Origin: Acidimicrobiales bacterium
GTDB lineage: Bacteria > Actinomycetota > Acidimicrobiia > Acidimicrobiales > AC-9
Assembly (NCBI GenBank): GCA_051984395.1
Contig: JBPYEZ010000123.1
Span: 3,227 to 67,226 of the forward strand
Direction: 5' to 3'
Length of the DNA stretch: 64,000 bases
In this document: one piece after another, positions 1 to 64,000 of the stretch
How the letters are laid out: each line of letters starts with the position of its first letter
Position numbering within the stretch: the first letter of the stretch is position 1
Translations under genes and position numbers: made by a program
The notes under the pieces: generated by a model
Told to the model about the DNA's origin: nothing
The model's input: the letters and a program-made list of their open reading frames with translations, nothing else
Database searches by the model: none

Positions 1-193
1 GCTCACCGGATGGTTGGACACCGTTGCGGCCTGGAACCCGGTGACCTACGTCCTCGGTGGCCTGCGGTCACTCACGATGCAGGGCTGGCAGTGGAGCGAG
101 ATCGGCCCGGCGCTTGCCGCCATCGCCGTGGTCGCCGTGGTCAGCATGGCCCTTTGCTTCGGCGCCCTCCGGGGCCGGCTCAAGCAGGCGTGA
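1..193 (+). CDS. ABC-2 type transporter permease, C-terminal fragment (5' end outside window)
   Basis: Frame 2 is open from the window edge to TGA at 191-193. It translates to LTGWLDTVAAWNPVTYVLGGLRSL...AIAVVAVVSMALCFGALRGRLKQA, a hydrophobic terminal helix with an NP.TY motif typical of ABC-2 permeases. Confidence 0.5.
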   Translation, partial: LTGWLDTVAAWNPVTYVLGGLRSLTMQGWQWSEIGPALAAIAVVAVVSMALCFGALRGRLKQA

Positions 194-254
194 GGCCGCC
201 CACCTACGAGCCCGGGGCCGCGCGAGGCTGATCGAGGATTCTTCGTCGTCGAAC

Positions 255-280
255 GTCGATTCAGAGGTACCGAGTTCGTT
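255..280 (+). promoter_or_regulatory. Candidate ECF-type promoter upstream of the YCII/sigma operon
   Basis: A locally AT-richer patch holds GTCGAT (255-260), a 16-nt spacer and CGTT (277-280), about 50 nt upstream of the ATG at 332. It resembles my recollection of ECF41/42-type promoters (TGTC...N16...CGTC) but is imperfect. Confidence 0.25.
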
Positions 281-331
281 GTGGCGGTGACGGGCTGGCA
301 GGGTCCCGGCCCCGACGAGAGGAGAGGCGTC

Positions 332-688
332 ATGAAGCAGTACCTGCTTTCCGTTCACATGGTCGAGGGTCAGGAGCCGCCGCCCCCCGAGGAGATGCAG
401 AAGGCGTTCGACGACGTCAACGCCCTCAACGGGCAGATGCAGGCCGAGGGCGCGTGGGTGTTCGCCGGCGGGCTCCACCCGCCGACCACGGCGACCGTCG
501 TGCAGCTCAAGAACGGCGAGGTCCTGACCACCGATGGGCCCTTTGCCGAGACGAAGGAGCAGCTGGGCGGGTTCTGGGTCATCCAGGCCGAGAGTCTCGA
601 TGCCGCCCTGGCCTGGGCGGCCCGGGCGACGCGGGCCTGCAGAGGGCCCGTCGAAGTCCGGCCCTTCCAGGACGAACCCCAGAGCTAG
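332..688 (+). CDS. YCII-related (DGPF-motif) protein
   Basis: ATG at 332 is preceded by GAGAGGAGAGG. The protein carries TTDGPFAETKEQLGGFWVI, the DGPF signature of YCII-like proteins that accompany ECF42 sigma factors. Confidence 0.9.
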   Translation: MKQYLLSVHMVEGQEPPPPEEMQKAFDDVNALNGQMQAEGAWVFAGGLHPPTTATVVQLKNGEVLTTDGPFAETKEQLGGFWVIQAESLDAALAWAARATRACRGPVEVRPFQDEPQS

Positions 689-697
689 AGGTCCCTC

Positions 698-1954
698 GTG
701 GCCGTTGACGCCGGCGAGATCGAACAGCACTTCCGGCGTGAGTACGGCCGCACCGTGGCCACACTGGTCCGCTCCTTCGGCGACATCGACGTCGCCGAAG
801 AGGCGGTTCAGGAGGCCTTCGTCACCGCCATCGATCGTTGGCCCGCCACCGGCCTCCCCCCGAACCCAGGAGCGTGGATCACCACGACGGCCCGGAACCG
901 TGCCATCGATCGGCTGCGACGGGAGGCGTCACGACATGACCACCACGCCGAGGCCGCTCTCCTTCACGACCGCGACGAGCCGCCCGAGCGGACGGGACCG
1001 GTGAGGGACGACCGCCTGCGACTGATCTTCACCTGCTGCCATCCCGCCCTGGCCCGGAGCGCCCAGGTGGCCCTGACGCTGCGGCTGCTCGGTGGGCTCC
1101 AGACTCCGGAGATCGCCCGGGCCTTCCTGGTCCCGGAGGCGACGATGGCCCAGCGGCTCGTTCGGGCCAAGGCGAAGATCAGGGACGCCGGTATCCCCTA
1201 CCGGGTTCCCGACGACGTCGAGCTGCCCGACCGGCTGCGATCCGTCCTCGCGGTCGTCTACCTCGTGTTCAACGAAGGCTACGCCGCCTCGAGCGGCGAT
1301 GCCCTCGTGCGTGAGGACCTGTGCGCCGAGGCCATCCGCTTGGCCCGTCTGCTGGCCGAGCTGATGCCCGACGAGCCCGAGGTGCTCGGCCTCCTCGCGC
1401 TGGTGCTGCTGACCCACTCACGTCGTGCGGCCCGCACGGCCCCGGACCTGTCGCTGGTGCTGCTGCCCGAGCAGGACCGGTCGTTGTGGGACCGTTCGCT
1501 CATCGAGGAGGGTCAGTCGCTCGTGCGCGTTTGCCTCGCACGGAACACGCCCGGTCCCTATCAGATACAGGCGGCGATCCACGCCGTGCACAGCGACGCA
1601 TCGACAGCGGCCGAGACCGACTGGCGACAGATCCTCGCCCTCTACGACCAGCTGATGGCGTACGCGCCGACCCCGGTGGTGGCGCTCAACCGGGCCGTCG
1701 CCCTGGCCGAGGTCGAAGGACCCGAGGCAGCCCTGGCCGTGATCGACCACCTCGATCTCGACGGCTTCCATCTGCTCCACGCGGCGCGGGCCGATCTCCT
1801 CCAGCGCCTCGGCCGTGACGAGGAGGCCGCCGAGGCCTACGAGGCGGCGCTGGCCAGGGCGACCAACACCTCCGAACGGAGGTTCCTCGAGGAGCGCCGG
1901 CAGGCGGTCGCCCATGTGCCGTCCCGACCTGGCTCTGATCAAATCGGTCCATGA
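698..1954 (+). CDS. ECF sigma factor with long C-terminal TPR-like extension (ECF42-type)
   Basis: GTG start lies 10 nt after the YCII stop. The N-terminal sigma2/sigma4 regions show [12 protein letters not shown] and [23 protein letters not shown]. About 230 aa of helical-repeat extension follow, with the typical ending RRFLERR. Confidence 0.9.
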
Positions 1955-2298
1955 CCGTGATCAAGATCAACGCCATCACCGTCCCCGAGGACGCCGGCGA
2001 CGAGCTCGCCCGGCGCTTCGCCGCCCGCGCCCACGCCGTCGACGATCAGGACGGCTTCGAGGGCTTTCAGCTGCTCCGTCCGACCGACGGCCGCCGGCAG
2101 TGGCTCGTTGTCACGACGTGGCGGGACGAGCAGGCCTTCCAGTCCTGGGTCAGCTCGCCGGCCTTCTCCCATGGGCACGCGGGAGCAGACCGCCCCTCGC
2201 CCCATGGGGGCCCGGTCTCGGTCTCCTCGGAGCTCTGGTCGTATGAGGTGGCGGGAGGCTCGCCCGGAGAGACCAACGCCGAGAAGGTCGTCCCGTGA
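1951..2298 (+). CDS. Antibiotic-biosynthesis-monooxygenase (ABM) domain protein, MhuD-like heme-degrading monooxygenase
   Basis: ATGA overlap with the sigma stop. [12 protein letters not shown]...FEGFQLLRP...[14 protein letters not shown]...HGHAG aligns closely with my memory of M. tuberculosis MhuD (Asn7, Trp66 and His75 equivalents are present). Confidence 0.85.
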
Positions 2299-2321
2299 CG
2301 CTCGGTCGATAGCCTGGTGCC

Positions 2322-2963
2322 ATGACCGACGTCGAGATGTACGTCGATCCGAGCTGCCCGTGGGCATGGATCACGGCTCGTTGGCTCAAGGAGGTGGCCC
2401 CCGAGCGTGACCTGTCGCTCAGCTGGCCTTCCTACTGTCTCGAGATCCGCGACGAGTACGGCGTCGCTCCCACTGTGCCCGAGCACCTCCGCGACGCGGC
2501 GCGGCGTGGCCACGCCCTGTCCCACCGCATGTTGCGCATCTTCGAGGCGACGCGGGCGGCGGCAGGTGAGGCAGCCGTCGACGACCTGTACAGCCAGTGG
2601 GGCGCTCGGTTCTTCGCTCCGGGAACCGAGCGCGACGAGACGCTCCTCTCCGCCTGCGTGGCGGCGTGCGGGCTCGACGCGAATCTTCTCATGGCTGCCG
2701 ACGACGAGAAGTGGGACGCCCCGATCGTCGAGGCGATGGACATCGCCTACCAGTTCGGCGGTCACAAGACCCAGACACCGACGATCGTCGTGCGTACCGA
2801 CCCACCCCATGGCTTCAAGGGGCCGGTGATGGCACCAGCCCCGACCGGCGACAGTGCCGTCAGGCTGTGGGACGCCATCCAGGTCCTCTCCCAGGAGCCC
2901 GGGTTCTTCGAGATGACACGACCGAGGGTGAACCCGCCAAGACCACCCCGTCCACCGGCCTAA
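2322..2963 (+). CDS. DsbA-family thioredoxin-fold protein, Rv2466c-like (active site CPWA)
   Basis: YVDPSCPWAWITARWLKEV at the N-terminus and TPTIVV...GPV...LWDA...FFE near the C-terminus parallel Rv2466c (FDPLCPWCWITSRW...). The second active-site Cys is replaced by Ala. Confidence 0.8.
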   Translation: MTDVEMYVDPSCPWAWITARWLKEVAPERDLSLSWPSYCLEIRDEYGVAPTVPEHLRDAARRGHALSHRMLRIFEATRAAAGEAAVDDLYSQWGARFFAPGTERDETLLSACVAACGLDANLLMAADDEKWDAPIVEAMDIAYQFGGHKTQTPTIVVRTDPPHGFKGPVMAPAPTGDSAVRLWDAIQVLSQEPGFFEMTRPRVNPPRPPRPPA

Positions 2964-2981
2964 CCACCCGGCTGGTTCGGG

Positions 2982-3296
2982 TCACGGGTCGTCGTTCTCG
3001 GCCTCTCTCCCGATCCGGGCTGGCCCGTCGGGGTCGCCGAGCAGCACCTCGCTCAGGCCGACGAGGTCGAGCAGCTCGCGCAGCTCGACGCAGGCCCCTC
3101 GCACCTGGATCGAGCAGCCCAGTCGCCCTGCGAGGAGCCGCAGCCGCGCCAGCTCGTCCACGGCTTCGAGGCCCGGGGGCCCCCACCACCGGAGCGGCCA
3201 TGTCGCCAGCTCCGCGTGATCGCGGACGAGCACCACGATCGCCACACTGCGTCGCCGCGGCACACTGCTACGACGACGGTCGTCGACGGGAATCAT
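2982..3296 (-). CDS. STAS-domain (anti-sigma-antagonist-like) small protein
   Basis: This is the 3' part of the long minus ORF 2982-4217, with ATG at 3296. LEAVDELARLRLLAGRLGCSIQVRGACVELRELLDLVGLSEVL matches the actinobacterial STAS-like pattern (D.LARLQL.ARRLGC.I.LRGA...L.ELL.L.GL..VL). The start is uncertain. Confidence 0.5.
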   Translation of the reverse strand: MIPVDDRRRSSVPRRRSVAIVVLVRDHAELATWPLRWWGPPGLEAVDELARLRLLAGRLGCSIQVRGACVELRELLDLVGLSEVLLGDPDGPARIGREAENDDP

Positions 3297-3341
3297 CGCC
3301 GCGCTCGGAATGCTGCCGGCGTCCGAACCGTTGGGTGAACC

Positions 3342-3728
3342 ATGACACAGGGTCACCGCATCACGATCACGCCCGCCGATCTCCACGTCGAGGTCACCGT
3401 CGGCGGCGAGAAGGTCGCCGAGTCGGACCATCCGGTCCTCCTCGACGAGACCGGCCTGCCCACCCGCTACTACCTTCCCCGCCACGACGTGCGCACCGAG
3501 CTGCTGCGGCCCACCAGCACCGAGACGACCTGCCCGTTCAAGGGCCAGGCGTCGTACTGGTCCGTCGTGGTCGGGGGTGAGGTGCACGACGACATCGTGT
3601 GGAGCTACGAGTCCCCGATCCCACAAGCAGAGGGTGTCGCCGGACTGCTGTGCTTCTTCAACGAGCGCGTCGGCCTCACCATCGACGGTGAGCGCCAAGC
3701 CGCACCGGAGACGCCCTTCTCCCGCTAG
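3342..3728 (+). CDS. DUF427 domain protein
   Basis: LPTRYYLPRHDV...CPFKGQASYWSV...DIVWSYESP...AGLLCFFNERV is the characteristic DUF427 motif set. Confidence 0.85.
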   Translation: MTQGHRITITPADLHVEVTVGGEKVAESDHPVLLDETGLPTRYYLPRHDVRTELLRPTSTETTCPFKGQASYWSVVVGGEVHDDIVWSYESPIPQAEGVAGLLCFFNERVGLTIDGERQAAPETPFSR

Positions 3729-3765
3729 ACGAGCGCACGTGCCCGGCCCGCCCCGGTCGCTGGCA

Positions 3766-3799
3766 TGGACAAACACTTGAACAAACGCTAAAGTGTTCA
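3766..3799 (+). promoter_or_regulatory. Sigma70-type promoter with overlapping inverted repeats (putative ArsR/SmtB operator); leaderless arsR start
   Basis: TGGACA (3766-3771), a 17-nt spacer and TAAAGT (3789-3794) are followed 7 nt later by the A of the arsR ATG at 3801. The spacer and -10 region hold the inverted repeats AACACTT (3772-3778)/AAGTGTT (3791-3797) and TGAACA (3778-3783)/TGTTCA (3794-3799). This is the most AT-rich spot in the neighbourhood. Confidence 0.45.
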
Positions 3800-3800
3800 C

Positions 3801-4223
3801 ATGGCGCTGAGGCCGGTGACACCACCGACGGAACCGGACGCGGCGTCGGACGCGGCAGAGGTCTCGGGCCCGGCGGGACCTGGCGAGGCGGTCCTCGCCA
3901 ACGGGTGCGAGCTGCTCAGGGCCCTCGGGACCCCTCACCGTCTGGCGATCGTCCTGCAGCTGGCCGAGCGCCCTCGCTGCGTCCACGAGCTGGTCGACGA
4001 CCTCGGTATCTCGCCGTCCCTGGCCTCCCAGCACCTGCGGGTGCTCCGCACGACCGGGCTGGTGACCGCCGCCCGCCGGGGCAAGGAGACGGTGTACACC
4101 CTGGCCGACGAGCACGTCGCCCACATCGCTCAGGACGCCATCACCCACGGCACCGAGGCCGGCCACCGGAGCTCGGCTCCGCCGGACCCGACAACGGAGA
4201 CAACGGAGGTTCATCAACCATGA
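3801..4223 (+). CDS. ArsR/SmtB-family metalloregulator
   Basis: The winged-helix core reads LLRALGTPHRLAIVLQLAERPRCVHELVDDLGISPSLASQHLRVLRTTGLVTAARRGKETVYTL. Confidence 0.9.
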   Translation: MALRPVTPPTEPDAASDAAEVSGPAGPGEAVLANGCELLRALGTPHRLAIVLQLAERPRCVHELVDDLGISPSLASQHLRVLRTTGLVTAARRGKETVYTLADEHVAHIAQDAITHGTEAGHRSSAPPDPTTETTEVHQP

Positions 4224-4519
4224 CCCCTGCCAGCCATCAGACCCATGCCGGGCACGACCACGCCCACGGCGCGAGCTGCGGGCACGTCGCCGTGGTCCAT
4301 GACGACCACACGGACTACCTCCACGACGGCCATACCCACCGCGACCACGGCGACCACTGGGACGAGTGCGTGCTCGCCGTCCACGTGGCCCACGACAACC
4401 ACGACCACACCCACGGCGAGGGCTGCGGCCACGCCTCGGTCACCCACGGCGACCACACCGACTACCTCCACGACGAGCACCGTCACGCCGCCCACGACGG
4501 CCACTGGGACGAGCACTGA
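4220..4519 (+). CDS. Histidine-rich tandem-repeat protein (putative metal-binding or buffering protein)
   Basis: ATGA overlap with the arsR stop. The protein is 99 aa with 27 His and 3 Cys by my count. It has two 39-aa repeats (aa 12-50 and 61-99, 25/39 identical) with the pattern HDH.HG..CGH..V.H.DHTDYLHD.H.H..H..HWDE. Confidence 0.75.
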   Translation: MTPASHQTHAGHDHAHGASCGHVAVVHDDHTDYLHDGHTHRDHGDHWDECVLAVHVAHDNHDHTHGEGCGHASVTHGDHTDYLHDEHRHAAHDGHWDEH

Positions 4520-4610
4520 GCGGCTGGCTTCCACCATCATCAGCCGACTCGGGGACACGCTGGGCGAGCGGCGACAGGAGCGCTCCCGTCGGCTCTAAGG
4601 TGGCACCCTG

Positions 4611-5822
4611 ATGCGACTCGTGTGGGGTCAGGCTGGTCCCCCCGAGGTGAGCGCCCGACGAGTGGCGATCACCGGGCTGGGGATCGTCTCCTGTTGCGGA
4701 ATCGGCAAGGACGCATTCTGGGATGGCTTGTGCGGCCCCGCGCCGGTGGGCGAGCGCCGGGTCGTCGGCTTCGACCCATCCGAGTGGTTCAGCGCCAAGG
4801 AGGTTCGCCGGGTCGACCGGTTCGGCCAGCTGACGGTGGCGGCTGCGGCCATGGCTCTCGACGACGCCGGCCCCGTCGATGTCGACCCCGACCGGGCGGG
4901 GGTCATCATGGGTACCGGGGCGGGAGGCATCGAGACGCTCGAGACGCAGTTCGTCGTCGAGCGGGACCGGGGATCGGATCGCGTCTCTCCCTTCCTGGTG
5001 CCCATGATGATGCTCAACGCCGGGTCGGCGCTGGTGTCGATGCGCACCGGATGGCAGGGCCCGTGCGAGACGGTCTCTACCGCTTGTGCCACCGGGACCC
5101 ACGCCGTCGCCAATGCCGCGCGCCTGGTGGCCAGCGGTCGCTGCGAGGTGATGCTGGCCGGAGGGGCCGAGGGGGCCATGATCGAGCCCGCCCTCGCCGC
5201 CTTGACGAACACGACGGCCCTCTCCCAGACGGGTATCTCCCGGCCCTTCGACGCTCGGCGGGACGGGTTCCTCATGGCCGAGGGCTCCGCCGCCGTCGTC
5301 CTCGAGGACTTCGAGCGGGCCTCGAGCCGAGGCGCGCGCATCTACGGTGAGGTGGCGGGGGCGGCGAGCAACGCCGACGCCCACCACATCACGATGCCTG
5401 CCCCCGGCGGCACCGGGGCGGCCGCCTGCATGGAGCTGGCCCTGGCCGACGCCGGCCTGGCCGCGGACGAAATCGGCCATATCAACGCCCACGGCACCTC
5501 GACCCCGCTGAACGACGCCGCCGAGGCCGAGGCGATTGCCAAGGTCTTCGGCTCTCCGGGCCCGCCCCTGACGTCGATCAAGGGGATCACCGGTCACGCC
5601 ATGGGAGCGGCCGGGGCCATCGAGGCCGTCTCGGTCGCATTGACGATCGAGCGGGGCCTCATCCCCCCGACCGCCGGGTACGAGGAAGCCGATCCCCACA
5701 TCCAGCTCGACGTCGTCGCCGGTGCGCCACGTCGCTGGGCGCCAGGCCCGGTGCTGTCGAACTCGTTCGGCTTCGGTGGCCACAACGGCTGCCTCGTCGT
5801 CGTCCCCGTGGCGAGCGGCTAG
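4611..5822 (+). CDS. Beta-ketoacyl-ACP synthase II (KAS I/II family)
   Basis: AAGGTGG lies 7 nt before the ATG. RVAITGLGIVS, active-site Cys in TVSTACATG, and His residues in DAHHITMP and NAHGTSTP are present, with GFGGHNGCLVV at the end. Confidence 0.9.
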   Translation: MRLVWGQAGPPEVSARRVAITGLGIVSCCGIGKDAFWDGLCGPAPVGERRVVGFDPSEWFSAKEVRRVDRFGQLTVAAAAMALDDAGPVDVDPDRAGVIMGTGAGGIETLETQFVVERDRGSDRVSPFLVPMMMLNAGSALVSMRTGWQGPCETVSTACATGTHAVANAARLVASGRCEVMLAGGAEGAMIEPALAALTNTTALSQTGISRPFDARRDGFLMAEGSAAVVLEDFERASSRGARIYGEVAGAASNADAHHITMPAPGGTGAAACMELALADAGLAADEIGHINAHGTSTPLNDAAEAEAIAKVFGSPGPPLTSIKGITGHAMGAAGAIEAVSVALTIERGLIPPTAGYEEADPHIQLDVVAGAPRRWAPGPVLSNSFGFGGHNGCLVVVPVASG

Positions 5823-5962
5823 CCGGGCCGTGCCGGACGCTGGGCACTGGTTGGTCGACGCCCGCGCTCGGCGCGTTCTGCCTGGTGCCCGCCTAGCTAT
5901 CATCGTGCGCTGCGGTCGTCGGGACCTCCACGAGACCCGTGAGAGCATCCACGAGAGGAGCC

Positions 5963-6775
5963 ATGGACAGGGCGTTTGACACTCCCTACGAGGCCTTCAC
6001 CCGCGATCACGCCTACCAGCTGGGCATCGATCACCTGGTCAGGTTCGCGGGCATCCAGCCCTCCCAGGTGGTGATGGATCTCGGCGGAGGTACCGGTGCC
6101 ATGTCCCTCGCCGTGCTCGAACGATGCGACCCGGCCGAGCTCGTCGTGGTCGAGCCGGACGAGGCGGGCCTCGCCGCCGCCAGAGCGGCACTCGGCACGC
6201 GAGCCCGCTACGTGTCGGCGACGGCCGAGTGCCTGCACGAGCACGTGGCGCCCGCCTCGGTCGATCACGTGATCGTGGCCAACGCCATCCACCTGTTCGA
6301 CGATCTCCCCCGGGCGACCAGCAACGTCTTCTCGATCCTGCGACCGAAGGGAACGATGTCGATCAGCACCGCCTTCCATCGCGACGCCAGCGGCGAGGAC
6401 GAGCATCGGCTGGCGAAGGCGACGCTGCTGCGGGCCCTACGCCAGCTGAGATCCACCCCCAAACGGGAGTCCACGGATGAGCGGTCCTACAAGGAGCGGG
6501 GGGAGCTCTCGCAGGAGAGCCTCGTCGAGGCCTTGTGCCAGGCGGGTTTCGATGACGTGGTGACCGAGTCGGTCCCCATCCCCATCACACCCGACTTTCT
6601 CGCCGCCTTCCTCCAGACCGACATCTTCGCCCTTGCCGTGCTCCCCGACTACGACCCGGCGGTGTCGTGCCCGGTGCTGGGCCAGGCGGTCATGGATGCG
6701 GCCGCCAACGACAAGACGGGCGGCGTGTACATGCGCAACTGGTTGTTCGCCAAGGCGACGAAGCCGGGAGACTGA
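5963..6775 (+). CDS. Class I SAM-dependent methyltransferase
   Basis: Motif I reads VVMDLGGGTGAMSLAVL and motif post-I reads VVVEPD. ATG at 5963 follows GAGAGGAG; an in-frame GTG at 5939 is an alternative start. Confidence 0.85.
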   Translation: MDRAFDTPYEAFTRDHAYQLGIDHLVRFAGIQPSQVVMDLGGGTGAMSLAVLERCDPAELVVVEPDEAGLAAARAALGTRARYVSATAECLHEHVAPASVDHVIVANAIHLFDDLPRATSNVFSILRPKGTMSISTAFHRDASGEDEHRLAKATLLRALRQLRSTPKRESTDERSYKERGELSQESLVEALCQAGFDDVVTESVPIPITPDFLAAFLQTDIFALAVLPDYDPAVSCPVLGQAVMDAAANDKTGGVYMRNWLFAKATKPGD

Positions 6776-6798
6776 CTGCCAGCGGCGCCCAACGGGCG

Positions 6799-7362
6799 CT
6801 ACTGCCGGTAGGGATCCCGGTACGTGTCCCGATAGGGGTCCCGGTACGGGTCCTGGTATGGGTCCCGGTAGGGCCGTGCCGGGGGCGGCTGGCCGGGCGC
6901 GGACTGTCGCTGGTTCAACACGCTCTGCCCGAAGCCCGAGATGAGGGCGATGACGGTGATACCCACGGCGAGGTTGATGGCGGCCACGGTGACCTGGGAC
7001 TCGAGGCTGGCCGACGCCGTGAAGGGCAGGAGGACGGCCAGCGCCGTCACGATGCCCATGATGGCGGTGAACAGCAGCTCCGGACGCGGTGCGCTGAGCA
7101 GGAGCAGGTACATGAGGGCGGTGGCCACCAGCGTGACCGCCGCCGCCCCGACGGCGTACCACCCCGTGTTCACGTCGAGGAGAGCGCCGCCTCCGGTGTT
7201 GATGAGCACGTGGACGTTGAGCACATGGGCGACGACGAGACCCACCACGACGATGCCGGCGGCCACGAACGCGGCCGCGAAACCGCCGGCCCAGAGCCTG
7301 ACGGCGTCGACACGAGGCCCCTGCCCGGAGCCTCCCCCATACGGATCGCCACGTCGACTCAT
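6799..7362 (-). CDS. Integral membrane protein (DUF6069-like) with C-terminal DPYR repeat tail
   Basis: Four predicted TM helices are visible (RLWAGGFAAAFVAAGIVVVGLVVA..., WYAVGAAAVTLVATALMYLLLL, LLFTAIMGIVTALAVLLPF, VAAINLAVGITVIALISGF). The tail reads RPYRDPYQDPYRDPYRDTYRDPYRQ. The family name is from memory. Confidence 0.75.
   Translation of the reverse strand: MSRRGDPYGGGSGQGPRVDAVRLWAGGFAAAFVAAGIVVVGLVVAHVLNVHVLINTGGGALLDVNTGWYAVGAAAVTLVATALMYLLLLSAPRPELLFTAIMGIVTALAVLLPFTASASLESQVTVAAINLAVGITVIALISGFGQSVLNQRQSAPGQPPPARPYRDPYQDPYRDPYRDTYRDPYRQ
6805..6876. repeat. Six imperfect 12-nt tandem repeats (ccggta.gggtc)
   Basis: The units are ccggtagggatc, ccggtacgtgtc, ccgataggggtc, ccggtacgggtc, ctggtatgggtc and ccggtagggccg. 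On the minus strand they encode the (D/T)PY(R/Q) tetrapeptide repeats. Confidence 0.8.
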
Positions 7363-7421
7363 GCGCTACCCCTCATGGCCGGGCCAATGCTACCCCCCTC
7401 GATGGGACCGGTCGTCACGGC

Positions 7422-7886
7422 CTACTCGGATCCGGTGCCCGAGCTCGGAAAGTGGTCGTCCTCGAAGCGGTGACTGTAGGTGCGTCCGTCCAACCAGCGG
7501 AGGAACGGCGCATGAGGCAGCTCGAGGACGAACAGCAGGAGGGCGGCGGTGATCACGCCGAGGACCAGGTGCCCGTAACCCACGACGATCCCGATGCCGG
7601 CTGCGCCGAAGATGGCTGCCGCGCTGGTGAGACCTCTCACCAGCCCACCCTCGCCGTGGAAGACGACGCCTCCACCGATGAAGCCGATGCCGGTCACCAC
7701 GCCGGCCACGGTCTGGGGGGACGAGCGTCCGGCCACCGCCGTGATCGCCGTCGCCGCCGCGCCCACCAACGCGAACGTCCGGTCCCCCGCCGGGGACCCG
7801 CGGATCTGGCGCTCGAACCCGAAGGCATAGGCCAGGGCGAAGCCCACGAGTATGCGCCCGAGCAGCCCGAAATCGCCGTGGATCAC
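7422..7886 (-). CDS. MgtC/SapB family membrane protein
   Basis: GTG start. LVGFALAYAFGFERQ...AGDRTFALV...GVVTGIGFIGGGVVF...GLTSAAAIFGAAGIGIVVG is the MgtC family core. Confidence 0.9.
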   Translation of the reverse strand: MIHGDFGLLGRILVGFALAYAFGFERQIRGSPAGDRTFALVGAAATAITAVAGRSSPQTVAGVVTGIGFIGGGVVFHGEGGLVRGLTSAAAIFGAAGIGIVVGYGHLVLGVITAALLLFVLELPHAPFLRWLDGRTYSHRFEDDHFPSSGTGSE

Positions 7887-8117
7887 CGGGTCAAGTATCC
7901 CAGCGGCGTACGGCCCATCGGCGGACGATCCCTCCGCGCAGCACGACCCGGCCGAGCCCTCCTCGACCAGGTCGTCATGTATGCTGCCGGGAACGCCGAA
8001 CCACCAGCAGAGGCCGCACGACCGGGGGGAGCCAGGTGGACGAGGTCCAAACAGACCAGCCCCTCGAGGCTGCAGGCGGAGTCAGACGGGGCGGAGTGAG
8101 ACGGCGGAGACCGCCAG

Positions 8118-9722
8118 TTGCAGACGCTCAATGACACCGACACGGGGTCTTCGCGTGCCCGGCGCCGACGGACGCGTGAGTCGACCCGTCGTCAGCGCCG
8201 TTTCAAGCGGACGATCATCATCGTCGCCACGGCGGCGTTCGTGCTTCTGGGATCGATCTTCGGCTACCTCTGGTTCCTGAACAGCGAGATCCACCGCGTG
8301 AAGGTGAGGGGCCTGGGGAGCTCGCCAACGGCCGGGGCCATCAAGAACACCGAGAACATCCTCCTCGTCGGCTCGACGGACCGCTGCGCGCTCAAGCAGC
8401 AGAACACGGCCTTCGGGCTCTGCTCCCAGGGAGTGACCGGGATCAACAGCGACGTCGTGATGATCCTCCACCTCGACCCCAACGCGCACCGACTGTCCAT
8501 CCTGTCCATCCCCCGTGACACGTTCGTGCCGAACGCGCGGAGCACGGGGGCCAACAAGATCGACGCCGCCCTGTACCAGGGACCGAGCCAGCTCGTGAGC
8601 GCGATCCAGACCGACTTCGGCATCCCCATCAACCACTACGTGGAGCTCAACTTCGACACCTTCGCCGGCGTCGTGGATGCACTTGGCGGTATCCGGATGT
8701 ACTTCCCGATGCCGCTGTACGACAGCCTGGCCAGCCTCAACGTCCCGACGGCGGGTTGTCAGACCCTCAACGGCTTCCAGGCCCTCGCCGGTGTGAGGGC
8801 TCGTCATCTGCAGTACAAGCCGCCCGGGGTCACCAGCACCGATCCCCGCAGCTGGCCCCAGGACCCCGAGAGCGACCTGAGCCGGATCCGGCGGGACCAC
8901 GAGTTCATCCGGGTGCTCGCCAGCGCCGTCTCCAAGCGAGGCCTCGGCAACCCGTTCACCGACCGGGCGCTCGTCGCCTCGATCGCCCCCAACCTCCAGG
9001 TCGACACGAGCATGTCGGTGGGAGACATGGTGAGCCTCGTGCTGAAGTACCACACCATCGACCCGATGAGCGCGCCACAGCTCACGCTCCCGGTCACCGT
9101 GAACAACAGCCTTTCCTACGACTACCAGGGCACCGACTACGGCAACGTCGAGTTCCCCAACCAGCCAGCCGATCAGCAGGTCATCGACCAGTTCCTGGGC
9201 GAGAAGCCGTTCACCGACGCCATGACGGGGAAGGCGCTGCCGCTGCCGTCATCGGTCAACGTGGCAGTCCTCTCCGGCACCGGGGAGCCCAGTCAGGCGG
9301 CGACGGCCGCGGCCGAGCTCCAGGTGCTCGGCTTCCACACCTCGACCACCGGCACCGGCACCTACCAGGGCCCGCTCTCGGAGACGGTCGTGACCTACTC
9401 GTCCCCCTCCAGCGAGGCGGCGGCGCAGACGGTCGCCCACAACCTGTCCGGCGCCGTGGTGCTGGCCCAGGGGCCGACCCCACCGGGCACCGACGTCAGC
9501 GTGACCACGGGATCGGACTTCACCGTGAACCAACCGCCGGCGCCGAGCCCACCACCCGCCGCCGGGCCCTCCGCGAGCGCCTCCCCTTCGACGACCACGA
9601 CCAGCACGCCGGCAGGCACGTCAACGACGAGCAACCAGCTGGGCGCCCCCACACCGGCGACCACGCCCCTGGCGCCGTTCGACCCCCGCTCGTGCACGCC
9701 CTCCGGTGGACCGGGACCCTAG
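8118..9722 (+). CDS. LCP (LytR-CpsA-Psr) family glycopolymer ligase with LytR_C domain and Pro/Thr-rich tail
   Basis: There is an N-terminal Arg-rich segment plus a TM helix. LCP motifs NILLVGSTDR, SDVVMILHLDP...LSILSIPRD and SRIRRDHEFIR are present, followed by LytR_C (VNVAVLSGTGEPSQAATAAAELQVLGF). TTG start at 8118 is uncertain. Confidence 0.9.
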   Translation: MQTLNDTDTGSSRARRRRTRESTRRQRRFKRTIIIVATAAFVLLGSIFGYLWFLNSEIHRVKVRGLGSSPTAGAIKNTENILLVGSTDRCALKQQNTAFGLCSQGVTGINSDVVMILHLDPNAHRLSILSIPRDTFVPNARSTGANKIDAALYQGPSQLVSAIQTDFGIPINHYVELNFDTFAGVVDALGGIRMYFPMPLYDSLASLNVPTAGCQTLNGFQALAGVRARHLQYKPPGVTSTDPRSWPQDPESDLSRIRRDHEFIRVLASAVSKRGLGNPFTDRALVASIAPNLQVDTSMSVGDMVSLVLKYHTIDPMSAPQLTLPVTVNNSLSYDYQGTDYGNVEFPNQPADQQVIDQFLGEKPFTDAMTGKALPLPSSVNVAVLSGTGEPSQAATAAAELQVLGFHTSTTGTGTYQGPLSETVVTYSSPSSEAAAQTVAHNLSGAVVLAQGPTPPGTDVSVTTGSDFTVNQPPAPSPPPAAGPSASASPSTTTTSTPAGTSTTSNQLGAPTPATTPLAPFDPRSCTPSGGPGP

Positions 9723-9755
9723 GTCCGTTCGCCGCGGGCGCGCAGGGTCCAGGCC

Positions 9756-10559
9756 GTGACCAGCTATCCTCTCGCCCCGATGGCAATGGGAACGGCGATG
9801 GACGGATGCCGGCTGGAGCATTGCGGGGCGAAGGACGTCGTCCTCGCCGCCAGCCAGGTGGAGGGATGGCTCACTGACGAGCAGGCGCATCAGCTGTGGC
9901 ACTCGGCGTCGCCACTCGAGCCGAAACAGCGAATCGTGGAGATCGGCAGCTTTCGGGGCCGATCCACCATTGCGCTGGCGTTGGCGGCGGCCGAGGGGGT
10001 CGAGATCCTGGCCATCGACCCCCACAGCGGGGTGGACCGGGCGCCGCAGGAGAGCACCCTCAACCTGGAGGTCGGCGCTGAGGACGCCCAGGTCTTCGCC
10101 AGCAACCTGCGTCGCTTCGGGGTGACCGACAGGGTCAACCACATCCAGAAGGAGTCGTTGCACGCGCTCGACGACGTGCCCCGGCCCATCGACGTGCTCT
10201 TCATCGACGGTGCCCACGGGTTCAGAGCTGCCCGGCAGGACATCATCTTCTACGGCGATCTCGTGCCCGACGGGGGCACCATGCTCATCCACGACTCGTT
10301 CTCGTCCCTCGGAGTCACCCTCGCCCTGATGGCGACTCTCTTCGGCAGCGGGCGGTTCCGCTACGCCGGTCGCACCGGCTCTCTCGCGGTCTACCTCCGG
10401 GCCGATCTGGCTCCCGCCGATCGGCTCCGCAACTGCGGGCTCCAGATCGCCCAGCTCCGCTGGTTCGTTCGAAACGTCGTGATCAAGGGGCTCGTCCTGC
10501 TGCGCCAGAAGCGTCTCGTCAGAGCGCTGGGCCACACCACGGGCCCCTGGCCCTTCTGA
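9756..10559 (+). CDS. Class I SAM-dependent methyltransferase (Methyltransf_24-like)
   Basis: IVEIGSFRGRSTIALA, ILAIDPH and DVLFIDGAHGFRAARQDI...GGTMLIHD are present. The start may instead be the internal ATG at 9780. Confidence 0.8.
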   Translation: MTSYPLAPMAMGTAMDGCRLEHCGAKDVVLAASQVEGWLTDEQAHQLWHSASPLEPKQRIVEIGSFRGRSTIALALAAAEGVEILAIDPHSGVDRAPQESTLNLEVGAEDAQVFASNLRRFGVTDRVNHIQKESLHALDDVPRPIDVLFIDGAHGFRAARQDIIFYGDLVPDGGTMLIHDSFSSLGVTLALMATLFGSGRFRYAGRTGSLAVYLRADLAPADRLRNCGLQIAQLRWFVRNVVIKGLVLLRQKRLVRALGHTTGPWPF

Positions 10560-10678
10560 GCGCCGGCTCGACTCCGGCCGACCCGGTCCCGGGCCAGGCG
10601 CGGTTTCTGTGCACCTGAGGGGGGGTAGACGCATGGACGCTGATCCCGCGAAGGATCATGACAGCAAGGAGGATGACT

Positions 10679-11836
10679 ATGGGTCCTCCCAAGCGAACAC
10701 GCTGGGGGCTCTTCGCACCCGTCGCCGTGTTGGCCCTCGTGGCCGCGGCGTGCGGATCGAGCTCCACCACTGGCTCGGGGGCGAGCGGGGGTGGAGCGGT
10801 GAGGATCGGGTACTTCGGTGCTCTCACCGGGAACAACTCACCGCAGCTCGGCATCAACATCAACAACGGCGTCAAGCTCGCCGTCCAGCAGTACAACGCC
10901 AAGGGTCAGGGGCCGAAGGTGATCCTGGCCGAGTACGACAGCCAGGGTGATCCCGCCCAGGCGCCCCAGCTCGCCCAGAAGGTGATCAGCGACCACACCG
11001 TCGGCGTGGTCGGACCAGCGTTCTCCGGCGAGTCGAAGGTGGCCGACCCGATCTTCCAGCAGGGCCAGGTCGTCAACGTGACACCGTCGGCGACCAACCC
11101 CACCCTGGCGACTCACGGGTGGACGTACTGGCACCGGGCGGTCGGCAACGACAACTCACAGGGCCCGGCGGCCGCCACCTACATCGCCAACAAGCTGAAC
11201 GACAAGAGAGTCGCCGTCATCGACGACAACAGTGAGTACGGCAAGGGGATCGCTGACATCGTGGCCTCGTCGCTGCCCAAGAGCGGCGGAACCGTGCCCG
11301 TTCGGGACCACATCGACCCCAAGGCGACCGACTACTCGGCGACGATCAACGCCATCAACGTGGGCAACGTCAACGCCGTCTTCTACGGCGGCTACTACCA
11401 GCAGGCCGGGCCGTTGGTGAAGCAGCTGCGCGACGCCGGCAACAAGGCGACGTTCGTCTCCGATGACGGCACCAACGATCCTGGCTTCGTGGCCGCCGGC
11501 GGTCCCGCCGCCGCCAACTCGTACGTGACCTGTCCGTGCGTTCCGACGCCGTCGACGCCAGCCGGACAGGCCTTCGCCAGCGCGTACCAGGGCGCCAACA
11601 ACGCCGCGCCGGGCACGTACTCGGCCCAGGGCTACGACGCCGCCAACCTCATACTGGCCGCCATCAAAGCCGGGAACACCACGGGCAAGGCCATCAACTC
11701 CTACCTGGCCACCCACTCCTACGACGGAGTCACGGGGACGCTGAAGTTCAACCCGCAGGGCGAGATCAGCGCACCGCAGATCGAGGCGTACGAGGTGCAG
11801 AACGGGGCCCTCACTCCCGTCGGAGTGATCTCCTAG
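10679..11836 (+). CDS. Branched-chain amino acid ABC transporter substrate-binding lipoprotein (LivK/LivJ-like)
   Basis: AAGGAGG (10666-10672) lies 6 nt before the ATG at 10679; ATG at 10658 is in frame. The lipobox is LALVAAACGS. The fold is type-I periplasmic-binding (IGYFGALTG, VVGPAFSGES). Confidence 0.9.
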   Translation: MGPPKRTRWGLFAPVAVLALVAAACGSSSTTGSGASGGGAVRIGYFGALTGNNSPQLGININNGVKLAVQQYNAKGQGPKVILAEYDSQGDPAQAPQLAQKVISDHTVGVVGPAFSGESKVADPIFQQGQVVNVTPSATNPTLATHGWTYWHRAVGNDNSQGPAAATYIANKLNDKRVAVIDDNSEYGKGIADIVASSLPKSGGTVPVRDHIDPKATDYSATINAINVGNVNAVFYGGYYQQAGPLVKQLRDAGNKATFVSDDGTNDPGFVAAGGPAAANSYVTCPCVPTPSTPAGQAFASAYQGANNAAPGTYSAQGYDAANLILAAIKAGNTTGKAINSYLATHSYDGVTGTLKFNPQGEISAPQIEAYEVQNGALTPVGVIS

Positions 11837-11919
11837 CTGCCTCCCTCGGCGGTGTCCATGCACACGACCGGAGGGGGAAGGTGCCGACCCTCTCCCTCCG
11901 GCCGATGGGGTGGTAGCTG

Positions 11920-12855
11920 ATGCACCACTTCGTCACCCTGTTCTGGTCCTCGACGATCGACGGCATCACCATCGGTGCCATCTACGCCCTCGTGGCCCTC
12001 GGCTACACCCTCGTCTACGGAGTGCTCCAGCTCATCAACTTCGCCCACTCCGAGGTGTTCATGGTTGGGACGTTCGCCAGCCTGTTCACGCTGCACGGTC
12101 TGGGTGTGACCGGCCCGCAGACGGGTCTGGCCCTCGTCGGCGTCCTCCTCGTGTGCGGGCTGGCGGCGATGGCCGGCTCGGCGACGACCGCCTTCCTGCT
12201 GGAGCGCGTCGCCTACCGGCCTCTGCGCCGCCGGACGACGTCCCGACTGGCCGCCCTGATCTCGGCCATCGGCGCCTCGTTCTTCATCCAGGAGGTCTTC
12301 GCCCTCCGGTACGGGCGCGACATCCTGCCGTTCCCGAGGATCATGAACAAGACGGTGCTGTTCCACATCGGCTCGGGCGAGGTTCGCACCGACAAGGTCC
12401 TCGTCGTGGTGGCCGCCGTCGTGATGATGTTCCTGCTCGACCGCTTCGTGGGCACGAGCCGCCTGGGTCGGGGCATCCGCGCCACCGCTCAGGACCCGGA
12501 GATGGCAGTCCTGATGGGAGTGAACATCGATCGGGTCGTGGTGATGACCTTCATCCTGGGCGGGCTGATGGCCGGCGTGGCCGCCCTGCTGTTCGGCACC
12601 TTCTTCGAGGTCACCCAGTACAACATCGGCTTCCTGCTCGGCATCAAGGCCTTCACCGCCGCCGTGCTGGGAGGGATCGGCAACCTCAGGGGAGCGCTCG
12701 CGGGCGGTTTCGCCCTCGGCCTCATCGAGTCCTACGGGGCCAGCATCTTCGGAGCCGAGTGGAAGGACGTCATCGCCTTCGTGGTCCTGGTCCTGGTCCT
12801 TCTGGTCCGGCCCACGGGCCTGCTGGGCGAGCAGCTGGCGAGGAGCAGGATATGA
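11920..12855 (+). CDS. livH: Branched-chain amino acid ABC transporter permease LivH
   Basis: GAIYALVALGYTLVYGVLQLINFAHSEVFMVG and IKAFTAAVLGGIGNLRGALAGGF match LivH. Confidence 0.92.
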   Translation: MHHFVTLFWSSTIDGITIGAIYALVALGYTLVYGVLQLINFAHSEVFMVGTFASLFTLHGLGVTGPQTGLALVGVLLVCGLAAMAGSATTAFLLERVAYRPLRRRTTSRLAALISAIGASFFIQEVFALRYGRDILPFPRIMNKTVLFHIGSGEVRTDKVLVVVAAVVMMFLLDRFVGTSRLGRGIRATAQDPEMAVLMGVNIDRVVVMTFILGGLMAGVAALLFGTFFEVTQYNIGFLLGIKAFTAAVLGGIGNLRGALAGGFALGLIESYGASIFGAEWKDVIAFVVLVLVLLVRPTGLLGEQLARSRI

Positions 12856-14090
12856 GGGTCCTCCGCCGACCCGCCCCTCCCAGCCCAGACGAGGGGAGCC
12901 GGCGGGCCCAGGCCCTCGCCCGCCCGTGGCGCCCGTTCGACCGGCCCCGGCGACGGGTGGCAGCTCTCAGATCCTCGCTGGCCCGCCGGCGCGCTGCGGC
13001 CGTCGCCTGGCGGGCCGGCCTCCCCGACATCACGAGTCCCCTCGCCCGTGCCTGGAGCCGGCTCCCCCGCTGGAGCAGGTGGGGAGTCGGCTTCGGAGTC
13101 ATCGTGCTGGCCGTGCTCGCTCCAGCTGACGCGGTGGGCCAGATCATGGCGCCAGCCAGCGACTGGAAGACGCTGCTCTTCTACCCGATCGGCATCTTCG
13201 TGCTCCTGGCGGTGGGGCTCAACGTCGTCGTCGGCCAGGCCGGCATCCTCGACCTCGGGTACGTGGCCTTCTTCGCCATCGGCGGGTACACGATGGCGCT
13301 CCTGGGCGTCGACGTCGGCCTCGACTTCTGGATCATCCTGCCCACCGCGGTCGTCCTGTGCGCCGTGTCGGGGCTGGTCCTCGGCGCGCCTGCCCTGCGT
13401 CTCCGGGGCGACTACCTGGCCATCGTGACCCTGGGTTTCGGTGAGATCATTCGGATCTCGGCCACGAACGCCAGCTGGACCGGCGGGCCGAGGGGTATCG
13501 CCGAGATCCCTCACCCACCCGACATCGGGCACCTGAACGCCTTCACCTACGGGGTGCTCGACCCCCGCCCGTACTACTACCTCGTGCTGGGCATGATCGT
13601 GCTCGTCATCCTCGTCGCCCGCCGACTGGAGCGCAGCCGGGTCGGTCGAGCCTGGGCCGCCATCCGCGAGGACGAGGACGCCGCCGCCCTCATGGGAGTG
13701 CCAACCTTTCGGTTCAAGCTGTGGGCGTTCGCCATCGGAGGCACCATCGGCGGCAGCGCGGGGGTCATGTTCGCCGCCAAGAACATCGCCATCACCCCCG
13801 ACAACTTCCCCCTGCTGCTGTCGATCCTGGTGCTCTCGGCCGTCGTCCTCGGGGGATCGGGCAACCTGCCCGGTGTGATCCTGGGCGCGTTCCTCGTGGC
13901 CTGGCTGCCCGAGCGCTTTCGCGGACTGGCTGACTATCGGGTCCTCGTGTTCGGCGCGGCCCTCGTGGTCATGATGATCTTCCGTCCCGAAGGGATCCTG
14001 CCATCACGGCGACGTCGATCGAGCCTGAGAACGGGAGGCGCCTCGGGGTCGGCGCCGACGGCGCTCGTCGAACAGGAGGAGAAGACCTGA
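12852..14090 (+). CDS. livM: Branched-chain amino acid ABC transporter permease LivM (with Arg-rich N-terminal extension)
   Basis: ATGA overlap with the livH stop. LAVGLNVVVGQAGILDLGYVAFFAIGGY and LRGDYLAIVTLGFGEIIR match LivM. The upstream 314 codons of the track ORF 11910-14090 are an artefactual read-through frame. Confidence 0.9.
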   Translation: MRVLRRPAPPSPDEGSRRAQALARPWRPFDRPRRRVAALRSSLARRRAAAVAWRAGLPDITSPLARAWSRLPRWSRWGVGFGVIVLAVLAPADAVGQIMAPASDWKTLLFYPIGIFVLLAVGLNVVVGQAGILDLGYVAFFAIGGYTMALLGVDVGLDFWIILPTAVVLCAVSGLVLGAPALRLRGDYLAIVTLGFGEIIRISATNASWTGGPRGIAEIPHPPDIGHLNAFTYGVLDPRPYYYLVLGMIVLVILVARRLERSRVGRAWAAIREDEDAAALMGVPTFRFKLWAFAIGGTIGGSAGVMFAAKNIAITPDNFPLLLSILVLSAVVLGGSGNLPGVILGAFLVAWLPERFRGLADYRVLVFGAALVVMMIFRPEGILPSRRRRSSLRTGGASGSAPTALVEQEEKT

Positions 14091-14092
14091 CC

Positions 14093-14866
14093 GTGGACCG
14101 TCTGCTGGAGCTCACCGGCGTGACGGTCCGCTTCGGCGGGCTCGTCGCCGTGGCCGACCTCGATCTGCACGTCGACCAGGGTGAGATCTTCTCCCTCATC
14201 GGACCGAACGGAGCGGGCAAGACGACGGTGTTCAACGTCTTGACGGGGGTCTACCAGCCGGCGGAAGGATCGCTCACCCTCTCGGGCCAGTCGCTGCGGG
14301 GGCGCAAGCGGCATCAGGTCGCCCGTCTCGGCGTGGCCCGGACGTTCCAGAACCTCCGTCTGTTCGGCAACATGTCGGCGCTGGAGAACGTGATGGTCGG
14401 AGCGGACGCCCGTCACCGTACGGGCATCCCGGGCGCCGTGCTCGGTCTGCCCACCCACCGGGCCGAGGAGCGGGAGGGCCGGGCGGCCGCCATGGAGCAC
14501 CTGGAGCTGGTGGGCATCGCCGACCTCGCCGGCGAGGCCGCCAGCAACCTCTCCTATGGTGACCAACGGCGACTCGAGATCGCCCGTGCCCTGGCCACCG
14601 AGCCCCGCCTGCTCCTGCTCGACGAGCCGACCGCGGGCATGAACCCACCGGAGAAGCGGGCGCTGCAGGCGCTGGTGCGGGGCATTCGAGACCGGGGCAT
14701 CACGGTGCTGCTCATCGAGCACGACATGAGCGTGGTGATGACCATCAGCGACCGGGTGGCCGTGCTCGACTTCGGGCGCAAGATCGCCGAGGGGCTTCCC
14801 TCCGAGGTGCGCACCGACCCGGCTGTCATCACCGCCTATCTCGGGGCACCCACCGATGCTGCTTGA
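14093..14866 (+). CDS. livG: Branched-chain amino acid ABC transporter ATP-binding protein LivG
   Basis: Walker A is GPNGAGKTT, the signature is LSYGDQRRLEIARAL, and Walker B is LLLLDEP. Confidence 0.92.
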   Translation: MDRLLELTGVTVRFGGLVAVADLDLHVDQGEIFSLIGPNGAGKTTVFNVLTGVYQPAEGSLTLSGQSLRGRKRHQVARLGVARTFQNLRLFGNMSALENVMVGADARHRTGIPGAVLGLPTHRAEEREGRAAAMEHLELVGIADLAGEAASNLSYGDQRRLEIARALATEPRLLLLDEPTAGMNPPEKRALQALVRGIRDRGITVLLIEHDMSVVMTISDRVAVLDFGRKIAEGLPSEVRTDPAVITAYLGAPTDAA

Positions 14867-15575
14867 GGTCGAGTCGATCCACGTGCACTACGGCAAGGTC
14901 GAAGCGCTGAAAGGCGTCTCCCTGGCGGTCGCAGAGGGCGAGATCGTGAGCCTCATCGGGGCCAACGGGGCGGGCAAGACCACGGTGCTGCGAACCATCT
15001 CCGGCCTGCGCCGGGTGACGTCCGGTCGTATCCGGTTCGAGGACGAGGACATCACCCACCTCCCCGGCCATCGCCGCGTCGCCGCCGGCCTGTGCCAGGT
15101 GCCCGAGGGTCGGGGGATCTTCCCGGGCATGTCCGTGATGGAGAACCTCGAGATGGGTGCCTACGGGCGCCCGACGAGGAGCCACCTCTCCGAGGACTAC
15201 GAGCGGGCCTTCAGCCTCTTCCCCCGGCTTTCGGACCGGCGAAAGCAGGCGGGCGGGACGCTCTCGGGCGGCGAGCAGCAGATGCTCGCCATCGCCCGCG
15301 CGCTCATGGCCCGGCCGCGCCTGGTGATGCTCGACGAGCCGTCGATGGGCCTCGCCCCGCTGCTGGTGACCCAGATCTTCGACATCATCGTCGAGATCAA
15401 CAAGCAGGGCACCACCGTGCTGCTGGTCGAGCAGAACGCGGCCCAGGCCCTGGCCCGAGCCCACCGGGCCTACGTCCTGGAGACGGGGAGGGTGGCGAAG
15501 ACCAGCGATGCGGCAACGCTGCTGGCCGACGACTCCGTCCGGTCGGCCTACCTGGGCGTCGACTCCACAGGTTGA
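14856..15575 (+). CDS. livF: Branched-chain amino acid ABC transporter ATP-binding protein LivF
   Basis: Walker A is GANGAGKTT, the signature is LSGGEQQMLAIARAL, and Walker B is LVMLDEP. It overlaps livG by 11 nt. Confidence 0.92.
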   Translation: MLLEVESIHVHYGKVEALKGVSLAVAEGEIVSLIGANGAGKTTVLRTISGLRRVTSGRIRFEDEDITHLPGHRRVAAGLCQVPEGRGIFPGMSVMENLEMGAYGRPTRSHLSEDYERAFSLFPRLSDRRKQAGGTLSGGEQQMLAIARALMARPRLVMLDEPSMGLAPLLVTQIFDIIVEINKQGTTVLLVEQNAAQALARAHRAYVLETGRVAKTSDAATLLADDSVRSAYLGVDSTG

Positions 15576-16567
15576 CCGCCGCCGGCCGGCCTGACCACGA
15601 CCTTCCCGATCGTCCGCCGACTGCCGAGCAGCTCGAGCCCGGTGACGGCGTCGTCCAGGCCGAGCTCGGCGAACACCACCGGCGCGATCAGACCTTCACC
15701 GAACAGGCGCACGAGCTCTGTGTGACAGGCGGCGACGGCATCGGGATCGTGATCGAGATAGGCGCCCCAGTGGAGGCCGACGACGGCGTAGTTCTTCACC
15801 AGGATGTGGTTGGCAGGGACGTCGGGGATGCGGCCGCTGGCGAAGCCGATCACCAGCAGCCGACCCTCCCAGGCGATGACCTTCCTCGACCGGTCGAACG
15901 TGTCGCCACCGACGGGGTCGTAGACGACGTCGGCTCCGTGACCACCAGTGGCCCGTTTCACGACGGTGACGAAATCCTCGGTCGAGTAGTCGACGACGAC
16001 CTCGGCTCCGAGCCGACGGCACAGCTCGACCTTCTCGGCCCCGGCGGCGGTGGCGATGACCCGGGCCCCGGCGGCCACCCCGAGCTGCACCGCGGCCGAG
16101 CCCACTCCGCCGGCCGCGGCGTGGACGAGCAACCACTCACCGGGGCGCAGGGCAGCCCGACGGTGCAGCGCGAACCACGACGTCTGGTAGGAGATGTGCA
16201 TCGCCGCCGCCGATGCGTCATCGAGGTCGTCGGGGATCGGATAGGTGACCGCCGCCGGCGTGACCAGCTGCTCGGCCAGCCCGCCGTGCGGAAGACGAGG
16301 CACGGCGATGACCCGTTGGCCGACCGCCCGGTCGCGGACTCCTTCGCCGAGCGCCACGATCCGTCCGCTCGTCTCCAGCCCGGGGGTGAACGGCAGTGGG
16401 GGGCGCTGCTGGTACTGGCCCCGGCACAGCAGGATGTCGGCAAAATTGAGCCCGCAGACGGCGACCTCCACGGCCACCTCACCCGGGCCGGGAGAAGGCT
16501 CCTTGACGTCCTCGAGCCGGAGTGCGTCGGCGGGGTCGCCGAGCTGGTGGACGGTCCAGGCGCGCAC
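15548..16567 (-). CDS. NADPH:quinone oxidoreductase (zinc-type alcohol dehydrogenase superfamily)
   Basis: GTG at 16567. VCGLNFADILLCRGQYQ and the nucleotide-binding motif HAAAGGVGSAAVQL are present. Only the 3' third of track ORF 15548-17779 is credible. Confidence 0.88.
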   Translation of the reverse strand: MRAWTVHQLGDPADALRLEDVKEPSPGPGEVAVEVAVCGLNFADILLCRGQYQQRPPLPFTPGLETSGRIVALGEGVRDRAVGQRVIAVPRLPHGGLAEQLVTPAAVTYPIPDDLDDASAAAMHISYQTSWFALHRRAALRPGEWLLVHAAAGGVGSAAVQLGVAAGARVIATAAGAEKVELCRRLGAEVVVDYSTEDFVTVVKRATGGHGADVVYDPVGGDTFDRSRKVIAWEGRLLVIGFASGRIPDVPANHILVKNYAVVGLHWGAYLDHDPDAVAACHTELVRLFGEGLIAPVVFAELGLDDAVTGLELLGSRRTIGKVVVRPAGGGQPVESTPR

Positions 16568-16593
16568 GGCAGCCAGCTTGTCACCGCTCCCGG

Positions 16594-17571
16594 TCAGATG
16601 AGCGCGGCCATGAGCTCGGCCTGGGCCTGGGTCGATCCGAACACGGTGTCGAGGACCCGGGCCCGCTTCAGGTACAGGTGGGCGTCGACCTCCCACGTGA
16701 AGCCCATCCCCCCGTGCACCTGGATGCACGCCTTGCCGTTGGTCAGCGCCGCCTCGCCCGCCATCAGCTTGGCGGTGGCGACCGCCCGCCGCAGGTCCCC
16801 GACGCCCGGATCGTCGAGGTGCACGCCCGCGGCGTAGACCGCCGCCCTGGCCACCTCGGTGCGCACCAGCATGTCGGCCAGGATGTGCTTGACGGCCTGG
16901 AACGACCCGATCGGCCGATCGAACTGCTGTCGTTGCTTGGCGTAGCTCACGGCCATGTCGGTGACCGCCTCGGCCAGGCCGAGAAGAAGGGCGGCGGCCA
17001 AGGTCGCTCCCTCCAGGCGCCAGGCAGCGGCGACCTCGGGACCCGCCACCAGGACGCCCGGCGGCAGCTCCTGCACGGTGTGCATGGGCGTCAGGGGGTC
17101 GAGGGGGTGGGGCACCAGCTCGCCCTTCACCGCTGACGGGACGACCTCCCACACTCCGGCATCGTCCATCACCAGCAGCCCGTCCAGGACGGCGAGGTGC
17201 TCGACCAGCACCGGGGATCGCGGATCGGCCTGGCCCTGGCGCTCGATGCCACCGACCACCCGCTCCCCCGTCGCGGCCCCGTCGACCACCCCGGCACCGA
17301 GGTGGGTCCACAGCAAGGGTCCGGGCACGAGGGCCCGGCCGAGCTCCTCGAACACGAGGACGGCCTCGCAGCTCCCGAGGCCGACACCGCCGTCCTGCTC
17401 GCGCTGGCGCAGCGAGAACACGCCGGCCTCGGCCAGACGACGCCACAGACCCGGTTCGACGCCGCCGTGTTCCTCCAGCGAGCGGATGGTGGCCATCGGG
17501 TAGGCGCGGGCGCACAGCTTTCGCACCGCGTCCTGCAGCGCCTCCTGGTCCTCGTCGAGCTCGAAATCCAC
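16594..17571 (-). CDS. Acyl-CoA dehydrogenase family protein (short, ~325 aa; possible beta-type partner)
   Basis: GTG at 17571 is preceded by GGAAGCGAGG. FELDEDQEALQDAV..., QFDRPIGSFQAVKH and IQVHGGMGFTWEVDAHLYLKRAR are present. Confidence 0.85.
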   Translation of the reverse strand: MDFELDEDQEALQDAVRKLCARAYPMATIRSLEEHGGVEPGLWRRLAEAGVFSLRQREQDGGVGLGSCEAVLVFEELGRALVPGPLLWTHLGAGVVDGAATGERVVGGIERQGQADPRSPVLVEHLAVLDGLLVMDDAGVWEVVPSAVKGELVPHPLDPLTPMHTVQELPPGVLVAGPEVAAAWRLEGATLAAALLLGLAEAVTDMAVSYAKQRQQFDRPIGSFQAVKHILADMLVRTEVARAAVYAAGVHLDDPGVGDLRRAVATAKLMAGEAALTNGKACIQVHGGMGFTWEVDAHLYLKRARVLDTVFGSTQAQAELMAALI

Positions 17572-17594
17572 GTCTCGCCTCGCTTCCGAGCGGC

Positions 17595-18779
17595 TCAGCG
17601 CTCCCGGGGCAGGCCCAGGACTCGCTCGCCCAGGATGTTGCGCTGGATCTGCGAGGTGCCGGCGGCGATGGAGAGCGAGAGGGCGTGCACCCAACCGTGG
17701 ACCTGCTCGCCGCTGCCAACGGCCCCGATATCGTCGAACGAGAGCCCCGCCCGGCCAAGGATCCGCATGGCGAGGTCACCGAGGCGGTGACGCACCTCGG
17801 AATAGTGCAGCTTGAACACCGATCCTCCGACGCCGGGCACGCCAGTCCGGGACGCCTGGGTGACGTTCCGCTTGGTCAGTGACCAGAGGGCGTCGAGATC
17901 GGCCGCCAGGTGTCCGAGCTCGCGCCTGACCCCGCTGTCGTCCCAGGGGTGGACCCCGTTCCCGGTCGACCGGGCGATCGCGACCAGGCTCTCCAGCAGC
18001 TCCATCGACTGCAGCAGCTCGCTCACCAGCGCGGTGCCTCGCTCGAAGCTGAAGGTGACCATGGCCACCCGCCAGCCGTCGTTCTCGGCGCCGACCCGGT
18101 TGGTCACCGGGACCCGCACCTCGTCCAGGAACACCTCGCTGAACTCGGCCGACCCGTAGATCGTGCGCAGCGGGCGGACCTCGACGCCGGGGCTGTCCAC
18201 GGGCAGGATCAGCCAGGAGATCCCCCGGTGCTTGGGCGCGTCCGGATCCGTACGGACCAGCAGCTCGCAGAAGTCGGCCACCTCGGCGTGCGAGGTCCAG
18301 ATCTTCTGCCCCGTCACCACGTAGTCGTCGCCGTCGCGCACGGCGCGGGTGCCCAGGGAGGCGAGGTCAGACCCCGCCCCGGGCTCGGAGAAGCCCTGGC
18401 ACCAGACCTCGTCGCCGCGCAGGATCGGTGGGAGATAGCGCGATCGCTGCTCGGGCGTGGCCTCGGCGATGAGGGTGGGACCGGCGTGCAGCAGCCCCAC
18501 GAAGTTGACCCCCACGTAGGGGGCGTGGGCACGCTCGGTCTCCTCCAGGAACGCAAGGTGCTCGGCCGGCGAGGCACCCCGGCCGCCCAGCTCCTTGGGC
18601 CAGTTGATGCCCGCGTAGCCGGCATCGAACAGCATCCGCTGCCACGCCGTGTCGTAGGCGCGGCGCCCCGGCCAATCGTCCAACGCCGGAGGCGAACCCA
18701 CCGTGGGCAGCACCCGGTCGAGCCATGTCTTGAGGTCCGCTCGGAACCGCTCCTCGCTCTCGGAATAGCGAAGGTTCAC
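17595..18779 (-). CDS. Acyl-CoA dehydrogenase family protein (394 aa)
   Basis: GTGA overlap with the upstream SDR stop. WCQGFSEPGAGSDLASL and IAAGTSQIQRNILGERVLGLP are present; AAG replaces the usual YEG. Confidence 0.9.
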   Translation of the reverse strand: MNLRYSESEERFRADLKTWLDRVLPTVGSPPALDDWPGRRAYDTAWQRMLFDAGYAGINWPKELGGRGASPAEHLAFLEETERAHAPYVGVNFVGLLHAGPTLIAEATPEQRSRYLPPILRGDEVWCQGFSEPGAGSDLASLGTRAVRDGDDYVVTGQKIWTSHAEVADFCELLVRTDPDAPKHRGISWLILPVDSPGVEVRPLRTIYGSAEFSEVFLDEVRVPVTNRVGAENDGWRVAMVTFSFERGTALVSELLQSMELLESLVAIARSTGNGVHPWDDSGVRRELGHLAADLDALWSLTKRNVTQASRTGVPGVGGSVFKLHYSEVRHRLGDLAMRILGRAGLSFDDIGAVGSGEQVHGWVHALSLSIAAGTSQIQRNILGERVLGLPRER

Positions 18780-19543
18780 TCGAAGCCCGGGAACGAGAGC
18801 CCTGCGGTCATGCCGCCCTCGATGAGGAACTCGGACCCCGTCGAGTACGAGCTCTCGTCCGACGCGAGGAAGGCGACCAGCCGGGCCACCTCGTCGGGCC
18901 TGCCGATCCGCCCGATCGGCTGGTGTCGGTAGGCGGCGTCCTTGTTGGACTGGTCCACCTGGTCGAGCGCCAGCATGGGGGTGTCGATGCCACCGGGATG
19001 GACGGAGTTCACGCGGATGCCGAACCGACCCAGCTCGAGGGCAGCGGACTTGGTCATGCCCCGCACGGCGAACTTGCTCGCCGTGTAGGCGGTCGCGCCC
19101 GCCATGCCCTCGAGACCCTGGGTCGAGGAGATGTTCACGATGGCGCCACCGCCCGCCGCCTTGAGCGCCGGGATGGCCGCCTTCATACCGAGGAAACAGC
19201 CGAACTGGTTGACCTCGATGACCTGGCGGTACTCCTCGAACGAGGTCCGCTCGATGGAGCCGAAGCGGAGGATCCCGGCGTTGTTGACGAGCACGTTCAG
19301 CGTCCCGAACCGGCTCGTCGCCGCCTCGACCGCCCCTTCCCAGTCGTCGGGGCGGGTGACGTCGAGATGGACGTAGGCAGCCGCGTCCCCGATGTCCACG
19401 GCCAGCTTCTCTCCTCCACCGTCGAGCACGTCGCCGACCACGACCTTGGCCCCCTCGGCGGCGAAGAGCCGGGCCTCGGCCTCGCCCTGGCCCCGGGCCC
19501 CGCCGGAGATGAGCGCCACCTTCCCGTCCAGTCTGCCCACGAC
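18776..19543 (-). CDS. SDR-family oxidoreductase (3-hydroxyacyl-CoA / hydroxysteroid dehydrogenase-like)
   Basis: LISGGARGQG, NNAG, and the catalytic YTASKFAV are present. GTG at 19543 follows GAGAGGAAGG; ATG at 19582 or 19603 are in-frame alternatives. Confidence 0.88.
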   Translation of the reverse strand, partial: VVGRLDGKVALISGGARGQGEAEARLFAAEGAKVVVGDVLDGGGEKLAVDIGDAAAYVHLDVTRPDDWEGAVEAATSRFGTLNVLVNNAGILRFGSIERTSFEEYRQVIEVNQFGCFLGMKAAIPALKAAGGGAIVNISSTQGLEGMAGATAYTASKFAVRGMTKSAALELGRFGIRVNSVHPGGIDTPMLALDQVDQSNKDAAYRHQPIGRIGRPDEVARLVAFLASDESSYSTGSEFLIEGGMTAGLSFPGFE

Positions 19544-19636
19544 AGCCCTTCCTCTCTCGGACCAGCCTCCCGGTCGCGGCATTCGCTCCTCACGGTCGCT
19601 CATTTCCTGACACAGCGTCAATCCGGGCCGGGACTC

Positions 19637-19654
19637 GCCCCAGGCGCCTGGGGC
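19637..19654. promoter_or_regulatory. Perfect 18-bp palindrome in a divergent promoter region
   Basis: GCCCCAGGC|GCCTGGGGC lies between the SDR-ACAD operon and the CoA-transferase gene. The sequence is certain; the function is unknown. Confidence 0.3.
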
Positions 19655-19675
19655 GCCACCGATAGTGTCGGCGGC

Positions 19676-20806
19676 GTGAGCGACGGGCCTCTCGCCGACA
19701 TCCGGGTCATCGACTGCTCCGGCCTGATCGCGGCGCCCGGCTGTGCGCGGTACCTGGCCGACTTCGGTGCCGATGTGATCAAGGTGGAGCGACCCGACGG
19801 GGGTGACCCGGCGCGCGACCTGGGCTGGCGCGACACGAGGGACGGCGTGTCGTTGTGGTGGAAGCTCGAGGGGCGCAACAAGCGGTGCGTGACCCTTGAC
19901 CTCAAGTCGACCGACGGGCGCCAGGCCATGCTCGGTCTGTGCGACGACGCCCACGTGCTCGTCGAGAACTTCCGACCGGGCACCCTCGAGCGGCTGGGCC
20001 TCGGACCGGACGTGCTGCTGGCGCGCAACCCGCGGCTCGTCATCACCCGCATCACCGGGTTCGGCCAGGACGGCCCCTACGCCGGCCGTCCGGGCTTCGC
20101 CACCCTGGCCGAGGCCATGTCGGGCTTCGCCGCCATCAACGGCGAGCCCGAAGGCGCGCCGCTGCTCCCTCCGGTCGCCCTCACCGACGAGGTGACCGCG
20201 CTCGTCGGCGCGTTCGCCACCATGGTCGCCCTGCACTCCGGGGTCGGTCAGGTGGTCGACGCCAACCTGCTCGAATCGATGCTCCAGGTCATGGGTCCGC
20301 TGCCGGCGGCCTACGCCGTGCTCGGCTACGAGCAGCCTCGCCTGGGGTCTGGCATCCCGTACAGCGTCCCGCGTGGCACCTACCGCTGTGCCGACGGATC
20401 GTGGGTGGCGATCAGCACCTCGTCGGAGCCGGTCGCCCGACGCCTCCTGGACCTGGTCGGGCTGGGTGACGACCATCGCCTGCGCACCAACGCAGGGCGC
20501 GCCGCGCACCGCGAGGAGGTCGACCGCGCCGTCGGTGACTGGATCGGCGCCCGGGCCATGCCGCAGGTGCTCGGCTCACTGAACGCGGCCGACGTCGCCG
20601 TGGCCCCCGTCATGGGCATGGCCGACATCCTCGGCGATCCCCATGTGACCGCCCGCGGTGCCGTGGGCGACGTGGAGGGCACTCCGATGCAGGGCGTCGT
20701 CGCCCGTCTCTCAGCCACGCCCGGCCGTATCCGCTGGTCCGGCCGGCCACTGGGTGCTGACAACGAGGAGGTGCTGGGCCGACCCCGCCTGCCGGGTCGG
20801 CCTTAG
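19676..20806 (+). CDS. Family III CoA-transferase (CaiB/BaiF; racemase-like)
   Basis: GTG at 19676. IRVIDCSGLIAAPGCARYLADFGADVIKVERP and ENFRPGTLERLGLG are present. Confidence 0.9.
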   Translation: MSDGPLADIRVIDCSGLIAAPGCARYLADFGADVIKVERPDGGDPARDLGWRDTRDGVSLWWKLEGRNKRCVTLDLKSTDGRQAMLGLCDDAHVLVENFRPGTLERLGLGPDVLLARNPRLVITRITGFGQDGPYAGRPGFATLAEAMSGFAAINGEPEGAPLLPPVALTDEVTALVGAFATMVALHSGVGQVVDANLLESMLQVMGPLPAAYAVLGYEQPRLGSGIPYSVPRGTYRCADGSWVAISTSSEPVARRLLDLVGLGDDHRLRTNAGRAAHREEVDRAVGDWIGARAMPQVLGSLNAADVAVAPVMGMADILGDPHVTARGAVGDVEGTPMQGVVARLSATPGRIRWSGRPLGADNEEVLGRPRLPGRP

Positions 20807-21690
20807 GCCTCGAGGAACCGCCGCACGCCGAGGGCCGAACCACCGGCTCCGACGACGACTCCCACGAACAGCACGAAGAGCTCGGTGAAGAACAGATCTC
20901 GGCCCGAGACGACGATCGACTGGAACAGGGTGACGTCATAGTGCTGCACCGAGTACTGGAGCAGGAAGCTGACGACCGCGACCACAGCTGCGGCCACGAT
21001 CGCCCCGGCCAACCCTTGGATCACGCCCTCCAGCATGTACGGCACCCTGATGAACCAGTTCGTGGCGCCCACGAGCTTCATCACGGTCACCTCTCGCCGT
21101 CGGGCGAAGATCGCCATCCGGATGGCGTTCAGGATGAGCACCGCCGCCGCTATCAGCAGGACGACGGCGACGCTCAAGAGGACCGCCTGGGCGATCCCGG
21201 TGACCCTGAGCAGGGTGTCGACCGACTGCTTGGCGTACACGACGTTCCTGACCCCGGGGTAGGACCTGACCGCGGATCCCACCTGCTCGACGTGCTGGGC
21301 GTCGCGCGCCACGACGCGGAACGACGGCGGCAGGTCAGCAGCGGTGGCACTCTGCACCAGGTCCGGCTGGTTGGCGAACATCGTGCGGAACTCGCTGAAG
21401 GAGCACGTCTGGTTGCAGTAGGTGGTCCGCTTGACCTCCTGCATCGCCCCCAGCCGCTGCGCCACGGCCTGGGTCTGATCGAGGGGCGCCTGGGGCTGCA
21501 TGAAGACTGCCAGCTGGACCCCGCCCTTCCAACGCGTCGTGGCGGTGGACACTCCCTGCTTGAGCAGCAGCGCCGAACCGACGAGTGAGAGGGAGACGGC
21601 GACCGTGAGCACCGCGGCCACCGTCATCAGTCGGTTGCGCCACAGGTTGGTGCCCGTCTCTCGGGCGACGTAGTCGAGCGACAGGGCCAT
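20803..21690 (-). CDS. ftsX: Cell-division ABC transporter permease FtsX
   Basis: YVARETGTNLWRNRLMTVAAVLTVAVSL and the FtsX C-terminal TM bundle are present. It lies directly downstream of ftsE. Confidence 0.92.
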   Translation of the reverse strand: MALSLDYVARETGTNLWRNRLMTVAAVLTVAVSLSLVGSALLLKQGVSTATTRWKGGVQLAVFMQPQAPLDQTQAVAQRLGAMQEVKRTTYCNQTCSFSEFRTMFANQPDLVQSATAADLPPSFRVVARDAQHVEQVGSAVRSYPGVRNVVYAKQSVDTLLRVTGIAQAVLLSVAVVLLIAAAVLILNAIRMAIFARRREVTVMKLVGATNWFIRVPYMLEGVIQGLAGAIVAAAVVAVVSFLLQYSVQHYDVTLFQSIVVSGRDLFFTELFVLFVGVVVGAGGSALGVRRFLEA

Positions 21691-22448
21691 CAGCGCAGTC
21701 CCTTGACCCCGGTCGAGGTCGGCTCGATCACGGTCCTGTCGTCGACCAGCTCCTCGAGCTGACCCTCGGGGGCGTCGTAGGCGCCCTCGTCCTCGTCGCG
21801 GACGACGATGCCGTCCTCGAGCTCGATCACCCGCCGTCGCATGGTGTTGACGATGGCGTCGTTGTGGGTGGCCATGAGAACCGTCGTGCCCGTCCGGCTG
21901 ATGCGGTCGAGGAGCTTCGTCACGTCGGCGCCGCCGCCGGGATCGATGTTGCCGGTGGGCTCGTCGGCCAGGAGGATGAGAGGCCGGTTCACGAAGGCGC
22001 GGGCGACCGCCACACGCTGCTGCTCCCCGCCCGAGAGCTCACCGGGCAGGCAGTCCCACTTGTCCCCGAGGCCGACCAGGTCGAGAGCCTGGGGAACCTG
22101 GGACGCCACCACGGACTTGGGCCGGCCGATGACCTCGAGCGCGAAGGCCACGTTGGCGAACACCGACTTGCTCGGCAGCAGGCGGAAGTCCTGGAAGACG
22201 CAGCCGATGTTGCGCCGGAGGTACGGCACCTTCCAGTGCCGCAACCGGCCGATGTTCCAGCCCGCCACCCAGATCTGCCCGCGATCAGGGACTTCCTCGC
22301 GCAGGATCAGGCGGATGAACGTCGACTTCCCGGCCCCGGAAGGACCGACGAGGAAGACGAACTCGCCCCTGCCGATCTCAACCGAGCAGTCGCGAAGGGC
22401 GCTGACGGATCCCTTGTAGGTCTTGCTGACGTTGTCCAGTCGGATCAT
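21690..22448 (-). CDS. ftsE: Cell-division ATP-binding protein FtsE
   Basis: ATG at 22448. [34 protein letters not shown] and [10 protein letters not shown] are present. An acidic C-terminal tail of about 30 aa follows. Confidence 0.93.
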
Positions 22449-22551
22449 AGATATCCACGGAGCAGCGCCCTCCCGCGCCGAACAGCGCCGGCCACTTGCG
22501 AGTAGGGACCCTAGCATCCCCCGCGGGGCGCACCGCCAATTGGCGGACTGG

Positions 22552-23658
22552 CTAGGTGTCCCCCTGGGCCCGCCGCCAGCGGAGGAATGACTCCATGAAC
22601 CCGTCGAGGTCGCCGTCGAGCACAGCATCGACGTTCCCTGTCTCCTCGTTGGTCCTGAGGTCCTTCACCAGCTGGTACGGCGCCAGGACGTACGACCGGA
22701 TCTGGTTGCCCCAGGCCACGTCGGTCTGCGGTCCGGAGATGGCGTCGAGCTCCGCCTGGCGCTCCTCCCGTTGCCGATCGGCGAGCTTGGCTCCGAGGAT
22801 CTGAAGCGCCTTGGCCTTGTTCTGGTGCTGGCTGCGCTCGTTCTGGACCGAGACGACGATGCCCGTGGGCAGGTGGGTGATGCGCACAGCCGAGTCGGTG
22901 ACGTTGACGTGCTGTCCGCCGGCGCCGGACGAACGGTAGGTGTCCACCCGAAGGTCCTTCTCGTCGATGTCGACGGTGGACACGTCGTCGAGGAAGGGCG
23001 TGGCATCGAGCGACGCGAAGCTGGTCTGACGCCGCTTCTGGGCGTCGAACGGTGACATGCGCACCAGACGGTGCACACCACGTTCGGCCGCCAGCAGGCC
23101 GTAGGCGTACCGGCCCCGGACGATGAACGTGGCCGACAGGATGCCGGCCTCCTGGCCGGGCGACACCTCGTCGACCTCGACCGAGAAGCCGCGGCGCTCG
23201 GCCCAGCGCAGGTACATGCGCAGCAACATCTCGGCCCAGTCCTGGGCGTCGGTGCCGCCGGCTCCGGCGTGGATCTCCGCCACCGCGTCCCGGTCGTCGT
23301 GCTCACCGGAGAACAGTGAACGCAGCTCGAGGGCGTCGAGCTGGCGTCCGAGGTCGGCCACCGCCTCGGCCAGCTCCGGCTCCACCGACGCGTCGCCCTC
23401 CTCGACGGCCAGCTGGTACAGGGTCTCGGCGTCGGCCAGCCGGGCGTCGAGGCCGGTCACCAGCTCGACGTCGCCGCCCACCCGACCGTAGGCCGTGGTG
23501 GTGGCCCGAGCCGCGTCGGGGTCGTCCCACAGGTCGGGCCGTCCCACCTCGGCCTCCAGCGCCGACAGGCGGGCCTGGAGCCCCGCCAGGTCCAGGTAGG
23601 TCTTGGCCTCCTCGAGACGCTTGCGCAGGGTGGCCAGGTCGTCAGCGAAGTCGCGCAC
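22552..23658 (-). CDS. prfB: Peptide chain release factor 2
   Basis: SPF tripeptide (RMSPFDAQ) and GGQ (SGAGGQHVN) are present. It is a single uninterrupted frame with no programmed +1 frameshift site. Confidence 0.95.
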
Positions 23659-23694
23659 CGGCCACTCCGAGCCGCCGGACGCGGGGCCGCGGCC

Positions 23695-26469
<2,775 letters not shown>

Positions 26470-26552
26470 CGTCAGCCCAGTGTACTGGGGGCCCTGCTCA
26501 CTTCTGGGCGGGCGACGGCCCCCTCCCGCCGGAGCGCGCTCCGGCACTCCTC

Positions 26553-26626
26553 CGGTTCCACCTATTGTCGAAAGTTCGCGCCGCGCTGAACGAGATCCGG
26601 CCCAATTTCGAGAATACGTGGAACCG
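26553..26626 (-). other. Long imperfect inverted repeat (stem-loop) in the secA 5' region
   Basis: CGGTTCCACcTATTgTCGAAA (26553-26573) pairs with TTTCGAgAATAcGTGGAACCG (26606-26626). That gives 19 bp with two 1x1 mismatches and a loop of about 32 nt. It is AT-richer than its surroundings and lies 84-157 nt upstream of the secA ATG. Confidence 0.4.
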
Positions 26627-26689
26627 CGGAGATCCGTGCCTCTGCGCCTCCCTCCGCTCACTGGCGGGCTGGAGGACTGAGGGAGCGAC

Positions 26690-27388
26690 CTAGCGGTCTT
26701 CAGCCTCGATGAGGCGCTCGCGGACGGCGTAGATGACCGCTTGCATCCTCGAGTGGAGGTGGAGCTTGTCGAGGATGTTGTGGACGTGGTTCTTGACGGT
26801 GTTCTCCGAGATGTACAGCGAGTCGGCGATGTCCCGGTTGCTCATCCCCCGGGCCACCAGCTTGAGCACCTCGAGCTCCCGGCCCGTCAGCTCCGGCGGG
26901 GGGACCTGGGGTCGCTCCTCGGCCCGCCTGACCAGGGAGTTGAACTCGGTGAGCAACTTGGACGCCATCGAGGGCGAGATGAGGCTCTGGCCCTGGACGA
27001 CGGCGCGGATGGCGTCGGCCACCTCCTCCACCGAGATCTCCTTGAGCAGGTAGCCGTTGGCCCCCGCCTTCACCGCCTCGTAGAGGTCCTCCTCCTCGTC
27101 GCTCACGGTGAGCATCAGGATCCTGGTCGACGGGGTCACCGTGCGTATGGTGCGCGCCGCCTCGATGCCGTTGACCTGCGGCATCCGCACGTCCATCAGC
27201 ACCACGTCGGGAGCGAGCTCCTCGGCCTTGGCGACCGCCTCGGCCCCGTCCTCGGCCTCGCCCACGACCTCGATCCCACCCTCGGTGCCCAGCACCACGT
27301 ACAAGCCCCGGCGGAACAGCGCCTGGTCGTCCGCGATCAGCACGCGGATGACCTGGCCGTCCTGTCCCGAGATCTGGTTGTCGACCAA
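26690..27388 (-). CDS. NarL/LuxR-family response regulator (no cognate kinase in window)
   Basis: The receiver domain shows LIADDQ, DVVLMDVRMP and GYLLKE. The HTH is LTGRELEVLKLVARGMSNRDIADSLYISENTVKNHV. The TTG start is uncertain. Confidence 0.9.
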   Translation of the reverse strand: MVDNQISGQDGQVIRVLIADDQALFRRGLYVVLGTEGGIEVVGEAEDGAEAVAKAEELAPDVVLMDVRMPQVNGIEAARTIRTVTPSTRILMLTVSDEEEDLYEAVKAGANGYLLKEISVEEVADAIRAVVQGQSLISPSMASKLLTEFNSLVRRAEERPQVPPPELTGRELEVLKLVARGMSNRDIADSLYISENTVKNHVHNILDKLHLHSRMQAVIYAVRERLIEAEDR

Positions 27389-27404
27389 GACTCCCCCCGT
27401 CGTG

Positions 27405-27980
27405 TCAGGTGGTATCGATTAGTCCGATTTGACCGTCCTTCCGCCGGTATACCACCGCGGCACGGCCCGTTTCAGCATTGGTGAACAGGATGAACCCCCG
27501 GCCGAGCAGGTCGAGCTCCAGCGCCGCCTCCTCCGGGGTCATGGGCTTGGCATCGGATTGGACCGTCCGGATGATGCGCGGCTGCTCGTCCGCTACGTCC
27601 TCCTCGTCGCTGTCGTCGTCCAACACTGCGGCCGACGCCTCGGGACCGGGCACCCCTCCGGCGTGGCGGCGAGGGTGGGACCGTCCGATCAAGCGCCCCT
27701 TCAGCTTCTCCATCCGGTGCTCGAGCTTGTCGACCACCCGATCGACGGCGGCGAAGGTGTCGGTCGCCGCCGCCCTGGCCCGCACGATGTGACCATGGCC
27801 CACCACGGTCACCTCGCACACCTCCTTGTCGGCGATGCGCGGATTGCGCTCCTCGAGGAAGCGAACCTCGGCCCGCTCCATCGAGTCGAGGTAGCGCCCC
27901 AGACGGGTGACCTTCTCCTCCACGGTTGCCTTCAGCACCTCCGACACCTCGACGTTTCGGCCCTGGATCGAGATGTCCAC
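27405..27980 (-). CDS. hpf: Ribosome hibernation promoting factor, long form (RaiA/YfiA/HPF family)
   Basis: GTG at 27980 is preceded by AGGAGGAA. DISIQGRNVEVSEVLKATVEEKV matches the family. After an acidic linker comes the C-terminal dimerisation domain (KPMTPEEAALELDLLGRGFILFTNAETGRAAVVYRRKDG). Confidence 0.92.
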   Translation of the reverse strand: MDISIQGRNVEVSEVLKATVEEKVTRLGRYLDSMERAEVRFLEERNPRIADKEVCEVTVVGHGHIVRARAAATDTFAAVDRVVDKLEHRMEKLKGRLIGRSHPRRHAGGVPGPEASAAVLDDDSDEEDVADEQPRIIRTVQSDAKPMTPEEAALELDLLGRGFILFTNAETGRAAVVYRRKDGQIGLIDTT

Positions 27981-28029
27981 GTGCGTTCCTCCTGTGTCAA
28001 TGTGCGGGCCGCGAGCGGCTGACCTGGTC

Positions 28030-28325
28030 TTTGACCCCACACTCGCCTGCCGAGAGGGTGGCGGACGGGGCGCTGGCGGCCGGCTGGCCCCACAGCGCAC
28101 CCTGGCGCCCGCGTCGCCTCTTCGCCGCCGGTGCCGAGGATCGGCACGTCGGCGGGCAGGACTTACTCCTAAGCCGCACCATGCTCAGCAACCACGGGTT
28201 GCCTTACGTGGGTCGTTTCGCCTACGGCTGGCCTCGACTTGCAACCACAGACCCGCACGCAGCCCATACGAGAGTGTAGGACGTGCTGACGGGATGCGGC
28301 CTAGTCAGTACGTGCCAGTCGTCCA
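28030..28325 (-). ncRNA. Candidate structured ncRNA upstream of hpf (raiA-motif-like); boundaries approximate
   Basis: It sits in a 378-nt gap without a credible ORF, on the same strand as hpf, with a local GC dip. Visible hairpins are at 28131-28147 (GTGCCGA/TCGGCAC), 28159-28175 and 28188-28202 (GCAACC/GGTTGC). The call rests on context, not on a verified consensus match. Confidence 0.4.
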
Positions 28326-28358
28326 GTAAGCCCGGTCCGGCCCGGTGCAGGGCCGGGG

Positions 28359-29414
28359 CTACTCCTCGGACGGCCCTCCCGGGCCCGCCGTGAGACCGCT
28401 CTTGATCTCGGACAGGGCCGGGACGGGCCCTGGGTCGAGCCCCTCCTGGGCGGCCAGGTGCAACGAGACGAAGTCGCCGAAGATGACGAGGTCCAGAAGC
28501 TGGGCCAGGCGTCCCTCACCCTCGCCCTCGACCTCCTCGATCCCGGCGACCACCTCGCGCACGATGTCGTCTACCAGCTCGAAGCGACGAGCGATCCGGG
28601 GGTGCTCGTCACCGTGCCTGAGGTTCACGAGAGTGAGGAGCTGGCGGGTGATGTCCCCGTGCTGGCCCCATCCGGCCACCTCGTTGTGGCACAGCTCCGG
28701 CTGGGTCGCGGCGAAGGCCGGGGCCTTGGCGTTCTCGTTGACGTCCGCCTTCCAGCGCCAGGCGGCGACGGAGCCGATCCCGGCTGCCCCGTAGACGAGT
28801 GGGATCGTTCTCCCGATGCGACGGGCGAGCGCCTCGGCCGGGCTCGCCGGCCCGACGAGCTGGTCCCGGCGGCGCCGCAGCTGGGCGACAGCCTGATCGA
28901 CCCACCGTCGGGCGCCCGGGAGCAGGCGCAGGTCCTCGGCCACGGCGAGCAGCGGGACGGTCATGGCCCCCACAGCGGCGCGCGGCTGAGGAATGCCGTC
29001 GGGCACCGGCAGGACCGGTGCCCCCCAATCGTCGGCCCGCTTGGCCAGCTCGCCGCCGCTCGTGACCACGACCACTGCCGCGCCGCGTGACACCGCAGCC
29101 TGAGCGGCCTCCACCGTCTCCTCGGTGTCGCCAGAGAACGAGACGGCGAACACCAACGACGCCGGGCCGACGAAGCCCGGTGGGCAGTAGGACTTCACGA
29201 CCGAGACCGGCACGGCCAGCTCCGGGCCGGCCGTCGCCTGGAACACGTCGCCCGCGATTCCGCTGCCCCCCATGCCCAGCACCACCACGTTGGCGATCGA
29301 CCCGCGGGGCAGCGGGCCCGCCATCTGCTCGAAAGCCTGGGCGGCACTGGCGACCTGCTCGGGGAGCTGGGCGGCGGCGTCCCACATCCCCAGCGTGTCG
29401 AGCCGCTCGCTCAC
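28359..29414 (-). CDS. Bifunctional phosphoglucose/phosphomannose isomerase family protein (SIS domain)
   Basis: VVVLGMGGSGIAGDV and VFAVSFSGDTEETV are SIS motifs. The C-terminal part shows PELCHNEVAGW, typical of the PGI/PMI family. Confidence 0.85.
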   Translation of the reverse strand: MSERLDTLGMWDAAAQLPEQVASAAQAFEQMAGPLPRGSIANVVVLGMGGSGIAGDVFQATAGPELAVPVSVVKSYCPPGFVGPASLVFAVSFSGDTEETVEAAQAAVSRGAAVVVVTSGGELAKRADDWGAPVLPVPDGIPQPRAAVGAMTVPLLAVAEDLRLLPGARRWVDQAVAQLRRRRDQLVGPASPAEALARRIGRTIPLVYGAAGIGSVAAWRWKADVNENAKAPAFAATQPELCHNEVAGWGQHGDITRQLLTLVNLRHGDEHPRIARRFELVDDIVREVVAGIEEVEGEGEGRLAQLLDLVIFGDFVSLHLAAQEGLDPGPVPALSEIKSGLTAGPGGPSEE

Positions 29415-29677
29415 GCCGGCGCGCCGCCCGACGGGCTCTCCCCCGGATCGAAGGTCGGCCTGATTCCGTCCGTCTCGGCCTTCGCCACCAGGCGGCCATG
29501 CTCGCTGTCGTCCACCGTCTCGGCCTCGTCGATCAGCATGATCGGGATGTCGTCGCGGATGGCGTACCGCCGGTGGAGACGGGGGTTGTAGAGGCTGTCC
29601 TCGTCGGCGAAGTACAGCAGCGGTCCCTTGTCCTCGGGACAGGCCAGGATCTCCAGCAGCATCGGGTCGAGTGCCAC
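29411..29677 (-). CDS. Trm112-family small protein
   Basis: LLEILACPEDKGPL...IRDDIPIMLIDEA matches Trm112. A GTGA overlap joins it to the downstream isomerase, and a 1-nt gap separates it from the upstream mutase. Confidence 0.85.
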   Translation of the reverse strand: MALDPMLLEILACPEDKGPLLYFADEDSLYNPRLHRRYAIRDDIPIMLIDEAETVDDSEHGRLVAKAETDGIRPTFDPGESPSGGAPA

Positions 29678-29678
29678 C

Positions 29679-31073
29679 TCAGCTCTCCCTTCGGTGGATG
29701 GGACCGGCAGCGGCGACGTCCCCGGCGGTCCCGTCGATCAGCGACAGGATCTCGCCCAGGTGAGTGTCCCGCTCGGCCGGCGTTCGGGCTTCGAGGTTCA
29801 GACGGAGCAGTGGCTCGGTGTTCGAGGGGCGGACGTTGAACCACCACTCGCCCCAGTCGGCGGTCAGCCCGTCGGTGCGGTCGAGGGTCGCCCCGCTCGC
29901 CGAGGCCAGCTCGGTGGCGATCGACTCGACGATCCGACCAGGGTCGGAGACCTCGATGTTGATCTCCCCGGAATCGGAGTAGCGCTCGAACGGCCGGCGA
30001 AGCTCGGACAGCGGCTGGCCGGCTTTGGACAGCAGCTCCAGCACGATCACGGCGGCCACGAGCCCGGAGTCGGCCCGGTAGTTGTCCCGGAAGTAGTAGT
30101 GCCCCGAGTGCTCTCCGCCGAACACCGCTCCCGTCTCGGCCATCACCGCCTTGATGAAGGAGTGGCCCACGCGGGTGCGGACCGGCACCCCTCCGTTCTC
30201 CTGGATGATCTCGGGAACCGCCTTGGAGCAGATCAGGTTGTAGAGGACGGTTGCTCCGGGATGCTTCTCCAGCATCGCCTTGGCGACCAGCGCCGTGGTG
30301 AGGGATCCCGACAGGGGCTGGGCCTTCTCGTCGACGAGGAAGACCCGGTCGGCGTCACCGTCGAAGGCCAGGCCCACGTCGGCGCCGGTCTCCAGCACGC
30401 GCCGATTGAGATCGGCGAGGTTCTCGGGCTGGATGGGATCAGCGGGGTGATTGGGAAAGTTGCCGTCGAGCTCGGGGTAGAGGATCTCCAGCTTGAAGGG
30501 CAGCGGAGCGAGCACGCGGGGCACGACGAGCCCGCCCATGCCGTTGGCCGTGTCGGCCACGACTCGCAGGGGGGCCAGCGCGTCGACGTCCACGAACGAG
30601 CGCACGTGGGCCGCGTACTCGTCGAGCAGGTCGGCCTGCTCGACCCAGCCTCGCCCCCTCCCTCCGGGACTCGTGACGCCGGCGGCCAAGGCCTTGATCT
30701 CCCCCAACCCCGTGTCCCGGCCGACCGGGCGCGCCCCGGCCCGGCACAGCTTGATGCCGTTGTAGCGCGCCGGATTGTGCGACGCCGTGAACATGGCGCC
30801 CGGCACGTCGAGCCGGCCCGAGGCGAAGTAGAGCAGGTCCGTCGACGCCAGACCGAGGTCGGCCACGTCAGTCCCCTCGGAGACGGCGCCGGCGATGAAC
30901 GCCTCGCTGAGCGGGACGCCCGACTCGCGCATGTCACGTCCGACCACGATTCGCTCCGCCCCGGTGAACCGGGCGAACGCCGAGCCGACGGCGCGGCAGA
31001 CCTCGGCATCGAGTTGGTCCGGCACGCTGCCGCGCACGTCGTAGGCCTTGAAGATGGGGTCGAGTGGCAGCAT
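29679..31073 (-). CDS. Phosphomannomutase/phosphoglucomutase
   Basis: The active-site loop is FTASHNPARYNGIK, the metal site is FDGDADR, and the sugar-binding segment is GGEHSGHYYF. Confidence 0.93.
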   Translation of the reverse strand: MLPLDPIFKAYDVRGSVPDQLDAEVCRAVGSAFARFTGAERIVVGRDMRESGVPLSEAFIAGAVSEGTDVADLGLASTDLLYFASGRLDVPGAMFTASHNPARYNGIKLCRAGARPVGRDTGLGEIKALAAGVTSPGGRGRGWVEQADLLDEYAAHVRSFVDVDALAPLRVVADTANGMGGLVVPRVLAPLPFKLEILYPELDGNFPNHPADPIQPENLADLNRRVLETGADVGLAFDGDADRVFLVDEKAQPLSGSLTTALVAKAMLEKHPGATVLYNLICSKAVPEIIQENGGVPVRTRVGHSFIKAVMAETGAVFGGEHSGHYYFRDNYRADSGLVAAVIVLELLSKAGQPLSELRRPFERYSDSGEINIEVSDPGRIVESIATELASASGATLDRTDGLTADWGEWWFNVRPSNTEPLLRLNLEARTPAERDTHLGEILSLIDGTAGDVAAAGPIHRRES

Positions 31074-31100
31074 GAGACAGCCGAGCCTACTTCGCTTCTC

Positions 31101-33554
31101 CTACGACCCCGGAGGCCGGGACCGTGTCGTCGGTCCGGTGATCTGGCTCCATGGCATCGGCGAGAGCGCACCGATGCGGTTGAGGGCCGTCTCCAGCTCC
31201 CGCGCGTCCGTCTGCCCGTCTCCGTCGTCGCCACTGGTGCCGGAGCGGACGATCCGCCGACGTCGCCGCGGACCCCGCGAGACGTACGGGCGCGCTCCCA
31301 TCCAGACCACGGCCACCAACCCGATCGCGGTCACGGCCCAGCCCAACCCGTCGACGGGGGTGAAGCCATAGTGCAGCGACACGTGGTGGCTGGTCGGGAC
31401 GACCACCATGAGGTTGGGCGCCACTCGCCACGGACCCTTGGCCCCGGTGGCCTGCCAGTTGGGGAAGTAGGACGTCTTCACCAGCACCGGCGACCCCGTC
31501 CGGTCGACGTCGAAGCTGATGCGATCGTCAGTCGTCGTGATCCTGCTGACCTGTGCCGGGGTCACCGCCTGCGCCGGCGGGTTGGGATCGGCACCGCGGA
31601 CCCGCGTCCATTGAGCGGGCCCACTGGCCGCCAGCATGACGTTCCACCGGCTGGGGTCGTCGTACCAGGAGACGGCGGCGTTCAGCCAGGACTTTCCGCC
31701 CTTGGCCACTCCCGTCATCACCACGGGTTGCGCGGTGAGGGGGCTCACCTCCGCCGCGCCCCGCACCTGGTAGATGTTCCAGGTCCGCTGGATCACGGTG
31801 GTGCCCGACGTGACCGGCCACGGACCGCTCGTGGCCACGAGGCTGAGGTCGGGGTCGGACGCCGCCTGGGCCTGAGCCTGAGGCGAGAAGGCCATGTAGT
31901 AGCGGACCCCGAGGAGCTGGAGATGCCGCACGCCGGCGGCGACGTCGAGTGGACCGTAGGGCAGGTTGCGCATGGCCTGCGACGGTGTCACCGAGAGCTC
32001 GGACTGGTTGATGAAGTGGTATGGCGTGCTGGCGGCCGACTCGAAGAACAGTCCCTCCATGGACTGGATGCAGTCGTTGGTCCAGTACGGCAGCAGCATC
32101 AGGGCCATGGGCGTGCCCAGCTGGTCGAGATCAGGCCCGTACTCCCACATGGCGCGACCGCAGCCCTGTTGCTTGCCCAGCCTGGCCATGGTGGCGATCA
32201 GGGCGTGGTACTGCGGGTAGGCGGCCTTGCCCTCGTAGCCGGTGTAGTTCCAGCGCACCCAGTCGGGGACGAAGCTGGCCGCCGGCTTGACCGGCGACCA
32301 GGAGGGCAGCTTCACGAGAGGAGCAGCCACGAAGCCGACCGCGGCGACCAGCGCCAGCACCGGCGTGAGGAAGCCGACCAGACCGTCGGTCCTGACGCCT
32401 TCGTCGGGTACCGGCGATGCGACGTAGCCGCCGCCGGCCGCGGTCGACAGCCATCGCTGCCGGCGCGCATTGCGCCACAGCTGCCCGGCCAGCGTGCCCA
32501 GCTCGGCGACCGCCACCCCGGCCAGCAGATAGAGGCACAGGACCCAGAACGGCAGCAGGCGGGCGTTGTAGAGCCGCCCTTGAGGGGCCAGCACGAACCC
32601 GGCGGCGGACAGGACGGCCATGATGCCGAGAAACATCCCGATCCGCCGGCGGCGGAGGACGGAGAAGGCGACACCGATGATGGCGAGCACGAGCACCCAG
32701 CGCTGGCCCGACGGGAACAGGCTCTGGACGTAGTTGTCGACCTTCTCCCAGCCCATGTCCGTCGTGTACGGGAGGCGGGCCAGGAACGGGATCGACCAGA
32801 ACCCGGTGATGGCCACTCCGGCCGCCACGACGCTGACGATCCACTTGATCCGTCGGCGATCCGCGGCCATGAGGAACAGGACCGCCGCGCCGACGAGCAC
32901 GAAGAAGGTCGGGATCATGTGACACAGCGCGGTGAGCGCGAGCAGGCCTGCGGCGAGGGCGCGGTGCTTCCCGGTTCGCAGGCCACGCGCCACCACGCCG
33001 AGGAACACCAGTCCGATCGACAGGCTGATCGAGAAGGCGAACTCGCCGGCGAGGGTCGAGGCGATGTTGCCGCCATAGATCGTGAAGCTGCGCTCGAACA
33101 GGAACGGCAGTGTGGCCACGCTCAGACATGCCGGCCCGGGACGGGCCATCCCGGACAATCGTCCGAAGGCCCACGCCGCCACCGGCAGGGTCAGGAGGCC
33201 GAGGACGGTGACGAGCTTGAACGCGATGTTGTACGGCAGGACGAGGTTGAAGGCGACGACGATGAGGCTGGGCAGCGGGAAGTAGAAGGTGAGGGCCGGG
33301 TAACCGCCGTACCAGTCGGGGCTCCAGCCCGTGAGGCGCCCGTGCGGAAGAAGGTGGTCGCGCAGAAACGCGGGCAGGGCGACGTGGGCGCCGGTGTCCC
33401 CGCCGGATGTCGTCGTGTTGAGCAGCAGCAGGGACGGGTGCAGCTGCCAGGCGACGAAGGCGACGACGCCGCTAACGGCGACGAAGGCTCCAACGGCAGC
33501 GGCGGAAGGGCGACGCATCTCCGCCCTATGTTGCCCGACGCGCCCCCGGGGCAC
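31101..33554 (-). CDS. Large polytopic membrane protein, GT-C-like (PTPS-related/COG5617-type) putative polyprenyl-phosphate-dependent glycosyltransferase
   Basis: The ORF is 817 aa. The N-terminal half has at least 12 hydrophobic helices and the motif GGDTGAHV...GWSPDWYGGYPALTFYFPLP. The C-terminal ~400 aa are soluble. ATG at 33518 is an alternative start. The family assignment is from memory. Confidence 0.8.
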   Translation of the reverse strand: MPRGRVGQHRAEMRRPSAAAVGAFVAVSGVVAFVAWQLHPSLLLLNTTTSGGDTGAHVALPAFLRDHLLPHGRLTGWSPDWYGGYPALTFYFPLPSLIVVAFNLVLPYNIAFKLVTVLGLLTLPVAAWAFGRLSGMARPGPACLSVATLPFLFERSFTIYGGNIASTLAGEFAFSISLSIGLVFLGVVARGLRTGKHRALAAGLLALTALCHMIPTFFVLVGAAVLFLMAADRRRIKWIVSVVAAGVAITGFWSIPFLARLPYTTDMGWEKVDNYVQSLFPSGQRWVLVLAIIGVAFSVLRRRRIGMFLGIMAVLSAAGFVLAPQGRLYNARLLPFWVLCLYLLAGVAVAELGTLAGQLWRNARRQRWLSTAAGGGYVASPVPDEGVRTDGLVGFLTPVLALVAAVGFVAAPLVKLPSWSPVKPAASFVPDWVRWNYTGYEGKAAYPQYHALIATMARLGKQQGCGRAMWEYGPDLDQLGTPMALMLLPYWTNDCIQSMEGLFFESAASTPYHFINQSELSVTPSQAMRNLPYGPLDVAAGVRHLQLLGVRYYMAFSPQAQAQAASDPDLSLVATSGPWPVTSGTTVIQRTWNIYQVRGAAEVSPLTAQPVVMTGVAKGGKSWLNAAVSWYDDPSRWNVMLAASGPAQWTRVRGADPNPPAQAVTPAQVSRITTTDDRISFDVDRTGSPVLVKTSYFPNWQATGAKGPWRVAPNLMVVVPTSHHVSLHYGFTPVDGLGWAVTAIGLVAVVWMGARPYVSRGPRRRRRIVRSGTSGDDGDGQTDARELETALNRIGALSPMPWSQITGPTTRSRPPGS

Positions 33555-33599
33555 TGTACGGGGGGGCGGTCGACGCCGGTCCGGGGAGCGGGGACCCCC

Positions 33600-34535
33600 C
33601 TAGCGGTTCAGCGCCAGCACCAGCACGGTGACGGCGTTGAAGGTGGCGTGGGCGACGATGCCCGGTCCCAGGCGACGCCACTGCTCGGCCAGCACGCCGA
33701 GGACGACGCCGAAGGCGGTGAGCCCCAGCAGTTGCAGGAGCTCCAGGTGGGCCAGGCCGAAGGCCACGGCCGAGATGAGCACGGCGACCGTCGGGCAGGC
33801 GCGGCGGCCGAGCGATGCCAGCCCCTTGGTCTTCTCGAGGGAGCGCAGCAGGAGTCCCCGGAAGAACAGCTCCTCGACCAGTGGGGCCCCGAGGACCACG
33901 AAGATGCCCAGCACGACGAGGCCGGCGGTGTCCGCACCGCCCGTGAGGTGCTGGGCGGGCTGGCCGAGCTGCTGGTCCAGATGGGGCACCAGCACCCGGA
34001 CCGGGATGTAGAGCACCGGCAGGAGGATCAGCTGGGAGCCCAACCCGACGCCCAGCCCGAGAGGCACGTCGGGCCAGACCTTGAGGCGCAGCCCGAAGTC
34101 GACCGCCAGCTGCTTGGCGCCCTTCAGGCGGCTGGCGAGGACGGGCGCCCCGGCGAGACCGACCCAGAGGCCGACCAGCGAGAAGACAGTGGCCCCGACG
34201 GTCGAGGTCGACGAGCTTGTCGTCCGCTCACCCGTCACGCCGACCCAGATCACCACGGCCAGGCTGGAGGTGATCACCCCGACGACGAAGCCGAGGATGG
34301 CGTCGCCCAGGCCCCAGCGAGCCTGGGCCGGTGGCGACGGCCGCCCGGTCCCGTCAGGTGGTGGCGAGGACCGGCCGACCCATCCAACCGGCGGAGGTGG
34401 CCGGCCGTCGGGTGTTCCACCGCGCCCCGGTCGCCATCCAGCGGGCGGTGGGATGTCCCAACTCGAGCCCGGTGCGTTCCACGGCTGATCGGCCCCACGC
34501 TCACCAGGCGAGCCCCAGGGCTCGGGTCCTGTCAC
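33600..34535 (-). CDS. CPBP family intramembrane glutamic endopeptidase (CAAX protease-like) with Pro-rich N-terminus
   Basis: EELFFRG, FGLAH and HATFN motifs are present. The start is uncertain: GTG at 34535 is chosen, and the frame stays open to 34724. Confidence 0.8.
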   Translation of the reverse strand: MTGPEPWGSPGERGADQPWNAPGSSWDIPPPAGWRPGRGGTPDGRPPPPVGWVGRSSPPPDGTGRPSPPAQARWGLGDAILGFVVGVITSSLAVVIWVGVTGERTTSSSTSTVGATVFSLVGLWVGLAGAPVLASRLKGAKQLAVDFGLRLKVWPDVPLGLGVGLGSQLILLPVLYIPVRVLVPHLDQQLGQPAQHLTGGADTAGLVVLGIFVVLGAPLVEELFFRGLLLRSLEKTKGLASLGRRACPTVAVLISAVAFGLAHLELLQLLGLTAFGVVLGVLAEQWRRLGPGIVAHATFNAVTVLVLALNR

Positions 34536-34713
34536 GTCCTGGCCGGGTCCCTCATCCCGACGTCCCTCACCCCGACCGACGCTCACCCTCGACGCGCGGC
34601 GCAAGACCAGCGCCCGCTGCCGCGGAGAGAGACGTCCATGTCCCGCGACGTTACCGCCGGGACTGGCCAAGCGTGCCCCCCCGGGGCTTCGGTATCCCGC
34701 CCGGCCCTCTAGC

Positions 34714-36861
<2,148 letters not shown>

Positions 36862-37025
36862 CCATCCGCCCGCTCGCGATCGGGATCGATCGACACGTGG
36901 ATCCGCTGGCTCGCCTGGCGAGGGACGCCGCCTACGTCGCCGTGGGATTCGGGGTGCTCGGGTTCCAGCGGGCCCAGGTGCGGCGACGGGAGCTCCACAA
37001 GCGACTGGAGGCGCTCGCCTCCCAG

Positions 37026-37922
37026 TTAGCCGCCGGCGGCCCGCCAGTGGTCGACCACCGCCCGGAGCGTGGTGTCGAGAGGGATCTCGGGTCGCCAGCC
37101 GGTGGCGGATCGCAGAAGGGTTGAGTCCCCCCGCAGCACGGGCACATCGGCAGGACGCTCGAGCGCTGGATCCACCTCGAGCTCGAGGTCCGACCCGGCG
37201 ATCGCCAACAGGCGGTGGGCGACATCCTCGATGGCCACGTCGGTGCCGGAGCACACGTTGTACACGCCGCCGGCCTCGCCCCGGAGGAGGAGCAGCCGGT
37301 AGGCCCGGACCACATCGCGCACATCGGTGAAGTCGCGCCGGGGCCGCAGGTTGCCGACAGGCAGCTTCTTGCCCCCCGCCCGCTCGGCCTCCACGATCCG
37401 CTTGGCCAGAGCGGAGACGGCGAAAGCGGGCGCCTGTCCCGGCCCGACGTGGTTGAAGGCGCGGGCCCGAATGACGGGAAGGCCATGGCCCAGATGAGCC
37501 TGCACCCCGAGGAACTCGGCCGCCACCTTGCTCGACGCATAGGGCGAGACGGGCAGGAGCGGGGAGCGCTCGGTGAGCGGCAGGTGCTCGGGCTTGACCG
37601 CGCCGTAGACCTCGGCCGAGCTGGTCAGCAGGACCCGGGGGGGCGCCGGGCAACAGCGGGCCGCCTCGAGCAGGGTGAGCGTCCCGACGGCGTTGACCCG
37701 GAAGACCTCCTCGGGCTGGTCCCACGACTGGCCCACGTGGGTGAAGGCAGCCAGGTGGTAGACGGCATCGGGCGCCGCGTCCAGAAGCGCACGACGGAGC
37801 CCGTCGGCATCGGCGATATCGAGCCCGGCGTCCGCGACGGTCACCTCGTCGGCCGACTCCCGGAGATGGGCCTGGAGCCAGGTCCCGACGAAGCCCTGCC
37901 CTCCCGTGACGAACGCTCGCAC
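37026..37922 (-). CDS. NAD-dependent epimerase/dehydratase family protein (GDP-6-deoxy-mannose reductase-like)
   Basis: VTGGQGFVGTWL, SSAEVYG and the catalytic YASSK are present. Confidence 0.88.
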   Translation of the reverse strand: MRAFVTGGQGFVGTWLQAHLRESADEVTVADAGLDIADADGLRRALLDAAPDAVYHLAAFTHVGQSWDQPEEVFRVNAVGTLTLLEAARCCPAPPRVLLTSSAEVYGAVKPEHLPLTERSPLLPVSPYASSKVAAEFLGVQAHLGHGLPVIRARAFNHVGPGQAPAFAVSALAKRIVEAERAGGKKLPVGNLRPRRDFTDVRDVVRAYRLLLLRGEAGGVYNVCSGTDVAIEDVAHRLLAIAGSDLELEVDPALERPADVPVLRGDSTLLRSATGWRPEIPLDTTLRAVVDHWRAAGG

Positions 37923-37933
37923 GGCGGCTCACG

Positions 37934-39091
37934 CTAGTCGGGCTCTCGCGGACCCTTTCGGGAGGCGATCGCCGCTCGATAGGCGTCAACGTGCCCGGCC
38001 GCACTGGCCGGCCAGTTGTGCCGGGCGGCCACTGCCAGCCCCCGCGTCCTCCGGGCGACCAGACCGTCGTCGCGCCGCACCAGGAGGTCGAGCGCACCGG
38101 CGAGGCCGTCGACGTCGCCGGGGGCGACCAGCACCGCGGCCCCCTGTACCACCTCCTGCATAGCCGAGCCCGTGGTGGTGACGAGCGGGGCGCCGCACGC
38201 CAGCGCCTCCAGGGCCGGCAGCCCGAAGCCCTCCTCCAGAGAGGGATAGGCGACCGCCGCGGCCTGCCGCAGCAGGGCGGCGACCAGGTTGTCGGCGACA
38301 TAGCCGGCGCGCACGACGCGGTCGCCGTGGCGGGCCTCGGCGATCGCCTCGTCGACCGCCGCCGCCCCCCAGCCGGCTCCGCCGGCCAGCACGAGGCTGA
38401 GCCCGGGATGGGCGGCGCACATCCGGTCGAAGGCCCGCACCAGGGTGGGCACGTCCTTGCGGGGCTCGAGCGTGCCCACGAAGGCCACGTAGGGGCCGGT
38501 GATACCGAGGCGGACCAGCTCCGCCCTGTCGGCCCCCGGCGCCGGCTCGTCGGGCCGGAAGCGCTCGTGGTCGACGCCGTGCGGCACGACGTGGACCGGC
38601 CCTGTCGGCGGGCAGATCTCCGAGAGGCGCTCGGCGGTGCGGGCGCTCACGCACACCAGCGCATCGGCGTGGCGAGCCGCCACGCGGATGGCCCGGCGGA
38701 AGAACGGGATGCGCGTCCGACGGTGCCACTCGGGATGGTCGAAGAACGTCAGGTCGTGGATGGTCACGACCCGGGGCAGCGACGACGCTTCGGGCATCGT
38801 GTAGTGAGGGCCGTGATGCACATCGACGGGGAGCCGGCGCAACCGCATCGGCAGCCGGGACTGCTCCCACGCCAGGCGCACCGGGCGCGGAGCCGGGGCC
38901 ACCGCCTCCACCGCGGCATCCGGCGCCAGCGCCCGCCAACGCTCGGCGTCCTCGGATCGCGACACCAGCGTCAGCTCAACGTCGGATCGGTCCGCCAGCG
39001 CCGCAGCCAACCCCAGCGTGTACCGGCCTGCGCCCGCCGGCTCTGCCGGCACCGCGCTGACGTCGAGGCTGAGACGTACGAGATCGGTCAC
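37934..39091 (-). CDS. Glycosyltransferase family 4 (GT-B)
   Basis: GTGA overlap with the upstream GT4 stop. GTLEPRKD and PSLEEGFGLPALEALACGAPLV (the EX7E region) are present. Confidence 0.9.
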   Translation of the reverse strand: MTDLVRLSLDVSAVPAEPAGAGRYTLGLAAALADRSDVELTLVSRSEDAERWRALAPDAAVEAVAPAPRPVRLAWEQSRLPMRLRRLPVDVHHGPHYTMPEASSLPRVVTIHDLTFFDHPEWHRRTRIPFFRRAIRVAARHADALVCVSARTAERLSEICPPTGPVHVVPHGVDHERFRPDEPAPGADRAELVRLGITGPYVAFVGTLEPRKDVPTLVRAFDRMCAAHPGLSLVLAGGAGWGAAAVDEAIAEARHGDRVVRAGYVADNLVAALLRQAAAVAYPSLEEGFGLPALEALACGAPLVTTTGSAMQEVVQGAAVLVAPGDVDGLAGALDLLVRRDDGLVARRTRGLAVAARHNWPASAAGHVDAYRAAIASRKGPREPD

Positions 39092-40152
39092 AGCAGCTGC
39101 TCCCAGAGCGCCACATGACGGCGTGCGGTGGACTCCCAGGTGACGTGCTCCACGCGTCTGCGTGCGCTGGCGACGAGCCCGTCTCTGACCGGGCCGTCGA
39201 GCGAGGCGCGCACCAGCCCCTCGGCGATGGCGTCGACGCTCAGGGGGTCCACCTCGATCGCCGCACCCTGGGTGCTGGGCATGGGGCTGGCCACGACCGG
39301 TGCGCCCGCGGCCATCGCCTCGAGAGCGGGCAGACCGTAGCCCTCGTGGAGCGGGACGTAGGCCAGACACCGGCACCCTGCGTACAGAGCGGCCAGGACG
39401 GTCGCCGGCACCTCTCCCAGCGGCACGACCCCCGGACGAGGGTGCAGCGCGCCCCCCCATCCATGGGGACCGACGACCACGAGCGGCCATGGCTCCGGCA
39501 GGCGGGACCGGGCCCGGTCGAAGGCGTCGCACAGACGCTCGAGGTTCTTCCTGGGCTCGTTGGTTCCCACACTCAGAAGGTATGGCGTCTCGACGCCAGC
39601 GCGGCCCAGAAGCTCGCGGGCGGCCGCGTCATCGGCCCTCGGCAGATGGTCGGCGCCCTCCTCGAACTGCGCCACCCGCTCTGGCGGAGCTCCGGCGTCC
39701 CGGAGCGCCGCTGCGGTCGCGGCTGACGGCGCCAGCAGGAGGCGTGCTCGTCGCAGCGCCCGTCGCAGCGCGGCCTCGTGCCACCGACGCCCCCGAGCCG
39801 GGAACGCATCCGGCACCTCGCGCCAGGCCAGGTCGTGGACGGTCGCCACGGACGGCGCCCGGCTGCGGGGAACGGCGAGCGAGACGGCGTGCACCAGGTC
39901 GAACCCGTCCGGCGCGCCGAGGACGCCGAGGTCCCACGCCCGGGTGAGCAGCGGCCCCGGGAGCGACGAGGCCACGACCGGCACTCCGAGCGAGGCGAGC
40001 GGATCGATGCCGGCGCCGGGTGAGCTGGCAAGGAGGGCGATCTCGGGAGCAGGGTTCAGGCGCCCCAGTCCGTGCAGCAGACCGCGTGCGTAGGTGCCGA
40101 TGCCGCCAGGGGCCCTCCTGCGCAGCTGCTCGACGACGATCAGGACCCTCAC
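39088..40152 (-). CDS. Glycosyltransferase family 4 (GT-B)
   Basis: MRVLIVVEQLRRRAPGGIGTY, GTNEPRKN and PLHEGYGLPALEAMAAGAPVV are present. Confidence 0.9.
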   Translation of the reverse strand: MRVLIVVEQLRRRAPGGIGTYARGLLHGLGRLNPAPEIALLASSPGAGIDPLASLGVPVVASSLPGPLLTRAWDLGVLGAPDGFDLVHAVSLAVPRSRAPSVATVHDLAWREVPDAFPARGRRWHEAALRRALRRARLLLAPSAATAAALRDAGAPPERVAQFEEGADHLPRADDAAARELLGRAGVETPYLLSVGTNEPRKNLERLCDAFDRARSRLPEPWPLVVVGPHGWGGALHPRPGVVPLGEVPATVLAALYAGCRCLAYVPLHEGYGLPALEAMAAGAPVVASPMPSTQGAAIEVDPLSVDAIAEGLVRASLDGPVRDGLVASARRRVEHVTWESTARRHVALWEQLL

Positions 40153-40158
40153 TGGATC

Positions 40159-41346
40159 TCAGGCGGCAGCGGCCGACGCGTCCCGGTAGAGAGCGGCGAG
40201 GCCGGCCGCGCACTCCTTCCAGCTGAAGGCCCCGACTCGCTGCCGGCCCCTCGCCACCAGATCGGCTCTCGCCCCGTCGTCGACGAGCAGGCGATCGATG
40301 GCGGCGGCCAGTACGTCGGCGTCATCCGGCTCGACCAGCTCGGCGCCGTCACCGACCACCTCGGGCAGTGCCCCCGCGGTGGTGGTCACGACGGGAACCC
40401 CCGCCGCCATCGCCTCGAGCGGCGGGAACCCGAAGCCCTCGTAGACCGACGGGAACGCGAACAGCGTGGCCTGCCGAAGCAGACGGGAACGGTGGGCCTG
40501 GCTCACGTAGCCCAGTCTCACCAGGCGGTCGCGCCACGGCGAGGCGGCGACGGCCGCCTCGAAGCCCTCCATGCCCCAGCCGGGCCGCCCCGCCACCACC
40601 AGCGACAGGTCTCGATGGCGGTCGGCCACCTTGTCGAAGGCCCGCACCAGGTTGGCGACGTCCTTCCTCGGCTCGACCGTGCCCAGGGCGAGCACGTACG
40701 GGCCGTCTGGTACCCACTCTTCCGGGGCCGGCCTCCCGGGCCCAGCTCCGGTGGCGCTGCCCCCGCCGGTCCTGGCGTCGGCGCACTCGACCGGCGGGAC
40801 ACCGTGGTGAACGGCGCGAACCCGCTCGGGCACCGCGCCCAGCAGCTCGACGACCTCGTCCCGCACGAACGCCGAGGGGGTGTGGACCCAGGCTCCCTGT
40901 CGGATGGCTCGGCGCACGAGCGGAGGGAAGGTCTGCGTGTAGTGGTCGCACATCTCCGGGAAGCGGACCGTCGTGAGGTCGTGCACGGTGAGCACCCGGG
41001 CCGCTCGCCGGGCCGGCGGAACGATGAAGTTCGTGCCATGGACCACGTCGACCGCGCCCGTGAACCACTCGATCGGCGGCAGCGACGTCAGTCGCCAGGC
41101 CCGGTGGACGGGCCGGGCGGGCATCGGCCTGTCGACCGCGGCCACCCCGGCGGGCAGGTGCTCGACGATCCGCCCCCGTCGCCGCCAGCTCACCGCGAAG
41201 GCGCGCACACGAAGGTCCTCGACCGCGGCCAGGGCGGCCAGGGCGCCGACACAGAAGGCGCCGATGCCGGCGGTCGTCCCGAGCAGGGGCGTGGCGTCGA
41301 AGGCCACGTCCAGGCCCGGCGGACCCGTCGCGCCCGAGCTTCGCAT
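40159..41346 (-). CDS. Glycosyltransferase family 4 (GT-B)
   Basis: ATG at 41346. GTVEPRKD and PSVYEGFGFPPLEAMAAGVPVV are present. Confidence 0.88.
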   Translation of the reverse strand: MRSSGATGPPGLDVAFDATPLLGTTAGIGAFCVGALAALAAVEDLRVRAFAVSWRRRGRIVEHLPAGVAAVDRPMPARPVHRAWRLTSLPPIEWFTGAVDVVHGTNFIVPPARRAARVLTVHDLTTVRFPEMCDHYTQTFPPLVRRAIRQGAWVHTPSAFVRDEVVELLGAVPERVRAVHHGVPPVECADARTGGGSATGAGPGRPAPEEWVPDGPYVLALGTVEPRKDVANLVRAFDKVADRHRDLSLVVAGRPGWGMEGFEAAVAASPWRDRLVRLGYVSQAHRSRLLRQATLFAFPSVYEGFGFPPLEAMAAGVPVVTTTAGALPEVVGDGAELVEPDDADVLAAAIDRLLVDDGARADLVARGRQRVGAFSWKECAAGLAALYRDASAAAA

Positions 41347-41386
41347 CACCGGAGCCTCCCACACGCCACGGGCGGGGAGGTCGAGC

Positions 41387-42373
41387 ATGATTAGCCTGAC
41401 GGGCATGATCGCTGCCCTGGCCGGAGGCGTGGGCGCCGCCCGCCTCCTGGGTGGTATGACCCGCGTCGTCTCTCCACGTGACATCACGGTCGTGGTCAAC
41501 ACGGGTGATGACACGGTCCTGCACGGCCTGCATGTGAGCCCCGACCTCGACACCGTCACCTACAGCCTCGCCGGTGTGGTCAACCAGGAGACGGGCTGGG
41601 GACTGGCAGGCGAGACGTGGGCGGCCATGGAGACCCTCGAGCGCTACGGCGGCGAGACCTGGTTCAGGCTGGGAGACCGCGACCTGGCGACCCACCTCTA
41701 TCGCACACAGCGGCTGCGCGACGGGGCTTCGCTGTCGATGGTCACAGCAGAGGTGGCGGCGGCGTGGGACGTCGGCCCGCGCATCCTGCCGATGTCCGAC
41801 GACCCGGTCCGCACCCGGGTCACGCTCGCCGAAGGAGCTGGGGCCGGCCCGGGAGACCGACCCGAGGACCGCGATGTGGAGTTCCAGGACTACTTCGTGC
41901 GACGGCGACACGCGGTGGAGGTGCAGGCCGTCCGCTTCGATGGCGCCGAGTCGGCCCGCCCGGCGCCAGGGGTGCTGGAGGCCATCGAGACAGCGAGGAC
42001 GGTCGTGGTGTGCCCGTCCAACCCCATCGTCTCGATCGGTCCGATCCTCGCCGTGCCTGGCGTCGAGGAGGCGATCGCCGGGCGGCGGGCCGACACGGTG
42101 GCGGTGTCGCCGATCGTGGCCGGCGCCGCGCTCAAAGGGCCGGCGGACCGGCTGCTCACCGAGCTCGGCCACGAGGCATCGGTGGTCGGCGTGGCCCGGC
42201 TCTACGCTCCCCTGGCGTCCACCCTGGTCGTGGACGACGCCGACGCTCCGCTCGCCGACCGGGTCGAGGCGGAGGGAATGCGGTGCGTGGTGGCCCCCGC
42301 CGTGATGAGCTCGCCCGAGCTGGCCGCGGCCCTGGCCAAGGTGGCCCTGGACGCAGGCGGTCGAAGGTCATGA
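41387..42373 (+). CDS. cofD: 2-phospho-L-lactate (or EPPG) transferase CofD/FbiA
   Basis: GGGGAGG lies 6 nt before the ATG. ALAGGVGAARLL, VVNTGDD...HGL.VSPDLDT..Y.L and WFRLGDRDLATH are present. Confidence 0.92.
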   Translation: MISLTGMIAALAGGVGAARLLGGMTRVVSPRDITVVVNTGDDTVLHGLHVSPDLDTVTYSLAGVVNQETGWGLAGETWAAMETLERYGGETWFRLGDRDLATHLYRTQRLRDGASLSMVTAEVAAAWDVGPRILPMSDDPVRTRVTLAEGAGAGPGDRPEDRDVEFQDYFVRRRHAVEVQAVRFDGAESARPAPGVLEAIETARTVVVCPSNPIVSIGPILAVPGVEEAIAGRRADTVAVSPIVAGAALKGPADRLLTELGHEASVVGVARLYAPLASTLVVDDADAPLADRVEAEGMRCVVAPAVMSSPELAAALAKVALDAGGRRS

Positions 42374-43065
42374 GCCTCCAGGTGCTCCCGGTCGCCGGCC
42401 TGCCCGAGGTCGGCGCCGGCGATGTGGTGGCCGACCTCATCGCCGACCGGATCGAGCTCGTTGACGGTGACGTCGTCGTCGTCACCCAGAAGATCGTGTC
42501 CAAGGCCGAAGGGCGACTGGTACCCGTCGACCCCGACGATCCCGGGTCCGTGCGGGAACTGGTCGAGACCGAGGCCACGCGGGTCCTGCGCCGCCGGGAG
42601 GACCTGATCATGACCGAGACCCGCCACGGCTTCGTGTGCGCCAACTCCGGCGTCGACCTCTCGAACGTCGAGTCGGGTCGCGCTGCGCTGCTGCCCGTCG
42701 ATCCGGACCGCTCGGCGCGACGCATACGCGACGGACTACGAGCCCGGACGGCGGTGACCGTCGGGGTCGTGGTATCCGACACCTTCGGCCGCACCTGGCG
42801 TCGCGGCAGCACCGACGTCGCCATAGGTGTGGCCGGCGTGGCCGCCGTGTTGGATCTCCGTGGCACCCGGGACTGGGGCGGTCGGGTCCTCGTGGGCACC
42901 GAGGTGTGCGTGGCGGACGAGCTGGCGGGGGCGGCCGAGCTGGTGATGGGCAAGGCGACAGGGGTGCCGGTCGCCGTCGTACGCGGGGTCGATCCGAGCT
43001 GGCTGCGCGAGTCGTCGGTAGCCGAGGAGGTGGTGCGGCCCTACCGCGAGGACCTGTTCCGCTGA
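42370..43065 (+). CDS. cofE: Coenzyme F420-0:L-glutamate ligase CofE (single-domain, no nitroreductase fusion)
   Basis: ATGA overlap with cofD. VVVVTQKIVSKAEGR, HGFVCANSGVDLSN and VVVSDTFGRTWRRG are present. Confidence 0.9.
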   Translation: MSLQVLPVAGLPEVGAGDVVADLIADRIELVDGDVVVVTQKIVSKAEGRLVPVDPDDPGSVRELVETEATRVLRRREDLIMTETRHGFVCANSGVDLSNVESGRAALLPVDPDRSARRIRDGLRARTAVTVGVVVSDTFGRTWRRGSTDVAIGVAGVAAVLDLRGTRDWGGRVLVGTEVCVADELAGAAELVMGKATGVPVAVVRGVDPSWLRESSVAEEVVRPYREDLFR

Positions 43066-44051
43066 CGCGAGCCGCGCCCACCCTTGGCCGGCCGGCCACC
43101 CCCGCCCCCGTCGGGCGACGTCGCCGCCAGCACGGCGGCCGTTCCGTCCGCCAGGGTCGTCCACGGCTTCCATCCCAGGTGGATGGCGGCGCGCCCCGGA
43201 TCGAGGGACGAGCGGTGGAGCTCTCCCGCCCGGGCCGGCGCGTGGACGGGACGCTGCGAGCTGTCCGCCGCGCTCGCCATCGTCTCGTACAGTCGCAGGA
43301 CCGACGTCTCGGTGCCGGTGCCCACGTTGAGGACCAGGCCGCCACCCCGTTGTCCGGCGCGCGCCATGGCGTCGACGACGTCGTCCACGAAGACGAAATC
43401 CCGAGTCTGGGAGCCGTCGCCGAAGATCGTGCAGCGCTCGCCGGCGACGAGGCGGCCAGCGAAGATGGCGACGACCCCGGCTTCCCCGTGAGGATCCTGG
43501 CGAGGCCCGTAGACGTTGCCGAGGGCCAGCGCGCAGAACTCCATGCTGTGGAGCTCCCGGTAGGCCCTGAGGTAGTCGATGACGGCCAGCTTGCTGACCC
43601 CGTACGGCGACGTCGGAGCGTGCGGAAGCGACTCCCGGGCGGGCAGGTCGGAGGGACGCACGTCGCCGTAGAGCGTGCCCCCACTGGCGGCGAAGACGAT
43701 CTTCGGCACCCCCGCCCGCCTCGCTCCCTCGAGGACCCGCAGGCTGCCGAGGATGTTGATGTCAGCGTCCAGCACCGGGTCGTCCACCGACACCCGCACG
43801 TCGGCCTGGGCAGCCAGGTGGAAGACCACTTCCGGCGGCCGCCGGGCCATGAGGTCGACCAGCTGGGGCGAGCGGATGTCGAGATGATGGAACGTCATGT
43901 CGTTCGAGGATCCGGAGCGGGCGTCGGCCAGGTTGGTGAGCGAGCCGCTCGACAGGTCGTCGACGACGTCCACCGCGTGACCCTCGGCGAGGAGACGGTC
44001 GACCAGCGTCGAGCCGATGAACCCCGCACCGCCGGTGACCAAGGCCCTCAT
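43041..44051 (-). CDS. NAD-dependent epimerase/dehydratase (UDP-hexose 4-epimerase-like)
   Basis: VTGGAGFIGSTLVDRL and the catalytic YGVSK are present. It overlaps the cofE 3' end convergently by 25 nt. Confidence 0.9.
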   Translation of the reverse strand: MRALVTGGAGFIGSTLVDRLLAEGHAVDVVDDLSSGSLTNLADARSGSSNDMTFHHLDIRSPQLVDLMARRPPEVVFHLAAQADVRVSVDDPVLDADINILGSLRVLEGARRAGVPKIVFAASGGTLYGDVRPSDLPARESLPHAPTSPYGVSKLAVIDYLRAYRELHSMEFCALALGNVYGPRQDPHGEAGVVAIFAGRLVAGERCTIFGDGSQTRDFVFVDDVVDAMARAGQRGGGLVLNVGTGTETSVLRLYETMASAADSSQRPVHAPARAGELHRSSLDPGRAAIHLGWKPWTTLADGTAAVLAATSPDGGGGGRPAKGGRGSRQRNRSSR

Positions 44052-45124
44052 GCCGGCACCCGATCGCCGTCCACCCGGGCGCTGGGCTCGATGATCGCCC
44101 CGGCACCCACGACCGACAGCCCGCGCACGACGGCGCTCTCGCCCACCACCGCCTCGGGGCCGACCACCGACGTGTCCACCGTCGCCCCCGCCGCCACCGA
44201 GGCGCCAGGCAGCAGGACCGAGCCCAGCACCGTGGCGCCGCCATCGACCCCGGCCCCGGCGCCGACCACCGAGCTGTCGACGATCGCCCCGCTGGCCACA
44301 CAGCCGCCGTCGCCGACCAGCGAGCCGGCCCGCACATCACCCTCGATCACCGGCGCACCGACCACCCAGACGCCGGGAGACACCTCTCGGGCACCGGGGC
44401 GCGGTGGTCCCGGCCGCGCTCCGGACAACAGGTCCCGGTTGGCCTGGAGGTACTTGGCGGGGGTACCGGCGTCGACCCAGTAGGCGTCGGAGGCGAGTGC
44501 GAACAGCCGCCCCGCTTCCACCAGGGCCGGGAAAGTCTCCCGCTCGATCGACACCCGCCGCTCGCGGTCGATGAGGTCGAGCACCGAGGGCTCGAGGACA
44601 TAGGTGCCGGCGTTGATCAGGTTGGTGGGAGCCCGCCCGGCCTCGGGCTTCTCGATGAAGGCCATGACCCGCCCCTCCCCATCCGTGGGCACCACGCCGA
44701 ACGAGGAGGGGTCCGGCACGGGTGTCAGGCTGATCGACGCCTCCGCACCTGTCTGGCGGTGGAACCGGATCAGCGCGCTCACGTCGAGATCGGTGAGGAC
44801 GTCGCCGTTCACCACGAGGAAGGTGTCGTCGATGCCGCCGTGGGCAGCTGCGAAGGCGATGGCGCCAGCGGTGTCGAGCGGAGCCGGTTCGACCGCGTAG
44901 CCGAGCCGAACCCCGCCGGCCCGGTCGTCCGGAAAGGCGCTGAAGAACGCGTCGGGCCGATAACCGAGCGACAACAACGCCTCCTCCACACCATGGGCTG
45001 CCAAATGGGACAGGACGCGCTCGATCATCGTCTGCTCCACCACCGGGAGCAGCTGCTTGGGGATCGAGTGTGTCAGCGGTCGAAGGCGCGTCCCCTCACC
45101 CCCGACCAGCACGACAGCTCTCAC
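44048..45124 (-). CDS. Sugar-1-phosphate nucleotidyltransferase (mannose-1-phosphate guanylyltransferase-like) with left-handed beta-helix C-terminus
   Basis: GTG at 45124. VLVGGEGTRLRPLT..IPKQLLPV is followed by C-terminal hexapeptide repeats. An ATGA overlap joins it to the downstream epimerase. Confidence 0.9.
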   Translation of the reverse strand: MRAVVLVGGEGTRLRPLTHSIPKQLLPVVEQTMIERVLSHLAAHGVEEALLSLGYRPDAFFSAFPDDRAGGVRLGYAVEPAPLDTAGAIAFAAAHGGIDDTFLVVNGDVLTDLDVSALIRFHRQTGAEASISLTPVPDPSSFGVVPTDGEGRVMAFIEKPEAGRAPTNLINAGTYVLEPSVLDLIDRERRVSIERETFPALVEAGRLFALASDAYWVDAGTPAKYLQANRDLLSGARPGPPRPGAREVSPGVWVVGAPVIEGDVRAGSLVGDGGCVASGAIVDSSVVGAGAGVDGGATVLGSVLLPGASVAAGATVDTSVVGPEAVVGESAVVRGLSVVGAGAIIEPSARVDGDRVPA

Positions 45125-45135
45125 GGGATGCGACC

Positions 45136-46047
45136 CTACCGCGGGGGTCGGGGCCGCCCCGCTGCCCGCTGGGCAGCGGCGGCGCCGGCCCGCAGCACGA
45201 GCCCCACCGCCACCACAGGCAGAAGGAGGCGACGCCAGCCTGAAGTGGTACGCCAGGCGAAGCGCAGCAGAGAGCGGTGATGGGCGACGATCATCCGGTA
45301 CGGATGCTGATCGGTCGACACTCCCTGGACGTGGAGGACACAGCCCGACGGTTCGTAGGCGACTCCCCACCCCGCCCGCCGCAGACGCCAGCACAGGTCG
45401 ACGTCCTCCAGGTACATGAAGTACGAGACGTCGAAGCCGCCCAGGTCCTCGAGCGCCTGTCGCCGGGCCAGGAAGCACGATCCCGACACCCAGTCGACGC
45501 TCCGCCTGCCGCCGTGATCCCAATCCAGCATCTTGTAGCTCCGGCTGAACCGGTTCCTCGGGGCCACCAGGCCGAGGAAGCCGTGCCCCATCGCGTCGAC
45601 CAGGGAGGGAAACGTGCGGGCCGAGGGATACAGCGTCTCGTCGGAGTTGAGCAGCCGAGGCCCGACCAGTGCCAGTGCGGGGTCGGCGTCGAGGACGGCC
45701 GCCATGGCGGCCACGGAGTCGGGGCGAACGACGACGTCGGCGTTGCACACCAGCACCAGCTCGCGGTTACCCTCCGCCAGACCCCGGTTGGCCCCGCCGC
45801 CGTAGCCGAGGTTGGCCTCGGTCTCGATGAACCGGACCTCGGGATCGGCTGCCGCCAGAGCCGCGCCCGAGCCGTCCACGGAGCCGTTGTCGACGACGAT
45901 GATGTCGGCCAGGCCGTCGTCCCTCAGGCTGGCCACGCACGCCAGCAGCTCGTCGCGGGCGTTGTAGTTCACGACCACCGCCTCGACCCGCCCGGCGACC
46001 TCGGACGAGGGCTCCTCGTGAGGTCGCTCCACCCTGCGCTGGCTCAC
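45136..46047 (-). CDS. Glycosyltransferase family 2 (WbbL-like rhamnosyltransferase)
   Basis: VVVNYNARDEL, IIVVDNGSVDGS, NLGYGGGANRG and the FMYLEDVDLCWR motif are present. Confidence 0.9.
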   Translation of the reverse strand: MSQRRVERPHEEPSSEVAGRVEAVVVNYNARDELLACVASLRDDGLADIIVVDNGSVDGSGAALAAADPEVRFIETEANLGYGGGANRGLAEGNRELVLVCNADVVVRPDSVAAMAAVLDADPALALVGPRLLNSDETLYPSARTFPSLVDAMGHGFLGLVAPRNRFSRSYKMLDWDHGGRRSVDWVSGSCFLARRQALEDLGGFDVSYFMYLEDVDLCWRLRRAGWGVAYEPSGCVLHVQGVSTDQHPYRMIVAHHRSLLRFAWRTTSGWRRLLLPVVAVGLVLRAGAAAAQRAAGRPRPPR

Positions 46048-46760
46048 CGCTCGGGCCGGAGGCGGTAGCGGGCGAGCGTCCGCAGGGCTCCCATCCCGTC
46101 GCGCCAGGTGAACTTGGTGCCTTCACTTGCGTCCCGACCGGCATAGGAGATGGGAACCTCGTAGATGCGGTGCCCCCGGCGCAGGACCTTGGCTGTGATC
46201 TCGGGCTCGAAGTCGAAGCGGTCCGACTCGATGGTGATGCCGTCGAGAACCCGGCGGTCGAACAGCTTGTAGCCCGTCTCCATGTCCGAGAGCGTCGTGT
46301 TGTAGGCGAGGCTCGTCATGAGCGACAACAGCCGGTTGCCCAGCCAGCTGCCGAGGGGCATGCTCCTGCGCTCGCCGGTGAAACGACTGCCGTAGACGAC
46401 CTGGGCCTTGCCCTTGATGACGGGGTCCAGGAGGCGGGGCCAGTCGTCGGGGTCGTACTCCGCGTCCGCGTCCTGGATCACCACCAGGTCTCCCCTCGCG
46501 TAGGCGAGCGCGGTGCGGATGGCGGCGCCCTTGCCCCGGTTCGACTCGTGGGTGAGCACCCGCAGCGTCGAGTCCTCGAGTGCCGCGAGAATCTTGTCGC
46601 TGCCGTCGGTCGATCCGTCGTCGACCACGATGATCTCGAGATCCAGCGGCAAGTCGACGGCGCGCACCCGACGAACGACCTCGGCCACCGTGTTGCGCTC
46701 GTTGAACACCGGGATCACGACGGAGAGCCTCTCGTACCGCCCCTCGTGCTCATCCACCAT
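46044..46760 (-). CDS. Glycosyltransferase family 2, polyprenyl/dolichyl-phosphate sugar synthase-like (DPM1/ArnC/GtrB clade, soluble form)
   Basis: ATG at 46760. [49 protein letters not shown] and FEPEITAK are present. Confidence 0.88.
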
Positions 46761-47730
46761 GGCGATCCACCTCGGCAGCGAAGTACGACAGCGTCTGGGC
46801 CAGTCCCTCACGGATCGGGATGTGGGGCTCCCATCCCAGTGCCGACCGTGCCAGGCTGATATCGGGCCGCCGCTGAGAGGGGTCGTCCACCGGAAGGGGC
46901 TCGTGGATCACCTCCGACGACGAGCCGGTGATCTCGATGATCGTCTCGGCCAGCTCCGCCACGGTGAGCTCTGTCGGGTTGCCGATGTTCACTGGTCCGA
47001 CCTCGTCCGACTCCAGCAGGGAGAGGATGCCCGCCACCTCGTCGTCGACGTGGCAGAAGCTCCGCGTCTGCGTGCCGTTGCCGTAGACCGTCAACGGCTT
47101 GCCCTGCAGAGCCTGGACGAGCAGGTTGGAGACCACCCGGCCGTCGGACGGCCTCATCCGCGGTCCGTAGGTGTTGAAGATGCGGACGATCCGCACGTCG
47201 ACACCGTGGGCGCGGTGGTAAGCCATCGTGATCGCCTCCGCGAACCGCTTTGCCTCGTCGTACACCCCACGAGGTCCGATCGGGTTGACGTGGCCCCAGT
47301 AGTCCTCGGTCTGGGGGTGGACCTCGGGGTCCCCGTAGACCTCGCTGGTGGAGGCGAGGAGGAAGCGGGCGTCCTTGGCCTTGGCCAGCCCCAGGCAGTT
47401 GTGGGTGCCCAGGCTGCCGACCTTGAGGGTCTGGATCGGCAGCTCGAGGTAGTCGCGAGGCGACGCCGGGCTGGCGAAGTGGAGCACGGCGTCCACGGGA
47501 CCCTCGACCGCCAGGGGCCTGCTCACGTCGTGGCGGACGAAGCTGAAGTCGTCCCGGCCCATCAGGTGCTCGATGTTGGCTTTCGACCCAGTGACGCAGT
47601 TGTCGACGCAGATCACGGTGTGGCCGCGCTCCACCAGCCGATCGCACAGGTGGGAGCCGAGAAAGCCGGCCCCGCCCGTGACGACGATCCGGCCCGGTCC
47701 GGCCGGCCAGGGGCGGGCGAGGTCGGTCAC
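46750..47730 (-). CDS. UDP-glucuronate decarboxylase (UDP-xylose synthase)
   Basis: [43 protein letters not shown] and [10 protein letters not shown] are present. Confidence 0.92.
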
Positions 47731-48998
47731 TGGCGCCCGATCCCCTGGTAGGCGAAGCCGGCTCGCCGCAGGGCGGCCGAGTCCAGCAGGTTGCGAGCGT
47801 CGACGACAGCTGCCTTCGCCATCATGTCCCGCACCTTACGGAAGTCCAGCCAGCGGAACTCATCCCACTCGGTCAACACCACCAGCACCTGGGCTCCCTC
47901 GCAGGCCGCGTACGGGTCGTCGCAGACGTCGATGCGACCGAGCGGACCGCGCACGGTCGGGTCGTAGGCCCGGATGCGCGCCCCCTGGTCGGCCAGGCGG
48001 TCGATGACGTGGAGGGCTGGAGAATCCCGCCGGTCATCGGTGCGGGCCTTGAAGGTGAGCCCCCAGGCGGCCACGTCCACGCCGTCGACGGACCCACCCG
48101 CCTGGGCCACCACCTTGGCCACGACCCTGGAGTGCTGCTCCTCGTTCACGGCGATGACGCCGCGCAGCAGCCCGAAGTCGTACCCCGCGTCCTCGCCGAT
48201 GCGTACCAGCGCCCGGGTGTCCTTGGGGAAGCAGCTCCCACCGAACCCCGGGCCCGGGCGCAGGAACTCGAAGCCGATGCGCCGGTCGTAGCCCATGCCC
48301 AGGACCACCTCACGCACGTCGGCGCCCACCGCCTCGCACAGGTTGGCCACCGCGTTGATGAAGCTGACCTTGGTGGCGAGGAAGGCGTTCGAGGCGTACT
48401 TGATCGTCTCCGCCGACGAGGGGTCGGTCACGATGAGGGGAGCCTGGATCGCCTTGTAGAGCGACGCCACCCGGATGGCGGCGGCCTGGTCGTCGCTGCC
48501 GATGACGATCCGGTCGGGATGGAAGCAGTCGTGCACGGCGGAGCCCTCGCGCAGGAACTCCGGGTTGGACACCACCGTGACGTCGCTGCGCCCGAGGGCC
48601 AGCTCGACGACCCTGGTCGAGCCGACCGGCACGGTCGACTTGTTGACCACGACCGTCTCGGCCGCCAGCACGGGACCGATCTCGGCGGCGGCGGCCTCGA
48701 TGTAGGCCATGTCGGCCGAGCCGTCGTCGCGTTGGGGCGTGGGCACGCACAGGAAGACGAACTCCCTGTCAGGTGCGGCCGCCGCCGCGCCCAGCGCAAA
48801 GGACAGTCGCCCGCCGTCGAGCCCCTCGCGCACCAGCTCGTCGAGGCCGTCCTCCACGATCGGGACCTCACCCCGGCTCAGACGCTCGATCTTGTCCGCC
48901 ACCACGTCGGCGCAGGTCACCTGGTGGCCGAGATGGGCGAGGAAGGCGCCCGTCGTCAGACCGACGTAGCCCGTGCCGACGATCGTGATCGAGCTCAT
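47727..48998 (-). CDS. UDP-glucose 6-dehydrogenase
   Basis: ATG at 48998. [15 protein letters not shown] and the catalytic Cys in [10 protein letters not shown] are present. ATGA overlaps occur at both ends. Confidence 0.93.
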
Positions 48999-49855
48999 CC
49001 CGTGATCTCCTTCACCAGACGCGCCAGGGGCTCCTCCCACCCCGGCAGCAGCGGGAGGCCGGACAGGCGCAGAGCGGCGTTGTCCAGCACCGAGTTCGCC
49101 GGCCTGGGCGCCGCCCGCCGGGGCCGAAGGGCGTCGGTCGTCACCGCCTCGACCCGATCGGGATCGTGCCCGGCGGCTGCCATGATGGCCCGGGCGAAGC
49201 CGAACCACGTCGTGGGTCCCTGGTTGGTCACGTGGAACACGCCCGGTCGCCGGCTCAGGGCGAGCGAGCGCACGACCGGGGCCAGGTCCGAGGTGAACGT
49301 CGGGCATCCGAGCTGGTCGTCGACGAAGCGCAGCGGTCCTCCCTCGGCGGCCAGGCGCAGGACGGTCCGCACGACGTTGGTCCCGTGGCGGCCGCAGACC
49401 CAGGAGCTGCGGACCACGGCGTCCCCCCGGTCCAGCTCGGCCTCGCCGGCCAGCTTGGAGCGGCCGTAGACCGACAGGGGGTTGGGCTCGTCCCACTCGT
49501 GGTACGGCCTCGTGGCCCGGCCGTCGAACACGTAGTCGGTGGAGACGTAACAGAGGTGGGCACCCACCTGCCTGGCGCCCTCGGCCATGTGACGGGTACC
49601 CAGGGCGTTGACGGCCATGGCCCGGTCGGGGTCACCTTCGCAGGCGTCCACCGCGGTCCAGGCGGCGGCGTGGACCACCACCTCGGGCCGGAACGATCCC
49701 ATGGCCTGGAGCACGGCATCGCGATCGGTCACGTCGAGGCGGCCCCGGTCGGCGGCCACCACCTCGTAGGCCTTTCCGCCGCCGTCGGCGGCGAACGCCT
49801 CCACGAGGTCGTGGCCCAGCTGGCCGCCGGCGCCGGTGAGCAGCACTCGGGTCAC
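48995..49855 (-). CDS. rfbD: dTDP-4-dehydrorhamnose reductase
   Basis: GTG at 49855 (GTGA overlap with rmlB). LLTGAGGQLG, VSTDYVFDG and YGRSKLAGE are present. Confidence 0.92.
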   Translation of the reverse strand: MTRVLLTGAGGQLGHDLVEAFAADGGGKAYEVVAADRGRLDVTDRDAVLQAMGSFRPEVVVHAAAWTAVDACEGDPDRAMAVNALGTRHMAEGARQVGAHLCYVSTDYVFDGRATRPYHEWDEPNPLSVYGRSKLAGEAELDRGDAVVRSSWVCGRHGTNVVRTVLRLAAEGGPLRFVDDQLGCPTFTSDLAPVVRSLALSRRPGVFHVTNQGPTTWFGFARAIMAAAGHDPDRVEAVTTDALRPRRAAPRPANSVLDNAALRLSGLPLLPGWEEPLARLVKEITG

Positions 49856-50853
49856 GGCGCCCACCCCGTCTCCTGCACCGGAGCCCGGTCCCGTAGCGGC
49901 TCCCACCAGCCCCGGTTCGTCGCGTACCACGCCACCGTGTCGGCCAGGCCCTTCTCGAACGAGGTCAGCGGCTCCCAGCCCAGCCGGCTCCGGATCTTCG
50001 ACGAGTCGAGCAGGTACCGACGGTCGTGTCCAGGCCGGTCGGGCACGATCGTCTTGAGAGAGGACGGGCGGCCCAGGGCGGCCAGGATGTGGTCGGCCAG
50101 CTCCTCGATGCTGGCCTCCTGACCCGACCCCACGTGGTAGGTCTCGCCCACCTCGCCCCGCTCGAGCACGGCGTCGATGGCGAGGCAGTGGTCGTCGACG
50201 TGCAGCCACTCGCGTCGGTGGAGCGTCGAGGCGTACAGCGGCAGGGGGCGGCCCTCGATGGCGTTGGTGGCGAAGAGTGGGATGACCTTCTCGGGGAACT
50301 GGTAGGGACCGTAGTTGTTGCAGCAGTTGGTGATGGTGATGGGCAGCCCGTAGGTCTCGGCGTAGGCGCGCACGGCGTGGTCGCCACCCGCCTTCGATGC
50401 GTTGTACGGAGTGCGGGGTCGGTAGGGCGAGTGCTCGGTGAAGCGCTCGGGGCTGTCGAGGGCCAGGTCGCCGTAGACCTCGCAGGTGGACACGTGGTGG
50501 AACCGCCGCAGGCCGGTCCGCCGGCTCGCCTCGAGCAGGGCCTGGGTGCCGAGCACGTTGGTGCGAAAGAACCTGCTCGGATCGACCACGGCGAGGCTGT
50601 TGTGCGACTCGGCGGCGAAGTTGACGACGACCTCGATGCGGTGCTCGTCGAGCACCTGCTCGAGTCGGCCCTGGTCGCAGATGTCCCCGTGCAGGAAACA
50701 GATGCGCTCCTCCAGGTCGGCCAGGCTGGCCCGGTTTCCCGCGTACGTCAGCGCGTCGTAGACCACCACCCGGTCGTCGGGATGGCTCGCCACCCGGTGA
50801 CGGACGAAGTTCGATCCGATGAACCCGGCTCCGCCGGTGATCAGCACGGCCAT
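49852..50853 (-). CDS. rfbB: dTDP-glucose 4,6-dehydratase
   Basis: ATG at 50853. ITGGAGFIGSNF, STCEVYG, YNASKAG, NNYGPYQFPEK and DHRY are present. Confidence 0.94.
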   Translation of the reverse strand: MAVLITGGAGFIGSNFVRHRVASHPDDRVVVYDALTYAGNRASLADLEERICFLHGDICDQGRLEQVLDEHRIEVVVNFAAESHNSLAVVDPSRFFRTNVLGTQALLEASRRTGLRRFHHVSTCEVYGDLALDSPERFTEHSPYRPRTPYNASKAGGDHAVRAYAETYGLPITITNCCNNYGPYQFPEKVIPLFATNAIEGRPLPLYASTLHRREWLHVDDHCLAIDAVLERGEVGETYHVGSGQEASIEELADHILAALGRPSSLKTIVPDRPGHDRRYLLDSSKIRSRLGWEPLTSFEKGLADTVAWYATNRGWWEPLRDRAPVQETGWAP

Positions 50854-50928
50854 CGGACCGAACACTACGGCGCTCGCCCCTGGTTGGCCTGTTGCGCGCG
50901 GGCCGGGACGGCTCGACCCCACTCCGGG

Positions 50929-52419
50929 TCAGCAGGCGCGGGGATCCCAGGGCGGCAGGGCGGCCGGTGCCGGTGCGGGTGCCGGTGCGGGGGCCGGTGC
51001 TGCGGCCGCCGTCCCCGTGATGCCGGAGAACGAGGTCCCGGTGACCAGGGCCACGTCGGCGCCCTGGAGGGCCGGATCCTGCTGGATGCTGGCGCCACCG
51101 CCGACCCGACCCTGGAGGAGCTGGGCTGCCTGCTGCTTCCCGGGTGCGTACAGCACCTGGGAGGTCGTGGTGTGGGTGCCGGCGGCATTCCCCGTCCCGG
51201 CGACCACGAAGCCCGCCGACCTGAGCTCGGTGGCGGCGCGGGAGGCCTGCTCGGCCGCGCCCGAGCCGTTGAGCACCTGCACCTTCACGCTGGCCGGCGC
51301 CACGGGAGGCGGCGCCGGCGCGCTCGGGGCCGCCGGCTGCACCGGCTTGGGCGGGTTGAGGAACTGCTGGACGGTCTGCTGGCCCCCCGGCTGGTCGAGG
51401 CGCAGCACGTCCCCGAGCTTGGGGAGCACCTCGGGCGTCGTGGGCAGTGTGTAGGTGGGCAGGTTGTTCGGGCTCAGCGACCGGAACCGCATGGCGAGCC
51501 CCAGGATGTCGTTGGTCGACAGCTTGTTGTCGATGGTCACGTCGTGGACCGCGGAGCTGATGATCGAGTTGGCGGTGATCGGGTTGTGTATCCCGGCCGA
51601 GATGGACTTGGCCATGAGGATCCGGATGAAGGTGTGCTGACGGCGGATGCGGCTCAGGTCGCCGTTGCCGTCGTAGTGCCATGACCCGTCGGCGAAGTAC
51701 TGGTAGTCGCGGGAGCGGGCCATGGAGAGGGCCGCCGCCCCGTTCAGGTGCTGACAGCCCGCCTTGGTGATGTTCAGGCCCGAGAATGCGTCCTTGGCCG
51801 GGTCGGGGAAGTTCACGTCGATGCCGCCCACCGCGTTCACCAGGCCCTGGAAGCCGTCGAAGTTCATCGACACGAAGTGGTGGATGGGGATCCCGAGGTC
51901 GGCCTGGATCGTCTGGATCAGCTGCTGGGGACCGTTTCCGAAGCTCGAGTTGATGCGGTCCGTCCGGTTGGTGCCGGCGATGGGGACGAGCAGATCGCGG
52001 GGGATCGACAGCACCGACGCCTGATTGGAGCCGGCATCGATGTGCAGGACCATGGTGACGTCGCTGCGCTGACCGGCGGTGGCGGCGGAGCCCCCGAAGG
52101 CGCTGTTGGCGTTCGGGTCGGTCAGTCCCGAGCGAGAGTCGGAGCCGACGACGAGGATGTTGGTGGGCCCGTTGGTCGCCGGCGTCAGGCCGGGAATGTC
52201 GACCGAGTTGATCTCCCCCAGGCGGAGCTTCACGTAGAGGTACCCGAGAGCGGTCGCCAACACGATGGCGGCGACGGCGACGTTGCCGCCGATCAGTACG
52301 CGTCGTGGCCACCGGCGCGCACCAATGTGTCGAGGCCGGGTGGCCGGGCGCTCGGGAGCGACCGTGTCGCCTCGGGTGGCCACAGCGAAAATTAGGGTAC
52401 CAGCGGCCAGACCGGGCAT
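50929..52419 (-). CDS. LCP (LytR-CpsA-Psr) family glycopolymer ligase, second copy
   Basis: There is a TM helix. NILVVGSDSR, SDVTMVLHID...VLSIPRD and SRIRRQHTFIR are present, followed by LytR_C (VKVQVLNGSGAAEQASRAATELRSAGF) and an (AP)n tail. Confidence 0.9.
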   Translation of the reverse strand: MPGLAAGTLIFAVATRGDTVAPERPATRPRHIGARRWPRRVLIGGNVAVAAIVLATALGYLYVKLRLGEINSVDIPGLTPATNGPTNILVVGSDSRSGLTDPNANSAFGGSAATAGQRSDVTMVLHIDAGSNQASVLSIPRDLLVPIAGTNRTDRINSSFGNGPQQLIQTIQADLGIPIHHFVSMNFDGFQGLVNAVGGIDVNFPDPAKDAFSGLNITKAGCQHLNGAAALSMARSRDYQYFADGSWHYDGNGDLSRIRRQHTFIRILMAKSISAGIHNPITANSIISSAVHDVTIDNKLSTNDILGLAMRFRSLSPNNLPTYTLPTTPEVLPKLGDVLRLDQPGGQQTVQQFLNPPKPVQPAAPSAPAPPPVAPASVKVQVLNGSGAAEQASRAATELRSAGFVVAGTGNAAGTHTTTSQVLYAPGKQQAAQLLQGRVGGGASIQQDPALQGADVALVTGTSFSGITGTAAAAPAPAPAPAPAPAALPPWDPRAC

Positions 52420-52477
52420 TAGCGCGGGTCGTCGCCAGCAACGAACGACTACCTGGTCGCGGTGGTCGACGGCCTCG

Positions 52478-53683
52478 TCAGGCCACGGGCAACCCCAGGC
52501 TGCGCCCGATCACCAGGCGTTGGACCTCGCTCGTGCCCTCGCCGATCTCCAGGATCTTGGCGTCGCGGTAGTAGCGGGCAACCGGCGACTCGTCGAGAAA
52601 GCCGGCTCCTCCGAAGATCTGGGTGGCCTCCCTGGTGGCGGCGACCGCAGCCTCGGTGGCATAGAGCTTGGCCATGGCGGCCGCCTGCTTGACCGGGCGG
52701 CCCTGGTCCTTGAGCCAGGCTGCCTTGTAGGTGAGCGTGCGGGCGCACTCGACCGCCACCGCCATGTCGGCCAGCTTGAAGGCGATGGCCTGATGGCGTC
52801 CGATGGGGCCGCCGAACGACTGGCGACTGCTGGCGTGGGCGAGCGACTGCTCGAGGCAGGCCTGGGCCAGGCCGACGGCCAGGGCGGCGATAGCGATGCG
52901 CCCGCCGTCGAGGATGGCCAGGAACTGGGCCAGGCCCTGGCCCTGCCCACCGAGCAGGTGGTCCGACGGCACCCGGCAGCCGTCCAGGACCAGGCCGTGG
53001 GTATCGGACGCGTGCCAGCCCCTCTTGCGGTAGGGCGGCTCGACCACCAGTCCCGGCGTCCCCGCAGGCACCACGATGGCGCTGATCCCCTGGCGCTCCG
53101 GGCCTGCGTCGGCCTCGGGCGGACCCCCGGTGCCAGCCGGCGGCGCCGTCGGCTCGGTCCGGGCGGTGACGGTGATCAACGAGGTGATCGGGGTCCCGGA
53201 GTTGGTGATGAAGGCCTTCGTGCCGTCGATGACCCACTCTCGACGGGAGGTGTCGAAGCGCCCTCTGGTGCGGGTGGCACCGGCGTCGCTGCCCGCGTCC
53301 GGCTCGGTCAGCCCGAAAGCGGCCAGGGCCTGGCCCGCGCACAGCGGCGGCAACCACCGGCGGCGCTGCTCGTCGGTCCCGAAGGAGAAGATCGGGTTGG
53401 CCCCCAGGCCGACCCCGGCCGAGAGCGTGATGGCCATCGACGAGTCGACCCGGCCGAGCTCCTCTACGGCCACGCAGAAGGTGGTGAAGTCGGCTCCCGA
53501 TCCGCCGTACTCGACCGGGAACGGCAGCCCGAACAGCCCCAGCTCCCCCATGGCCAGCACGGTCTCGACGGGAAAATGGTGGGTGCGGTCCCACTCCTCG
53601 GCGTGGGGGGCGATCTCGCCCTCGGCGAAGTCCCGGACGACCTTGCGGAACGCCTGCTGCTCCTCGGAGAGCTCGAAGTCCAT
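52478..53683 (-). CDS. Acyl-CoA dehydrogenase (canonical, catalytic YEG)
   Basis: ATG at 53683. MDFELSEEQQAFR, FGLTEPDAGSD and IYEGTSEVQRLVIGR are present. Confidence 0.92.
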   Translation of the reverse strand: MDFELSEEQQAFRKVVRDFAEGEIAPHAEEWDRTHHFPVETVLAMGELGLFGLPFPVEYGGSGADFTTFCVAVEELGRVDSSMAITLSAGVGLGANPIFSFGTDEQRRRWLPPLCAGQALAAFGLTEPDAGSDAGATRTRGRFDTSRREWVIDGTKAFITNSGTPITSLITVTARTEPTAPPAGTGGPPEADAGPERQGISAIVVPAGTPGLVVEPPYRKRGWHASDTHGLVLDGCRVPSDHLLGGQGQGLAQFLAILDGGRIAIAALAVGLAQACLEQSLAHASSRQSFGGPIGRHQAIAFKLADMAVAVECARTLTYKAAWLKDQGRPVKQAAAMAKLYATEAAVAATREATQIFGGAGFLDESPVARYYRDAKILEIGEGTSEVQRLVIGRSLGLPVA

Positions 53684-53690
53684 CGCTCCG

Positions 53691-54482
53691 TCAGCGTAGG
53701 TGAACGACGTCGCCAGCCGTGACGGTCCGCAGGCACACACCGACGTCGAGGAGCAGGTGTCCCTCGTCGGTCACATCGGCCACCGTCCCGGTGACCGTCT
53801 CGTCCGCCAGCTCGACACGCACGGCGCGGCCGACGCTGGTGCACCGCCGCCGGTACTCCGCGGCCTGGCCCAGCTGCCCACTCCGCTCGGCCAGGGCCCG
53901 GTACCGGTCCTCCAGGTTGGTGAGCAGGGCCACCAGCAGCTGGACGCGGTCCACCTCGTGGCCGGCCAGGTGGTCCAGTGCGACCGCCTCGTCCGCCAGC
54001 TCCGAGTCGTCCATTCGCTCCCCCCAGTTGACGTTCAGCCCGAGGCCAACCACCACGGCCCGGGCCCGGGGACCCTCGAGGTGCGTCTCGGCCAGGATGC
54101 CCCCGAGCTTCCGGGGTCCGACGACGAGGTCGTTGGGCCACTTGAGACCGGCCTCCACGCCCGCCTCCGCCTGACAGGCGTCGGCGGCGGCGAGCGCCAT
54201 GATGGCGGTGAGCAGGTGCAGGCGCTCGAGCGGCAGCTCGGGTCGCAGCAGCACCGAGACGAGCAGGGAGGAGCCGGGCGGCGCCACCCAGACCCGACCC
54301 AGACGGCCCCGTCCCGAGTCCTGGTGGTCCGCCACGACGACCGTCCCTTCCGGGGCGTCGGCCCGGGCCATCTCGAGCAGATGGCGGTTGGTCGAGCCGG
54401 TGGAGGGTAACCAACGGACATCGACGAACCGGGTGGTGGCCAGCTGTGATCTGGCGCCACCGTCGAGCATCGCACTAACCAT
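53691..54482 (-). CDS. birA: Biotin-[acetyl-CoA-carboxylase] ligase (class I, no DNA-binding domain)
   Basis: HQDSGRGRLGRVW and LKWPNDL...KLGGILAE are present. Confidence 0.9.
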   Translation of the reverse strand: MVSAMLDGGARSQLATTRFVDVRWLPSTGSTNRHLLEMARADAPEGTVVVADHQDSGRGRLGRVWVAPPGSSLLVSVLLRPELPLERLHLLTAIMALAAADACQAEAGVEAGLKWPNDLVVGPRKLGGILAETHLEGPRARAVVVGLGLNVNWGERMDDSELADEAVALDHLAGHEVDRVQLLVALLTNLEDRYRALAERSGQLGQAAEYRRRCTSVGRAVRVELADETVTGTVADVTDEGHLLLDVGVCLRTVTAGDVVHLR

Positions 54483-54508
54483 AGGTTGATGGCGTCGAAA
54501 GGTTTCCC

Positions 54509-56374
54509 GTGCTCACCAAGGTCCTGATCGCCAACCGCGGCGAGATCGCCGTCCGGGTCATCCGCACCTGTCGGGAGGTCGGCATCGCCACGGTCGCGGT
54601 GTACTCGGAGCTCGACCGCGAGGCGTTGCATGTCCGACTGGCGGACGAAGCCCATGCCCTGGGCGGCAAGACCGCCGCCGAGAGCTACCTCAACACCGAC
54701 GCCATTCTCGAGGCAGTGGCCAACAGCGGGGCCGACGGGGTGCATCCGGGCTACGGCTTCTTCTCGGAGAACGCCGACTTCGCCCGGGCGATCCAGGACC
54801 AGGGCGTGACGTTCATCGGACCTCCGCCGGCGGCCATCGAGATCATGGGCGACAAGATCAGCTCCCGGCGGGCGGCCGAGCAGGCCGGCGTCGCCGGTGT
54901 CCCCGGTCGCTCCAACCCGGTGACCGACCTCGACGAGATCGTCGACTTCGGCGAAGAGGTGGGCTGGCCGGTGGCCATCAAGGCCGCCTTCGGCGGCGGC
55001 GGACGCGGCATGAAGGTCGTCGAGCGGGCTGAGGACGCCCGGGATGCCATGGAGTCGGCCCAGCGGGAGGCCCAGGCGTACTTCGGACGGCCGGAGATCT
55101 ACCTCGAGCGCTACCTGAGCTGGCCCCGTCACGTGGAGATGCAGATCATCGCCGATGCTGGGGGCGAGACCGTGTGGCTCGGCGAGCGGGACTGCTCGTG
55201 CCAGCGGCGGCATCAGAAGCTGATCGAGGAGAGCCCGGCGCCGGACTTCCCCGACTTCATCCGCCAGGAGATGGGCGAAGCAGCGGTCAAGGTGGCACTG
55301 GCGTGCGGCTACGTGAACGCCGGCACGGTCGAGTTTCTCTACCAGGACCGGGAGTTCTACTTCCTCGAGATGAACACCCGTCTCCAGGTCGAGCACCCCG
55401 TCACCGAGATGGTGACCGGCGTCGACCTCGTCGCCCTCCAGCTGCAAGTCGCCGCCGGCGAGCCACTCGGGTTCAGCCAGCAGCAGGTGCAGCGCCGCGG
55501 TCACTCCATCGAATGCCGCATCAACGCCGAGGACCCCGCCCAGGGGCGCTTCCTGCCCGCGCCGGGCACCATCACCCGGCTGCACACGGCCGACGGACCC
55601 GGCGTCCGGACCGATGCCGGCTACGCCGACGGCGACACGGTGAGCCAGTACTACGACAACCTCGTCGCCAAGGTCGTGACCTGGGGCCCCGATCGCGGTG
55701 CCGCTCGGCGCCGGATGATCCGGGCCCTCGAGGAGACCGAGATCGAGGGTGTGGCAACGAACATCCCCGCCCACCTTGCGATCCTCACCCACCCCGACTT
55801 CGCCGCGTCCCGACACTCGACCCGCTGGGTGGAGGAGCGCCTCGACCTCTCACACGTGGCGTCGCCCCGGCCGGCGCCGCCCCAGCCGGTCGCGCCCACC
55901 CCGGCGGCCGGCGGCACCGCGCCCGAGGCTGGCGTGGCCGCGGCTGCCGCGACCAGCCAGACGCCGACCCAGAACGGGGAGGGCCGGGTGCTGCGGGAGG
56001 TGGAGGCCGAGGTCAACGGTCGCCGGTACGAGGTGAAGCTGTGGGTCCCGGAGCTGGCCGGGGCGTCGTCGACCGGGTCGCCCACTGGCGGCACCCTGAG
56101 CCGGGCCGCGCGGGCGACACCCGCGCGCAAGCCACCCCCTGGGGCGACAGGCGGGGCCGGGACGGGGACCATCACCGTGCCCATGCAGGGCACGATCGTC
56201 AAGGTCCTGGTGAAGGAGGGCGACGAGGTCGACGTCGGGCAGGCGGTGTGCGTGCTCGAGGCCATGAAGATGGAGAACAACATCAACGCCGACCGGGCCG
56301 GGAGGGTGACCGAGATCAGAGTGGCCTCCGGCGATGCCGTCGGTCCCGGCGACGTGATCGCCGTGATCGAATAG
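54509..56374 (+). CDS. Acetyl/propionyl-CoA carboxylase alpha subunit (biotin carboxylase + BCCP)
   Basis: KVLIANRGEIAVRVIR, the ATP-grasp region, and the C-terminal biotinylation motif EAMKMEN are present. Confidence 0.94.
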   Translation: MLTKVLIANRGEIAVRVIRTCREVGIATVAVYSELDREALHVRLADEAHALGGKTAAESYLNTDAILEAVANSGADGVHPGYGFFSENADFARAIQDQGVTFIGPPPAAIEIMGDKISSRRAAEQAGVAGVPGRSNPVTDLDEIVDFGEEVGWPVAIKAAFGGGGRGMKVVERAEDARDAMESAQREAQAYFGRPEIYLERYLSWPRHVEMQIIADAGGETVWLGERDCSCQRRHQKLIEESPAPDFPDFIRQEMGEAAVKVALACGYVNAGTVEFLYQDREFYFLEMNTRLQVEHPVTEMVTGVDLVALQLQVAAGEPLGFSQQQVQRRGHSIECRINAEDPAQGRFLPAPGTITRLHTADGPGVRTDAGYADGDTVSQYYDNLVAKVVTWGPDRGAARRRMIRALEETEIEGVATNIPAHLAILTHPDFAASRHSTRWVEERLDLSHVASPRPAPPQPVAPTPAAGGTAPEAGVAAAAATSQTPTQNGEGRVLREVEAEVNGRRYEVKLWVPELAGASSTGSPTGGTLSRAARATPARKPPPGATGGAGTGTITVPMQGTIVKVLVKEGDEVDVGQAVCVLEAMKMENNINADRAGRVTEIRVASGDAVGPGDVIAVIE

Positions 56375-56395
56375 CGGCAACGAATAGCGGCAACG
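56368..56395. repeat. Perfect 13-bp tandem duplication spanning the carboxylase stop codon
   Basis: cgaatagcggcaa occurs twice (56368-56380 and 56381-56393) and is followed by cg. It includes the TAG at 56372-56374. Confidence 0.85.
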
Positions 56396-56413
56396 GAGCG
56401 AAAGGGGGCCGCT

Positions 56414-57595
56414 ATGCCGGCCAGGGGGGACCAGGCGAGGTCGGATCGAAAGGGCGCCGCCCAGCATCAGCTCGACGCCCACCTCACGGACCTGGTCGAG
56501 CTCAGTCACACCATCCACGAGCATCCCGAGCTGGCGTTCGAGGAGGAGCGGGCGGCGGCCTGGGTGGGCGAGTCGCTCACCACCGCCGGGTTCGACGTCG
56601 AGCGCGGTGTCTGTGACCTACCCACAGCCCTGATCGCCACCGCCGGCCGAGGACCGCTGGTCGTGGCCGTGTGCGCCGAGTACGACGCGCTTCCCGGCAT
56701 CGGCCACGCCTGCGGGCACAACGTGATCGCCGCCTCGGCGGTCGGGGCAGGGCTCGCTCTGGCGTCGATGGCCGACGACCTCGGGATCACGCTCAAGGTG
56801 ATCGGCACGCCGGCCGAGGAGGGCGGCGGGGGCAAGATCTACATGCTCGAGCGCGGCGCCTTCGCCGGGGTCGACGCGGCGATGATGGTTCACCCCGGTC
56901 CGGCGGAGCTCATCCAGATGCCGTGCTTGGCCGTGTCGCACTTCGACGTCCACTACACGGGACGGGATGCGCACGCCTCGGCGTTCCCCGAAGCGGGCCT
57001 CAACGCCGCCGACGCCCTGACCGTGGCCCAGGTGGGCATCGGGCTGCTGCGCCAGCAGTTCCGGAGCCACGACCAGGTCCAGGGCATCGTGACCAAGGGC
57101 GGCGACGCTCCCAACGTCATCCCTGCACACACCTCGGCCAAGTACTACGTACGCGCCGCCACGCTCGAGGCCCTGGAATCGCACGAGGCCAAGGTGCGCC
57201 GCTGTTTCGAGGCTGGTGCCCTAGCCACGGGGACCGACGTCGAGTTCGTCCAGCGGAGCCCGCGCTACTCCGAGTTCGTGCCCCACGCCGGCATGCAGGC
57301 GAGCTACCGCGCCAACGCCGAGGCCCTCGGGCGCAGGTTCCCCGAGGTGCCCAAGCAGGTCATGATGGCCTCGACCGACATGGCCAACGTGTCGCTGGCA
57401 GTGCCGTCCATCCACCCGATGCTCGACATCGACTCCCTGCCTGCGGTGAACCACCAGCCCGAGTTCGCCGCCGCCGCCATCACGCCGACCGCCGACCAGG
57501 CGCTGCGGGACGGCGCGCTCGCCATGGCCTGGACCATCGTGGACCTGGCCACCGACGACTCACTGCGAGCCGAGCTCGCCGGCAGCGCCGCCTGA
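56414..57595 (+). CDS. M20-family amidohydrolase/peptidase (AbgB/hippurate-hydrolase-like)
   Basis: IHEHPELAFEE, EYDALPGIGHACGHN and GTPAEEGGGGK are present. Confidence 0.9.
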   Translation: MPARGDQARSDRKGAAQHQLDAHLTDLVELSHTIHEHPELAFEEERAAAWVGESLTTAGFDVERGVCDLPTALIATAGRGPLVVAVCAEYDALPGIGHACGHNVIAASAVGAGLALASMADDLGITLKVIGTPAEEGGGGKIYMLERGAFAGVDAAMMVHPGPAELIQMPCLAVSHFDVHYTGRDAHASAFPEAGLNAADALTVAQVGIGLLRQQFRSHDQVQGIVTKGGDAPNVIPAHTSAKYYVRAATLEALESHEAKVRRCFEAGALATGTDVEFVQRSPRYSEFVPHAGMQASYRANAEALGRRFPEVPKQVMMASTDMANVSLAVPSIHPMLDIDSLPAVNHQPEFAAAAITPTADQALRDGALAMAWTIVDLATDDSLRAELAGSAA

Positions 57596-57605
57596 TCCCT
57601 GGGAG

Positions 57606-58973
57606 CTACTCGGCCGCCTCGGCCAGAGCCTCGGCCAGGGCGGGGTGCACCAGGAGGCTCTCGCCGATGTCGGCGACCCGCAGGTGCGCGGTGACGGCCA
57701 CGGCGATCACCGAGATCAGCTCGGCCGCCCGCTCCCCCACGATCGATCCACCCAGGACCACGCCCGTGGCCGGATCGGAGAGGATCTTCACGAACCCCCT
57801 CGCATCGCCGTCGATCAGGGCCCGGGCGTTGGCCGCGAAGGGGACCTTGGTCACCCTGATCTTGCGTCCGAGGGCGAAGGCCTCCGCCTCGGCCAGGCCC
57901 ACGTCGGCGATCTCGGGCTCGGTGAAGATGGCGCTGGCCGCCTTGTCGTAGTCCAGGTGGCGGTGCTGGCGGGTGTGGAGGCCCATCACGTGCTCGGCCA
58001 CCTTGCGCCCCTGGGTTGACGCGACAGACGCCAGGGGGAGCTTGCCCGAGAGGTCGCCGGCCGCGTAGATGTGGCCCACGTTCGACTGGCAGTGCTGGTT
58101 CACCGGGACGTAGCCGCCCCCGTCGACTTCGACGCCTGCAGCGTCGAGTCCCAGGCCCTCGGAGTTGGGCACCGGCCCGATGGCCAACAGCGCGTGCGAT
58201 CCGTCGACCATGCGGCCGTCGTTGCACTCGACCACCACGCCGGCGTCCTTCACGCTCACGCCCGTCGCGCGCGCCCCCTTGTAGAGCACGACGCCGGTGC
58301 TCAGGAAGTCCGCCTCCAGGGCGGCGGCGACCTCGGGGTCCTTGCCGGGGAGCACCTGCTGGCGGCTCACGATGAGGCTGACCTTGGAGCCGAAGGACCG
58401 GAACATGTGGACGAACTCGACGCCGGTCACCCCCGAGCCGATCACGACCAGATGCTCCGGCACCTCGGGAGGCGGGTAGGCCTGGCGCGTGATCAAGATC
58501 CGCCGACCGTCCACCTCGGCCCAGTCCGGCACCCGTGGTCGGCTGCCCGTGGACAGCAGCACGGCGTCCGCGTCCAGCTCCAGGATCCGGCCGTCGGACG
58601 TCTCGGCCACGACGTCGTGGGGCCCCTTGAGGCTGGCGCGGCCGCGTACGACGTGCACGTCCTGACTGGTGAGGAGGTCGGTCACCGATCGCTCCAGGTA
58701 GCCGCTGATGACCCCGATTCGATCGGCCAGGGCGGGGATGTCGAGCGTGGCGCTGGTGCAGGTGAGCCCCAGGGCGTGGCCTCGCCTGGTCACGCCGATC
58801 ACCCCGCCGGTGGCGATCATGGCCTTCGACGGGATGCAGTCCCACGGGTTGGCCGAGCCACCCATGACGTCGCGCTCGACCAGCGTCACCTCGGCCCCGA
58901 GACGGGCGGCATGGGTGGCGGCCTGGATGCCCGCCGGGCCTCCCCCGATGATCACGAAACGCACCGGCACCAC
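57606..58973 (-). CDS. Pyridine nucleotide-disulfide oxidoreductase, LpdA(Rv3303c)-like NAD(P)H-quinone reductase
   Basis: IIGGGPAGI is present. The disulfide loop reads GGSANPWDCIPSK, with only one Cys where lipoamide dehydrogenases have C....C. Confidence 0.9.
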   Translation of the reverse strand: MVPVRFVIIGGGPAGIQAATHAARLGAEVTLVERDVMGGSANPWDCIPSKAMIATGGVIGVTRRGHALGLTCTSATLDIPALADRIGVISGYLERSVTDLLTSQDVHVVRGRASLKGPHDVVAETSDGRILELDADAVLLSTGSRPRVPDWAEVDGRRILITRQAYPPPEVPEHLVVIGSGVTGVEFVHMFRSFGSKVSLIVSRQQVLPGKDPEVAAALEADFLSTGVVLYKGARATGVSVKDAGVVVECNDGRMVDGSHALLAIGPVPNSEGLGLDAAGVEVDGGGYVPVNQHCQSNVGHIYAAGDLSGKLPLASVASTQGRKVAEHVMGLHTRQHRHLDYDKAASAIFTEPEIADVGLAEAEAFALGRKIRVTKVPFAANARALIDGDARGFVKILSDPATGVVLGGSIVGERAAELISVIAVAVTAHLRVADIGESLLVHPALAEALAEAAE

Positions 58974-58997
58974 CCCACGGTATCGGTCGTGGCGGTC

Positions 58998-60584
58998 CTA
59001 CCGGGTGGGCTGGTAGACGCCGAACTCCTCGCGGAGCACGTCGCTGACCTCGCCGAGGGTGGCCCTGGCCGCCAGCGCCTCCTTCATCGGCACCAGCAGG
59101 TTCTGCGTGCCCCTGGCGGCGGCGGCCACGTCCGCCAGCGCCGCCTCGGCCCTCGCCTGGTCCCGCTCGGCCCGGACCCGACGCACGCTCTCGGCCTGCT
59201 GGCGCTGGAGGGCCGGGTCGATCGGGAAGACCTCGACCAGGTCAGGGGACTCCTCGACGTGGCGGTTGACGCCGACGATGACCTTCTCGCCGTCGTCGAC
59301 GGCCTTGGCGTAGGCGTAGGCCGCCTGCTCGATCTCGTCCTGCATGAAGCCGGCCTCGATCGCCTCCACCGCCCCGCCCATGGCATCGATCCGCTCGAGG
59401 TACTCCCACGCCCCCGCCTCCACCGAGTCCGTCAGCGACTCGACGAAGTAGGACCCCCCCAGCGGATCGACGGTGTCGGCCACCCCCGACTCGTTGCCGA
59501 TGATCTGCTGGGTCCGAAGGGCGATCCGGACGGCCCGCTCGGTCGGGAGCCCGAGGGCTTCGTCGAAGCTGTTGGTGTGCAGGCTCTGGGTGCCCCCGAG
59601 GGCAGCCGCCAGCGCCTGCACCGTGGTGCGCACGATGTTGTTCTCGGGTTGCTGCGCGGTCAGGGTCGAGCCGCCCGTCTGGGTGTGGCAGCGCAGGAGG
59701 GTGGACCGCTTGTCCTTGGCGTGGAAGCGCTCGGTCATGAGCCTCGCCCACATCCGGCGGGCGGCGCGGAACTTGGCCACCTCCTCGAACAGGTTGTTGT
59801 GGGCGTTCCAGAAGAAGCTCAGACGGGGAGCGAAGTCGTCCACGGCCAGACCCGCGGCCAGCGCCGCCTCCACGTAGGCGACGCCGTTGGCCAGAGTGAA
59901 GGCGACCTCCTGGACCGCGGTCGACCCGGCCTCACGGATGTGGTAGCCGGAGATCGAGATCGTGTTCCACGACGGAAGGTGCTCGGCGCAGTAGGCGAAG
60001 GTGTCGGTGATGATCCGCATCGAAGGGCGCGGCGGGTAGATGTAGGTGCCGCGGGCCACGTACTCCTTGAGGATGTCGTTCTGGACGGTGCCGCCCAGGC
60101 GATCGGGGGCGACGCCGGACTCCTCGGCCACCACCTGGTACAGGAGCAGGAGAATGGCCGCCGTGGCGTTGATGGTCATGGACGTGGTGACCCGGTCGAG
60201 GGGTAGGTCGGCCAGTAGCGCGCGCATGTCCTCGACGGAGTCGATGGCGACGCCGACCTTGCCCACCTCACCTTCGGCCCGGGGATGGTCGGAGTCGTAG
60301 CCCATCTGGGTGGGCAGGTCGAAGGCGCACGACAAGCCGGTCTGGCCGGCGCCCAGGAGAAACTTGAACCGCTCGTTGGTCGCCTCCGCCGTGCCGAAGC
60401 CGGCGTACTGACGCATGGTCCACAGCCGTCCCCGGTACATGTCGGCGTACACGCCGCGGGTGTACGGGTACTGGCCGGGCTGGCCCAGCTGCCGGGCCCC
60501 GTCCCAGCCGTCGAGGTCCTCGGCGGTGTAGACGGGCCGGATCTCTATGCCCGAGTCGGTGCGATGCTCTGACGGCTGGGCCAT
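58998..60584 (-). CDS. Methylmalonyl-CoA mutase family, catalytic (substrate-binding TIM barrel) domain only
   Basis: ATG at 60584. [10 protein letters not shown] (Tyr) and [17 protein letters not shown] (Arg) are the MCM-type specificity residues. There is no C-terminal B12-binding domain. Confidence 0.92.
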
Positions 60585-60594
60585 GGCCCAGAGG

Positions 60595-61797
60595 TTAGAC
60601 CCGCGCTGGTTGGGACCCCGTCGGCGGCGCCTGCGTCGGGTGCGGCATGCAGAGCTCGTCGTACTCGGCGATGACGATCTCGCCGGCCTCGGGGCCGCAG
60701 GCGGGGCAGGCCGGGTCCCGGTGCACGTTGAAGGTGCGGAAGCTCTCCTCCAGCGAGTCGTAGGCCAGCAGCCTGCCGACCAGGGAGTCGCCGAGGCCGA
60801 GGATGAGCTTGACGGCCTCCAGGGCCTGGATGGAGCCGATGATCCCGCACAGCACACCGAGCACGCCGGCCTCGGCGCACGATGGCGCCAGCTCGGCCGG
60901 GGGCGGCTCGGGGATCATGCACCGGTAGCACGGCCCGTTGTAGGGGTCGAAGACGGTGACCTGCCCCTCGAAACGGAAGATCGACCCGTGGACCACCGGG
61001 ATCCGCTTCACCAGCGAGGCGTCGTTCACGAGGTAGCGGGTGGGGAAGTTGTCCGTGCCGTCGACGATGACGTCGTAGCCGTCGATGATGTCGAGGATGT
61101 TGTCGGCTCCGAGGCGCACGTCGTAGGTCACGACGTCGAGGTCGGGGTTCATGGCCGTCAGCGTCTTCTTGGCCGAGTCCACCTTGCGCTCGCCGATCCG
61201 GTCGAGGTTGTGGAGGATCTGGCGCTGCAGGTTGGACGCGTCGACCTCGTCCATGTCGATGATCCCGAGGGTCCCGACCCCCGCCGCCGCCAGGTACATG
61301 GCCGCAGGCGAGCCGAGGCCGCCGGCACCGAGGAGAAGGACCTTGGCGTCCAGCAGCCGCTGCTGCCCGGCCTCGCCCACCTCGGGCAGGAGGAGGTGGC
61401 GGTGGTAGCGGTTGCGCTGATCGGGCGTCAGCGTCTGCGGCGTCCGCCAGTCCCGGCCCTCGTCCTTCCAGCGATTGAAGCCACCGGTCAGGGAGGCGAC
61501 GTCGCCGTAGCCCAGCTCGCCGAGCGTCTTGGCCGCGAAGGCGGAGCGAACGCCGCTGGCGCAGAACACGACGATCGGCCGGTCGTGGTCGCTGACCCGG
61601 CCCTCCACCTGGGTCTCGAGGTTGCCGCGGGGGATGTGGAGAGAGCCGGGGATGGTCCCCTGCTCGTACTCCTCGGGCTCCCGGACGTCGAGGAACAAGG
61701 CGTCGTCGCGGCGGCGGTCGGCCTCGGTGCCATCGACCTCGTGGATGGCGGACTTGGCCTGGGCGAGAAGCTCTCTGAATGTCGGCACGTCGATCAC
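60595..61797 (-). CDS. Rhodanese-MoeB/ThiF fusion (adenylyltransferase/sulfurtransferase, MoeZ-like but with N-terminal rhodanese)
   Basis: The N-terminal rhodanese has the CASGVRS active loop. It is followed by the ThiF core [30 protein letters not shown], and the zinc Cys pairs CYRC and CPAC. GTG at 61797 is chosen; 61788 is an alternative. Confidence 0.9.
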
Positions 61798-61876
61798 GCT
61801 CCTGGGAGCGGTTGATTTCGTACACCTAAACCCTACCCGCGCAGTCGACATTCCCGCGTCGGTAGGGTCGCCGGGC

Positions 61877-62473
61877 GTGGAGCTCGATGACGCCATCCGC
61901 CGCCGGCGCATGGTCCGCAGCTTCGAGGACCGCCCGGTCGCTCCCGATGTCGTCGACGCCATCCTCGACCACGCCGTGCGGGCGCCCTCGGCGGGCTTCA
62001 GCCAGGGTTGGGCCTTCGTGGTGCTCGAGGGCCCGGACCAGACGGGGGTCTTCTGGCGCACCACGACCACCTCCGACTGGCGGGCGAGCACCCGCCGGGC
62101 GGGGCTGCTGCGGGCGCCCGTCGTCGTCCTCCCCCTCGCTCACCGACAGGCCTACCTCGACCGCTATGCCGAGCCCGACAAGGAGGGCAGCGGGCTCGAC
62201 CGCCCCGAGGCCTGGCCCGTGCCCTACTGGCTGGTCGACACCGCCTTCGCCACCATGCTCGTCCTCCTCAGCGCCGTCGACGCGGGCCTCGGGGCGGCCT
62301 TCCTCGGCATCTTCAGGGGCGAGGCCGACCTGCTGGCCGCCCTCGGGGTGCCGCAGGGATACCGGCCCATCGGCGCCGTCGCCATGGGCTACCCGGCGCC
62401 CGATTTCCCGTCGCCCTCCCTGGCCCGCGGCCGTCGTCGCCTTTCAGACGCCGTGCACCGGGGCCGGTGGTAG
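61877..62473 (+). CDS. Nitroreductase family protein
   Basis: GTG at 61877. IRRRRMVRSFEDRPV...AVRAPSAGFSQGW...VAMGYP is present. Confidence 0.85.
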   Translation: MELDDAIRRRRMVRSFEDRPVAPDVVDAILDHAVRAPSAGFSQGWAFVVLEGPDQTGVFWRTTTTSDWRASTRRAGLLRAPVVVLPLAHRQAYLDRYAEPDKEGSGLDRPEAWPVPYWLVDTAFATMLVLLSAVDAGLGAAFLGIFRGEADLLAALGVPQGYRPIGAVAMGYPAPDFPSPSLARGRRRLSDAVHRGRW

Positions 62474-62480
62474 CGACTCC

Positions 62481-63254
62481 CTATCCGACGATGGCGGGCA
62501 GCACCTCGCCGATGGGCTCGGTCAGCACCGCGTCGGCCGCGTCGTCGTAGGGCGTCGGCTCGGTGTTGACGATGACCAGCCGGGCCCCGGCCTGGCGGGC
62601 GACGGGCACCAGACCGGCAGCGGGGAACACGGTGAGGCTCGAGCCCACCGCCAGCAGCAGGTCACACGACGACGCAGCCCGTTCCGCCCTCGCCAGGTCC
62701 TCGGGCACCAGGCTCTGTCCGAAGCTGATCGTCGCCGACTTGAGGATGCCGCCGCAGGTCGACGGGCCATCCGTCGCCAGACATGCGGGGTCCGGCTCCC
62801 CCGCCCTCACGCGCTCGAGCACCTCGGGCATCGGCCTGCGGTCGCCGCACGACATGCAGACCGACCAGTGGATCGTCCCGTGGATCTCGACCACGCGCGC
62901 CGGATCGTTGCCTGCCCGCTGGTGGAGCCCGTCGATGTTCTGGGTGACGAGGGTGTCGAGCTTGCCTCGTCGCTCGAGGACCACCAGGGCCCGATGGCCC
63001 GCGTTCGGCTCCGCCTGCCACGCCGGAGAGCTCAACCGGTCCTGCCACGACCGGCGGCGGACCTCGGGGTCTGCGAGGTAGTAGTCGAGGGTGGCCCTGC
63101 GCTCGGCCCCGGGGTTCTTGGTCCAGACGCCCTGGGGGCCGCGGAAGTCGGGGATCCCCGACTCGGTCGAGATCCCGGCACCCGTCAGGACGACGACATG
63201 GCTGGCGGTGTCGATCCACCCCCGGACCGCATCGGCTTGCTCAGTGGATTGCAC
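62481..63254 (-). CDS. NAD-dependent protein deacylase (Sir2/CobB family)
   Basis: LTGAGISTESGIPDFRG, TQNIDGLH and four zinc Cys (CMSC...C...C) are present. Confidence 0.92.
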   Translation of the reverse strand: MQSTEQADAVRGWIDTASHVVVLTGAGISTESGIPDFRGPQGVWTKNPGAERRATLDYYLADPEVRRRSWQDRLSSPAWQAEPNAGHRALVVLERRGKLDTLVTQNIDGLHQRAGNDPARVVEIHGTIHWSVCMSCGDRRPMPEVLERVRAGEPDPACLATDGPSTCGGILKSATISFGQSLVPEDLARAERAASSCDLLLAVGSSLTVFPAAGLVPVARQAGARLVIVNTEPTPYDDAADAVLTEPIGEVLPAIVG

Positions 63255-63290
63255 GGCACCAGCATTCCACCCGGGAAACGGTGCGCTCCC

Positions 63291-64000
63291 CTACCACCGG
63301 ACCGTGGCAACGGTGAGGGGGGCGGACAGCCCTCGCAAGCTGAGGGATCGTTCGTCGACCACCGAGCATTGGCCACCGGCGGCATCCAGCGCCGCCCGAC
63401 TGGCCACGATCTCGCCCGGTCCGGCGGTGGCGGCGATGCGCGCCGTCTCGTGCACGCCCTTTCCGCCGTAGTCGCCCTGACGTTCGGTCGCCTCCGTGGT
63501 GTGGAGGCCGATGCGCACCTGCACGGCGAAGCCGTGCTCCCGGCGGTGATCGGCAAGCCGCCGCTGGATGGCGCACGCCGCTTCCAGGGCTCCTGCGGTG
63601 TCGTCGAAGGCGACGAAGAAGCCGTCTCCCTCGTGCTTGACCTCTTCGCCCGCGAACTGCTCGAACACGGACCGAAGACTGCGATCGTGCCAGGTGAGCA
63701 GGGCGTCCCAGGCCTCGTCACCCAGTGCCTCGACCAGCTTGGTCGACCCCACGATGTCGGTGAACATGAACGTGCGGGTGGGACGGGTGGCCGGAGCGCG
63801 AACCGAGAGGCGGGACGTCATCTCGGCCGCGGCTCGGGTGGCGCCGATGCGGGCAAACGCGGCCCGCGCCGACTCCAGCTCCAACACGGCGTCGTCATCA
63901 CAGCCGGCCGCCTGATAGGCCCGGGCCAGGTCCGCCTTGCCCTGCGCCGCCTCGTATGGCGCGTCGAGCTCGGTCCACCGCCCGACACACTGCCGCAGCT
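63291..64000 (-). CDS. Class III adenylate/guanylate cyclase domain protein, C-terminal part (5' end outside window)
   Basis: FMFTDIVGSTKL, HEGDGFFVAF and RIGLHT...GKGVHETARI are present. The frame stays open upstream of the GTG at 63887 to the window edge, reading ...[46 protein letters not shown], which looks TPR/helical-repeat-like. Confidence 0.85.
   Translation of the reverse strand, partial: LRQCVGRWTELDAPYEAAQGKADLARAYQAAGCDDDAVLELESARAAFARIGATRAAAEMTSRLSVRAPATRPTRTFMFTDIVGSTKLVEALGDEAWDALLTWHDRSLRSVFEQFAGEEVKHEGDGFFVAFDDTAGALEAACAIQRRLADHRREHGFAVQVRIGLHTTEATERQGDYGGKGVHETARIAATAGPGEIVASRAALDAAGGQCSVVDERSLSLRGLSAPLTVATVRW

Follow-up and report, generated by a model that had tools for sequence, protein, structure and literature searches.

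A full-length raiA motif RNA gene directly upstream of hpf in an uncultured Acidimicrobiales bacterium

The gap in front of hpf in an uncultured Acidimicrobiales bacterium encodes an ordinary, full-length raiA motif (ModT) RNA gene (28266..28005, minus strand; positions are those of the window, the whole 64-kb stretch of DNA that was analysed). It belongs to the subtype without P2 and with a P6-P7-P8 multi-stem domain. Taking all the evidence together, we hold with high confidence that the locus is a raiA/ModT gene; a raiA-hpf transcript started from the hpf promoter is probable, and trans action is somewhat favoured by homology with the clostridial members. The host class Acidimicrobiia lies within the range of the family (Bacillota, Actinomycetota) and has been named among the raiA carriers (PMC10861870), and the loci with the nearest Hpf come from Acidimicrobiales MAGs (91% and 87% identity). 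As a family member, the window copy brings nothing new.

The gap spans 378 nt (27981-28358) between the stop codon of a minus-strand gene for a bifunctional phosphoglucose/phosphomannose isomerase (28359-29414) and the GTG start of hpf, as had been described in a sequence-only reading of this DNA. That reading had also called the gap the longest noncoding stretch of the window. Gaps were ranked by crude gene calling, and ORF-free gaps of at least 300 nt were checked for codon periodicity and Pfam matches. By these two measures the larger ORF-free gaps of the ranking were coding. The claim is plausible, if unproven, since the other gaps of at least 300 nt were strongly periodic or had a Pfam match, except one at about 34.5-34.9 kb whose extent is set by start-codon choice. 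The local drop in GC claimed for the gap was not found. Its GC content is 69.3%, against 70.4% in the window, 67.0% in hpf and 73.0% in the isomerase gene.

The gap might hold no RNA gene at all, but chance hairpins in 70% GC DNA or a gene for a small protein. It does contain ORFs of 64-140 aa, and thermodynamic folding gave an MFE z-score of only -1.97 for the sense strand, with the antisense strand already at -1.11. However, codon periodicity was absent from the gap (GC by codon phase 0.77/0.67/0.63, versus about 0.7/0.5/0.9 in real genes), in agreement with the earlier judgement that its ORFs are noncoding. Because MFE z-scores are too weak in 70% GC DNA, we relied instead on the covariance model and on covariation. 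A search of the minus strand with the Rfam model RF03072 (raiA), the check that the sequence-only reading had suggested for its raiA-motif candidate, confirmed the membership. The match (28261..28010, minus strand) scored 137 bits against a gathering score of 101.3 (E = 1.2e-33), covered model positions 1-209 of 209 without truncation, and was the sole Rfam match across the 64-kb window. This match, together with the conservation and covariation of the RNA in 15 other loci, refuted the reading without an RNA gene, whose probability we regard as negligible.

Every core helix of the cryo-EM model, like its two pseudoknots, can be traced in the window sequence, and the 51-odd conserved core positions all align to the RF03072 model. 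The features of the RNA, all on the minus strand, are as follows. P1 closes the molecule. Its 5' strands (P1a, a GU bulge, P1b and P1c) occupy 28243..28261 and find their partners at 28010-28029. P1a comprises 9 pairs, one of which is U.U, P1b comprises 3 and P1c 5, and the bulges are GU at 28252-28251 between P1a and P1b and GGU at 28024-28022 between P1b and P1c. Past the bounds of the Rfam match proper, P1 is extended by 5 bp (UGGGC / GCCCG), which brings the RNA to 28005..28266. This extension was paired in 30 of 32 loci (median 5 bp) and showed covariation.

The P3a/P3b hairpin (28212..28238) carries an asymmetric internal loop, AG/GAAA, and reads GUCG-AG-GCC...GGC-GAAA-CGAC, a layout that fits the cryo-EM core (PMC12968392). 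The apical loop of P3b, GCCGUA (28223-28228), is the 5' strand of PK1. Directly 3' of the hairpin stands CCACG (28207-28211), the 5' strand of P4, which pairs with UGUGG at 28037..28041. P5 is the hairpin GGCAACC-CGU-GGUUGCU (28187..28203), with 98% of cells paired in 16 relatives. The PK-L segment (28173..28182), whose pairing holds in the 16 relatives, contains the AUG of PK2 (28180-28182) and the 3' strand of PK1, UGCGGC (28173-28178). PK1 forms 6 bp and was paired in 100% of cells over the 16 sequences. In PK2, the AUG pairs with 28032-28033 in GGUCAAAG; the U.A and G.C pairs are invariant, and the expected flanking G and A residues are present.

PK1 is joined to P6 by a 10-nt single-stranded linker, UUAGGAGUAA (28163..28172), for which the family consensus is UUAGA(C/A)GUAA. 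UUAG..GUAA was invariant in the 16 relatives, and the two middle positions varied. In cryo-EM structures the linker is solvent-exposed and single-stranded, and it has been proposed as the place where KhpA/KhpB bind (PMC12968392). RNAalifold and single-sequence folds agreed on the P6-P7-P8 three-way domain (28046..28160), which consists of P6 (28156-28160 with 28046-28050), a P7 of 13 bp (28125-28155) and a long P8 (28053-28121). Each of the three hairpins quoted in the sequence-only reading is present at its coordinates, and two of them are family helices: 28131-28147 is the distal part and tip of P7, and 28188-28202 is P5. The third (28159-28175) corresponds to no helix of the family and was rejected, for its bases are the 3' end of PK1, the conserved linker and the start of P6. 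A second GGTTGC (28246-28241), which had been offered as an alternative or pseudoknot partner, was likewise rejected, for it is the 5' strand of P1c with the junction G.

The same RNA was found at the same place in close relatives, another check that had been suggested earlier. Of the 20 closest hpf loci, which all come from Acidimicrobiales or Actinomycetota MAGs, 15 carried raiA immediately before hpf in the same orientation, at scores of 127-154 bits. Over the 16 sequences 97.6% of cells were paired, versus 31-47% with slid partners. Changes on both sides were observed at 11 pairs, versus 3.1 in shuffles, and none of 500 shuffles reached the observed value. By element, both-side changes occurred at 8 of the 18 pairs of P1 including its extension (16 relatives). 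In PK1, 2 pairs had compensatory changes and 2 had one-sided changes. In the P6-P7-P8 domain, 18 of the 40 predicted pairs had compensatory changes (RNAalifold, 13 relatives). P1, PK1, P6, P7 and P8 are thus supported by compensatory changes. P3a, P3b and P4 were unchanged across the 16 relatives, so that covariation is uninformative there.

Several sister loci differ in their peripheral stems. The RNA of locus L008 has 150 nt and a P6 hairpin only; L016 has P2 and lacks P7 and P8; L015 has P2 and P7 and lacks P8. Among 20 more distant Acidimicrobiales loci (Aquihabitans, Iamiaceae, Ilumatobacteraceae), no raiA was found within 4 kb of hpf, and the gaps upstream of hpf are too short for it.

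These comparisons also bear on whether the region is a decaying raiA relic that is no longer functional. Three features would fit such a relic: the U.U mismatch in the middle of P1a, a score of 137 bits, which some relatives exceed (up to 154 bits), and a P8 without the sarcin-ricin motif. However, the match is full-length with its conserved core aligned, the peripheral stems stay paired through compensatory changes, and the promoter hexamer described below is kept. The U.U mismatch itself is common to four loci (the window, L042, L001 and L002) with Hpf 84-91% identical to that of the window. We therefore consider decay very improbable.

Compared with the described raiA/ModT family (RF03072; Weinberg 2017; Soares 2024; Lence 2024; He 2026), the window RNA has the same P1a/b/c with GU and GGU bulges, kinked P3a/P3b, P4, P5, PK1, PK2, UUAG..GUAA linker and P6-P7-P8, and the same position upstream of hpf followed by genes for a response regulator, secA and prfB. 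It differs in that its junction is GCAA rather than GAAA, its P1 is 5 bp longer than in the model, and its upstream neighbour is not comFC. In the solved structures the sarcin-ricin (E-loop) motif docks on PK1, whereas P8 of the window RNA lacks this motif. No AGUA/GAA signature of the motif occurred in P8 of the window RNA or in that of the 12 relatives that bear P8; within the family the motif is optional (PMC10861870; PMC13085918). The window RNA mixes traits of both structurally characterized subtypes. It resembles Ca-raiA (Clostridium acetobutylicum, 204 nt, cryo-EM) in the lack of P2 and in the tetraloop-like junction after P1c, and Ns-raiA (Nocardioides sp., 253 nt, cryo-EM) in its long P7 (13 bp versus 14 bp) and its overall length of about 252 nt. 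Other mixes were seen in L008, L016 and L015.

The gene downstream of the RNA, hpf (27405..27980, minus strand), encodes a long-form ribosome hibernation-promoting factor of 191 aa. Its product matched Pfam Ribosomal_S30AE and Ribosom_S30AE_C, as well as NCBIfam TIGR00741 yfiA (80 bits, cut-off 40.9). The genes 3' of the RNA include hpf, a LuxR-type response regulator, secA, prfB, ftsE and ftsX. The hpf, response regulator, secA and prfB genes downstream constitute the published context of the family (PMC10861870). Typically, comFC is found upstream in 74% of cases, as the commonest upstream neighbour, and raiA/hpf downstream in 66%. No comFC was found within the 64-kb window, where the isomerase gene occupies its place; among the relatives, comFC stands upstream of raiA in L003, L008 and L012. 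The upstream gene differs among loci (isomerase, ComF, AdoHcy hydrolase) while the raiA-hpf pair persists. The window encodes no khpA/khpB product and no KH, Jag or R3H protein.

A -10-like promoter hexamer, TACACT, is located at 28273..28278 (minus strand), at a position conserved in relatives. All 16 clade loci have TA[CG]ACT at the same offset, 11-14 nt before the Rfam 5' end, with flanks that could not be aligned; the background frequency of TA[CG]ACT is 0.125 per kb per strand. Over a wider set, a TAnnnT hexamer was present in 31 of 32 high-GC raiA loci, and in 29 of these 31 an interval of 5-8 nt separated it from the first paired base of P1. The conserved hexamer would thus be placed for a transcription start at the base of the extended P1. 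No -35 element was recognisable at the window locus and none was conserved in the aligned clade loci. For this reason a generic sigma-70 promoter scan was silent at TACACT; together with a terminator scan, it returned nothing on the minus strand. The hexamer was found only through the alignment of relatives.

Between the base of P1 and hpf there is a short spacer (27981..28004, minus strand), which holds the Shine-Dalgarno sequence AGGAGG (27988-27993) 7 nt before the GTG. The 29 nt that separate the Rfam 3' end of the RNA from the hpf start codon contain no detected terminator and leave no room for a second promoter. The corresponding distance was 23-64 nt in 14 of 16 clade loci, with variable sequence, and 34-97 nt in 17 of the 21 high-GC metagenome loci with hpf downstream. 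In loci without raiA, a TAnnnT hexamer, mostly of the TACGAT type, stood about 25-40 nt before hpf in 18 of 21, and in one of them, L010, TACACT itself stood directly before hpf. L010 has the tail of the upstream ORF, the CTACACT hexamer and hpf in common with L003, L007 and L009, and differs from these by an indel of about 290 nt, which is raiA. The conserved -10 before P1, the lack of a terminator or promoter before hpf, and the hexamer before hpf in raiA-less relatives together suggested a single raiA-hpf transcript. Transcription thus probably begins at the hpf promoter, and the RNA makes up the first 260 nt of this transcript, which possibly extends into the response-regulator gene.

Such an arrangement raises the question whether the RNA is a cis-acting leader of the hpf mRNA, either as a ligand-sensing riboswitch or as a 5'-terminal structure that guards against 5'-end-dependent decay. 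Like riboswitch-type 5' leaders, the window RNA is situated between a promoter and a downstream ribosome-binding site on the same strand, and no terminator intervenes. The tight and persistent joining to hpf in the window, the clade and the high-GC loci, the persistence of the raiA-hpf pair beside changing upstream genes, and the hexamer right before hpf in raiA-less relatives, identical in L010, are all in line with such a role. The predicted 5' end is base-paired in P1, and 5'-terminal stem-loops, for example that of the ompA leader, stabilise mRNAs. In addition, the Rfam type label for RF03072 is still 'Cis-reg; riboswitch'.

On the other hand, a conserved expression platform was absent, as the spacer varies in length and sequence and has no terminator. 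The spacer and the translation-initiation region were less structured than shuffled controls (z = +0.83 and +2.13), with the Shine-Dalgarno region predicted to be more open than in these controls. The 3' strand of P8 (CCUCU/CUCC) is anti-Shine-Dalgarno-like, and it was rejected as a general sequestering element, as L008, L015 and L016, which lack P8, hold the same position before hpf; nor does the absence of P7 in some of these loci alter that position. A complementarity of 6 nt between P1a (CGUGCG) and the hpf start (CGCACG) was not kept in L001/L002 and was put down to chance. In other lineages, raiA stands at a distance of 1.2-1.4 kb from hpf, or is not followed by hpf at all (60 of 120 loci, some of them truncated). 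No binding of small molecules was found when the family was tested in vitro (PMC5737381), and no ligand is known. Deletion phenotypes in two clostridia were complemented in trans (PMC10861870, PMC11706538). We judge a cis-acting leader role to be unlikely, and it would be compatible with a role in trans.

The preferred reading is that the RNA, once made, acts in trans. The view that the family lacks any functional information is outdated, since knock-out phenotypes, trans action, cryo-EM structures and KhpA/KhpB binding are now on record for clostridial members, which are abundant and bind KhpA/KhpB in vitro (PMC10861870, PMC11706538, PMC12968392). In the mechanism that we propose, transcription from the shared promoter would yield the RNA as the first 260 nt of the raiA-hpf transcript. 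Folded compactly and with P1 enclosing its 5' end, the RNA would persist as a very stable molecule, which may be cleaved off or kept as the leader of the mRNA. The abundant RNA, or a ribonucleoprotein containing it, would then act in trans on the switch from growth to stationary phase, and its production, through co-expression with the hibernation factor, would be coupled to the same switch. Given the membership, an effect in trans on this switch is somewhat favoured by homology with the clostridial members. By analogy only, this family resembles 6S RNA and other abundant, stable RNAs linked to growth phase: it is highly abundant and very stable, it peaks on entry into stationary phase, and a long terminal helix closes its ends. 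In contrast, neither sequence nor structure relates it to these RNAs, and its established partners are limited to low-micromolar binding of KhpA/KhpB rather than RNA polymerase.

The layout in the window departs from that stressed in the raiA literature, in which raiA is separated by hundreds of nt and, in clostridia, has its own terminator, whereas the window RNA ends 29 nt before the hpf start without a terminator. A bolder proposal, which we put forward tentatively and consider improbable, is that raiA of Acidimicrobiales, and apparently that of many other high-GC Actinomycetota, is not a free-standing gene but an obligatory part of the hpf transcript, its first 260 nt, in a 'hibernation operon' under the hpf promoter. 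In cis, the RNA may then stabilise the hpf mRNA or gate it; alternatively, it may act on ribosomes together with HPF. For the exposed, conserved, purine-rich linker (AGGAG here), pairing with the anti-Shine-Dalgarno tail of 16S rRNA is conceivable in principle.

Few large, highly structured and widespread RNAs of bacteria still lack an assigned biochemical role; raiA/ModT is among them, and experiments to date have been carried out in spore-forming clostridia only. Clostridia sporulate and Acidimicrobiales do not, so the clostridial phenotype is not directly transferable. For the non-sporulating high-GC Actinomycetota, our analysis offers a picture with a predicted start at the base of P1, a promoter common with hpf, and no terminator between the two. 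Close relatives with and without the RNA behind an identical hexamer (L003, L007 and L009 versus L010) provide natural presence/absence pairs. The raiA-hpf layout shared in these non-sporulating bacteria suggests that the link conserved in the family is one to ribosome hibernation and not to sporulation.

The whole window was scanned against Rfam 15 at gathering thresholds. Its only match was the raiA motif RNA (also called ModT, RF03072), at 28261..28010 on the minus strand, with 137 bits versus a gathering score of 101.3 (E = 1.2e-33). The match covered model positions 1-209 of 209 and was not truncated. The sequence-only reading had proposed a raiA-motif-like RNA in front of hpf, the gene of the ribosome hibernation-promoting factor (Hpf), and had named a search with this covariance model as the check; our results supported this proposal. 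The feature is a regular RF03072 member, a new copy of a known RNA family. Acidimicrobiia have already been reported among the carriers of raiA (PMC10861870).

The RNA is located in a gap of 378 nt (27981-28358). This gap runs from the stop codon of the gene for a bifunctional phosphoglucose/phosphomannose isomerase (28359-29414) to the GTG with which hpf starts (27980-27405); both genes are on the minus strand, and hpf encodes a long-form factor. The reading frames in this gap had been regarded as non-coding, and codon periodicity was indeed absent (GC by phase 0.77/0.67/0.63, versus roughly 0.7/0.5/0.9 in the window genes). The supposed local drop in GC was not borne out, with 69.3% in the gap versus 70.4% in the window, 67.0% in hpf and 73.0% in the isomerase gene. 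The gap folded with z = -1.97 in the sense and -1.11 in the antisense direction, and folding energy alone is uninformative here because the DNA is GC-rich. A GC-rich hairpin without a U tract (CCGGCCC-UGCACC-GGGCCGG, 28337-28356, minus strand) lies directly 3' of the isomerase stop codon. It may mark the end of the upstream operon; it folded no better than shuffled sequence (z = -0.44).

That this gap is the longest noncoding stretch of the window is plausible but unproven. The larger gaps left by crude gene calling were coding, by periodicity or by Pfam matches, which include LivM-type permease, CofD, CofE, nucleotidyl transferase and ThiF; the region around 34.5-34.9 kb stays ambiguous. There, roughly 400 nt (34500-34900) between ftsH and a divergent Rce1-like protease gene have flat GC by phase (0.72/0.73/0.74). 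If gene starts were called too far upstream, this stretch may be another long noncoding region. The F420 biosynthesis genes cofD and cofE occupy the plus strand at 40943-43062, and a minus-strand ORF at 42202-42627 from the crude gene caller is spurious. ARAGORN predicted an 89-nt tRNA-Ala (anticodon AGC) at 45115-45203 on the minus strand. This is probably a false positive: Rfam gave no tRNA match at these positions, which overlap the N-terminal portion of an open frame for a nucleotidyl transferase (44051-45766).

A collection of species-representative genomes was queried with the Hpf protein, yielding 48 loci; the best matches were Acidimicrobiales or Actinomycetota MAGs (91% and 87% identity), which assigns the window to an uncultured Acidimicrobiales bacterium. 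Among the 20 closest loci, 15 carried raiA (127-154 bits) immediately in front of hpf and in the same orientation. No raiA was found within 4 kb of hpf in any of 20 more distant loci (Aquihabitans, Iamiaceae and Ilumatobacteraceae types; Hpf 40-50% identical). When the window RNA was aligned with its 15 relatives, 97.6% of cells were paired in the cryo-EM-based structure with both pseudoknots included, versus 31-47% with slid partners. Changes on both sides were observed in 11 pairs, versus 3.1 ± 1.2 after shuffling, and none of 500 shuffles reached 11. These changes fell in P1 (8 pairs), PK1 (2) and P6 (1); the core helices are neutral evidence because they never vary in the clade. An independent RNAalifold analysis of the P6-P8 domain in 13 sequences gave 40 pairs, and 18 of these showed compensatory changes. 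The covariance-model match, the raiA of relatives, the covariation and the lack of codon periodicity effectively rule out a relic, a chance structure or a coding region.

The cryo-EM architecture of the family (He et al. 2026, PMC12968392) was mapped onto the window sequence. The closing stem consists of P1a (UGCGUGCGG/CCGCUCGCG, with one U.U), a GU bulge, P1b, a GGU bulge and P1c. The junction is GCAA, and P2 is absent. The core contains P3a-AG-P3b ... GAAA-P3a' and P4 (CCACG/UGUGG). Besides the core there are the P5 hairpin (GGCAACC-CGU-GGUUGCU) and two pseudoknots, PK2 (AUG with GGUCAAAG) and PK1 (GCCGUA/UGCGGC). A conserved, exposed single-stranded linker (UUAGGAGUAA, 28163-28172, minus strand) is followed by a peripheral domain of P6 (CCUGC/GCAGG), a 13-bp P7 and a long P8. 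Some non-canonical marks in the Rfam alignment arise because its structure line nests PK1 as a stem and leaves out P3.

Three hairpins had been picked out from the sequence, and all three quoted sequences are present at the positions given. Those at 28131-28147 and 28188-28202 correspond to the P7 tip and P5, but 28159-28175 is not a helix: it runs from the end of PK1 through the linker into the first part of P6. The second GGTTGC, suggested as an alternative or pseudoknot partner, belongs to P1c. The window linker contains a Shine-Dalgarno-like AGGAG; the same site reads AGAGG, AGAAG, AGGCG or AGAUG in other clade members. The mid-P1a U.U mismatch (28257 and 28014) is common to the window and the relatives L042, L001 and L002, the pair being U-A or C-G in other relatives and A.C or U.C in L015 and L016. 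The AGUA/GAA sarcin-ricin (E-loop) motif was not found in P8 of the window or of 12 P8-bearing relatives; in the family this motif is frequent yet optional (PMC10861870; PMC13085918). The departures from the textbook picture are minor: P8 lacks the sarcin-ricin loop, the junction is GCAA instead of GAAA, P1 is 5 bp longer than in the Rfam model, comFC is not upstream, and the link to hpf is very short and terminator-free.

The raiA periphery is modular within this one clade, and some close relatives have RNAs that are far shorter or rearranged. The L008 RNA (L008:3815-3964, 150 nt) has P6 as its sole peripheral hairpin, the L016 RNA (L016:3804-3977, 174 nt) has P2 but neither P7 nor P8, and the L015 RNA (L015:1100-1319, 220 nt) has P2 and P7 but not P8. 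The main published subtypes thus coexist in one Acidimicrobiales clade. The P2 region of L015 looks duplicated.

A TA[CG]ACT hexamer (background 0.125 per kb per strand) precedes the Rfam 5' boundary by 11-14 nt in all 16 clade loci, within otherwise unalignable flanking sequence. We added 16 high-GC metagenome raiA loci, each confirmed by Rfam (128-165 bits), and they carry a TAnnnT hexamer at the equivalent position. Pairing of the P1 flanks continues past the Rfam model, adding a median of 5 bp (UGGGC/GCCCG in the window), and shows covariation. In 29 of 31 loci, the first paired P1 base lies 5-8 nt after the hexamer end. This is the usual distance between a -10 element and the start site and would place the primary 5' end at the base of P1.

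The minus-strand gene order is phosphomannomutase, Trm112-like, isomerase, raiA, hpf, LuxR-type response regulator, secA, prfB, ftsE and ftsX. From hpf onwards, the order consists of genes already described as neighbours of raiA (PMC10861870). The gene most often found upstream in the family, comFC, does not occur anywhere in the window. Among relatives the raiA-hpf pair is constant while the upstream gene changes, being a ComF-family gene in L003, L008 and L012, AdoHcy hydrolase in L001, and isomerase in at least L011 and, judged from C-terminal coding sequence, L014-L016.

Acidimicrobiales loci without raiA have a short gap before hpf, and 18 of 21 carry TAnnnT some 25-40 nt ahead of the start codon. 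In the Aquihabitans-type loci (L019-L040), a ComF-family gene lies directly upstream, and hpf is preceded by a common motif, gTCTACGATCC (e.g. L021:3930-3990), with a -10-like TACGAT. The raiA-less locus L010 (3890-4030) was aligned with raiA-bearing L003, L007 and L009. They share the upstream ORF tail (…EVAAEL…RLP*), a CTACACT hexamer and hpf, and differ by an indel of ~290 nt corresponding to raiA. L010 is thus a natural 'deletion' comparator for these three loci.

In the window, 29 nt separate the Rfam 3' end of raiA from the hpf GTG, AGGAGG precedes this start codon by 7 nt, and no terminator-like site was detected between raiA and hpf. The simplest reading of these observations is that the promoter before raiA would also be the hpf promoter, so that the hpf message would begin with raiA. 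A single raiA-hpf transcript starting at the base of P1 is thus predicted, and we consider it quite probable. Its main rival, compatible with a role in trans, is that raiA acts in cis as a stabilising or regulatory hpf leader. The tight and persistent linkage and the predicted pairing of the 5' end would suit such a leader, but we regard it as unlikely. Of the 16 clade loci, 14 have a spacer of 23-64 nt, but the spacer varies in sequence and contains no conserved expression platform, and relatives without peripheral stems keep the same position. The Shine-Dalgarno region is predicted to be open, as the window spacer and initiation region had less structure than shuffled controls (z = +0.83 and +2.13). 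Furthermore, the RNA lies far from hpf in other lineages. Among 120 metagenome loci bearing the raiA 3' motif, hpf was downstream on the same strand in 60, at a lineage-dependent distance. Of 21 high-GC loci, 17 had 34-97 nt between the two, low-GC loci mostly had 71-612 nt, and most loci at 55-66% GC (e.g. L053, L073, L098, L062) had about 1.1-1.4 kb, a fairly constant spacing that implies one conserved intervening gene. Ligand binding was not found in vitro (PMC5737381), and the clostridial RNAs complement in trans (PMC10861870, PMC11706538).

As a separate observation, CCATCC recurs in the raiA-hpf spacers of L003, L006, L007, L009, L011, L012 and L016, and in hpf 5' UTRs of raiA-less loci between promoter and ribosome-binding site. 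The subclade to which the window belongs (window, L042, L001, L002) lacks this motif.

By homology with raiA of C. acetobutylicum and C. difficile, for which persistence, trans action and a stationary-phase effect have been shown (PMC10861870, PMC11706538, PMC12968392), we lean towards a folded RNA that would be abundant, stable and trans-acting, possibly with KhpA/KhpB on the exposed linker, and would affect the stationary-phase transition. A full-text literature search found no paper on in vivo raiA RNA work in actinobacteria. A promoter common to raiA and the hibernation factor would fit stationary-phase timing. This locus draws its interest from the shared-promoter layout and from the natural presence/absence pairs rather than from the RNA itself.

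Follow-up and report, generated by a model that had tools for sequence, protein, structure and literature searches.

A UDP-xylose gene pair and a predicted polyprenyl-phosphate glycosyltransferase within a conserved wall-glycopolymer operon of Acidimicrobiales

Gene order and junctions of the operon

The window, i.e., the whole 64-kb stretch of DNA analyzed here, carries on its minus strand a string of genes headed by an LCP (LytR-CpsA-Psr) glycopolymer-to-peptidoglycan ligase (50929..52419; PF03816, 115 bits, plus LytR_C), which is followed by the dTDP-glucose 4,6-dehydratase RmlB (49852..50922; TIGR01181, 424 bits against a cutoff of 365) and the dTDP-4-dehydrorhamnose reductase RmlD (48995..49870, start approximate; TIGR01214, 281 bits against a cutoff of 224). 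Next come a UDP-glucose 6-dehydrogenase (UGDH; 47727..48998), a UXS1-type UDP-glucuronate decarboxylase, or UDP-xylose synthase (UXS; 46750..47730, with a GTG start), and a GT2 glycosyltransferase of 238 amino acids (aa) (46044..46760). The string continues with a second, 303-aa GT2 (45136..46047), a ManC/Rv3264c-like sugar-1-phosphate nucleotidyltransferase (44048..45124), and a GalE-type NDP-sugar 4-epimerase (43041..44051; 296 bits to PDB 7ys8, a UDP-glucose 4-epimerase). The UGDH, UXS, and GT2 reading frames had been singled out at these coordinates in an initial annotation of the DNA, and all three are indeed present; the operon of which they form the middle is longer than this trio.

Reading the junctions from the sequence, we found that RmlD and UGDH share an ATGA overlap (ATG 48998-48996, TGA 48997-48995), that UGDH and UXS share a 4-nt GTGA overlap (GTG 47730-47728, TGA 47729-47727), and that the UXS stop codon (TGA 46752-46750) lies 11 nt within the GT2 reading frame, which starts at ATG 46760 and has a Shine-Dalgarno-like GAGGTG 7 nt upstream. 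The stop codon of the 238-aa GT2 and the GTG start of the second GT2 again form a GTGA overlap, so that every junction checked from RmlD through the second GT2 is overlapping; ManC starts at GTG 45124, 11 nt past the stop of the second GT2. Thus, the 11-nt overlap and the 4-nt length described previously were borne out, but the latter is GTGA rather than ATGA, as UXS starts with GTG. The coding strand of the operon showed nothing resembling a terminator. Since gene overlaps are commonplace in high-GC actinobacterial operons, the overlap per se is not special, and the meaningful part is the conserved gene order.

The sugar-nucleotide genes were assigned by profile and structure-database comparison. 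UGDH contains three UDPG_MGDP_dh domains (Pfam) and matched the NDP-sugar dehydrogenase model TIGR03026 (433 bits, cutoff 190), as well as TuaD (435 bits) and AglM (357 bits), in NCBIfam. In the PDB sequence comparison, UXS scored 391 bits along its whole length against human UXS1 (2B69; residues 14-322) versus ~88 bits against ArnA, and the catalytic motifs STSEVYG and YDEAK are present in the alignment with 2B69; it is a bona fide UXS1-type enzyme, in agreement with its earlier assignment as a UDP-xylose synthase. Together, UGDH and UXS cover the two canonical steps by which UDP-Glc is turned into UDP-GlcA and then into UDP-Xyl. The GalE-type enzyme is a candidate that might interconvert UDP-Xyl and UDP-L-Ara. 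The ManC-like protein matched NTP_transferase (157 bits) and NF052502 man1P_GTase_Rv (266 bits, under the cutoff of 440). The second GT2, the sole further glycosyltransferase in the operon, matched PF00535 (76 bits) and, weakly, the rhamnosyltransferase model TIGR01556. As the M. tuberculosis operon has the order rmlD-wbbL-manB with no genes in between (PMC9366312), we read this second GT2 as WbbL-like on the basis of its position.

Enzyme class of the 238-aa GT2

The 238-aa GT2 belongs to PF00535 (120 bits), and its best curated matches in NCBIfam were AglJ (132 bits), PpgS (80 bits), a haloarchaeal Dol-P-hexose transferase, and ArnC (71 bits), all of them below the respective cutoffs. Its best PDB sequence matches were ArnC (67 bits), DPMS (60 bits), and GtrB (44 bits). 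Consistently, when its AF2 model (pLDDT 79) was searched with Foldseek, the top 22 matches were all ArnC, DPMS, or GtrB, with ~230 of the 238 residues aligned and TM scores of 0.74-0.79; the soluble GT-A enzymes GpgS and MpgS came next (TM ~0.74). In place of the DADLQ of ArnC, GtrB, and DPMS, the protein carries 97-DADAEYD, i.e., the metal-binding Q is replaced by E in this family, in which D97, D99, E101, R126, W139, R143, and D159 are invariant. No transmembrane (TM) segment was predicted, and human DPM1 likewise has none. The invariant R126, W139, and R143 correspond to the R128/W135/R137 region of ArnC (PMC12690121).

Gene associations across the family, which is pan-bacterial at 40-59% identity, point in the same direction. 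Some members (47-53% identity) carry a fused PMT_2 GT-C domain, although methyltransferases are the most frequent fusion partners. A polytopic protein of ~450-800 aa directly adjoins the GT2 in many of 80 loci from outside Acidimicrobiales; among eight such neighbors sampled, five matched PMT_2 or GT87 and three had no Pfam match. GtrA (L009) and LPG_synthase_TM (L012 and L020) also occur as neighbors. Taken with sequence and predicted fold, these associations make it very probable that the 238-aa protein is a polyprenyl-phosphate (Pren-P) glycosyltransferase without a TM anchor, in line with the class originally proposed for it.

The same data bear on the idea that the enzyme is instead a peripheral Leloir glycosyltransferase, adding xylose or another sugar to a lipid-PP-linked linker unit or polymer at the cytoplasmic face, beside the WbbL-like enzyme and with neither an extracytoplasmic donor nor a GT-C involved. 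The missing TM helices, the fold similarity to GpgS and MpgS, and the adjacent linker-unit rhamnosyltransferase would all fit, as would the operon's content: no GT-C, GtrA, or flippase-like gene was found in it, either here or in the Acidimicrobiales relatives. However, Pren-P enzymes take all the top places in both the sequence and the fold comparisons, the family shows GT-C fusions and recurrent GT-C, GtrA, or LPG_synthase_TM neighbors, and TM-less Pren-P glycosyltransferases are on record, namely PpgS and Ppm1/D2 (PMC3485146). We therefore regard a Leloir function as improbable.

Conservation of the gene order and a separate GT-C locus

We fetched eight further Acidimicrobiales loci (L081-L088), seven of them distinct as L081 and L082 are near-identical. 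The operon order was kept in all seven, with GT2 identities of 72-92%; UXS was the immediate neighbor of the GT2 throughout, and the second GT2 followed it in L081-L088. UGDH-UXS-GT2 thus forms the central part of a wall-glycopolymer operon that is conserved in Acidimicrobiales. The UXS-GT2 adjacency noted initially holds within this bacterial order but does not extend far beyond it: only 3 of the 80 other loci have a true UXS within 10 kb of the GT2. Two of these are in other Actinomycetota MAGs (L020 and L024), where a GT2 orthologue (51-54% identity) clusters with UXS (67-68% identity) and a GalE-like gene, and in one of the two also with a GT87 GT-C; in L009, a CPR locus, UXS lies two genes upstream of the GT2. 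A further locus that speaks for the link is L012 (WOR-3), where an ArnA/U4kpxs-like decarboxylase, the GT2, and a PMT_2 GT-C form an overlapping string. In other phyla, the sugar-nucleotide genes near the GT2 are mixed (GalE-like, LegB-like, RmlD-like). As the order is kept within a single order of bacteria, it may reflect inherited synteny instead of functional coupling.

A single GT-C is encoded in the window, an 817-aa membrane protein (31101..33554, minus strand; PF10131, 41.6 bits) with 12 hydrophobic segments. Its AF2 model (pLDDT 85.7) matched AftD (2e-9) and ArnT (9e-6) in Foldseek, and then STT3, AglB, EmbB, PimE, and Pmt4, so the predicted fold is AftD/ArnT-like and the protein is a genuine GT-C, as had been suggested. 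Its proposed role as the acceptor-side transferase for the UXS-linked GT2 fared less well. More specifically, (i) the GT-C sits in a conserved block of its own, FtsH-CAAX-GT-C-PMM-SIS/PGI...SecA, with a phosphomannomutase/phosphoglucomutase (29679..31073, minus strand; PGM_PMM domains I-IV) immediately downstream; (ii) it is fused to PMM in relatives P0286 and P0313; and (iii) in L076 it has its own DPM1-like GT2, sited between GT-C and PMM. The pairing is therefore unsupported, its sole link being location in the same 64 kb, and the 817-aa protein is a candidate only through proximity.

Candidate donor sugars and known systems

We propose that the 238-aa GT2 would act at the cytoplasmic face of the membrane, charging polyprenyl phosphate with a sugar taken from a nucleotide sugar. 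After flipping, the lipid-linked sugar would serve a GT-C enzyme on the outer side of the membrane, which would add it as a decoration to the LCP-attached wall polymer or to a different envelope glycan. The likeliest donor would be UDP-xylose, which the adjoining upstream gene would supply, or else UDP-L-arabinose, should the GalE-like epimerase accept UDP-Xyl. These donors are favored since UGDH-UXS-GT2 resembles a module of three genes that was inserted into an ancestral actinobacterial rmlD-wbbL-manB arrangement, between rmlD and wbbL. Given this gene order and the insertion-like module, a UXS-derived pentose (xylose itself or an arabinose derived from it) is a tentative assignment, one we hold at somewhat under an even chance; the scheme as a whole we put forward just as guardedly. 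The initial annotation had named xylose, for which gene order is the sole basis: UXS-linked GT2s do not form a clade, the tree tracking taxonomy instead, UXS is rare near the GT2 outside Acidimicrobiales, and no UXS/SDR fusions to family members were seen. The same operon offers GDP-Man (ManC), dTDP-Rha (RmlBD), and UDP-GlcA (UGDH) as alternative donors.

One alternative, which we consider somewhat less likely than the pentose scheme, is that the GT2 couples a hexose to polyprenyl phosphate, yielding Pren-P-Glc or, as an analogue of Ppm1, Pren-P-Man, that UXS is its neighbor solely because both belong to a wall-polysaccharide operon, and that UDP-Xyl is spent by a cytoplasmic glycosyltransferase elsewhere, e.g., the GT4s at 37.9-41.6 kb. 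In its favor, AglJ, the nearest of the curated families, produces Dol-P-hexose, members of the GT2 family occur widely and for the most part away from UXS, their phylogeny follows taxonomy, ManC is in the operon, and the tie of the window's only GT-C to PMM/PMI suggests a need for a mannose donor. Yet every curated model scored far below cutoff, the GT2 between GT-C and PMM in L076 is of a different subfamily (33% identical to the 238-aa GT2, in the other major clade), further Pren-P GT2 paralogues carried by Acidimicrobiia (L077) could be the hexose enzymes, and, with rmlD-wbbL-manB as the reference, UGDH-UXS-GT2 has the character of an inserted unit.

Uronic acid transfer would likewise suit the enzyme class. 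In Rhizobium, RgtE makes a lipid-linked GalA donor, and an RgtE-like GT2 would load GlcA, or GalA after epimerization, from a donor provided by UGDH and not UXS; UGDH lies in the same overlapping string and the operon has a GalE-type epimerase. Nevertheless, the immediate neighbor of the GT2 is UXS, which is retained everywhere, a decarboxylase between UGDH and GT2 would be counter-productive if GlcA were the end product, and in L020, L024, and L009 the GT2 has UXS nearby but lacks a neighboring UGDH, making this reading very unlikely.

The pentose proposal has a close parallel in the Arn pathway of Gram-negative bacteria (Ugd, ArnA, ArnB, ArnC, ArnD, ArnE/F, ArnT), which likewise combines a UDP-Glc dehydrogenase, an SDR UDP-GlcA decarboxylase, and a Pren-P-class GT2, with a GT-C as the expected downstream step; among PDB entries, ArnC ranks first for the GT2 in sequence as well as in fold (E 8e-17). 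In contrast, the operon's decarboxylase is a full UXS1-type enzyme that reduces the 4-keto intermediate, and not ArnA, and its GT2 lacks the two TM helices and C-terminal hairpin of ArnC, has DADxE for DADLQ, and scores well below the ArnC equivalog cutoff of 529. The operon has no ArnT or ArnE/F, and, as reported initially for ArnB/ArnD-like genes, neither it nor the window ORFs scanned with Pfam and NCBIfam at ~4-54 kb (several ORFs there and both flanks lay outside the scan) yielded an aminotransferase, formyltransferase, or deformylase. GtrB, DPMS/DPM1, and AglJ share with the GT2 the GT-A catalytic domain and, by prediction, the mechanism, an inverting transfer to a lipid phosphate that relies on a DXD motif and a metal, AglJ being the best curated match and DPMS and GtrB strong fold matches; they differ in using hexose donors, in motif and C-terminus, and in family cutoffs far above the scores obtained.

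To our knowledge, a lipid-linked xylose donor has not been described in bacteria; the novelty claimed initially does not extend to lipid-linked pentose donors as a class, which are already known in Actinomycetota. Among these, decaprenyl-P-arabinose is formed from PRPP via DPR epimerization and not from UDP-xylose. Another is the MTX donor made by MtxS (Rv0539) (PMC12088412), which is a methylthio-pentose not derived from UDP-xylose; both parallel the proposed product as lipid-phosphate-linked pentoses serving as extracytoplasmic donors in the same phylum (PMC12088412 for MTX). In mycobacteria, PpgS (Rv3631), together with Rv3632 and Rv3779, provides a polyprenyl-P-GalNAc donor for arabinogalactan decoration (PMC3485146). 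PpgS is a small actinobacterial GT2 of similar TM-less architecture that converts a UDP-sugar to a polyprenyl-P-sugar for a wall-decorating GT-C (PMC3485146), and it is the second-best curated match; however, the operon's GT2 scores just 80 bits where the cutoff is 370 and so is not its orthologue. It also has no small membrane protein resembling Rv3632 next to it, and the sugar would differ. The UDP-xylose genes directly upstream of a lipid-carrier-type GT2 give no more than a hint of a lipid-linked xylose donor, which we regard as a reasonable, testable hypothesis. We know of no report of Pren-P GT2 plus GT-C logic for the uxs1-uxe cluster of Sinorhizobium meliloti, which provides UDP-L-Ara from UDP-Xyl for a polysaccharide that contains arabinose. 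Like the present operon, that cluster encodes UXS and a GalE-type 4-epimerase together with surface-polysaccharide glycosyltransferases.

Organization and conservation of the operon

The initial annotation had read three genes of the window (~70% G+C, with proteins 90-100% identical to counterparts in Acidimicrobiales MAGs) as an Arn-like string leading to a lipid-linked xylose donor. The ORF listing and a reading of the junctions directly from the sequence agree that UDP-glucose 6-dehydrogenase (UGDH; 47727-48998), UDP-xylose synthase (UXS; 46750-47730) and the 238-aa GT2 glycosyltransferase (46044-46760) are chained on the minus strand. They are preceded on the same strand by an LCP gene (50929-52419), RmlB (49852-50922) and RmlD (about 48995-49870), and followed by a second, WbbL-like GT2 (45136-46047), a ManC-like nucleotidyltransferase (44048-45124, with its start read as GTG at 45124) and a GalE-like epimerase (43041-44051). 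RmlD and UGDH overlap by ATGA, and the GT2 and the second GT2 are joined by GTGA. With regard to the overlaps proposed earlier, the 11-nt overlap between UXS and GT2 stood (a Shine-Dalgarno-like GAGGTG motif precedes the GT2 start, ATG at 46760), but the junction between UGDH and UXS is GTGA rather than ATGA, with GTG as the UXS start codon. Because the junctions overlap and no terminator-like site was found on the coding strand across 42.5-54 kb of the window, UGDH, UXS and GT2 are part of a larger operon.

Ahead of the real ManC start (GTG 45124), the frame remains open for a further ~200 codons, over which it overlaps the WbbL-like gene (window 44048-45748); an ORF caller would list a protein of 566 aa, and the homologs together with the N-terminus MRAVVLVGGEGTRLRPLT point to 358 aa.

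Order-level synteny was assessed from individually fetched relatives, namely eight Acidimicrobiales loci carrying the GT2 (L081-L088) and one carrying the GT-C block (L089); the contig scan mostly gave distant phyla. The UXS-GT2 adjacency, on the conservation of which the xylose hypothesis had been made to depend, was retained: the eight fetched loci, of which L081 and L082 are near-identical, give seven distinct ones that share the order RmlB-RmlD-UGDH-UXS-GT2-GT2-(~260-aa protein)-ManC-GalE. Their GT2s are 72-92% identical to that of the window, and this conservation speaks for xylose. In M. tuberculosis, rmlD (Rv3266c), wbbL (Rv3265c) and manB (Rv3264c) lie in one operon (PMC9366312), and by comparison the window's operon looks as if three genes, UGDH-UXS-GT2, had been inserted after rmlD and ahead of the wbbL-like gene.

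The conserved ~260-aa protein is encoded between the WbbL-like GT2 and ManC in most of the Acidimicrobiales relatives (L081 9693-10478; L083 9823-10626; L086 7733-8581; L087 7770-8522; L088 7665-8465), whereas neither the window nor L084 has its gene. With one TM pass, a Thr/Pro/Ser-rich C-terminal tail and no Pfam match, it is a candidate glycoprotein.

Identity of the dehydrogenase, the decarboxylase and the GT2

Pfam detected all three domains (PF03721, PF00984 and PF03720) in the product of 47727-48998, and the nucleotide-sugar dehydrogenase model TIGR03026 scored 433.5 bits (cutoff, 189.8); the best equivalogs, TuaD (435 bits) and AglM (357 bits), were both under their strict cutoffs. By these family matches, we assign the protein as a UDP-glucose 6-dehydrogenase. 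A PDB sequence search matched the SDR encoded at 46750-47730 to human UXS1 (2B69 and 4LK3) with 391 bits across residues 14-322, relative to 130 bits for the next non-UXS structure, ~88 bits for ArnA and 85 bits for UAXS (UDP-apiose/xylose synthase), and its STSEVYG and YDEAK motifs align with the catalytic T/S-x-E and YxxxK motifs of UXS1. Judged from its sequence, the protein is a genuine UXS1-type UDP-xylose synthase; an ArnA-like identity was ruled out by the same scores. As UXS1-type enzymes, unlike ArnA, release UDP-xylose, an unmodified pentose is a reasonable product of the pathway. In line with the claim that ArnB/ArnD-like genes are lacking, neither the operon nor the scanned window ORFs yielded an aminotransferase, formyltransferase or deformylase/deacetylase gene; the family and structure searches took in ORFs at 4-17 kb and 21-54 kb, and those at 54-57.6 kb were named by synteny with L084 only.

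The catalytic domain of the GT2 matched PF00535 (120 bits), and its AlphaFold (AF2) model, built with 56 sequences (pLDDT 79), has a beta/alpha/beta GT-A topology. The top curated matches, i.e., AglJ (132 bits), PpgS (80.5 bits), a haloarchaeal Dol-P-hexose transferase (75 bits) and ArnC (70.8 bits), all act on polyprenyl or dolichyl phosphate; since these scores are far under the equivalog cutoffs, the GT2 is not an ortholog of any of the four enzymes. More specifically, ArnC was rejected by its model NF007986 (cutoff, 529 bits), by the lack of a TM segment versus two C-terminal TM helices and by a gene context other than ArnA/B/D/T, and PpgS by its model NF058614 (cutoff, 370 bits). Against the PDB, phmmer gave 67 bits for ArnC, 60 bits for PfDPMS (the match toward the mannose synthases) and 44 bits for GtrB. 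In a Foldseek search with the GT2 model, ranks 1-22 were occupied by ArnC, DPMS and GtrB only (225-238 aligned columns, TM 0.65-0.79), in alignments spanning about 230 of the 238 residues; the soluble enzymes GpgS and MpgS rank next. An acceptor other than a lipid monophosphate is improbable. The protein has no hydrophobic segment, and its C-terminus falls where the first TM helix of ArnC would start. In this respect it is like Ppm1/D2 and PpgS, which are likewise TM-less and are partnered by separate small membrane proteins (PMC3485146). No Lnt-like gene was found among the scanned window ORFs. Assignment of the GT2 as a TM-less polyprenyl-phosphate glycosyltransferase (Pren-P GT) is well supported.

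The DXD region of the GT2 reads 97-DADAEYD (residues 95-101, window 46458-46478); its family shows an invariant DADxEYDP motif and the consensus DADLEYD, with D97, D99 and E101 invariant in the family alignment (A1). GtrB, ArnC and DPMS carry DADLQ-type motifs (94DADLQD, 100DADLQN and 89DADLQH, respectively; PMC12690121), and the GT2 family has Glu in place of their metal-coordinating Gln, a substitution that is plausible for such an enzyme. In ArnC, the proposed lipid-phosphate binders R128 and R137 belong to the first juxtamembrane helix or adjoin it (PMC12690121). When aligned by eye, the invariant R126, W139 and R143 of the GT2 match the GTVR128...SW135FR137 region of ArnC, and may correspond to R128, W135 and R137, respectively.

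The donor sugar and the proposed pathway

Outside the Acidimicrobiales, several arrangements also favor xylose. In two other Actinomycetota MAGs (loci L020 and L024), a GT2 ortholog (51-54% identity) is clustered with a 67-68%-identical UXS and a GalE-like gene; a CPR locus (L009) has the order GT4-UXS-GT4-GT2-GtrA::GT4; and in a WOR-3 locus (L012) an ArnA/UDP-4-keto-pentose-synthase-like SDR, a GT2 and a PMT_2 GT-C form an overlapping string. The L020 cluster additionally encodes LPG_synthase_TM, a GT87 GT-C, Wzy_C and a Bac_transf initiating transferase. In contrast, a true UXS lies within 10 kb in only 3 of the 80 non-Acidimicrobiales loci fetched, the other GT2 neighbors are heterogeneous (SDRs, or RmlD-like genes in L028 and L054), and the NJ tree of the GT2s follows taxonomy, with the Acidimicrobiales sister to other Actinomycetota plus Anaerolineae. 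A single clade of UXS-linked GT2s was ruled out by this tree, in which the UXS-linked CPR member is placed elsewhere. Also counting against xylose, the operon makes dTDP-Rha, GDP-Man and UDP-GlcA. We regard the main rival reading, i.e., that the GT2 makes a Pren-P-hexose, as possible but rather doubtful; use of a uronic acid donor is very unlikely. Our preference is for a pentose as the donor sugar, held tentatively and with less than even confidence.

The L012 string (6440-12293) comprises LPG_synthase_TM, a GT2 of the family, another GT2, the ArnA-like SDR, a further GT2 of the family and the PMT_2 GT-C, with some 4-nt overlaps. Its SDR scores 162 bits to PRK11908, under the cutoff of that model, and the string is Arn-like in an unrelated phylum.

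If the donor sugar is a pentose, the TM-less GT2 with its DADLE motif would convert UDP-xylose into polyprenyl-phospho-D-xylose (or, following 4-epimerization, into polyprenyl-phospho-L-arabinopyranose), the lipid-linked pentose would serve as an extracytoplasmic donor, and a GT-C would use it to decorate the LCP-attached wall polysaccharide. That the Acidimicrobiales, and perhaps the L020/L024 lineages too, make and use a lipid-linked pentose according to this whole scheme is possible, with the balance leaning somewhat against it. The scheme shares with the Arn pathway the order of UGDH, decarboxylase, Pren-P GT2 and GT-C, and to that extent the Arn-like logic proposed initially stands; orthology to the Arn enzymes does not, and the amino-sugar steps are absent. 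Among the closest actinobacterial analogs are PpgS/Rv3632/Rv3779, which feature polyprenyl-P-GalNAc (PMC3485146), and MtxS with its MTX lipid donor (PMC12088412).

Within the open-access literature, we found no relevant report of bacterial polyprenyl-P-xylose or of xylose in Acidimicrobiales cell walls, a weak negative with subscription literature outside its scope. Lipid-linked pentoses are in use in Actinomycetota, as decaprenyl-P-arabinose illustrates, and dolichyl-P-xylose appears in old biochemical reports on eukaryotes, to which, to our knowledge, no gene has been assigned. If true, the scheme would be an amine-free, Gram-positive counterpart to the Arn pathway and would give bacteria their first lipid-linked xylose donor with an assigned gene, with xylose joining the polyprenyl-phosphate-linked donor sugars Man, Glc, GlcNAc, GalNAc, GalA, Ara4FN, Araf and MTX. 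A first way into the envelope chemistry of the Acidimicrobiia would be opened as well; members of this class are abundant in soil and water and almost uncultured, and we know of no described wall glycopolymers for them. Conceptually this would be only a modest surprise, since both the class of enzyme and the logic of the pathway are known already; new would be the sugar and the TM-less enzyme within a known pathway type.

GT-C enzymes and other modules of the window

The GT2 family is pan-bacterial and comprises 2,238 representatives (50% identity clusters) at E<=1e-30. Five database homologs with 47-53% identity (P0132, P0148, P0174, P0180 and P0239) have the GT2 fused to a PMT_2 GT-C, and other fusions involve class I methyltransferase, GT4 and IspD-like domains; UXS/SDR fusions were not found among 20 multidomain representatives, which counts against xylose. 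In many of the 80 loci fetched, the GT2 has a polytopic protein of ~450-800 aa as its direct neighbor (five of eight sampled match PMT_2 or GT87, and three have no Pfam match), and further neighbors include GtrA (L009) and LPG_synthase_TM (L012 and L020). These fusions and neighbors point to coupling with GT-C or flippase-like partners across the family, although no such coupling was found within the Acidimicrobiales operon itself (window relatives L081-L088). The subfamily of TM-less Pren-P GTs is very large, pan-bacterial and apparently uncharacterized, and, whatever the sugar, our analysis delimits it as one that is repeatedly fused to or adjoins GT-C enzymes.

Within the family, the GT2 is most commonly fused to a class I SAM methyltransferase, which can be N- or C-terminal (P0126, P0130, P0173, P0206, P0212 and P0218). 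In an Acidimicrobiia MAG (L077 9944-16559), a Pren-P-type GT2 paralog that shares 35% identity with the GT2 of the window adjoins a class I methyltransferase and has an IF-2B/MtnA-like isomerase and an amidohydrolase nearby; it is only an idea that this gene set may recall methylthio-sugar salvage and the mycobacterial MTX donor pathway.

The 817-aa protein (31101-33554), initially proposed as the acceptor-side transferase, is a real GT-C: it matched PF10131 (41.6 bits; cutoff, 26.4) and has 12 hydrophobic segments, and its AF2 model (pLDDT 85.7) retrieved AftD (2e-9) and ArnT (9e-6) in Foldseek, followed by STT3, AglB, EmbB, PimE and Pmt4. An invariant GGDxGxH motif (G51-G52-D53-x-G55-x-H57) follows TM1, in which D53 would be catalytic. 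The protein is identical (100%) to database protein P0271 and is the only GT-C found in the 64 kb, with no GtrA, LPG_synthase_TM or second GT-C gene among the scanned membrane-protein ORFs. Its pairing with the UXS-linked GT2, on the other hand, is unsupported, as it belongs to a separate phosphomannomutase (PMM) block, FtsH-CAAX protease-GT-C-PMM-(Trm112)-SIS/PGI-...-HPF-response regulator-SecA, present in the window and L089. A PF10131 GT-C and four PGM/PMM domains are called as one ~1,220-aa protein in P0286 and P0313 (a candidate fusion or read-through). In another Actinomycetota MAG (L076 403-8118), the order is CAAX protease-GT-C-DPM1-like GT2-PMM-PMI, with a GT-C 37% identical to the 817-aa protein and a GT2 that is 33% identical to that of the window, has an SQCGLK motif and falls on the other major tree branch; no such DPM1-like GT2 is found between GT-C and PMM at the equivalent Acidimicrobiales position (window and L089). 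Because of the conserved PMM block, the candidate PMM fusions and the separate GT2 of L076, the 817-aa GT-C looks tied to a hexose-phosphate (mannose) pathway and, ancestrally, to a GT2 of its own.

Elsewhere in the window, an Rmd-like GDP-6-deoxy-D-lyxo-4-hexulose reductase (37026-37922, minus strand; 223 bits to PDB 2pk3) adjoins ORFs 37934-39532, 39088-40152 and 40159-41559 (minus strand), the L084 counterparts of which are three GT4 glycosyltransferases. The content of this region (37026-41559), beside CofD/CofE genes, suggests that a second polymer module, built on GDP-D-rhamnose or a 6-deoxyhexose, lies here. The window has two LCP paralogs, since a second LCP-family ligase is encoded at 8100-9719 (plus strand), followed directly by a Methyltransf_24 protein (9723-10556).
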